This document shows positions 1 to 32,000 of a stretch of 32,000 bases of DNA, in pieces. Under the pieces are notes generated by a model. That model had not been told where the DNA came from and did no database searches. It was given only the letters and a program-made list of their open reading frames with translations. Both the position numbers and the translations under genes were made by a program. Position 1 is the first letter of the stretch; each line of letters starts with the position of its first letter. The DNA lies in assembly GCA_963662715.1 (NCBI GenBank), contig OY759724.1, positions 150,001 through 182,000 of the forward strand, in the 5' to 3' direction. This stretch comes from Candidatus Omnitrophota bacterium. Lineage in GTDB: Bacteria; Omnitrophota; Gorgyraeia; Zapsychrales; JANLHA01.

Positions 1-283
1 GGTCGAGCTTCCCGGAGACTTCCCCGGAACGCACCATGTTGACATAGATCGAGCTGAAAATGCGAGGATAAGAACTTAAGGCCTCCGAAAGGCTTGAGCC
101 CGATTCAATCCTTTGCGCAACCTGATCTACGACATCTTTCAGAACCTCGTTTCCCGTTTGGTCGCGGATGGCGTGCAAACTCATCAGCATCGGAAGACCC
201 GCCCTCTGCAAAGTATAGAGCTGGCGGGTGAACATATTGAGGTCGGAAAATTTGACCCTTCGGGTATCTTTTTTAGCAGCCAT
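1..283 (-). CDS. pilC: Type IV pilus / type II secretion platform protein (GspF/PilC family). Only the N-terminal part is present; the 3' end runs off the window.
   Basis: Absent from the ORF track because it is open at the window edge. The reverse-strand ATG at 283-281 gives MAAKKDTRRVKFSDLNMFTRQLYTLQRAGLPMLMSLHAIRDQTGNEVLKDVVDQVAQRIESGSSLSEALSSYPRIFSSIYVNMVRSGEVSGKLD..., typical of the first T2SSF repeat. It starts 37 nt after the stop of the PilB-like gene. Confidence 0.8.
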   Translation of the reverse strand, partial: MAAKKDTRRVKFSDLNMFTRQLYTLQRAGLPMLMSLHAIRDQTGNEVLKDVVDQVAQRIESGSSLSEALSSYPRIFSSIYVNMVRSGEVSGKLD

Positions 284-320
284 AATAAATGTCCCAGAAA
301 ATAACAGTAAAAGTTCTTTC

Positions 321-1997
321 TTAATCTGTCAAAGTGACACGCAGGACCTCTTCCGGGGTTGTCATCCCCATCCGTACGAGCTGTTGACCGGCTTCCCGCA
401 AATTCTTAAATCCTGTTTTTCTCGCCTCTTTACGGATATCGTCCGCTGAGGCCCGCAATTCAATACACCGGCGCACATCCTCGGAAATAGGCAGGAGCTC
501 AAAAATTCCTGTGCGGCCTTTCAACCCGGTACCATCACATTCGCGACAGCCTTTCCCGCGATAAATGAATTCCACGTCTTCTATGCCAAAATCCTCCAGC
601 AGCGATTTATTGGCTTTGATCTTTTCCTTGCATTTATAGCAAATGGTCCGGACCAGCCTTTGGGCCAGGATACCTATCAGCGACGTGGAAAGGAGAAAAG
701 GCTCAATCCCCATGTCCAGAAGCCGGGACAGGGTCGAAGGGGCATCGTTCGTGTGCAGGGTCGCAAACACCAGATGGCCGGTCAGGGCGGCCTGAATAGC
801 GATATCAGCGGTTTCCCTGTCCCGGATTTCCCCAACCATAATGATATCCGGGTCCTGCCGCAGAATACTGCGTAAGCCTGTCGCAAACGTTAATCCGGCT
901 TTGGGATTAATCTGCGTCTGCCTGATAAGCGACAGCTCATATTCCACGGGATCTTCTATCGTCACAATCTTTTTCTCCATCGTGTTGATCTGCGATAAGG
1001 CCGCATAAAGTGTCGAGGTCTTCCCGCTGCCGGTCGGGCCGGTAACCAGCACGATCCCGTAAGGACGGTTGATCATTTTCTGAAACAACTGCAACTCATC
1101 GTCTAGGAAACCGAGCTCTTTCAAGCCCAGCAAAACAGAACTCTTGTCCAGGACGCGGAGGACGAAATTTTCCCCATGAATTGTGGGGAAAGTTGAGGCC
1201 CGCAGGTCCAGATCTTTATTATCGATCTTCAGGCGAATCCTTCCGTCCTGGGGCTTCCGGCTTTCGGCAATATCCATTTTGGACATGATTTTAATCCGTG
1301 AAATAACCCCGCTTTGTATTTTTTTCGGCAACATCTTCAATTCCTGCAAAATCCCATCGACACGCAGCCGGACCCTCACTCCGTCCTCCTCAGGCTCAAT
1401 ATGAATATCCGAAGCGTGATCTTTAACGGCCTGGGCAATAATAATATTCACCAATTTGACCAGCGGAGCCCCGGATCCGACATCAGATTTCCCTCCTACG
1501 ATATCTTCGTTATCGATGGACTTAACAATATCATCAATGGAACTGCCGATGCCGAAACAGGCATCCAACAAACGTTTCACCCCGCGCTCAGAGACCAGGA
1601 CCGGGTCTACGGTGTCAATCTTGCATATTCTTCTTAACTGGTCAAGCGCCACAATGTCCTGAGGGTCAACCATCCCGACGGTAATACTCTTCCCGATTTT
1701 GAAAAGGGGGACGAGATTGAACTTCTTGCAAACTTCCTTAGGGACCATCGCGATGATTTCCGGATCGACAATATAATCGCTTAAATCCATGTAGGGAATG
1801 CCCAGGGCATTCGCACGGACCTTGACAATATCTTCTTCCGTCACAAGCTCGAGCTTGATCAAAGCCTTCTCGATGTTCAATCCGCTCATCTGAGCCTCCC
1901 GCCGGGCGTACTCAAGCATTTTCTCGGTGATGATCCCTTCTTTCAGCAGAAGATGAACGATCTCTCTATAGCGGCGTAAATTAGCCTTAGGGCTCAC
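321..1997 (-). CDS. pilB: Type IV pilus assembly / type II secretion ATPase (GspE/PilB family)
   Basis: 558 aa. It has an N-terminal T2SSE_N-like helical domain, Walker A GPTGSGKTST, EDPVEYEL, Walker B IIMVGEIRD, His box TGHLVFATLHTND and a tetracysteine CYKC...CRECDGTG. The GTG start is preceded by AAGGAG 5 nt upstream. Confidence 0.92.
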   Translation of the reverse strand: MSPKANLRRYREIVHLLLKEGIITEKMLEYARREAQMSGLNIEKALIKLELVTEEDIVKVRANALGIPYMDLSDYIVDPEIIAMVPKEVCKKFNLVPLFKIGKSITVGMVDPQDIVALDQLRRICKIDTVDPVLVSERGVKRLLDACFGIGSSIDDIVKSIDNEDIVGGKSDVGSGAPLVKLVNIIIAQAVKDHASDIHIEPEEDGVRVRLRVDGILQELKMLPKKIQSGVISRIKIMSKMDIAESRKPQDGRIRLKIDNKDLDLRASTFPTIHGENFVLRVLDKSSVLLGLKELGFLDDELQLFQKMINRPYGIVLVTGPTGSGKTSTLYAALSQINTMEKKIVTIEDPVEYELSLIRQTQINPKAGLTFATGLRSILRQDPDIIMVGEIRDRETADIAIQAALTGHLVFATLHTNDAPSTLSRLLDMGIEPFLLSTSLIGILAQRLVRTICYKCKEKIKANKSLLEDFGIEDVEFIYRGKGCRECDGTGLKGRTGIFELLPISEDVRRCIELRASADDIRKEARKTGFKNLREAGQQLVRMGMTTPEEVLRVTLTD

Positions 1998-2067
1998 AAT
2001 ATCTCCTTAATTTTCAAATTATTTCACGAAAAACAAAAAGGGCGCGGCAATAAGGCGTCCGGCCTCT

Positions 2068-2448
2068 TCAGGACGCCGGTTTCTGGTTAAGCAAAGCAAC
2101 GATCTTGTCCATTAATTCCTGCTGGTTAAAAGGCTTGACAATATAAGCGTCAGCCCCGACCTCAAAACCCGTTCTTTTTTCCGCATCTGCTGTTCGGGCG
2201 GTAAGCATAAGGACGGGGATCTTTTTATATTTCTCATCAAACTTTAACATGCGGCAAACACGGTAACCGTCGATTTTAGGCAGCATAACATCCAGGATGA
2301 TGATATCCGGCCGCTCCTCCCGGGCCTTGTCCAAAGCCTCTTGCCCGTCATAAGCCGTGAGCACCTTAAAATTCTGGGCTTCAAACATCATTTGCAGGCC
2401 AAAAACCATATCCTTTTCATCATCGACAACAAGGATCGTCTTATTCAT
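2068..2448 (-). CDS. Stand-alone response regulator (receiver domain only, CheY-like)
   Basis: 126 aa. Motifs are ILVVDDE, phospho-acceptor context IIILDVMLPKIDG, LMLTAR and YIVKPF, with no output domain. Its start overlaps the stop of the upstream kinase by 8 nt (tATGAAtaa). Confidence 0.9.
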   Translation of the reverse strand: MNKTILVVDDEKDMVFGLQMMFEAQNFKVLTAYDGQEALDKAREERPDIIILDVMLPKIDGYRVCRMLKFDEKYKKIPVLMLTARTADAEKRTGFEVGADAYIVKPFNQQELMDKIVALLNQKPAS

Positions 2449-4417
2449 AGTATAACCTCAGCTCTTTTGCCAATAAACTCCGGTTCCGCTTATTCAAATC
2501 AGTAAACTCCACCCCGATTTTGTATTGCGAGGTAAACTTCCCGGACAGACTGTCGACCCGGGCAATCCAGGCGACGCGCCCGTGGGCGGTTAATTTGCTT
2601 TTTGTCTTTATGAGCGGCACAACAATTTTAACTTCATCATCCGTCTTAAGGGAGAAGTCCATCTTGCAACAGATACCCCCCAAAGATAAATCCTGGGTCA
2701 GCGCAACGGTAACGGGCTTCTTTGGGCTATGGACCTCCGCGGATGCAAGATATTTTATCCGCTTATAAAGCCGCATTTCCGAACCGATATAAAATTCCTT
2801 AATAGAAAAATTCTTGCGTTCCGGCTGTTCGTAAGCGTCAAAGTCATTAGAATAAGAGACCAGCCCCAATGCCATAAAAATTTCATTCAAGGAATTTTTC
2901 ACAAGATAATGCTTTATCCTCTGCCGGATCAAATCGCAAAACATCGGCTCTTCTCTGGCAGAATATGGAAAAACAACGGTTAGTACCCCGGCTTTCATGT
3001 TAGACACAAAAACAAAATCGTCATCCGAACTGCTCTTGAATACTTGACGACTGGCATAGACCACGATCTTCCTGAGCTCCTGGAACAGGCGGGTCGCTCC
3101 GACATCGACCCTTTCCTGAAAATCCGCATAATTGACAACCAATAAATTGATCAGGCTCACCGATTTCTTTTGCGACAACAAAGCATTAATCTTCTTCCGG
3201 ACATTCTTATTCACAAGGTTTGTTGTGTAGAACATGGGGAGCGTGAAATAAAATTTGCTGCCCTGGCCTTTCGTCGACTCCACCCATATCTCCCCGCCGT
3301 GCTTTTCAACAAGAGCTTTAACAATGGTTAAGCCGAGGCCAATCCCCTTCTTTTTCGTGCCGTCATCATCCGTAACCTGCACGAATCTGTCAAAAACTCT
3401 CGGCACATCCTCTTCCGGTATGCCGATCCCGTCATCCAGGACTCCGATCCTGATCTTCGTGTTCAAAACCTTCAGCTCAACGATAACCGTGCCTTTTTCC
3501 GGAGTAAATTTGATCGCATTATTGATGAGGTTCGTGATGATCTGCTGAACCCTTTCCGGATCGATAAAGACATTGATGTCTTTCTTGGGCAAACGATATT
3601 TCAATGTTATCCCTTTGGCGTCGGCAAACTCTTTAAAGAACGGGGCGTTAGACTGCAGGAGATCCTTTATTTTAACAAGAGAATAACTTAAGCGGAATTT
3701 TTGCCCTTCGATTCTCGATATATCCAACAGCTCTTCAATAATATGCTGCAAACGGTCGATATTGTTATTCGCTTTGACTAACAATTCTCTCTGCTGATTA
3801 TTAATCGAACCGGCTGTTTCATCATAGATTAAAAGAAACAATTGCTTAATAATAGCCAAGGGGGTTCTGATCTCATGAGAAACGGCGGAAACGAACTCGG
3901 ATTTAACCCTGTTCATATCCTCCAACATCAACAGTTTTTTCTCCATGACCAGCCATTCTTCCTGCAGCCACTCAAATTGCAGTCTCTTGGTGATATCCCG
4001 CATAATGCCCATAACGCCGATACACTTATTCCTGGCATTAAAGCGCGGGATCATCGTGGAGGACATATAAGAAACTTCTCCCTGAGGGGTGGCGACTTTG
4101 TCAACTTTATCAATAAGCGGCTTCCTGGAACGGATGACTTTTTGTGTGTCACGCTGAATTCTTTCGGCCAGATGCGCGGGCAAAAGGTCAAAATCTGTTT
4201 TCCCCAAAACATCCTGCGGGGATAATCCTAAACATTTGACATAAGAGGCGTTAGCAAAGACAATCCGGCCTTCAATGTCTTTAAAATAAATGCTGTCGGG
4301 AATATTATTGACAAAATCTTGCAGCAATTCATTTTGGAAGGTCAAAATATCCTTGGGAGGTCCGGATCTCGGTCTTTTACGGGGCTTTCCTGTTTTTTTC
4401 TGTTTCACAGAAACCAT
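2441..4417 (-). CDS. Hybrid sensor histidine kinase: PAS - HisKA - HATPase_c - degenerate GGDEF-like region - C-terminal PilZ domain
   Basis: 658 aa. It has a PAS-like N-terminal region (IPDSIYFKDIEGRIVFAN...), an H box SHEIRTPL, an N box NLINNAIKFT, G boxes DDGIGI and GIGLGL, and a C-terminal RLYKR...DLSLGG that matches PilZ RxxxR / [DN]xSxxG. Confidence 0.85.
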   Translation of the reverse strand: MVSVKQKKTGKPRKRPRSGPPKDILTFQNELLQDFVNNIPDSIYFKDIEGRIVFANASYVKCLGLSPQDVLGKTDFDLLPAHLAERIQRDTQKVIRSRKPLIDKVDKVATPQGEVSYMSSTMIPRFNARNKCIGVMGIMRDITKRLQFEWLQEEWLVMEKKLLMLEDMNRVKSEFVSAVSHEIRTPLAIIKQLFLLIYDETAGSINNQQRELLVKANNNIDRLQHIIEELLDISRIEGQKFRLSYSLVKIKDLLQSNAPFFKEFADAKGITLKYRLPKKDINVFIDPERVQQIITNLINNAIKFTPEKGTVIVELKVLNTKIRIGVLDDGIGIPEEDVPRVFDRFVQVTDDDGTKKKGIGLGLTIVKALVEKHGGEIWVESTKGQGSKFYFTLPMFYTTNLVNKNVRKKINALLSQKKSVSLINLLVVNYADFQERVDVGATRLFQELRKIVVYASRQVFKSSSDDDFVFVSNMKAGVLTVVFPYSAREEPMFCDLIRQRIKHYLVKNSLNEIFMALGLVSYSNDFDAYEQPERKNFSIKEFYIGSEMRLYKRIKYLASAEVHSPKKPVTVALTQDLSLGGICCKMDFSLKTDDEVKIVVPLIKTKSKLTAHGRVAWIARVDSLSGKFTSQYKIGVEFTDLNKRNRSLLAKELRLYYE

Positions 4418-4579
4418 TCTCTGGCATTCTTATTTAACTCTATTATTATGAACAAAATATAATAATATTATACATTGGGTTTAAAGGGAGTAAACTCTTT
4501 TAAGGTATTTTTTCCTCAAAATTGCAGGGCAGAAATATCCAAAAGAGACAAAAAGAGAATCGGGGAGGAGTAAAGCCCC

Positions 4580-5323
4580 TCAATCCCACAACAGTTCTTT
4601 CATTGTTTCAAAGAGGGAAATATTGTCATAGGGTTTGGTAAGATAGGCATCGGCACCGACTTGTTTGCCTAAAAGGCGATTTTCAGTGCCTGACCGGGCG
4701 GTGAGCAGAACGATATTAATATTGCGATATCTGTTATCAAACTTTATCATCCTGCAGACGTTGAAGCCATCGACTTTAGGCATCATAACATCAAGGAGCA
4801 TCAAATCAGGATTTTCGTGCTTGGCTCGCTCCAAGGCTTGTAAGCCGTCATAGGCGGTTATAACATCGTACCCGCTCTTCACCAAGCGGAGGGATAGGAT
4901 ATCCACAAAGTCCGGTTCATCATCAACAACGAGGATCTTTTTTGTCTTTTTGGCTAACCGGGTCCGGATCTTGTTAATCAACTGGATGGTCTTAAAAGGC
5001 TTAACAATATAATCATTAATCCCCTCACACTTAAAAACATCCTGTTTGGTTTCGTAAGAAGACAGGATAATTAAAGGCGTTTCTTTCAGTTCATGCTTTT
5101 TCTTGAATTGCGCGACAAATTCATAACCGTCCATAACAGGCATTTGAATATCCAGGCAGATGACATCGGCCCCCTGTTTCTTAAAGACCTGCAGGCCTTC
5201 TTTCCCGTTGTTCGCTGTGACAACCTCAAAGCCATGTTTTTCAAGGACGACCTTTAATAAATGCCGCGTCACTTGATCATCATCTATGACGAGAATTTTC
5301 TTTCTTTCTTCCACTGCTCTCAC
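4580..5323 (-). CDS. Response regulator with two tandem receiver (REC) domains and no output domain
   Basis: 247 aa. REC1 shows ILVIDDD...VICLDIQMPVMDG...YIVKPF. REC2 shows ILVVDDE...LMLLDVMMPKVDG...LLTAR...YLTKPY. The listed start is GTG; an alternative GTG at 5314 has a better SD (AGGTGA 5 nt upstream). Confidence 0.85.
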   Translation of the reverse strand: MRAVEERKKILVIDDDQVTRHLLKVVLEKHGFEVVTANNGKEGLQVFKKQGADVICLDIQMPVMDGYEFVAQFKKKHELKETPLIILSSYETKQDVFKCEGINDYIVKPFKTIQLINKIRTRLAKKTKKILVVDDEPDFVDILSLRLVKSGYDVITAYDGLQALERAKHENPDLMLLDVMMPKVDGFNVCRMIKFDNRYRNINIVLLTARSGTENRLLGKQVGADAYLTKPYDNISLFETMKELLWD

Positions 5324-5416
5324 CTTATTTTATGAACGACTGCCTGACCTTTTCCTGGCCGTTCTCAACCGGGAACATGCCCCCGGAATCTCAGCTAAAA
5401 AAATGAATCGATGAGG

Positions 5417-5446
5417 ATTATAACATCTTTCTGCATATCCTGACAA
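5417..5446 (-). promoter_or_regulatory. Putative sigma70-type promoter for the tandem-REC gene
   Basis: The minus strand reads TTGTCA (5446-5441), an 18-nt spacer, then TATAAT (5422-5417). This lies about 95 nt upstream of the start codon. It is a sequence match only. Confidence 0.35.
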
Positions 5447-5716
5447 TTTAATAATAGCATTTTACCCGCAGCATGTTTTCCCGGCAGCTGACTGCACCTA
5501 AACAACCTGCTTGCTATTTTTCCCCGGCCTCCTCTCAGGCGACGATTCAGCAAATGGCTCAACAACCATTAACGTCAACACAATCCACCTCCCTTTTTAT
5601 ACCGTGCTGGACAATTTTGTCGGAGATTTGCGGCAGGCCTTACAGGCCCGGAGGGAAGCCATGCGACAGCCGTTCAAGGGAAGAGACGCAGGGGAAGGAA
5701 GGACAGAAGAAAGGTG

Positions 5717-6364
5717 TTATTCTGCCTCGTTATTTTTTTCGGCCTTTTTGCGCTCCTTTTCCAATATGCGCTTGACCAAATTATGCCTCTTTTCTATACG
5801 CGGGTACTCTTTATCATCCTGGGCAATATATTCCTCGGCTTTCGAATAAAAGTGATCAACTTTTTCGTAATCCTTCATTTTATAAAACACATCTGCCAGA
5901 GTCACATAGGCGGGCCAATAATCCTCCTGCACGAGCACGCTCTGCGACGCAAACTCAACAGCTTTTACATATGGTTCATTATTGGAAAAACTGAAGGAAT
6001 TAAAAAAACCTTTTTGATAATAGGCCTGAGCGATGTTATTTAATAATTCCGCTTTAAATCCGGGATCTTTAATCCTTTTCTGCTCAACACGGTCCAAGGC
6101 CCTGAAATAGATGCTCAGCGCCTCATCATACTTTCTCTGCTCAACAAGGTCTAAAGCATCTTCATTCATTTTCCTCACGCCTAAGGTTTGCTTCCGGACA
6201 TACTTCTTGGCATTCCTTCCCTTCTTGTTTTCATCCTCCACAATCACGGAAATGGCACCTGATTCTTCCGCATAAATGACCGCCGGAGACAAAAAAAGCG
6301 AAAAGACCAACATCATTAAAATTTTACGACTTACCGATAAGGTTAAATATTTCATGGGTATCAC
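5717..6364 (-). CDS. Exported TPR-like repeat protein (function unknown)
   Basis: 215 aa. It has an N-terminal signal peptide (KILMMLVFSLFLSPAVIYA/EE) and TPR-like helical repeats (YDEALSIYFRAL, NNIAQAYYQKG, YVTLADVFYKMKDYEKV). Confidence 0.6.
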   Translation of the reverse strand: MIPMKYLTLSVSRKILMMLVFSLFLSPAVIYAEESGAISVIVEDENKKGRNAKKYVRKQTLGVRKMNEDALDLVEQRKYDEALSIYFRALDRVEQKRIKDPGFKAELLNNIAQAYYQKGFFNSFSFSNNEPYVKAVEFASQSVLVQEDYWPAYVTLADVFYKMKDYEKVDHFYSKAEEYIAQDDKEYPRIEKRHNLVKRILEKERKKAEKNNEAE

Positions 6365-6520
6365 TCCTTCTTTCGCTCCTCAGCGGCTGGAATCTCTAGA
6401 GTCTTTGAACGCCTTTTTTGTTAAATACAGGTTAATGCCGGAAATCCAAGGGCCGCCCGTTATCAAACCAAAAAATTCACCGTCCCCGTATCCTGCAGAA
6501 GAATGTCTTTCGGCTGAGGA

Positions 6521-7513
6521 CTAACTTCGATAACTCTGCAGAACCTTCATATAATTAGCCCGCTCAAAGGCTTCCGGATTTGCACAGGATTTCTGACTCA
6601 GGCTCCCTTTCAGCTGCTCAACAGATGCATAATCATGCTTTTCCATCCACTGTTCAAGATCACTTAATACAATTTTAGCATGATCTATCCCATTTAACAA
6701 TAAAGCGGAACACATCATCGTAACATCCGCCCCGGCCATAAGCATCTTCACGACATCCGTCGCCGTATGTATGCCTGTCGTGGCTGCCAGGCTGGCTTTA
6801 ACATGACTGTAGAGGATCGCGATCCAACGGAGCGCGACACGGTTTTCATGGGAAGAACTCAATACGAGATTGGGAGCGATTTCCAGCTTTTCCAGATTTA
6901 TATCCGGCTGATAAAAACGATTGAATAACACCAGGGCATTGGCTCCAAGCTCATCAAGCCTCTGCGCCAGATTAGGAAGGCAGCTGAAGAAAGGATTCAG
7001 TTTGACAGCCACGGGGATACGGACATTTTCCCTGATCAAATGAAATACGCTCAGATAAATATCCTCAATCTGGCTGCCTGTTAAAACAGCATTGACAGGG
7101 AGAAAATAGACATTTAATTCCAAAGCATCCGCCCCTGCCGATTCGATATCCTTCGCATATTTCACCCAACCTCCCGTTGAGTACCCGTTCAAACTCCCGA
7201 TAACCGGGATATCCACCGCTTTCTTGGCCTTGGCCACCAGGTCCAGATACTCGTCCGGACCAAGGATATAATCTGTAACCTTAGGAAAATAATCCGTTGC
7301 TTCGGCAAAGCTTTCTGTCCCCTGTTCAGAAAAGTGCACACCGGCCTTTGCTTCGGCCCTAAGCTGTTCCTCGAACAACGAATGCTGCACAACAGCGGCA
7401 ATGCCGGCATCTTCCATCTTTTTAATATTATCCACTTTTTCTGATAAAGGGGATGCCGAAGCGACAAGGGGGTTTTTCAGTTTTATCCCCATATATTCCG
7501 TGGTCAGATCCAT
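6521..7513 (-). CDS. Dihydroorotate dehydrogenase-like TIM-barrel flavoprotein; probably not a true PyrD
   Basis: 330 aa. It shows class-1 DHOD/DPD family features (LKNPLVASASPL, VAVKLNPFF, ATTGIHTATDV...GADVTMMCSAL). The catalytic loop reads ELNVYFLPVN instead of ELN-x-S-[CS]-PN. It starts 33 nt after the PFOR stop. Confidence 0.75.
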   Translation of the reverse strand: MDLTTEYMGIKLKNPLVASASPLSEKVDNIKKMEDAGIAAVVQHSLFEEQLRAEAKAGVHFSEQGTESFAEATDYFPKVTDYILGPDEYLDLVAKAKKAVDIPVIGSLNGYSTGGWVKYAKDIESAGADALELNVYFLPVNAVLTGSQIEDIYLSVFHLIRENVRIPVAVKLNPFFSCLPNLAQRLDELGANALVLFNRFYQPDINLEKLEIAPNLVLSSSHENRVALRWIAILYSHVKASLAATTGIHTATDVVKMLMAGADVTMMCSALLLNGIDHAKIVLSDLEQWMEKHDYASVEQLKGSLSQKSCANPEAFERANYMKVLQSYRS

Positions 7514-7546
7514 AACGTCACCATCCTCTCTTCCAAAAGCCGTTAA

Positions 7547-10500
7547 TTATTCAACGTCTTTCTCTTCTTTATTCATGGCTTGTGCCGCTAAATGCTGATA
7601 AATGGCCCATCGTTTGTAAACGTCCTCCTGAGCCTCTTCAAGCAATTTTTTCGCCCGCTCCGGCATGCTCTTTGAGAGCATAACAAAACGGTTTTCTCTA
7701 TAAGCATAATCTTTCAGCGGGATTTTGGGGGCTGCGGAATCCATGACCAGAGGATTCTTCCCTTCCTTAACCAGATCCGGATTAAACCGGAACAAAGGCC
7801 AATATCCGGACTGGACAGCCATTTTCTGATTTTCGAAGCCTTTTTGCATATCAATGCCGTGGGCGATACAATGGCTGTAAGCAATAATCAAAGAGGGCCC
7901 GTCATACTTTTCCGCCTCGATAAATGATTTGACCGTATGTTCGTCTTTAGCCCCCAAAGCAACATTGGCGACATAAACCGAACCATAGGTCATGGCCATA
8001 CGGGCCAAGTCTTTTTTGGCAACAGGTTTGCCGGCCGCAGCGAATTTGGCCACCGCAGCGCGAGGCGTTGCTTTGGAAGCCTGTCCCCCCGTGTTCGAGT
8101 AGACTTCCGTATCCAGGACAAGAACATTAATATTACGGCCGGAGGCGAGAGCGTGGTCCAATCCTCCGTAACCGATATCATAGGCCCAGCCATCTCCACC
8201 AAGAATCCACACGCTCTTTTTGACCAATAAATCAGCCAAACTTAATAAATGCTTGGCTTCGTTTGTGTTCATGGTCCCCAGCTTCTTTTTCAGTTCCTCA
8301 ACGCGTTTTCTTTGGGCAAAGATAACCGCCTCTTCAGACTGTTCAGCCTCTAATAATTCCTTGACGAGAGCCGTGCCGATCTGGGCTTCCATTTTCTTTA
8401 ACAGTTCACGGGCAAATTCCGTGTGTTTATCTACGGTTAAACGAAACCCTAACCCAAACTCGGCATTATCCTCAAAAAGAGAGTTTGACCATGTCGGCCC
8501 CCGGCCTTCTTTATTGACAGTCCAGGGTGTCGTAGGCAGATTGCCGCCGTAAATGGAAGAACATCCTGTGGCATTGGCAATAATAGCGCGGTCGCCGAAC
8601 AGCTGGGACAGGAGCTTGACATAAGGTGTTTCACCGCACCCGCCGCAAGCCCCGGAGAATTCGAATAGAGGACGCAGGCTTTGCACCCCGCGGACCGAAC
8701 TTTGTTTAACTTTTGTCCGGTCGGTATCCGGGATTGAAAGGAAATATTCCCAGTTGTTCTTTTCCGGCTCCCTTAAAGGAGGCTGGGGCTGCATATTGAT
8801 AGCTTTCAACTTCGTCTCTTTTTTGTTTTTGGCCGGACAAATTTGCGTACAGACAGAACAGCCCGTACAATCTTCCGGCGCCACTTGGATTGTAAATTTC
8901 ATGCCAGAAAAATCGCGGTCTTTCGCATCGGCGGACTTAAACGTCTCCGGCGCTTTTTCTGCATATTGCGGATCATAAATCTTACTCCGGATAACCGCAT
9001 GCGGACAGACAAGAATACATTTCCCGCACTGGATACAAACGTCCGGGTCCCAGACAGGAATCTCCAAAGCGATATTCCGTTTTTCCCACTGCGTCGTTCC
9101 TGAAGGGAACGTCCCGTCAATCGGCATGGCGCTGACCGGCAATTGATCCCCCCGGGCCGCGATGATCTCTGCCGTAACCTTCTTCACAAAATCCGGGGCT
9201 TTATCAGACACCGGGGCTTTCAGCTCTATCTGACTGGTCGCGCTCGCAGGCACATCAACCTTATGCAAGTGGGCCAGGGTCTGATCGACAGCATTAAAGT
9301 TCATCTGGACGACATCTTCTCCTTTGCGTCCGTAGGTCTTTTTAATGGATTCTTTAATTTTCTCGATGGCCTCGTCTTTGGGCAGGACTCCGGAGATGGC
9401 AAAAAAGCAGGTCTGCATAATTGTATTGATACGCAGCCCCATCCCCGTATCTTTAGCCACCTGATACCCGTCTATGACATAAAACTGTATCTTTTTCTTA
9501 ATGATCTGTTCCTGAATGACTCTGGGGATATGCTCCCAGATCGCCTCCGGTCCGATAGTCGTATTCAGCAGGAAAACGCCGTTGTCCGCGATCTTTTCCA
9601 ACACATTGTATTTTTCCAGAAAGACAGCCTGATGACATCCCACAAAGTTCGCCTGAGAAATCAAATATGTCGCGCGGATGGGGTTCGGGCCAAAACGCAG
9701 GTGGGAAACGGTCATGGAGCCGGATTTCTTGGAATCGTAAACAAAATAGCCCTGGGCATAATTCGGCGTGTTCTCCCCGATAATTTTTATCGTGCTCTTG
9801 TTGGCGCCTACTGTTCCGTCGGCCCCGAGCCCGTAAAAAATGGCGCACACGCCCTCTTCGTCTTCAATCGAATAGTTTTCATCGTACTCAAGACTCGTGT
9901 GGGTGACATCATCATTGATGCCTATCGTGAAGTGGTTCTTGGGCTCTGCTTTAGTGCCGTTGTCCAAGACCCCTTTAACCATAGCCGGAGTAAATTCTTT
10001 CGACGACAATCCGTAACGGCCGCCCAAGACTTTCGGGAAAGCCTTAAACTTTTCAGCCCCGCATTCAAAAATAGTATTCACGACATCCTGATATAACGGT
10101 TCGCCGATGGATCCCGGTTCCTTGGTCCGGTCTAATGCGGTAATGACTTTGACTGTATCAGGAAGTGCCGCCAGCAGATGTTTCATCGAGAACGGACGGT
10201 ATAAACGGACTTTGATCAAGCCGACTTTCTGTCCCTGGGAGGCCAGTTTTTCAACGGCCATCTGACAGGTTTCCGCACCTGACCCCATAACAATGATGAC
10301 ATGCTCGGCATCCGGCGCCCCGTAATAGTCAAACAATTTATACGCCCGGCCCGTTGTCTTTGCAAACTGCTCCATCACTTTTTCAACGATAGCCGGACAT
10401 TTGTCATAATAAGGATTCACGGTCTCTCTGCCCTGGAAGAAAACATCCGGATTCTGTGCCGTACCTCTTATGCAGGGACGGTCCGGGGACAAACCTCTCT

Positions 10501-11113
10501 GGCGGTGGGCCAGGACCAGGTCATCATTAATTACCGCTTTAATATCTTCATCCGTTAGAAGTTCGATTTTAGAAACTTCGTGGGAGGAGCGGAACCCGTC
10601 AAAAAAGTGCAAAAACGGGACACGGGATTCCAATGTCGCGGCCTGGGCAATCAGGCCGAAATCCATAATTTCCTGTATACTGCCGGAAGCGATCATCGCA
10701 AAACCCGTTGAACGCGTGGCCATGACATCTGAATGGTCGCCGAAAATCGATAAAGCCTGGCAGGCGACAGAACGGGCTGCGACATGAAATACGGTTGCGG
10801 TGAGTTCTCCGGCAATTTTGTACATGTTTGGGATCATCAACAGCAATCCCTGAGACGCGGTGAACGTCGTAGTCAGGGCTCCGGTCTGCAAAGCCCCGTG
10901 AACCGCACCGGCGGCCCCTCCCTCGCTCTGCATCTCCTGAACAAGAGGGACCGTTCCCCAGATATTCGTCTTTCCCAAGGCAGCCCATTCATCCGACTTT
11001 TCCCCCATGGGAGAAGACGGTGTAATCGGATAAATAGCTATAACTTCATTCACTTTAAAAGCTGAATAAGCGGCAGCTTCATTCCCATCGATTGTCACTT
11101 GTTCTCTTTTCAT
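7547..11113 (-). CDS. nifJ: Pyruvate:ferredoxin (flavodoxin) oxidoreductase, single-polypeptide form
   Basis: 1188 aa. It has an internal 2x[4Fe-4S] domain (CIQCGKCILVCP, CTGCSVCTQICP), an extra Cys cluster GACGGCGETPY and the TPP motif GGDGWAYDIGYGGLDH. Length and domain order are typical of NifJ/Por. Confidence 0.97.
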   Translation of the reverse strand: MKREQVTIDGNEAAAYSAFKVNEVIAIYPITPSSPMGEKSDEWAALGKTNIWGTVPLVQEMQSEGGAAGAVHGALQTGALTTTFTASQGLLLMIPNMYKIAGELTATVFHVAARSVACQALSIFGDHSDVMATRSTGFAMIASGSIQEIMDFGLIAQAATLESRVPFLHFFDGFRSSHEVSKIELLTDEDIKAVINDDLVLAHRQRGLSPDRPCIRGTAQNPDVFFQGRETVNPYYDKCPAIVEKVMEQFAKTTGRAYKLFDYYGAPDAEHVIIVMGSGAETCQMAVEKLASQGQKVGLIKVRLYRPFSMKHLLAALPDTVKVITALDRTKEPGSIGEPLYQDVVNTIFECGAEKFKAFPKVLGGRYGLSSKEFTPAMVKGVLDNGTKAEPKNHFTIGINDDVTHTSLEYDENYSIEDEEGVCAIFYGLGADGTVGANKSTIKIIGENTPNYAQGYFVYDSKKSGSMTVSHLRFGPNPIRATYLISQANFVGCHQAVFLEKYNVLEKIADNGVFLLNTTIGPEAIWEHIPRVIQEQIIKKKIQFYVIDGYQVAKDTGMGLRINTIMQTCFFAISGVLPKDEAIEKIKESIKKTYGRKGEDVVQMNFNAVDQTLAHLHKVDVPASATSQIELKAPVSDKAPDFVKKVTAEIIAARGDQLPVSAMPIDGTFPSGTTQWEKRNIALEIPVWDPDVCIQCGKCILVCPHAVIRSKIYDPQYAEKAPETFKSADAKDRDFSGMKFTIQVAPEDCTGCSVCTQICPAKNKKETKLKAINMQPQPPLREPEKNNWEYFLSIPDTDRTKVKQSSVRGVQSLRPLFEFSGACGGCGETPYVKLLSQLFGDRAIIANATGCSSIYGGNLPTTPWTVNKEGRGPTWSNSLFEDNAEFGLGFRLTVDKHTEFARELLKKMEAQIGTALVKELLEAEQSEEAVIFAQRKRVEELKKKLGTMNTNEAKHLLSLADLLVKKSVWILGGDGWAYDIGYGGLDHALASGRNINVLVLDTEVYSNTGGQASKATPRAAVAKFAAAGKPVAKKDLARMAMTYGSVYVANVALGAKDEHTVKSFIEAEKYDGPSLIIAYSHCIAHGIDMQKGFENQKMAVQSGYWPLFRFNPDLVKEGKNPLVMDSAAPKIPLKDYAYRENRFVMLSKSMPERAKKLLEEAQEDVYKRWAIYQHLAAQAMNKEEKDVE

Positions 11114-11236
11114 TGTTGCCCTTTCCTTAGTTATTTATTAAAAAACAATTTCTCTTTCTATTTCTATAAAATAATGATTTGATGTCAATGTTAATATCAA
11201 CTCATCAGAAAAACAAGTCTTTTTTTTAGCCGGATA

Positions 11237-12595
11237 TTATAAAGGTAACGTCAAGGAAAAAGTCGACCCCAGACCTTCCTGGCTTTTGACCGAGACCTGG
11301 CCTTGATGCGCCTCCACCAGTTTCTTCACAATGGCCAGTCCCAGGCCGGAACTGAATTCTCCCTGCGTAGGCCGGACGGAAGTCTTCCCGAAAAAGCTGA
11401 ACAGCTTATGCCTTTCCTCGGCCGGGATACCCTGCCCCTCATCCACGACATCAACACACATCTGCCCGGGACATGTTTTCGCAGCCAAGATAATGTTCTT
11501 GCCCGGGAGGGAGAACTTAATGGCATTGCTTATAAGATTGTTAAGGACCTGGGTCATTCTGGCCGGATCCATTCTCACCCAAGGAAGATCGGGCTCCAGA
11601 TCCAGTTTCAGGCTTATATTCTTTGTTTGAGCCAACATACCGTTAAATTCGTAAATATGCGTGAGGAATTTTTCCATATCAACATCCTCTATTTTCAGAT
11701 CTATCCTCCCCGATTCAATCGTGCTCACATTCAGCAAATCATTGATAAGCTGCAGCATGGATTCACAGTAGGCGTTCATCCGCTGTACGGCATCACTTTG
11801 CGCATCGGTCAATGGTCCCAGCAAGCCGTCTTCCAAGAGGTCAATATTCCCCTTAATAACTGTCAGCGGGCTGCGCAAATCATGCGCGGCAATGCCCAAA
11901 AACCGGTTCTTTAAATCATCCAGTTCCAGGAGCCGCTGATACATTCTGCTTTTGTTGGTAATGACCGATAACTGCCCGGCAATCTGCTTGAACGTCTCTA
12001 CATGGAGATTCTGATAAGTATGGGTTTGCCGGCTGGAAAAAAATATAAATCCGACCGCCTTTCCCGAGGTGACCAAGGGGCAGGTCAGGCTGGACCGAAT
12101 CCCCTCTTTCAGAATCAGCCGGGTTGATTCCGATCCGGGACGATCACGCAGATATTCCTCTAAATCATTCAGTATCCGCGGCTGTCCGGTCAGGATGATG
12201 TCACTTAAACTGCTCCCGTCCAAAGGCGCTGAGTACCCTTTATTTAAATGCAACTGTTCAACCCCATCAAAACGAGCCCAGGAAGAACGGACGATTTTCT
12301 CACTTTCTTCAATTAATGCAAAACCGATGCGGTCATAAGGGATCAGGGAACGGAATTCGTCATAAACATACTGCAGGACATCTTCCAAAACAAAACCCGA
12401 ATTCACTTTCTCGGTCACCCGGAACAGTGTTTCCATCTGCCCTGTCCAGGACTGAACTTTTCCCCCTAAATCCTTCAATTCCCGGCTGAGCAGCGCCAGT
12501 TCATCATCGCCCTTGTCCTCCTGAATAACAGAAAACCTCCCTGCTTTAATTGCTCTGACAGCTTGAATCAGTTGTGCAATTCTAGACTCTGACAT
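11237..12595 (-). CDS. Soluble sensor histidine kinase (HAMP-like segment - GAF - HisKA - HATPase_c); no adjacent regulator
   Basis: 452 aa with no TM segment. It has a GAF-like core (YDRIGFALIEE...LTCPLVTSGKAVGFIFFSS), an H box AAHDLRSPL, an N box LNNLISNAIKF and G boxes DEGQGI / GLGLAIV. Confidence 0.85.
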   Translation of the reverse strand: MSESRIAQLIQAVRAIKAGRFSVIQEDKGDDELALLSRELKDLGGKVQSWTGQMETLFRVTEKVNSGFVLEDVLQYVYDEFRSLIPYDRIGFALIEESEKIVRSSWARFDGVEQLHLNKGYSAPLDGSSLSDIILTGQPRILNDLEEYLRDRPGSESTRLILKEGIRSSLTCPLVTSGKAVGFIFFSSRQTHTYQNLHVETFKQIAGQLSVITNKSRMYQRLLELDDLKNRFLGIAAHDLRSPLTVIKGNIDLLEDGLLGPLTDAQSDAVQRMNAYCESMLQLINDLLNVSTIESGRIDLKIEDVDMEKFLTHIYEFNGMLAQTKNISLKLDLEPDLPWVRMDPARMTQVLNNLISNAIKFSLPGKNIILAAKTCPGQMCVDVVDEGQGIPAEERHKLFSFFGKTSVRPTQGEFSSGLGLAIVKKLVEAHQGQVSVKSQEGLGSTFSLTLPL

Positions 12596-12649
12596 ACGGC
12601 CTGAAAGGATATTAAATATTCATTTAGATTATTTTTCTATTCAGCAGTC

Positions 12650-12662
12650 TTGAAGGCAGTTC
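12650..12662. repeat. Copy 1 of an exact 13-nt direct repeat, TTGAAGGCAGTTC
   Basis: Read directly. The identical 13-mer recurs 102 nt downstream in the same 214-bp intergenic region, upstream of the GAF kinase gene. Confidence 0.9.
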
Positions 12663-12751
12663 AAAAGAGGGAAAGAAACGGTTAAGAACTTAAGCAAACT
12701 GAATTACGATGCATTATAAATAGAAACATCCGCTCATACAAGGAAATATTT

Positions 12752-12764
12752 TTGAAGGCAGTTC
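12752..12764. repeat. Copy 2 of the exact 13-nt direct repeat, TTGAAGGCAGTTC
   Basis: Read directly; identical to 12650-12662. Confidence 0.9.
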
Positions 12765-12809
12765 CTCATCTAAAAAAACATCCCCCTTCTTTGATACATG
12801 ATCTATTTG

Positions 12810-14135
12810 TTACATATTTTTTAACAGTAAATTTTCCGGAGCCTTTTCAGCCTGGGTCCGGAAAAACTGCAAACATTGCTGAATCTTCTCTATTTCATGC
12901 GAATGAATGACCGGCATTTCATTGATGCCTTTGTCATCCAATATTTCATTGACCTTCATAACCGTCAGTGCATCAATATCAAAAGCCGGCTGATATCCTG
13001 TTTCCCGGCCTTCTTCCAGTTTAACTTCAGTCAAAACCCCGGCTTCCGTCAAGTCAAAAAGAATCTGCCGGAGCAGACGTATGGGAATTTCTATTTCTTT
13101 GACAATGGCCGCAGCGGTCCAGGGCTTCAGCGAAAGGTGAAAATTCTTGACACACATTTGCACGATCTTAAGCGCTAACGTGCGCTTCAGGGAATGACTC
13201 GCTTTAAGGCAGTCGGGTTCGAGTTCATAAGTTTCTACGTTCTGTTCTGCAAACGAAATTTCAGCGCCAAAAAGGACAATGATCCAGCTCGTCTGCAGCC
13301 AGACAAGGAATAAAGGCAAAGCGGCAAAACTTCCGTAAATAGCGCCATATTTGGCCACGCCGACCTGAAAGGCAATATACAGCCATTGAACAAGCTGGTA
13401 TATTGTTCCGCCGATAATGCCTCCGAACAAACCGGACTTAAACTGAACCCGGGTGTTGGGCATAAAGATATAAATGTAGGTAAAGAGCACCCAAATGACA
13501 CAATAGGGCAGCAAACTCAAAACAGAAAAAATAAGCGGGCTGAAAACCCCTAAGAAGGCAATTTTTTCGACAACGAGGGTGACCTGGCTCGTGACCAAGA
13601 CCGTAACGCTGCTGGACATGATAAGAAGCAGCGGACAAATGAGCATAATGGACAGATAGTCGCTGAATTTCCTGCCCCAGGTTCTTGCTTTCTGTATCCC
13701 CCAGATATCGTTAAAAGAACTTTCTATATTCCCCAGGACTTTGATGACCGTCCAAAAGAGAACAGCCACCCCCACGCCTGCGATGAGGCCGCCTTTGGTG
13801 GTCTCCAGCAATGACTGCGAAAAGCTGATAATACGTCCGACCACTTCTTCCTGTCCTGTCAGTTTTTCGTACAATTGCTTTTCCAGAAGTTTTTCTATCC
13901 CGAATCCTTTGGCAATACCAAAAGCCATGGCGACAAAAGGAACGATAGATAAAAGGGAATAAAATGTAAGGGCAGAAGCGCGCAACTGACACTTGTCTTC
14001 ATCAAATCCCCGAAGGGCCAAAAGCATAATTCGCAATTGTTTGATCCAGAAAGATTGCGTCTTCGGGAGTTTATGGACCTGGATCCGCCAGATATCGACT
14101 TTAAGAAAATGAATGAGTTGAGCTAATTTTGCCAT
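12810..14135 (-). CDS. YihY/BrkB family integral membrane protein with a C-terminal extension of about 130 aa (winged-helix-like)
   Basis: 441 aa. It has the YihY signature region RASALTFYSLLSIVPFVAM and about 6 TM helices. A soluble tail follows (AAAIVKEIEIPIRLLRQILFDLTEAGVLTEV). Confidence 0.8.
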   Translation of the reverse strand: MAKLAQLIHFLKVDIWRIQVHKLPKTQSFWIKQLRIMLLALRGFDEDKCQLRASALTFYSLLSIVPFVAMAFGIAKGFGIEKLLEKQLYEKLTGQEEVVGRIISFSQSLLETTKGGLIAGVGVAVLFWTVIKVLGNIESSFNDIWGIQKARTWGRKFSDYLSIMLICPLLLIMSSSVTVLVTSQVTLVVEKIAFLGVFSPLIFSVLSLLPYCVIWVLFTYIYIFMPNTRVQFKSGLFGGIIGGTIYQLVQWLYIAFQVGVAKYGAIYGSFAALPLFLVWLQTSWIIVLFGAEISFAEQNVETYELEPDCLKASHSLKRTLALKIVQMCVKNFHLSLKPWTAAAIVKEIEIPIRLLRQILFDLTEAGVLTEVKLEEGRETGYQPAFDIDALTVMKVNEILDDKGINEMPVIHSHEIEKIQQCLQFFRTQAEKAPENLLLKNM

Positions 14136-14356
14136 AAAGGGCTGACTCCTTTTTTATATTCCGGGGAAGACTTTTGATAAAGCCAAAAATAGGCCGATTC
14201 CTTAACTTTATTAGTTATCCACTTTTATGCTGTTTTATATTAGTATACTTCTTCTTTTCGTTCCAGTTATTTCTCAATGACACCTGCCCTTACGATAGCA
14301 CACGGATCGATTTAAAATAAAACCGGCAATTAAGTGGAATTAAATATTGTGTCCCC

Positions 14357-14392
14357 AAAATTATGGCTGTAAAATTATGCTGTTGCCAACAG
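14357..14392 (+). promoter_or_regulatory. Tandem near-repeat plus 13-bp palindrome upstream of the NosR-like gene; candidate operator
   Basis: AAAATTATGGCTGT (14357-14370) is followed directly by AAAATTATGCTGT (14371-14383). CTGTTG-c-CAACAG (14380-14392) lies about 35 nt upstream of the ATG at 14426. Function is not established. Confidence 0.3.
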
Positions 14393-14425
14393 TCACCGGA
14401 TCCTTAGACGCATATAAGTCATATC

Positions 14426-15790
14426 ATGAGATATAAAATCTTCAGCTTTATTTTTGCCTGTACTCTCCTGGCCGGCATGTTTTCCCGGATATCCGCCCCC
14501 CGCAGCCAGATGCCTCAAAACCTGCCGGAAGAAATCCGTTACTGCCGGGTCTTATTCCCCCGGGCGGAAGACGTCAATATCTCCGCAACAGAGCCTCCCC
14601 ACTTTGAAATCTATACGACAAAAAATAAAACAAAGACGCTCAGCGGTTACGCTTTCCGCACCACACAACTAGTTCCTGATATTCAAGGATATGCCGGCCC
14701 GATCGATCTGCTTGTCGGTATCGATTTGACGGGAACAATCCAGGGGATTTATCTTATCTCCCATCAGGAAACACCCGCCTATGCCAAAGACCGGGAATCC
14801 TTTCTGGAACAGTTTCTGCACCGAGGACCGGGAGATCCCCTGCGGCTTGGACAGGATATCGATGCCATAACTCAGGCCACGATTACAAGTTCCGCGATTA
14901 CCCGCAGCATCAAGGAAAGCCTGCAGATTATGGGCCGGGACGTTCTGTCCCAGAAACCGGTACATTCCGAAGAACAAACAACGGTGTTCCCTTGGGATCA
15001 GCTTGTTGTTCCGGCCATCCTTTTTCTTTTGGCCGGCTTAAGCCTTTTCCTCAAACGGCCTCAACTCCGCTGGCTGGCGCTTGTCGGCGGGTTTATCTAT
15101 CTGGGGGTGTGGAAGGGCACCATGGTGGCGGCCACACATGTGGCCAATATCGGACTCCTGAACTTCCCTGAATTTTCCGATTCCCCGTTATGGTATGCTC
15201 TCATGACGGCAACGATTGCGTCCGGCTTTATGTTGGGGATGCTTTACTGCGGAAGCATCTGCCCCTTTGCCGCGGCTCAGGAATTCTTATTTAAAATGGG
15301 ACAGAAACTTTTTAAATACAAACTGTGCCCTTCCGAAAAAATTGATGCAAGGGCCAAATATTTTAAATATCTTTTACTGCTGGGGCTCCTGGCCGTCAGC
15401 CTGGCCTGGGGGAATCCCGACATCGCTAATGTGGAAGTTTATGTAACTCTTTTTACCCGGCACGGGACAGCTTTAGCCTGGACATTGCTCGGTCTGATGA
15501 TGCTGACAGGGCTCTTTCAGTATCGTTTTTGGTGCAGATACTTCTGCCCCATAGGTGCGATGAACGGCCTTTGCTCTTCCTGGAGTCTGTTTAAAATTCA
15601 AATCAACGAAACATGCAATCTCTGCCGGCATTGCCGGGACATCTGCCCGACCCAAGCCATTCGTCAGTCAGAGACGCAAGATAAAATTTTTATCGACCAT
15701 CCCGAGTGCATCTTATGCCAGAAATGCCTCCTGGAATGCCCTCAGGGAGCCGTATCATTCACTTCGGCCAAACATGAAAAAAAACGATAA
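14426..15790 (+). CDS. NosR/NirI/NapH-like membrane flavo-iron-sulfur protein (FMN_bind domain, polytopic CxxxCP region, C-terminal 2x[4Fe-4S] ferredoxin)
   Basis: 454 aa. It has an N-terminal signal anchor and an FMN_bind-like domain with a DAITQATITSSAI site. About 5 TM helices carry CGSICPFAAAQE and CRYFCPIGAMNG. The C-terminus has CNLCRHCRDICP and CILCQKCLLECP. Confidence 0.8.
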   Translation: MRYKIFSFIFACTLLAGMFSRISAPRSQMPQNLPEEIRYCRVLFPRAEDVNISATEPPHFEIYTTKNKTKTLSGYAFRTTQLVPDIQGYAGPIDLLVGIDLTGTIQGIYLISHQETPAYAKDRESFLEQFLHRGPGDPLRLGQDIDAITQATITSSAITRSIKESLQIMGRDVLSQKPVHSEEQTTVFPWDQLVVPAILFLLAGLSLFLKRPQLRWLALVGGFIYLGVWKGTMVAATHVANIGLLNFPEFSDSPLWYALMTATIASGFMLGMLYCGSICPFAAAQEFLFKMGQKLFKYKLCPSEKIDARAKYFKYLLLLGLLAVSLAWGNPDIANVEVYVTLFTRHGTALAWTLLGLMMLTGLFQYRFWCRYFCPIGAMNGLCSSWSLFKIQINETCNLCRHCRDICPTQAIRQSETQDKIFIDHPECILCQKCLLECPQGAVSFTSAKHEKKR

Positions 15791-16049
15791 AATATTTTTA
15801 TTCCTCTTCTTGTCAGGCGGCGTCCTTTTGCTCAGCGTTATCCAGACAAATATACTCCATTCCGCAAAGCCTCAGACAGAACAAACAGTCAGTCAAGAAG
15901 CACCCCCTCCGGAAAAACAGCCGGACAACAGCAAGACAGGACAGGAAGAACCAGCGGAAGAAGAAAACCAGCACCAAAACGAACAACCACCAACGGATTC
16001 ATCCGGGCTCAAGCTGCATGAAGCCTTATACTGGAAACCGGGTGATTAA
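15774..16049 (+). CDS. 91-aa signal/anchor peptide with a Q/E/P-rich linker and a C-terminal HEALYWKPGD. It may be the detached N-terminal module of the downstream radical SAM enzyme.
   Basis: The N-terminus is MKKNDK followed by the hydrophobic stretch IFLFLFLSGGVLLLSVI, then a low-complexity acidic linker. The ORF overlaps the upstream gene by 17 nt. It is in the same frame as the radical SAM ORF, separated from it only by TAA plus 9 nt. Confidence 0.5.
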   Translation: MKKNDKIFLFLFLSGGVLLLSVIQTNILHSAKPQTEQTVSQEAPPPEKQPDNSKTGQEEPAEEENQHQNEQPPTDSSGLKLHEALYWKPGD

Positions 16050-16058
16050 AAACAGATT

Positions 16059-17045
16059 ATGGGAAAAATAGTCGAATGTGAACTGTGCCCCCGGCATTGC
16101 CGGCTCTCTGACGGACAGCGGGGGAATTGCCGGGCACGGATCAACCGGAATGGGAAGCTTTACAGCCTGGTATACGGAAATCCTTGCGCTGTGCATGTTG
16201 ATCCGATTGAAAAGAAACCCTTGTTTCATGTTCTTCCGGCAACCGGAGCTTTTTCTATAGCGACGGCCGGATGTAATTTACATTGCAAATACTGCCAGAA
16301 CTGGCAAATCTCCCAGAGACCACCGGAAAAAACTTTCAATTATGATTTACCCCCCGAACACGTCGTGCAGAAAGCGCTGGAAACGGACTGCCGCAGCGTT
16401 GCTTATACTTACTCAGAGCCGATCATATTTTATGAATATATGCTGGACACCGCCAAACTGGCCCGGCAAAAAAACCTTTTAAACGTCATGGTCACCGCCG
16501 GCTACATCGAGCGCCGGCCGCTCCTGAATCTTTGTCCGTTCATTGATGCCGCCAATATCGATCTCAAAGGGATTACGGACGATTATTACCGCAGGATGTC
16601 CGAAGCCACCCTGCAGCCGGTCCTGGATGCGATCATGATCATGAAACAGAACAACGTCTTTGTAGAATTGACGAATCTCATTGTCCCGACCTGGAACGAC
16701 AAAGAAAAAGATATCCGGGCGCTCTGCCGGTGGGTGGCGCAGAATCCCGGGAAAGACACTCCGGTTCATTTCTCCCGGTTCACCCCGATGCACAAGCTCA
16801 AGAATCTGCCGCATACTCCGGTAGAAACACTCACCATGGCCTGGGAAATCGCTCAGGAAGAAGGTCTGCAGTTTGCCTATGTCGGGAATGTTCCCCGGCA
16901 TCGCGGGAATAACACCTACTGTCCTCAGGACAAAAAACTCCTGATCAAACGCATCGGATATATCATTCTGGAGAATAATATCAAGAACGGGGCCTGTCCC
17001 TACTGTCAGGCCCCGATCCCCGGCATCTGGGGAAAAAATATGTGA
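16059..17045 (+). CDS. Radical SAM enzyme, AmmeMemoRadiSam-system / PflA-like activase type
   Basis: 328 aa. It has an N-terminal Cys cluster CELCPRHC...GNC, then KLYSLVYGNPCAVHVDPIEKKPLFH, and the radical SAM motif CNLHCKYCQNWQIS. The family assignment is from memory of TIGR04337-type sequences. Confidence 0.85.
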   Translation: MGKIVECELCPRHCRLSDGQRGNCRARINRNGKLYSLVYGNPCAVHVDPIEKKPLFHVLPATGAFSIATAGCNLHCKYCQNWQISQRPPEKTFNYDLPPEHVVQKALETDCRSVAYTYSEPIIFYEYMLDTAKLARQKNLLNVMVTAGYIERRPLLNLCPFIDAANIDLKGITDDYYRRMSEATLQPVLDAIMIMKQNNVFVELTNLIVPTWNDKEKDIRALCRWVAQNPGKDTPVHFSRFTPMHKLKNLPHTPVETLTMAWEIAQEEGLQFAYVGNVPRHRGNNTYCPQDKKLLIKRIGYIILENNIKNGACPYCQAPIPGIWGKNM

Positions 17046-17053
17046 GGGGTCAA

Positions 17054-17221
17054 ATGAAACACATAAAAATGGACAGAAAAAGCTTCTTAAAATGGTTAGG
17101 GACCTTTTTCATCGGGCTTATCGCAGGACGCCGTTTTCGGGAAGACTCTTCCGGAGAGGAAAAAAAATACCGGGGACACGAAGCGCAATTTTATAAATCA
17201 GCCGACCGGTTGGCCGGTTAA
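17054..17221 (+). CDS. Unlisted 55-aa ORF: Tat-like/hydrophobic N-terminus with a C-terminal DSSG...HEAQFYK motif
   Basis: It translates as MKHIKMDRKSFLKWLGTFFIGLIAGRRFREDSSGEEKKYRGHEAQFYKSADRLAG. A GAGGGG SD lies 4 nt upstream of the ATG. The ORF is below the 60-aa track cutoff. Its stop overlaps the convergent gene's stop by 3 nt (17219-17220 in 17218-17220). Confidence 0.4.
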   Translation: MKHIKMDRKSFLKWLGTFFIGLIAGRRFREDSSGEEKKYRGHEAQFYKSADRLAG

Positions 17222-19491
17222 ACGGCAGACTCGCCCCTCTTGAGCAATAACCAGACAGCCCCATTCATAAGGGCCAGGAAACAGGCCACCTGCACCATCC
17301 CCCACAAGGGGATCAAAAGGGTCCCGGTCAAAACCGCCCCGGCCGTGGCGCCCAGAACATCAATGGCATATGTTTCGCCCGCAGAAGAAGCCACACTCTT
17401 CTTTCCGCCGGAATTATAGTCTAATAAAGAAACCGCCAAAGGATACTGTGCCCCGCCAAAATAGCCGGCCATGACAGGCAATGCCGTATATGTCATCGCA
17501 ATCATCCCGCCGTTCCCGGGAGGGAAAACGGCACGCTGATAAACAAAGAAAACGACCGGAAGGAAAACCGGATAAACAGAAATAGCGGCTTGTATTTTTT
17601 GATAGGTCCGCCATTGTTCTTCAACGGGCGCGCTTAACCATTGCACCGCCCTTAAACTCCCGGCAATAAGGCCGATCATAAAAAACGCCAGTATCAGACC
17701 GATTTGATAATAGGCGTAACCATAAAGGGCCTGGAAAGATAAAATGACAATAATCTGAAATGCAATTTCCGAGAACCCGGTGGTCAGCATCGACAGTTTC
17801 ACCGGGAAAGCGGCAGACGATTTGAACCGACAAACACCCAACAAAAAGAGGCCTCCGGGAATCAGCCATAACAGCAGCTGCAATCTTTGCATCCGGCTGA
17901 ACAAAGTCTTAAACAGGGAGTTAAAATGCGAGGACCACAACAGAGTATCATATAAATACGCAATAGGATGAGCATCGGTGTTGATATCACCTTCTTTTTG
18001 CAGGACATCTTCAATATATGCAATGCGGTCTGCGCTCATCTTATAAGGCAGATAGTACTCCCGGACATATTCCGTTCTAATGCCCCTTTCGCGCAAACGG
18101 CTCAAGTACAGATTGGCATCATAGGACAAAACACCCTTTTGCTGACAGGCTAAAAAGATGCTGGTGTCTCCCGGGATGGATTTCACATCGGCAAAAACAG
18201 CTTTTAATGTTGAGTGGATCGACCGGAGAAAAGCCCGGGCTTCTTCATTGAGGTAATTTTCCGAGGAAGAAACAGCCAGAGAGATTATCCCTCCCTGCTT
18301 AAGGTTCCCCCGGACCTCCTGAAAAAATTCCAGGGTATAATAACGGTTGATCATCGCGTTGAGCGGATCGGCCAGATTTAAAATAATCAGGTCATATGTC
18401 TGACCGGAATTCTTCAAAAGCAAGCGGGCATCGGCAAACCTGATTTGCAGTCTGGGATCACGAAGGGGCTCGAGGACATCCTCCGGCAATGTCTGCGCAG
18501 CCAAACGGATGACCTGCGGGTCAAGATCAATATAATCGACGTGATCCACCGGATACTTTAAAATCTCCCTTAAGCTTCCGTCTAAAGCACTGCCGATCAA
18601 TAAAACATCTTGGGGCCGGGGATGCGCCAGCATCGGAAAATGAATGATCTCCTCACTGCTGTATTCCTCCCTCGTGGAGAAAGATAATACCCCGTTCTCG
18701 TATAGGATCCGGTCATGCCCCCCTTCCACCATCGTAAGGTTCCCGTATTTGGAATCGCTGATCCCTAAAATCCTGAATCCCTGCCATTGGACACTACGGG
18801 ACCAGTGATCCGTTTTTTGCATCCCTCCCGTCAGGATAAAAACGGCGAAAGCCAGGAACAGGCTCAAATGAACGAAGCGTCTTCTCGGAGCACGCAACAT
18901 CATAACGGACATAACGGACAAATTGATAAAACTGACAACAAACGCGATATGCAGAGCAGGAAATCTCTGAACCAGGAAAAAGCTGAAAATCAGCCCGCCG
19001 ACAGCAGACCCCAGAGCTTCGGTTAAATAAATCCGGCTGACGCTGACGACATGTTTCCGCTTAAGTCCGTCTGATTCGGCCCATCGGCAAACTAATGAAT
19101 AAATACTTCCAAAAACGAAAGCCAGGGGCGCCACTTCAAAAAAATCGATCAGGAAAATCATGGGGATACCGACGATCTCTCCCAGGGGGATATTCAAGAC
19201 AGACCGAAGCACGCGCATTGAACAAACCGTAAGGGGCACTCCGGCCGAGACTCCGTACAATAAAAACAATAAAGATGTCTCCGGGTGACGGCCTGGCCAC
19301 GCGAACCGGCTTGCGGCGAAACTCCCCAGGCCGACCCAGAACAACCAGCAGCCGAGAATAATGGCATAGGCTGTTTCATTCCCGTAAAAGACGGCAATCG
19401 CTTCTCTCAACAGGACGACCTGACTGACAGCGGCGCTCAAGCCGAGAATAAAAGCAAAAAGAATCTGCTGTTTATTGATTCTGAACATCAT
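17218..19491 (-). CDS. Fused polytopic membrane protein / spermidine synthase-like methyltransferase-fold protein
   Basis: The longest ORF is 784 aa (to 19572), but that start overlaps the upstream SDR gene by 44 nt. The MMFRINKQ start at 19491 has an AGGGGA SD 9 nt upstream. About 7 TM helices precede a SpeE-like core (VLLIGSALDGSLREIL, IDLDPQVI, DLIILNLADP), followed by about 6 more TM helices. Confidence 0.75.
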   Translation of the reverse strand: MMFRINKQQILFAFILGLSAAVSQVVLLREAIAVFYGNETAYAIILGCWLFWVGLGSFAASRFAWPGRHPETSLLFLLYGVSAGVPLTVCSMRVLRSVLNIPLGEIVGIPMIFLIDFFEVAPLAFVFGSIYSLVCRWAESDGLKRKHVVSVSRIYLTEALGSAVGGLIFSFFLVQRFPALHIAFVVSFINLSVMSVMMLRAPRRRFVHLSLFLAFAVFILTGGMQKTDHWSRSVQWQGFRILGISDSKYGNLTMVEGGHDRILYENGVLSFSTREEYSSEEIIHFPMLAHPRPQDVLLIGSALDGSLREILKYPVDHVDYIDLDPQVIRLAAQTLPEDVLEPLRDPRLQIRFADARLLLKNSGQTYDLIILNLADPLNAMINRYYTLEFFQEVRGNLKQGGIISLAVSSSENYLNEEARAFLRSIHSTLKAVFADVKSIPGDTSIFLACQQKGVLSYDANLYLSRLRERGIRTEYVREYYLPYKMSADRIAYIEDVLQKEGDINTDAHPIAYLYDTLLWSSHFNSLFKTLFSRMQRLQLLLWLIPGGLFLLGVCRFKSSAAFPVKLSMLTTGFSEIAFQIIVILSFQALYGYAYYQIGLILAFFMIGLIAGSLRAVQWLSAPVEEQWRTYQKIQAAISVYPVFLPVVFFVYQRAVFPPGNGGMIAMTYTALPVMAGYFGGAQYPLAVSLLDYNSGGKKSVASSAGETYAIDVLGATAGAVLTGTLLIPLWGMVQVACFLALMNGAVWLLLKRGESAV

Positions 19492-19528
19492 CAATATAAA
19501 TCCCCTAAAAGACTTCTCCTGCGGGTTT

Positions 19529-20545
19529 TTACGGTTTCTTTCTATAGGGAGGCTTAACCCACGGCGGATCACCCGGGTAACGATGTTCCGGATGAGGGTA
19601 TCCTTTCAGGGACGCCTCCTCTTCAGGGGGAGATTCCACCCCTAAAGAAAAACGAATGGCTTGTTTGCAGGTGATTAATGTCTGAGGAATCAGTCTCCGG
19701 ATCTGGTTATCTTCGCAAACAACTTTATTCTTTAACCCTTCTGCCAGAGGTCTTGCCAGCGAGGCAGAAATAGGGGTGACGAAACTGATCCAATAAGAAC
19801 TGAGCCGGGGGCTCAGGACAGGAACCGGGATGATGAGGCGGGGCCGGTGCCCTTCCTCTTTGGCAAAAATGTTCATCAACTGCCTGTAGGTCACTATCTC
19901 GGGTCCGCCGATATCAAAAGTTTTCCCTGCCGTCTCTCCGCACTCCAAGCATCCCGTCAGATAAGTCAAAACATTTCGAACGGCTATCGGCTGGGACTCC
20001 GTGTGCAGCCACTTCGGGGTTATCATGATCGGCAAGCGGTCAACGAGATAACGCATAATCTCAAAAGAAGCGCTTCCGGCCCCCAGGATCACGGCGGCCC
20101 GCAGAATCGTCGTGGGGACGGACCCCGACTGTAAAATTTCCCCGACTTCAACACGCGAACGCAAATGTTTACTCAACTGCTCTTTGTCAGCGGCTAACCC
20201 CCCGAGATACAATATCCTCCTCAACCCGTGGACCCCGGCGGCTTTGACAGCATTCTGAGCTGCCTCCCGGTCAGCCTGAACGAAATCTTTATGCGTCGGG
20301 TCCATGGAATGAACAAAATAATACAGGGCCTCACATCCTTCACACGCACGAAGAACGGCAGGATAATCCATGAGATCCGTAGGGCTGAGCTCAACATGAG
20401 GATGGCCGGACCACATCCGCTTTTTCAAGGCAGGAAGAGACCGGCTTGCCGCCCGGATGAAATATCCCTGGGCAAGAAGACGGGGGATCAGGCGGCTCCC
20501 CACGTATCCGGAAGCTCCCAGAACCAATATTCTCTTTATGGCCAT
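19529..20545 (-). CDS. NAD(P)-binding SDR / NmrA-like epimerase-dehydratase family protein
   Basis: 338 aa with the Rossmann motif ILVLGASGYVGSRLIPRLL. It has the atypical-SDR length and layout. Confidence 0.75.
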   Translation of the reverse strand: MAIKRILVLGASGYVGSRLIPRLLAQGYFIRAASRSLPALKKRMWSGHPHVELSPTDLMDYPAVLRACEGCEALYYFVHSMDPTHKDFVQADREAAQNAVKAAGVHGLRRILYLGGLAADKEQLSKHLRSRVEVGEILQSGSVPTTILRAAVILGAGSASFEIMRYLVDRLPIMITPKWLHTESQPIAVRNVLTYLTGCLECGETAGKTFDIGGPEIVTYRQLMNIFAKEEGHRPRLIIPVPVLSPRLSSYWISFVTPISASLARPLAEGLKNKVVCEDNQIRRLIPQTLITCKQAIRFSLGVESPPEEEASLKGYPHPEHRYPGDPPWVKPPYRKKP

Positions 20546-20657
20546 AACACAAATTCTTTTCTTGTGATAAAATGGTAGCGTCTTTGCAGTGTAAGTATTT
20601 TACTGCGAAAAACGACAAATCCATAATAATTTTAAAGGAAATCTTTTAATATAGGGG

Positions 20658-21017
20658 ATGAAAAGGATGACCAAAACACTTATAAAAGCAATAATAATTA
20701 GCACTGTTCTTTTGCTCCAGCCCAAAGGGGCGGAAAGCCAACCCGCCAAGAAATTAGGCCGGGGTGTCATAAACATAGCAACAGCGCCGCTAGAAGTGCC
20801 CAAACAAGCCAGAATCTACTGGAAAGAAGGCGCGAAGAAAACGGATCATATCCTGGTGTGGATATTTTCAGGGATTGTTAAAGGCGGGGCCAACACGGCG
20901 GGAAGACTCGGCTCCGGACTCTGGGATGTGGTCACTTTTCCGTTCAATATCCCCAAAGACAAAAAAGCTCTTTTCCAGCCTGAATACGTGTTTTCTGATT
21001 ATCAGGAGTTATTCTAA
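20658..21017 (+). CDS. Small exported protein resembling the exosortase system-associated TIGR04073 family
   Basis: 119 aa. A signal peptide is followed by KLGRGVINIATAPLEVPKQ...GIVKGGANTAGRLGSGLWDVVTFPFNIP. The match to the family pattern is recalled from memory. The second ATG at 20667 may be the real start. Confidence 0.6.
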   Translation: MKRMTKTLIKAIIISTVLLLQPKGAESQPAKKLGRGVINIATAPLEVPKQARIYWKEGAKKTDHILVWIFSGIVKGGANTAGRLGSGLWDVVTFPFNIPKDKKALFQPEYVFSDYQELF

Positions 21018-21064
21018 AGGCCGGTTCGCTCCGGCGCACGGACGCCCCCATCTGCCGGGAAAAA

Positions 21065-23491
21065 CTATTGAGGAATCTGCACTTTTAAATAATGCCCCAG
21101 TTGATTAAAAAAATCCATCCAGACTTTTGCATTCTCATCCCCCAGACTTGCCCGGTTCTTCATATTGCCGTAGCGTTCCTTCCCGATGGAAAAATAAATG
21201 TTCTGGGCTTTCCACAAGTCGACATTCAACTGCAGGGGACTGCAAATACGCAGTAACGTGGCCAGGTTTTTCAAAGGCGTCACATCCGACGGGTTCTCAT
21301 AAACAGAACCCATCAATGTATTGACTTTTTTGCGGAGCATAAATTCTAAAGTAACCCGGTCAATTTCAAAAGACCATTCGATAACCTCTGAAACGAGCTG
21401 TTCCAGTTTTTTGAAATCGGGCTCGTCATCCCCGATGACATGCAGGATATCGGTGTTCAGCATGACCAGCACCGTGTTCGCCAGGACTTTGGGAAGCGGG
21501 ATATGCAGCTGCTTGATAACCTGGATAATCGGATAATGGTGTTCGTTAATCTGCCGGAGGGAGACCTCGATCTCTTCCAGGGTTGTGTGCAGGATCTGAT
21601 ATAAAATCTTTGTCTGTTCATCCTTGAATAAATGCCAGAGGGAATAATTGCCGCCGTCAAAATTCTGTTCAATCGAATTAATTGTCCCGGTGATGTCTCC
21701 CCGGCGGAAGACCTCTTTCAGGTCATGCTGCATCTTCACAAAACTCTTTTCGTCCAAAAAGGGCCTCACGCCGCCGATGATATTGTGGTCTCCCAGGTGA
21801 AGGACAGCGAAAGTGATCACCTGTTCTTCCCAGGTAATATCGGATCTGATCAAGGCTTTCCCGACAGCGAATTTCAGCTTCCCGACTTCCGAACAATCAT
21901 AAAGCTGATCGACGGCCGTATAGCTGTAAATGGTCGTTGTCTGGGCGTATTCTTCAAAAAGCGAAGAAACGGCATAATGGGCCGCGACACGAACGAGGTC
22001 CAAGACCCTCGGCTTGACCAATTGTTCATAAACAACCGCCCCGTTCTTGAATTTAGGAATATTGCTTGGGGCTTTTTTCAAAAAATTCAAAAAGTTGTCT
22101 TCCAGCGGTTTGGAACTAATATCGCTGGCCAGCTGAATTGTCCTGGCGGCATACTGCAATATCTGAACGGTTTCAATGCCGGAGATCTCGTCAAAGAACC
22201 ATCCGCAACTCGTATACATCAACATGGCGTGCCGCTGAATTTCCATCAACTTCAATATCTTGATCTCTTCTGTCCGGTTGAGCTTCTTTTTGGCATGTCG
22301 GGAAAAAAATTCTTCAATATTTTCCGAAGAACGGTCTAAAATAACATCAATGTAATCATTCCTGGCTAACCAGGGGTCTTTGATCAGTTTCTTTGTCTCT
22401 GACTCGTAGATATGAATCAGCTGGTCCCGCAGCCAGTCCAAAGCCTCCCGAAGCGGCTGCCGCCAGGACTGGGTCCACCCCGCGTGCATACCGGAATGAC
22501 ATCCGCAGTTCGTTCTCCAGCGTTCAATGCCGTGAATGCAGCTCCACGAAGAGTTCTCAAAGATTTCCACTTCCTCTTCCGGGGGATGCTGGGCCAAAAA
22601 TTCTCCGTAATTCGTAAATTCGGCTAAATTATTCGTCCGGACATGATTGATGCAGTAAGCCAAGGCCATATCCCCCAAGTTATGATGATGACCGTACGTT
22701 TCCCCGTCCGTGGCGATATGAACCATCTGCACCTCGTCATCCTGAGAGAAAGCCCCTATAAGCCTGTTGGCAAATTCTTCGCCGTTCTCCAAAAGTCTTT
22801 CAAAGGCGATGCCTTGTGAAATAGGACCGTCATAGAAAAACAACGTGATTGTTTTTCCGGAAGGCAAATGACACATATAGGGTTTACGGGGGTTGATCTT
22901 GCTGCCGCTGACGTCTGTCCATTTCTTCTCCTTTTTTTTCCGCACCCTTTTGGCCTGCCGCGGGGCCAGAATCGTAAACGAAATCCCATGCTGACCAAGC
23001 AGATCCAACGTCTCTAAATCCACCGCCGTCTCCGGCAGCCACATCCCCTCGGCTTTCCGGCCGAAACGGAATTCAAAATCCTTGAGCCCCCAGACCACCT
23101 GCGTAAGCTTGTCGCGAGAATTGGCCAAAGGCATAATCATATGGTTATAACACTGCGCCAGGGCTGAACCATGTCCGGAAAAAGTCTGCCGGCTTTCGAT
23201 ATCCGCCTGAACAATCGCCTGATGGGCTTCGGGTTCGTTACGATGCATCCAGGACAAAAGCGTAGGGCCGAAGTTGAAGCTGATCTGAGAGTAATTGTTG
23301 ACGATATCAATAATATTTTTATGGGCATCGAGAATGCGGGAGGCGGTGTTCGTCGCATAACATTCCGCGGTAATTCTCTGATTCCAGTCATGGAAAGGAT
23401 ACGCAGACTCCTGCATTTCGACTTCTTCAAGCCAGGGATTTTCCCTCGGAGGCTGATAAAAATGGCCATGGATACACATATAACGATTCAT
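21065..23491 (-). CDS. Glycoside hydrolase family 57 protein (long form with a C-terminal DUF3536-like region)
   Basis: The longest ORF runs to 23539. The conserved N-terminus MNRYMCIHGHFYQPPRENPW begins at 23491. A catalytic-region motif IATDGETYGHHH is present. Confidence 0.85.
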   Translation of the reverse strand: MNRYMCIHGHFYQPPRENPWLEEVEMQESAYPFHDWNQRITAECYATNTASRILDAHKNIIDIVNNYSQISFNFGPTLLSWMHRNEPEAHQAIVQADIESRQTFSGHGSALAQCYNHMIMPLANSRDKLTQVVWGLKDFEFRFGRKAEGMWLPETAVDLETLDLLGQHGISFTILAPRQAKRVRKKKEKKWTDVSGSKINPRKPYMCHLPSGKTITLFFYDGPISQGIAFERLLENGEEFANRLIGAFSQDDEVQMVHIATDGETYGHHHNLGDMALAYCINHVRTNNLAEFTNYGEFLAQHPPEEEVEIFENSSWSCIHGIERWRTNCGCHSGMHAGWTQSWRQPLREALDWLRDQLIHIYESETKKLIKDPWLARNDYIDVILDRSSENIEEFFSRHAKKKLNRTEEIKILKLMEIQRHAMLMYTSCGWFFDEISGIETVQILQYAARTIQLASDISSKPLEDNFLNFLKKAPSNIPKFKNGAVVYEQLVKPRVLDLVRVAAHYAVSSLFEEYAQTTTIYSYTAVDQLYDCSEVGKLKFAVGKALIRSDITWEEQVITFAVLHLGDHNIIGGVRPFLDEKSFVKMQHDLKEVFRRGDITGTINSIEQNFDGGNYSLWHLFKDEQTKILYQILHTTLEEIEVSLRQINEHHYPIIQVIKQLHIPLPKVLANTVLVMLNTDILHVIGDDEPDFKKLEQLVSEVIEWSFEIDRVTLEFMLRKKVNTLMGSVYENPSDVTPLKNLATLLRICSPLQLNVDLWKAQNIYFSIGKERYGNMKNRASLGDENAKVWMDFFNQLGHYLKVQIPQ

Positions 23492-23544
23492 ACTCACATC
23501 ATTCCTTTCATTAGAAGCGCAACCCCTGCGCGGGAACAAACACG

Positions 23545-24570
23545 TTATTCTTTTAAACGCATCGAATCTTCGGTATATTCGATAACTTGCCGCATCATTC
23601 TCACACTATCAACAGGAAACTGTCCTGCCGCTGTCTCACCGGATAACATCACATAGTCGGTGCCGTCTAAGATCGCATTGGCGACATCGCTGACTTCGGC
23701 CCTGGTCGGCCGTTTGTTATCCGTCATACTCTCCAGCATCTGTGTCGCTGTAATAGAAAACTTTTTCTTTTTATTGCATCGCCGGATGATACTTTTTTGA
23801 ATAATCGGAATTTTATATATGGGCAAAGAAACCCCCAGGTCTCCCCGGGCGATCATGATGCCGTCACAAGCATCCATAATGGCATCCAGATTACGAACCC
23901 CCTGGTGATTTTCTATTTTGGCATAAATTCTACACTGCGGAAGGGATTTCTCCACCAATCTCCTTACCCGCATAATATCATTACGATTCCGGACAAAAGA
24001 CTGGGCCACGCAATCCACCCCCTGCTGAACACCAAAAGCAATATCCTCCTGATCTTTAAAGGTTAAAATATTCGACTGCAGTTTAAGGCCGGGGACATTA
24101 ATACCCTTCCGGGCTTTAAGTTTCCCCCCCTGACTGACTTTCAAACGGATACGTCGCTGGCTACTGGAAAGCACCTCCAGACAAATCAGACCATCATCAA
24201 TATAGACATGCATCCCCGGCTGAAAAGCCCGCAAGTCAGCATCCAAGTCAAGCGGAATATCCCCGGGAGCGAGGTCTTTTTCATGGGACATCCCGACAAG
24301 CTGATCCCGCATTAGGAGCAGCGGTTGGCTCAGGGAACCAACGCGGATACGGTACCCTTCCAGATCCTGCAGAATTTTGATCTGAAAGCCGTTTTTCTCA
24401 TTAATATCCCGGATCATGCTGATAAACCGGGCATGGTCAGCATGCATGCCGTGCGAAAAATTGAGCCTCGCCACATCCATCCCGTTCTGCGCCATCTGAA
24501 GAATAGTCTCTCTCTCCTGGCATGCTGGACCCAATGTACAAACAATACCTGTTTGGCGACGTATTTTCAT
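23545..24570 (-). CDS. pyk: Pyruvate kinase, short form lacking the C-terminal regulatory domain
   Basis: 341 aa. Motifs are IVCTLGPAC, ARLNFSHG, MIARGDLG, ATQMLESM and MLSGETAAG. The protein ends right after the A-domain. Confidence 0.85.
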   Translation of the reverse strand: MKIRRQTGIVCTLGPACQERETILQMAQNGMDVARLNFSHGMHADHARFISMIRDINEKNGFQIKILQDLEGYRIRVGSLSQPLLLMRDQLVGMSHEKDLAPGDIPLDLDADLRAFQPGMHVYIDDGLICLEVLSSSQRRIRLKVSQGGKLKARKGINVPGLKLQSNILTFKDQEDIAFGVQQGVDCVAQSFVRNRNDIMRVRRLVEKSLPQCRIYAKIENHQGVRNLDAIMDACDGIMIARGDLGVSLPIYKIPIIQKSIIRRCNKKKKFSITATQMLESMTDNKRPTRAEVSDVANAILDGTDYVMLSGETAAGQFPVDSVRMMRQVIEYTEDSMRLKE

Positions 24571-24725
24571 GACAACTCCTGTTATAACAATGAAAAATTA
24601 TTAGCTCACAACATATTTCCCCGTTAGGGCAAACAGGTCAAAACATCACACCGGCACGATGAAATAATGGGTTATTTTATCACAAAACGTCCGCGAAATC
24701 ACACGGATAAAATAAACATTTTTAA

Positions 24726-26675
24726 ATGATATTGATTTCCGATTTTCTTGCGGGTAAAATAATTATAAAAACAATTACGTTCGTAGAAGTTAGGAATAAA
24801 ATCTTGTCCTCGGGCCCCCATTTAAAAAGAAAGCTGACCCTCATTGATGTCTTTTGCATTGCGTCAGGAGCCATGATCAGCTCCGGGATATTTATCCTGC
24901 CGGGCATGGCGCATGCTCAGGCCGGTCCCGGGGTGATTTTCTCATATCTCCTGGCAGGAGTCCTGGCTATTCCGGGCATGCTCAGCCAGGCGGAACTCGT
25001 TTCGGCCATGCCCAAGGCCGGGGGAACATATTTCTACGTAACAAGAAGCATGGGATCGGCCATGGGCACAATTGACGGGGTCCTAACCTGGTTCTCTCTT
25101 TGCTTGAAAACAGCCTTTGCTCTAATCGGTATGGCGGCCTTTGTAAAATTAATCATGCCCCCCGCGTCCTTTTTCATGCAATCCGATCTGGGGCTGACCC
25201 TGATCGCTTTACTGTTATGCCTGTTTTTTATAGTACTGAACTTTATCGGGATCAAAGAAGCCGGCCGCATTCAGACCTTTCTTGTCTTCTGGCTTTTTGC
25301 CATACTCACGCTTTATGTTTTTAAAGGAATTCCCTCCGTCAAAATCTTCCATCTTGATCCCTTTGCGCCGCACGGGGTAGACGCCATTTTTTATACGGCC
25401 GGATATGTTTTTGTCGCTTACGGAGGATTACTGAAAGTGGCGAGTATTGCGGAAGAGGTTGTGCAGCCGGCCCGTACGATTCCCCGCGGCATGATTCTGT
25501 CCCTCTGCGCCGTCAGTATTCTCTACACTCTGGTCGTTTTTGTCACTTGCGGGGTTCTCGGCTCCAGCCAGTTGAACCATTCCTTAACGCCTCTCTCTGA
25601 CGGGGCAGCCGTCTTCTGGGGTCCGCCGGGAAGAATTCTCTTGAGCATAGGAGCCTTGCTGGCTTTCATTTCAACGGCTAATGCGGGAATCATGTCCGCG
25701 TCCCGGTATCCCTTTGCCCTGAGCCGCGATAAACTTCTGCCCCCGTTCCTGAAAAAAGTGCACAAAGGGTTTCATACGCCTTACAATGCGATCCTCTTAA
25801 CCGGAGGCATCATTATTCTTGTCCTGTTTCTGAAGCTGGAAATCCTCATCAAGGTGGCCTCAACCGTTCTGATTCTGACATTTATCTTCTCTAATTTATC
25901 CGTAATTATTCTAAGAGAAAGCCGCATTCAAAATTATCAGCCCCGTTTTTTCGCACCGCTCTATCCCTGGATGCAAATTATCGGAACGATTATGCTGGCG
26001 TTTATCTTGTTCGAGATGGAAGGGGAAGTCTTCCTGATTGCTTTAAGCTTAATGGCATGCGCCGTACTGGTTTATATGTTCTACGGACGCATTCGTTCCA
26101 ACCGCCAGTCCGCCCTGCTCAGTTTGATCGAAAGAATCACCGCCAAAGAACTTGTCAGCCACTCCCTGGAAACAGAATTAAAGGAGATCATCCAAGAAAG
26201 GGATGAAATCGTTAAAGACCGTTTCGACCATATCATTGAAGAAAGCAGTATTCTCGATATCAAAAAACAGCTGACGGTTCTGGAACTTTTTAAAGAAGTC
26301 TCCGAGGTTTTAAGCCAGTCCCTGAATATCCCTTCTTCGGTCCTCTATCATTTGCTCCTGGAACGCGAGAAAGAAAGCACCACCGTCATCAGTCAGGAAA
26401 TCGCCATCCCTCACATTGTTATTGAAGGGACCCGGAATTTTAGCATCCTTTTGGTCCGGAGTCATCGAGGCGTCATCTTTTCCCCAAAAGCCAAAAAAAT
26501 CCAGGCCATCTTTGTTCTGGTGGGGAGTCGCGATGAAAGGAACTTCCACCTCCGGGCCCTAACGGCCATCGCACAGATCGTCTCGGACCCTCATTTCATG
26601 AAGAAGTGGCTTGAAGCCCGCTCCGTCAGCCAATTACGGGACATTGTTCTTCTGGGGAAACGCAAAAGGAAATAA
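24726..26675 (+). CDS. APC-superfamily amino acid permease fused to a C-terminal PTS EIIA(Ntr)-type domain
   Basis: 649 aa. About 12 TM helices (SGAMISSGIFILPG) precede a soluble tail of about 140 aa with TTVISQEIAIPH and FVLVGSRDE...HLRALTAIAQ. The first 26 codons look non-native. A TTG at 24804 with AGGA 8 nt upstream is an alternative start. Confidence 0.85.
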   Translation: MILISDFLAGKIIIKTITFVEVRNKILSSGPHLKRKLTLIDVFCIASGAMISSGIFILPGMAHAQAGPGVIFSYLLAGVLAIPGMLSQAELVSAMPKAGGTYFYVTRSMGSAMGTIDGVLTWFSLCLKTAFALIGMAAFVKLIMPPASFFMQSDLGLTLIALLLCLFFIVLNFIGIKEAGRIQTFLVFWLFAILTLYVFKGIPSVKIFHLDPFAPHGVDAIFYTAGYVFVAYGGLLKVASIAEEVVQPARTIPRGMILSLCAVSILYTLVVFVTCGVLGSSQLNHSLTPLSDGAAVFWGPPGRILLSIGALLAFISTANAGIMSASRYPFALSRDKLLPPFLKKVHKGFHTPYNAILLTGGIIILVLFLKLEILIKVASTVLILTFIFSNLSVIILRESRIQNYQPRFFAPLYPWMQIIGTIMLAFILFEMEGEVFLIALSLMACAVLVYMFYGRIRSNRQSALLSLIERITAKELVSHSLETELKEIIQERDEIVKDRFDHIIEESSILDIKKQLTVLELFKEVSEVLSQSLNIPSSVLYHLLLEREKESTTVISQEIAIPHIVIEGTRNFSILLVRSHRGVIFSPKAKKIQAIFVLVGSRDERNFHLRALTAIAQIVSDPHFMKKWLEARSVSQLRDIVLLGKRKRK

Positions 26676-26720
26676 AATTTCGTTTACACCGGACTTGTTG
26701 AATTATCCTAAAGCCCGTTG

Positions 26721-27377
26721 TTATCTTTGCCGGTAAACCAAAACGTACAATGTCTGCAGCGAAAAATGATAAAAGAAATCCTCCAGCGGGATCGTCCCCA
26801 CCCGAAAGCCCCAGATGGCCTGGGCATGATAAATGACGACCGGCCTGCTCGTCAGGGCAGAATTAAAAACAAGGAACGGGATATACGTGACCGTTAAAAA
26901 TATCCAATACCGTCTGGAAGAAAAAAGCTGCGGGGCGATCTGCAGGACAACAAATATCGTGGCCGCGGAAACCGCCAAGACAGCGCAGGTATAACTCTGT
27001 CTGAGGAAAACAACGCCCAGGCAGGCCAAGAAAACCGCGGCGGCCGACAGCATCTTCTGCGGTTTACAACAAATCCGTTCAGGATGGAAATAAGCCACTG
27101 TTTCATAAATAAAAAGACAGCTGTAGGGCATGACCAAGAAAAAGAATATTTCCTCAAAAGGCAGCCCCAAAAACCTTACGCCCAATATATATGATTCATG
27201 AAATGTCCAGTGCCCCAAAGCATTGGCCGCGACATCCCAGAGGACAAAAAAAATTCCTACCATAAATGTGGCCCTCAAAACGGCAGACAATTTTTTAAAG
27301 TAATTGATCCGTTGATCAAACGTGAGAAGCAGCGGGATAAACAGGATCCACAGATCCAGCCACAGATAAAATCTCAT
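26721..27377 (-). CDS. Lycopene cyclase domain protein (fused CrtYc/CrtYd-type)
   Basis: 218 aa and polytopic. It has two copies of the P-x-E-[ED] motif (LPFEEIFFF and IPLEDFFYH). It lies immediately downstream of crtB. Confidence 0.7.
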   Translation of the reverse strand: MRFYLWLDLWILFIPLLLTFDQRINYFKKLSAVLRATFMVGIFFVLWDVAANALGHWTFHESYILGVRFLGLPFEEIFFFLVMPYSCLFIYETVAYFHPERICCKPQKMLSAAAVFLACLGVVFLRQSYTCAVLAVSAATIFVVLQIAPQLFSSRRYWIFLTVTYIPFLVFNSALTSRPVVIYHAQAIWGFRVGTIPLEDFFYHFSLQTLYVLVYRQR

Positions 27378-27396
27378 AGGTCTTTACGATGACAGG

Positions 27397-28236
27397 TTAA
27401 TACCATTGGAATTTTTCCTGCAAAAAAGCGCGCAGAAGCAGCCATAACTTATGGCTGTTGGAAATCCGGGTCCGCTGCTGAACAACATCCTCCAGAGAAT
27501 GCTTCCGCAACTTTTCAAACAGAGCGACATAATAACAATAGACCGAAAATACGGCCAACCGGACGGATGCGGGCAGTTTCTTTATACCGTCTAGGGCTTC
27601 CTGAAATTCCTGGTCAATTTCCCGTTCGATTCTCAATTTATGCTCCCCGGAAATCTCTTCTTTGTTTTTCACATCAGGCAGATAAATGCGGTTGCGGATA
27701 TCCAAATCGCTCCCAATATCTCTCAAAAAATTAACCTTCTGAAAGGCCGAGCCTAAATAGCAGGCCGGTTTTTTTAACTGAAGGTACCTGGACTGGTCGG
27801 GGAAACAGAAAACCTGAAGGCACATCAGCCCCACGACCTCTGCCGAGCCGTAGATATACTCCTGATATTGCTGTTGGGTAAATGTTTTCCTGGTCAAATC
27901 CATGCGCATGCTGTGGAGGAAGGAATCAATCAAGGCCTGATCTATGGCATACTGATTCACGACATGTTGAAAGGAATGCAGGATCGGATTGGTGGAAATG
28001 CCCTCCTGAATAGCCCGGAATGTCTCCGTCTGGAATCTTTCCAGGAGGTCTTTCTTGTTGAAATCATGAAACGTGTCCACAATCTCATCCGCCATACGGA
28101 CAAAACCGTAAATACCATAAATCGCGAGTTGATAACGGACAGGGAACAACCTTATCCCCAGGCTGAAAGACGTGCTGTATTGCCGGGTAAGGGTGGAACT
28201 TAATTTTTGGGAAACATTAAGATACTGATCTGTCAT
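27397..28236 (-). CDS. crtB: Phytoene synthase (squalene/phytoene synthase family)
   Basis: 279 aa. It has YSTSFSLGIRLFP and two Asp-rich motifs (YGFVRMADEIVD, FLRDIGSDLDIRNRIYLP). It overlaps the crtI stop by 20 nt. Confidence 0.8.
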   Translation of the reverse strand: MTDQYLNVSQKLSSTLTRQYSTSFSLGIRLFPVRYQLAIYGIYGFVRMADEIVDTFHDFNKKDLLERFQTETFRAIQEGISTNPILHSFQHVVNQYAIDQALIDSFLHSMRMDLTRKTFTQQQYQEYIYGSAEVVGLMCLQVFCFPDQSRYLQLKKPACYLGSAFQKVNFLRDIGSDLDIRNRIYLPDVKNKEEISGEHKLRIEREIDQEFQEALDGIKKLPASVRLAVFSVYCYYVALFEKLRKHSLEDVVQQRTRISNSHKLWLLLRAFLQEKFQWY

Positions 28237-29716
28237 CTCGCATTATCCTTTCTAAAACCAGTTTAGAACCGATAATGACCATCGGCAATCCGGTGCCGGG
28301 AATCGTCGAGGCGCCCACGTAATAAAAATTAGAGAATTCTTCGTCTTTATTGGACGGCCGGAACCATCCGATCTGCCGCATACCGTGACACAACCCCAAC
28401 CCCGATCCCCGGTAGAGATTAAACCGCCGCCCCCAGTCCTCCGGTGTCCAGACTTCGCGGACAAGCGTCCGCTGTTTCAAATTAACATCGATCCGGGCCG
28501 ATAAATCCGCGAGAATGCGGTCCGCGACCGCCTCCTTATCGTGCCAATCCGGCTTGAAGCGCAAATCCGGAGAAGGACAAAGGATAAAGATATTTTCGGT
28601 CCCGGCAGGACAGCACCCGTCAAAAGCTTTCGACAACACATTGGCATAGTAGTAAGGATTCCGGGGGATACTATTCGACGAAAAAATGGTGCGGGCATAA
28701 TCCCGGAAATCGTCTCCGAGGAAATAATTATGATAAAGCAGGTTCTCAAACCGTCCCTTCACGCCCAGATAAATCGTAAAAGGGCCTAAACTCCAATCCA
28801 TTTTATCCAATCTTCCCGGGAGGAAAGCCTTCCTCTCCAGGATACGGCCCCGGAAAGCCGCCGCGTCGGAATTGCACACAAAACAATCCGCGTCCCATCT
28901 GCTTCCGCTCTGGTCTTCGAGAGCGACCGCCCTTCGCCCCTCGGATAAAACACGGACCACTTCCGTATCATAAATGATATCGACGCCCCGCTCCCGGAGA
29001 ATGCGGACAAGGACCTCTACGATTTTGTACATCCCTCCCTCGACCACCCAATACCCGTCATGCTGCATTTCGATATAATTTAATAATGAATAAATGGCCG
29101 GGGTCCGGAAAGGCGTGCTACCGAGAAAAAAAGAGACCAAAGTAAAGATGATCTTCAATTCTTCTGTTTCAAAATAACAGCCGGCCTGCATCCACATATT
29201 CCGGAAAAGATAAGGCAGATGTTTGACCGGAACCCGGCTGAGTTTACGAAGATAGTCGGGCAGGCTGAAGAAATTCGTTCGAATGACGCGGGTTTCTGTG
29301 TCATGATAAAAATTTTGCGCCTTTTCCAAATACGCAATGATCTTTTTTTCCAGATACGGTTCTATCCCGGACAATTCCTCGCCTAATTGTCCGGGCTCCT
29401 TCCAAATCCGGAAAGGCCGCGGATATTTTTTGAAGAAAATCTGATACCCCGGGTCCATGGACTTCAGTTGAAAGGGGAAAGGAATCTGGCAGGAGTCAAA
29501 AAGTTCCCTGATCTCATAACTCATGCTCATAAACGAAGGGCCTGAATCAAAAACATGCTCTCCCAACCGCAGCTGATTCAGGCGGCCCCCCGCTCTGTCA
29601 TTCTTCTCTAACAAGGTAACAGAATAGCCGGATACGGACAGTCTTAGTGCCGTGGCCAGACCTCCCAACCCCGCTCCGATGACAACAACTTTCTTCATCC
29701 TTAATGACTTTGCCAT
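28217..29716 (-). CDS. crtI: Phytoene desaturase family FAD oxidoreductase (CrtI-type)
   Basis: 499 aa. It has the dinucleotide fold VVVIGAGLGGLATALRLSVSGYSVTLLEKNDRAGGR and the C-terminal motif YYVGASTIPGTGLPMV. The start could instead be the Met at 29698. Confidence 0.8.
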   Translation of the reverse strand: MAKSLRMKKVVVIGAGLGGLATALRLSVSGYSVTLLEKNDRAGGRLNQLRLGEHVFDSGPSFMSMSYEIRELFDSCQIPFPFQLKSMDPGYQIFFKKYPRPFRIWKEPGQLGEELSGIEPYLEKKIIAYLEKAQNFYHDTETRVIRTNFFSLPDYLRKLSRVPVKHLPYLFRNMWMQAGCYFETEELKIIFTLVSFFLGSTPFRTPAIYSLLNYIEMQHDGYWVVEGGMYKIVEVLVRILRERGVDIIYDTEVVRVLSEGRRAVALEDQSGSRWDADCFVCNSDAAAFRGRILERKAFLPGRLDKMDWSLGPFTIYLGVKGRFENLLYHNYFLGDDFRDYARTIFSSNSIPRNPYYYANVLSKAFDGCCPAGTENIFILCPSPDLRFKPDWHDKEAVADRILADLSARIDVNLKQRTLVREVWTPEDWGRRFNLYRGSGLGLCHGMRQIGWFRPSNKDEEFSNFYYVGASTIPGTGLPMVIIGSKLVLERIMRDDRSVS

Positions 29717-29970
29717 TAAATATTATTTAAATCAGGGAGCTTGCATGGTTTCATGAATGTACGCCTCAACAGGATCTTTGATCCCGACTTATCTTCTCGA
29801 ACGGGCCCTGAATCCGACGTCCCCCACGGCAGCGGACTAAAAGATTAGAAAAATAGCAGATAAATGAAATACCTCTCAAATCTCCGGGAACCGTCATCGG
29901 CAGGAAGACCATGAACGATCCCCGGGACACTCAATTTCAGATCAAAAGGACAGCCGCGCAACACATAAAA

Positions 29971-32000
29971 TCATGACAAAACAATCCTTGCATCAACAGC
30001 ATAACTGCCGTCTTTATTGCTTACAAGAGGATTCATGTCGATCTCTTTAACGACAGAGGAAAGCTTCTGTATCGCACAGATCGTTTGTATAATCGATTCC
30101 TTGTGCGCCGCCATTCCGCGAAAGCCGTCTAGAATTTTACGGCTTTTGATCTCGTGGATCAAACGTTCCGCTTCCACGGCACCGAAGGGGACGACCCGGA
30201 AAGACACGTCTTTCAGGGCTTCCACAAACACGCCTCCGAGCCCAAACATAACCACAGGGCCGAATTGAGGATCACGGCTCATGCCGACGATACATTCGAC
30301 CCCCTGCACCATCTGAACCAAATTCACACCCAGCAATTTGGCCTGCGGCTGAAGACGGGCAATATTTTCCATCATGGCCGTGTATTTTTCCGTTAACTCT
30401 TCGGCCGTCTTTATGTTAAGAACAACACCCCCGACGTCTGTCTTATGGACAATATCCGGAGAAGCTATTTTCATCGCTAAAGGATATAATCCTTCCGCTT
30501 TTTCCACAGCTTCATCCAATGACTGCACGAAAGCAGACGGCGGGGTCGGAACCCCGCACAATTCCATGACTTCTCTCGCTTCCTGTTCCATCAATATGGT
30601 CCGGCCTTCCGCCTTTACTCTCTCAATGATCTCCACCGCTTTTTCCGGAGGGGGTTCAGAGACCGGGTTGTCTTTGGGGCGGGAAGAAATATCTTTCCAG
30701 GCATACAGGGCCTTTAAAGAGGACACGGCTTCATCAACAGCGCCAAAGGCAGGGATATTTTTCCCGTTCAGATAATGCAAGGCCTCCCTGGAACGTTCGC
30801 CGCCCACCATCGTGACAACTAGAGGCTTCTTCCTGCCGGATTGATCATATTCAGCCGCAATCGATTCGGCGATAGATAAAGGATCCGTTACCGCTGTCTC
30901 ACAATATAAAATAATCACGGTATGGATACGGTCTTCCGAGAGAGCTTCGTGAGCAGCTTGACGATATTGCTCCCCATGTCCCTGTCCGGTGATATCGATC
31001 GGGTTTTTCGTGCTGCCGAAATCCGGCATTGTCTTGCGGAATTTTTCTTCCAGCCAGCCGGGATCATCCATAAGATCGATATCCGCAGCTTCACACTCGT
31101 CCGTAGCGAAAACGCCGATCCCGCCCCCGTTGGTAATGATGACCGTCTCATGGCCTGCGGGAAGCGGTAAAGACAGGCTGCGGGACCAGTTGAAAGCTTC
31201 CGTAAATGTATCGGCACGTAAAACTCCCATCTGCTTAAATGCCGCAGCATAAATACCGTCACTTCCGGCCAAAGATCCTGTATGCGACGCCGCCGCTTGG
31301 GCTCCCCGCTGTGACCGGCCGACTTTTAAAACAATAACCGGCTTCTTTATTTCTGTCTGCAGGAAAGATTTTCCGTCCTTAATCCCTTCCATATAACTCA
31401 CGACAACATCCACGTTCTCATCCTGATTGAAGAATTCGATCAGGCCGCGCTCCTCAACGTCCACCTTATTTCCCAGGTTGACCAAAGCCGCCAACCCGAT
31501 TCTTTCCATAACGGTCCAGCCCATTAAGGCAATCGCCAGAGCTCCGCTTTGCGAAATGAAAGCGATCTTTCCCGGCAAGACAGTTTTCGGCCCGAAACTG
31601 GCGTTCAGTTTTGCCGGGGTGTAAACAATCCCCAAAGTATTGGGCCCCAGGACAGACATATGATTTTCATCGGCAATTTGCTTGATCATTTCTTCCTCTT
31701 CATTATTGCCGACTTCCGAGAAACCCGACGTAATCAGGGAAACATTCTTAATCCCCTTCGCTGCGCAATCCTTCATCGTTGCAACAACAAACTTGGCGGG
31801 GATCGCGATAACGGCCAGATCAACGGCCGACGGGACATCCGAGACCGACGGATACGTTTTTTGACCTAAGATCATCTCCTCTTTCGGGTTAATAGGAAAA
31901 ATGTCCCCGGCAAAACCAGATTCAATGATATTCTGCAGGATCTGGAAACCTATTTTTGCCGGATTGGCAGAAGCGCCAATGATGGCAACACTCTTGGGAT
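29971..32000 (-). CDS. ADP-forming acetyl-CoA synthetase / acetate--CoA ligase (fused alpha-beta); the 5' end runs off the window
   Basis: The track lists 29971-31875 from the first Met, but the frame stays open to 32000 (PKSVAIIGASANPAKIGFQILQNIIESGFAGDIFPINPKEEMILG...). It has a CoA-binding domain, the phosphohistidine loop AASHTGSLAG and a C-terminal ATP-grasp domain. Confidence 0.88.
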   Translation of the reverse strand, partial: PKSVAIIGASANPAKIGFQILQNIIESGFAGDIFPINPKEEMILGQKTYPSVSDVPSAVDLAVIAIPAKFVVATMKDCAAKGIKNVSLITSGFSEVGNNEEEEMIKQIADENHMSVLGPNTLGIVYTPAKLNASFGPKTVLPGKIAFISQSGALAIALMGWTVMERIGLAALVNLGNKVDVEERGLIEFFNQDENVDVVVSYMEGIKDGKSFLQTEIKKPVIVLKVGRSQRGAQAAASHTGSLAGSDGIYAAAFKQMGVLRADTFTEAFNWSRSLSLPLPAGHETVIITNGGGIGVFATDECEAADIDLMDDPGWLEEKFRKTMPDFGSTKNPIDITGQGHGEQYRQAAHEALSEDRIHTVIILYCETAVTDPLSIAESIAAEYDQSGRKKPLVVTMVGGERSREALHYLNGKNIPAFGAVDEAVSSLKALYAWKDISSRPKDNPVSEPPPEKAVEIIERVKAEGRTILMEQEAREVMELCGVPTPPSAFVQSLDEAVEKAEGLYPLAMKIASPDIVHKTDVGGVVLNIKTAEELTEKYTAMMENIARLQPQAKLLGVNLVQMVQGVECIVGMSRDPQFGPVVMFGLGGVFVEALKDVSFRVVPFGAVEAERLIHEIKSRKILDGFRGMAAHKESIIQTICAIQKLSSVVKEIDMNPLVSNKDGSYAVDARIVLS

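Follow-up and report, generated by a model that had tools for sequence, protein, structure and literature searches.

The AmmeMemoRadiSam system associates a radical SAM enzyme of family TIGR04337 (hereafter rSAM) with homologues of AMMECR1 and Memo. The window analysed here, a whole stretch of 32 kb, raises the question of why such an enzyme should be packed between two small ORFs that share a motif, next to a NosR/NapH-like membrane protein and away from both partners. The window was compared with a set of 80 related loci (labelled L001 etc.). We consider it probable that the locus is a gene-fission variant of the AmmeMemoRadiSam enzyme, wired to a transmembrane electron conduit.

The gene block and its neighbourhood

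The four co-directional ORFs described in a first-pass annotation of the sequence were recovered at the same positions (Table 1), and its domain calls for the NosR-like protein and for rSAM were borne out by Pfam and TIGR04337 HMM searches. The second small ORF, pep2, has an alternative GTG start at 17042 that overlaps the rSAM stop; its ATG is preceded, at 4 nt, by a Shine-Dalgarno-like GAGGGG sequence. A related NCBI assembly, in which the gene order is the same, annotates both small ORFs as genes of unassigned family. The following gene, c1, is convergent to pep2 in the window, the stop codons of both overlapping. The c1 protein matches PF01564 (E=1e-25) and the 'fused MFS/spermidine synthase' family NF037959 (42.7 bits for a cut-off of 40). 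It is encoded near rSAM in 41 of the 80 loci, across phyla, and in nine loci it is co-directional with rSAM and overlaps the rSAM stop or begins at most 23 nt from it.

Table 1. Features of the locus, in window coordinates
Feature	Position	Strand	Length	Remarks
NosR/NapH-like flavo-FeS membrane protein	14426..15790	+	454 aa	
pep1, anchor peptide	15774..16049	+	91 aa	17-nt overlap with the stop of the NosR-like gene
pep1 TAA stop	16047..16049	+		9 nt before the rSAM ATG, same reading frame
AmmeMemoRadiSam-type radical SAM enzyme (rSAM)	16059..17045	+	328 aa	N-terminally truncated
pep2, Tat-like peptide	17054..17221	+	55 aa	counted from the ATG
c1, polytopic membrane protein	17218..19572	-	784 aa	central spermidine-synthase-like (SAM/dcSAM-fold) domain

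As had been noticed from the sequence, neither AMMECR1 nor Memo lies in the 32-kb window: a tblastn search with 12 Memo-AMMECR1 proteins gave a best E-value of 0.12, and a Pfam scan of the large ORFs of the window returned none. A system lacking these partners, as the first-pass annotation implied, is not what the clade shows. In L024, an Omnitrophota locus, the NosR-like/pep1/rSAM/pep2 block is directly followed, beside pep2, by a gene encoding a Memo-AMMECR1 fusion, and Memo-AMMECR1 genes are found near rSAM in 11 other related loci. In the light of L024, the window looks like an AmmeMemoRadiSam variant whose Memo and AMMECR1 genes are probably located in another part of the genome. Each of the 12 Memo-AMMECR1 proteins encoded near rSAM begins with a signal or an anchor; a lipobox pattern matched 7 of them, and the L058 protein has a lipobox that the pattern missed. 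Ten Anaerolineae-type enzymes carry a CxxCH haem motif in their N-extension; of the cytochrome c maturation genes, ResB is a neighbour of 9 of them and CcsA of 8.

The small ORFs and the N-terminus of the enzyme

The window rSAM scores 363.9 bits against TIGR04337 (cut-off 220), which places it in the family. It has the CxxxCxxC cluster motif (CNLHCKYC) and an N-terminal CELCPRHC..C motif, and the Cys-motif columns are invariant in an alignment of 84 sequences. Pfam detected only PF04055 and a weak Fer4_12 on it, and neither SPASM, RRE nor any other peptide-recognition domain was detected by the Pfam and TIGR HMM searches. Its alignment to TIGR04337 begins at model position 12: in the protein, 6 residues precede the first Cys of C-x2-C-x3-C, and model positions 1-11, which hold the EAxYY element, are missing from the polypeptide. 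In the full-length L052 and L023 enzymes, model position 1 corresponds to the 'A' of EAxYY.

pep1 is made of a K-rich N-terminus, a single predicted TM anchor (residues 7-25, hydropathy script), a low-complexity linker and a C-terminal tail ending in SGLKLHEALYWKPGD. pep2 is made of a Tat-type n-region, D-R-K-S-F-L-K, a hydrophobic segment and a tail that reads GHEAQFYKSADRLAG before the stop. Of the motif that the first-pass annotation had recognised in both peptides, the core [HKR]-E-A-x-[YFH]-[YW] is conserved in relatives, whereas D-S-S-G is specific to the window; the synonymous codon differences that it had listed (D gat/gac, S tca/tct, G ggg/gga, H cat/cac, A gcc/gcg) are correct. By homology, the shared core is the canonical N-terminus of the TIGR04337 rSAM family. 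HHalign aligned pep2 with the N-extension of Tat-type full-length rSAMs over 51 columns with a probability of 97.5% (E=5e-12), pep1 with pep2 (E=3e-6) and pep1 with the anchor-type N-extension (E=7e-6).

In 40 of the 80 loci, the enzyme carries a Tat or anchor segment and EAxYY in cis, and none of these loci encodes the peptides. In the 40 loci with a truncated enzyme, pep1 and/or pep2 are present in 36. The cis element and the peptides are mutually exclusive (36/40 versus 0/40, Fisher p=2.5e-18). RRxF[LI]K-type signals are borne by 31 of the 80 rSAMs, and nine full-length relatives (e.g. L023, L026) have hydrophobic N-termini without RR.

Homologues of the small ORFs were detected in diverged loci. 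The pep2 profile matched 30 loci (E between 3e-25 and 8e-8), all directly 3' of rSAM; the pep1 profile matched 20 loci (E between 4e-27 and 9e-8), 19 of them directly 5' of rSAM, the L019 copy being cut by a contig end. Judged from these profile matches, the small ORFs are conserved far beyond chance. The n-region of the 31 pep2 members shows RR in 21, RK, as in the window, in 8 and RQ in 2, and 29 of the 31 terminate in LAG. The Pfam TAT_signal model did not match pep2, and no A-x-A cleavage site was seen on inspecting the pep2 alignment. Inter-locus dN/dS values are 0.06-0.09 for rSAM, 0.15-0.21 for pep2 (L001, L002, L022), indicating that pep2 is under purifying selection, and 0.43-0.47 for pep1, with 1.07 in the closest pair. 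We interpret pep2 as a detached Tat-signal-plus-EAxYY module that would serve as export escort and/or anchor of rSAM, and pep1 as a detached N-terminal module of rSAM that would act as receptor or tether beside the NosR-like protein.

The full-length relative P0124 was modelled with AlphaFold2 from the 84-sequence alignment (mean pLDDT 89.7), the output being confidence and secondary structure, with no contacts. Its Tat signal and linker are disordered (residues 1-4 and 10-41, pLDDT below 50). Residues 51-60, EAKYY included, reach a mean pLDDT of 98, and strands are found at 50-51, 55-57 and 63-65. In this model EAxYY forms a confident N-terminal beta element of the full-length enzyme. The split falls at the pep1 TAA, in the loop that follows the EAxYW strand. 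As read from coordinates, pep1 and rSAM lie in one frame in just 3 of 15 loci (the window, L007 and L022), which points to a genuine split; programmed readthrough of the pep1 stop was rejected on the same count.

The NosR/NapH-like protein and the proposed docking tail

The window protein comprises, in order, a signal anchor, an FMN_bind domain (PF04205, E=5e-15) predicted to be extracytosolic, a membrane core (Fer4_5, PF12801, E=1e-12) and a C-terminal 2x[4Fe-4S] ferredoxin domain (Fer4 families, Pfam). A flavinylation-type motif, D-A-I-T-Q-A-T, lies at residue 146, and CX3CP motifs occur at residues 275 and 370. Both CX3CP motifs are kept in all 21 aligned NosR-like proteins, with the Pro of the second one missing in L024 and L069, and so is the Thr of the flavinylation motif. 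The canonical form of this motif is [S/T]-G-A-[S/T]; the G position is occupied by Q in the window and by G, Q, R or H among relatives, many of the proteins having one of the three residues other than G. The protein scores 90.8 bits against NosR (NF046105, cut-off 1000) and 88.6 bits against NapH (TIGR02163, cut-off 213); on these HMM scores, it is related to both families yet belongs to neither. With PF12801 and an N-terminal FMN-binding domain, it has the domain make-up of the flavinylated NapH-like class. Neither ApbE nor Tat genes were detected by the Pfam scan of the large ORFs of the window.

The NosR-like gene lies directly upstream of rSAM in 21 close Omnitrophota loci, and NapH-type neighbours recur in other phyla, where they accompany Tat-type rSAMs. 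The neighbourhood of a NapH-family protein and rSAM is found in separate lineages: Omnitrophota, the Desulfobacterota-type loci L070 and L072-L077, and L069/L076. The membrane-coupled radical SAM module proposed in the first-pass annotation is supported.

In seven loci (L004, L008, L013, L014, L016, L017 and L018), pep1 is fused to the C-terminus of a NosR-like or FMN_bind protein. From the FMN motif to the fused tail, a crude hydropathy script predicts no TM helix in L013, where the tail directly follows the FMN_bind domain, 2 in L004 and 6 in L008, L016, L017 and L018; for L014 it counted 5, and a count by homology gives 6. With an even number of helices, the fused tail and the extracytosolic FMN domain would share one side of the membrane, which should be the outer one. 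The ferredoxin domain is degenerate or absent in the NosR-like proteins encoded in L008, L011, L014, L017, L018, L020 and L024. In Zixibacteria-like loci, pep1 is present without a Tat escort.

Proposed mechanism, alternatives and known systems

That the peptides are homologous to the N-terminal module, do not coexist with its cis form, are conserved and, in the case of pep1, can be fused to NosR-like proteins suggests an enzyme that is exported and powered from across the membrane. We infer trans binding, Tat export, strand hand-over and electron transfer, which could proceed as follows. In most relatives the enzyme is undivided and runs from a Tat signal or hydrophobic anchor through a linker and the EAxYY beta element to the catalytic domain. 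In the window, the N-terminal module would have been severed from the catalytic domain and would now form two small paralogous genes. pep2 (Tat-type signal and EAQFY..LAG) would bind the truncated, cofactor-loaded enzyme in the cytoplasm, supply the missing strand and carry rSAM through the Tat pathway as a 'hitchhiker'; because no A-x-A cleavage site was seen, it probably remains as a membrane anchor. pep1 (TM anchor, helix and HEALYW) would show the same strand on the outer side of the membrane, beside the FMN domain, and dock rSAM at the NosR-like protein. The Fe-S centres and covalent FMN of the latter may pass electrons from the cytoplasm or the membrane to the [4Fe-4S] cluster of rSAM, and so take the reducing role that a flavodoxin or ferredoxin has for radical SAM enzymes of the cytoplasm. 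Chemistry and substrate would be those of the uncharacterised AmmeMemoRadiSam system, presumably with an exported Memo/AMMECR1 partner encoded elsewhere.

No radical SAM enzyme is known to us to work outside the cytoplasm and no extracytoplasmic supply of SAM is known, both of which speak against this mechanism; a Sec-type route would be unable to export an Fe-S enzyme. We regard it as a serious possibility, if somewhat less than an even one, that the locus represents the first extracytoplasmic radical SAM system. A trans Tat escort of about 55 aa would donate one beta strand and take the Fe-S enzyme out in folded form, strand exchange would pass the enzyme to an identical strand on a flavinylated NapH/NosR-like conduit and the conduit would supply the reducing electron across the membrane; SAM might travel as a bound, regenerated cofactor or be handled by the conserved spermidine-synthase-like membrane neighbour. 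If this is true, the whole AmmeMemoRadiSam system, lipoprotein Memo-AMMECR1 included, acts on a cell-envelope substrate, and a c-type haem in the N-extension substitutes for the conduit in Anaerolineae-type loci.

Some observations point the other way. The RK of the window pep2 and its lack of a TAT_signal match count against export, as do the nine full-length relatives whose hydrophobic N-termini lack RR and the Zixibacteria-like loci without a Tat escort. With two peptides, one strand site has two competitors and a hand-over step is needed. For the conduit, the flavinylation motif has Q for G. The window also holds no ApbE, Tat, Memo or AMMECR1 gene.

Peptides or cis extensions might instead anchor rSAM on the inner face of the membrane, where the 2x[4Fe-4S] domain of the NosR-like protein would reduce it, with no export at all. 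We hold this unlikely. SAM and Fe-S assembly are cytoplasmic, as the inner-face arrangement would have it, but the partner Memo-AMMECR1 proteins are lipoproteins, and CxxCH with ResB/CcsA makes sense solely outside the cytoplasm. The intact cytoplasmic ferredoxin-type domain of the window protein could reduce the rSAM cluster; however, several NosR-like relatives have a degenerate copy of this domain or none, an extra TM helix separates the fused docking tail from it, and the L013 tail comes after the FMN_bind domain with zero TM helices between. The RK of the window pep2, the anchors without twin arginine in nine full-length relatives and the Zixibacteria-like loci with no Tat-bearing partner would all suit a tether, whereas 21 of 31 pep2 members and 31 full-length enzymes bear a textbook RRxFLK signal, and an N-in, tail-out topology is predicted from the abundance of K/R at the N-termini of both peptides.

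Of the three roles that the first-pass annotation had offered for the peptides, partners and targeting modules fit the evidence; substrates are disfavoured, the motif being the N-terminal element of the enzyme. It is quite improbable that they are RiPP-like or protein substrates whose EAxY[YW] Tyr/Trp is modified by rSAM in the cytoplasm before Sec/Tat export. RiPP loci typically show small conserved ORFs flanking a radical SAM gene, and here too the ORFs are small and conserved; but they are found solely where the enzyme is without the motif, with which the family HMM opens and which stands in cis on the enzyme in 40 loci. The locus does not correspond to a RiPP precursor with its rSAM maturase, the 'core' motif being homologous to the enzyme's N-terminus. 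The closest solved fold is PflA, an activase working on a protein loop, and the HXS system is a recent precedent for an rSAM-matured protein ending in the periplasm (PMC13128918); the motif is nevertheless a structured element of pLDDT 98 in the model rather than a free tail, and there is free variation around its aromatic pair, the first position taking E/K/R/D/S/H. Moreover, pep1 is fused to an electron-carrier protein in seven loci, and the enzyme shows no peptide-recognition domain in the searches described above.

It is barely credible that the small ORFs are relics of a broken N-terminus, functionless and in decay, with the truncated enzyme acting alone or being a pseudogene: the window pep1 and rSAM do share one frame with a single TAA between, and pep1 is weakly constrained overall, but both ORFs stay open with anchor and motif kept across 20-30 diverged loci, the dN/dS values of pep2 and rSAM are low, frames differ among loci with start/stop overlaps that suggest translational coupling, and pep2, being 3' of the enzyme, is not producible by simple N-terminal decay.

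Several known systems resemble the exported, conduit-coupled enzyme proposed here. By its TIGR04337 score the window rSAM is an AmmeMemoRadiSam enzyme, and a Memo-AMMECR1 fusion adjoins the related L024 block. In contrast to that system, the window encodes the EAxYY element twice, as separate genes with membrane or Tat segments, includes a NosR/NapH-like protein in the block and holds no Memo/AMMECR1 within 32 kb. The literature searched yielded no account of Tat or lipoprotein signals in the AmmeMemoRadiSam system, nor of an exported, membrane-powered enzyme in this rSAM class.

Periplasmic hydrogenases are an example of Tat 'hitchhikers', and the small subunit of the Desulfovibrio [FeFe]-hydrogenase is a fission product bearing the Tat signal. 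Similarly, a signal-less Fe-S enzyme here lies beside a small partner with a twin-arginine-type signal. Here, however, the partner is about 55 aa and would give one strand, the electron donor has a non-Tat paralogue of that strand joined to it, and export is a prediction. Tat export of heterodimers with the signal on only one partner is established (PMC10924467).

Flavinylated NapH-like proteins are established modular conduits to extracytosolic redox enzymes, with partners mostly unknown (PMC8238504, Meheust et al. 2021); the main text of PMC8238504 makes no mention of radical SAM, Memo or AMMECR1. The window protein shares with them FMN_bind, a PF12801 core with two CX3CP motifs and cytoplasmic 4Fe-4S. 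What sets it apart is the proposed client, a radical SAM enzyme in place of a respiratory reductase or oxidase, and the link to that client, which would be a short docking tail, pep1, free-standing or fused.

Finally, PflA (PDB 3cb8) has the solved fold closest to the catalytic core (Foldseek E=2e-12, TM 0.79; phmmer against the PDB E=2e-6). Identity is 17%, and the window locus has no glycyl-radical enzyme partner. Unlike PflA, the AmmeMemoRadiSam enzyme adds an N-terminal Cys-rich beta subdomain and a C-terminal Cys-rich extension, both marked by invariant Cys columns.

The window locus and its gene families

Four ORFs, encoding a NosR/NapH-like flavo-FeS membrane protein (NosR-like), a 91-aa anchor peptide (pep1), an AmmeMemoRadiSam-type radical SAM enzyme (rSAM) and a 55-aa Tat-like peptide (pep2), had been described in the first-pass annotation as co-directional and tightly packed, and they indeed overlap or nearly abut one another. 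A Shine-Dalgarno-like sequence, GAGGGG, lies 4 nt 5' of the pep2 start, and a GTG at 17042, overlapping the rSAM stop, is an alternative start. The operon boundaries were taken from the ORF overlaps alone, because a promoter and terminator scan of 14000-17400 gave results no better than shuffles (6 vs 3.7 and 6 vs 5.0).

Features of the window discussed in this section and below
Feature	Position	Strand	Remarks
Pyruvate:ferredoxin oxidoreductase	7547-11113		Large; taken as metabolic context
BrkB/YihY-family membrane protein	12810-14135	-	Weak C-terminal Rrf2-like winged-helix match
NosR-like protein, 454 aa	14426-15790	+	ORF
pep1, 91 aa	15774-16049	+	ORF; 17-nt overlap with NosR-like stop
rSAM, 328 aa	16059-17045	+	ORF
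pep2, 55 aa	17054-17221	+	ORF
c1, polytopic membrane protein	17218-19572	-	Convergent; stop codon overlaps that of pep2
GH57-DUF3536 protein	21065-23539		Taken as metabolic context
Carotenoid-type trio	26721-29716	-	Lycopene cyclase domain protein, squalene/phytoene synthase, amine-oxidase-type desaturase

The domain assignments proposed for NosR-like and rSAM were confirmed with Pfam and NCBIfam. NosR-like contains an FMN_bind domain (E=5e-15), a Fer4_5 domain (E=1e-12) and a C-terminal 4Fe-4S dicluster domain, and its scores against the NosR and NapH models (90.8 and 88.6) are far below their cut-offs (1000 and 213). It belongs to the flavinylated NapH-like class (Meheust et al. 2021) and is neither NosR nor NapH proper. 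In this class the FMN domain is extracytosolic and most partners are unknown; radical SAM, Memo and AMMECR1 are not mentioned in the main text of the corresponding article (PMC8238504). With 363.9 bits against a cut-off of 220, rSAM is a clear member of TIGR04337, but its N-terminus is not complete in cis. Its closest relatives among the fetched genome loci, with at most 81% identity, are from metagenome-assembled Candidatus Omnitrophota genomes. Neither pep1 nor pep2 matched a Pfam or NCBIfam family above the curated cut-off. As first noted, Memo and AMMECR1 are absent from the whole 32 kb.

The AmmeMemoRadiSam system occurs widely; homologues of its Memo and AMMECR1 components exist in humans, and AMMECR1 has a disease link. 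The association of Memo, AMMECR1 and rSAM was reportedly described by Burroughs et al. in 2019. In the literature searched, we found only incidental mentions of the term AmmeMemoRadiSam, no assignment of a biochemical function, no description of a periplasmic radical SAM enzyme and no link between AMMECR1 and twin-arginine signals (an earlier mention of membrane or secretion signals on this system in Burroughs et al. 2019 is possible).

pep1 and pep2 compared with the N-terminus of the enzyme

We compared by script 80 genomic loci around rSAM relatives (numbered with the prefix L). The pep1 and pep2 families were built from these DNA loci because protein searches gave almost nothing: the exact sequences of both peptides are absent from a 15-billion protein collection, a single-sequence search of a 5.8-billion-protein index with pep2 yielded no shared words, and an exhaustive phmmer search with pep2 against 1.84 billion representatives returned 3 matches only, which means that protein databases barely show the family. 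A related NCBI assembly, identical in synteny, has gene calls for both ORFs but assigns them to no family.

The pep2 profile detected an intact homologue directly 3' of rSAM in 30 loci (E 3e-25 to 8e-8) and a further one cut by a contig end. Members are 50-68 aa long. Their n-region bears a textbook twin-arginine motif in 21 of 31 cases (e.g. T-R-R-E-F-L-K), R-K in 8 (the window and the three relatives closest to it among them) and R-Q in 2. All except two of the 31 terminate in L-A-G-stop, after [EKRD]-A-[KRQ]-[YFH]-Y. Homologues of pep1 were found in 20 loci (E 4e-27 to 9e-8), 19 directly 5' of rSAM and one (L019) cut by a contig end; they have in common a K-rich N-terminus, one TM helix, a short helix and ..AG[LI]xPxEAKYW[KR].... 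Five of the pep1 loci are Zixibacteria-like (L036, L048, L050, L053, L055): their rSAM is truncated and comes with an anchor peptide of pep1 type (..NLSFEEAKYWRxLE..), and they have neither a pep2/Tat partner nor a NosR-like gene.

The motif said to be shared by the two peptides was thus kept in part: its EAx-aromatic core is found in the relatives, while D-S-S-G is not conserved among them and was ruled out as part of the motif. The codon comparison of the shared residues proved correct on re-reading of the window sequence. Calculated with L001, L002 and L022, dN/dS is 0.15-0.21 for pep2, indicating purifying selection, and 0.43-0.47 for the less constrained pep1, compared with 0.06-0.09 for rSAM.

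What decides the matter is that the motif common to the peptides forms the N-terminus of the rSAM family itself. Half of the loci (40 of 80) have an extended rSAM ORF of 360-460 aa, which starts with either a Tat signal (31) or a hydrophobic anchor (9), followed by a linker and [KRH]-E-A-x-[YF]-Y (hereafter EAxYY); C-x-L-C-P-x-x-C, which opens the catalytic protein, lies about nine residues past this element. The TIGR04337 model itself starts there, its position 1 being the A of EAKYY in L052 and its position 3 the first Y of EALYY in L023, and the window enzyme aligns to it from position 12 only. No locus combines the peptides with the cis extension: pep1 and/or pep2 accompany 36 of the 40 truncated enzymes and none of the 40 extended ones (Fisher p=2.5e-18). 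Homology of pep1, pep2 and the N-extension is supported by profile-profile comparisons. Over 51 columns that extend from the twin arginine to EAxYY inclusive, pep2 matched the Tat-type extension with a probability of 97.5% (E=5e-12); pep1 matched pep2 (E=3e-6) and the anchor-type extension (E=7e-6).

AlphaFold2 was run with an 84-sequence alignment on P0124, a full-length relative of Tat type whose sequence equals that of the L052 enzyme (mean pLDDT 89.7). Residues 1-4 and 10-41 are disordered, whereas residues 51-60, which include EAKYY, have a mean pLDDT of 98, and strands 50-51, 55-57 and 63-65 run into a beta-rich N-terminal subdomain. The strand contacts were deduced from confidence and secondary structure, since the model gave no coordinates. 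The catalytic core resembles PflA (Foldseek against 3cb8, E=2e-12, TM 0.79). A fusion of pep1 and rSAM by readthrough, modelled from the single sequence without alignment, was uninformative (mean pLDDT 39.3).

The split points fall in the loop after the first (EAxYY) strand. For instance, pep1 of the window ends in ..HEALYWKPGD* and rSAM begins with MGKIVECELCP, where L023 has the contiguous REALYYSKIDDKTVQCELCP; short pep2 members (EARYYKTLAG*) stop just past the canonical YYxKL. In the window, pep1 and rSAM are in one frame with a single TAA between them. Programmed readthrough of this codon was ruled out: judged from coordinates, the frame is common to only 3 of 15 loci, and pep1 and rSAM are therefore true separate genes. 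Altogether, we consider it very probable that gene fission detached pep1 and pep2 from the N-terminus of rSAM as paralogous modules, each made up of a targeting segment plus an edge strand. That they bind rSAM in trans is likely, with somewhat less assurance.

Proposed docking, export and electron supply

In 21 close Omnitrophota loci the gene immediately preceding rSAM is NosR-like with FMN_bind. All 21 have pep1, free in 14 and fused in 7. In the fusions the pep1 module forms the C-terminus of the upstream FMN-domain protein, and these fusions identify the proposed docking partner. In L013 (5305-5985) a signal anchor and an FMN_bind domain with the canonical D-G-I-T-G-A-T lead straight into the helix and the EAKHW tail, and a NapH membrane core is missing; L004 (4893-5735) is a similar minimal fusion, with two TM helices inserted between FMN_bind and a pep1-type tail. 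Neither minimal fusion has a membrane conduit gene within the fetched flanks. In L008, L014, L016, L017 and L018 a full NosR-like protein is followed by one extra TM helix and the tail. TM and signal calls were made from motifs and a simple hydropathy script, which counts 0, 2 or 6 TM helices between flavinylation motif and tail according to the architecture; L014 scores 5, its homologous sixth hydrophobic segment being just under threshold. An even number in every architecture places the docking tail on the FMN-domain side of the membrane.

The target Thr of the flavinylation motif does not vary across the aligned NosR-like proteins, and the residue before A-T is G, Q, R or H. Both CX3CP motifs are conserved as well, with the second lacking its Pro in L024 and L069 only. 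The C-terminal 2x[4Fe-4S] ferredoxin domain is degenerate or missing in L008, L011, L014, L017, L018, L020 and L024, which keep both membrane CX3CP motifs (the second of L024 without its Pro), so that the electron entry point may differ between lineages.

Other features of the relatives also speak for a system located outside the cytoplasm. A Memo-AMMECR1 fusion adjoins rSAM in 12 loci (representatives L024 and L049 confirmed by Pfam). All 12 start with a signal or anchor, and a lipobox pattern was matched in 7; L058 has LLLCAC, missed by the pattern. The first-pass annotation had implied a system without AMMECR1 and Memo. This did not hold for the clade, as the Omnitrophota locus L024 has the complete block in the order NosR-like, pep1, rSAM, pep2, lipoprotein Memo-AMMECR1, c1; the window block thus looks like a part of the AmmeMemoRadiSam system and not its replacement. 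Ten rSAMs of Anaerolineae/Chloroflexota type (L039, L041, L044, L047, L049, L051, L058, L063, L064, L071) carry one CxxCH haem-attachment motif in the N-extension, with the cytochrome c maturation genes ResB adjacent in 9 and CcsA in 8, which suggests a haem-wired alternative to the NosR-like conduit. They also carry a Tat signal, and 7 adjoin a Memo-AMMECR1 fusion.

Set against the topology of the fusions, the genuine Tat motifs, the lipoprotein nature of the partners and the association of haem motifs with ResB/CcsA, a tethering of rSAM by the peptides to the cytoplasmic face appears unlikely, even though it would agree with SAM availability, the RK variant of the window pep2, the anchor-type relatives without RR and the Zixibacteria-like loci with pep1 only, for which export does not account. 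Still less probable is that the peptides are substrates of rSAM: radical SAM-matured periplasmic effectors provide a precedent (PMC13128918), but the motif occurs in cis on the enzyme and is structured in the model, peptides and cis extension exclude each other, pep1 is found fused, and rSAM has no SPASM or RRE domain. That the peptides are decaying remnants is very improbable given the conservation of the peptides and the position of pep2 3' of rSAM.

In the mechanism that we propose, the truncated rSAM would fold and gain its clusters in the cytoplasm. pep2 would then complete its N-terminal sheet in trans and direct the complex to Tat; hitchhiker export of this kind is known (PMC10924467). 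pep2 would probably stay as an uncleaved anchor, because no A-x-A site was seen by inspection of the family alignment. At the outer face, pep1, free or fused to NosR-like, would use its equivalent strand to dock rSAM beside the FMN domain. Electrons from cytoplasm or membrane would pass through CX3CP-bound and ferredoxin-type clusters to FMN and the radical SAM cluster, and rSAM with exported Memo/AMMECR1 would act on a presumably envelope-associated substrate. We lean moderately towards this model as a whole (fission variant, export, docking and NosR-like electron supply), and give export combined with NosR-like electron supply, taken by itself, an even chance.

The window locus and its relatives point to the workplace of AmmeMemoRadiSam in many lineages, at or beyond the cytoplasmic membrane, which narrows the substrate search to envelope components, and to how it is powered there. 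If rSAM is truly exported, radical SAM chemistry can no longer be assumed to be confined to the cytoplasm, and the supply of SAM outside the cell becomes a concrete question. Independently of export, rSAM would offer a clear case from nature in which a protein has been split at an edge strand and the two detached copies have taken on different roles, export and docking. It would also be a new type of client for the flavinylated NapH-like conduits, whose partners are largely unknown (PMC8238504).

Other neighbours of the enzyme

c1 is a polytopic membrane protein of about 760 aa with a central spermidine-synthase-like domain (NF037959, 'fused MFS/spermidine synthase'). It lies near an AmmeMemoRadiSam rSAM in 41 of 80 loci from several phyla (L023, L026, L027, L032, L038, L046, L059, L062, L080 and others), and also in the window. 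In nine loci c1 runs in the direction of rSAM and either overlaps its stop or begins no more than 23 nt from it. A crude topology, with 7 TM helices before the domain and a K/R-rich N-terminus, would place its SAM-fold domain outside the cytoplasm. c1 could be a component of the system that has gone unrecognised, perhaps with a part in SAM handling. In L052, L059, L062 and L080 (Ignavibacteria, Zixibacteria, Aminicenantes) a DUF362 protein (PF04015) is directly upstream of the Tat-type rSAM and c1 follows.

The BrkB/YihY-family gene of the window is divergent from the rSAM operon across an AT-rich spacer of 290 nt, a layout also found in L001, L002, L022 and L081; its product could be a regulator or accessory component.

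NapH-family genes also adjoin rSAM in L069, L076 and six Desulfobacterota-type loci (L070, L072-L075, L077). In the latter, a NapH-like protein of about 300 aa is upstream of a Tat-type rSAM. One representative per type was scanned with Pfam: L069 has an FMN domain, while L072 has Fer4_5 and 2x4Fe-4S but no FMN_bind. The Desulfobacterota-type pairing looks like an independent association. An HU/IHF-like gene separates the two genes in L073 and L075; this and the YchF, CarD and PIN-type neighbours, all recognised by sequence reading, were set aside as housekeeping context. Finally, L060 (5270-6322, minus strand) and L068 (3910-4962, minus strand) encode a second, distant rSAM paralogue; it has 350 aa, matches the window enzyme at E about 1e-8 to 1e-9 and is transcribed convergently with the Tat-type rSAM.
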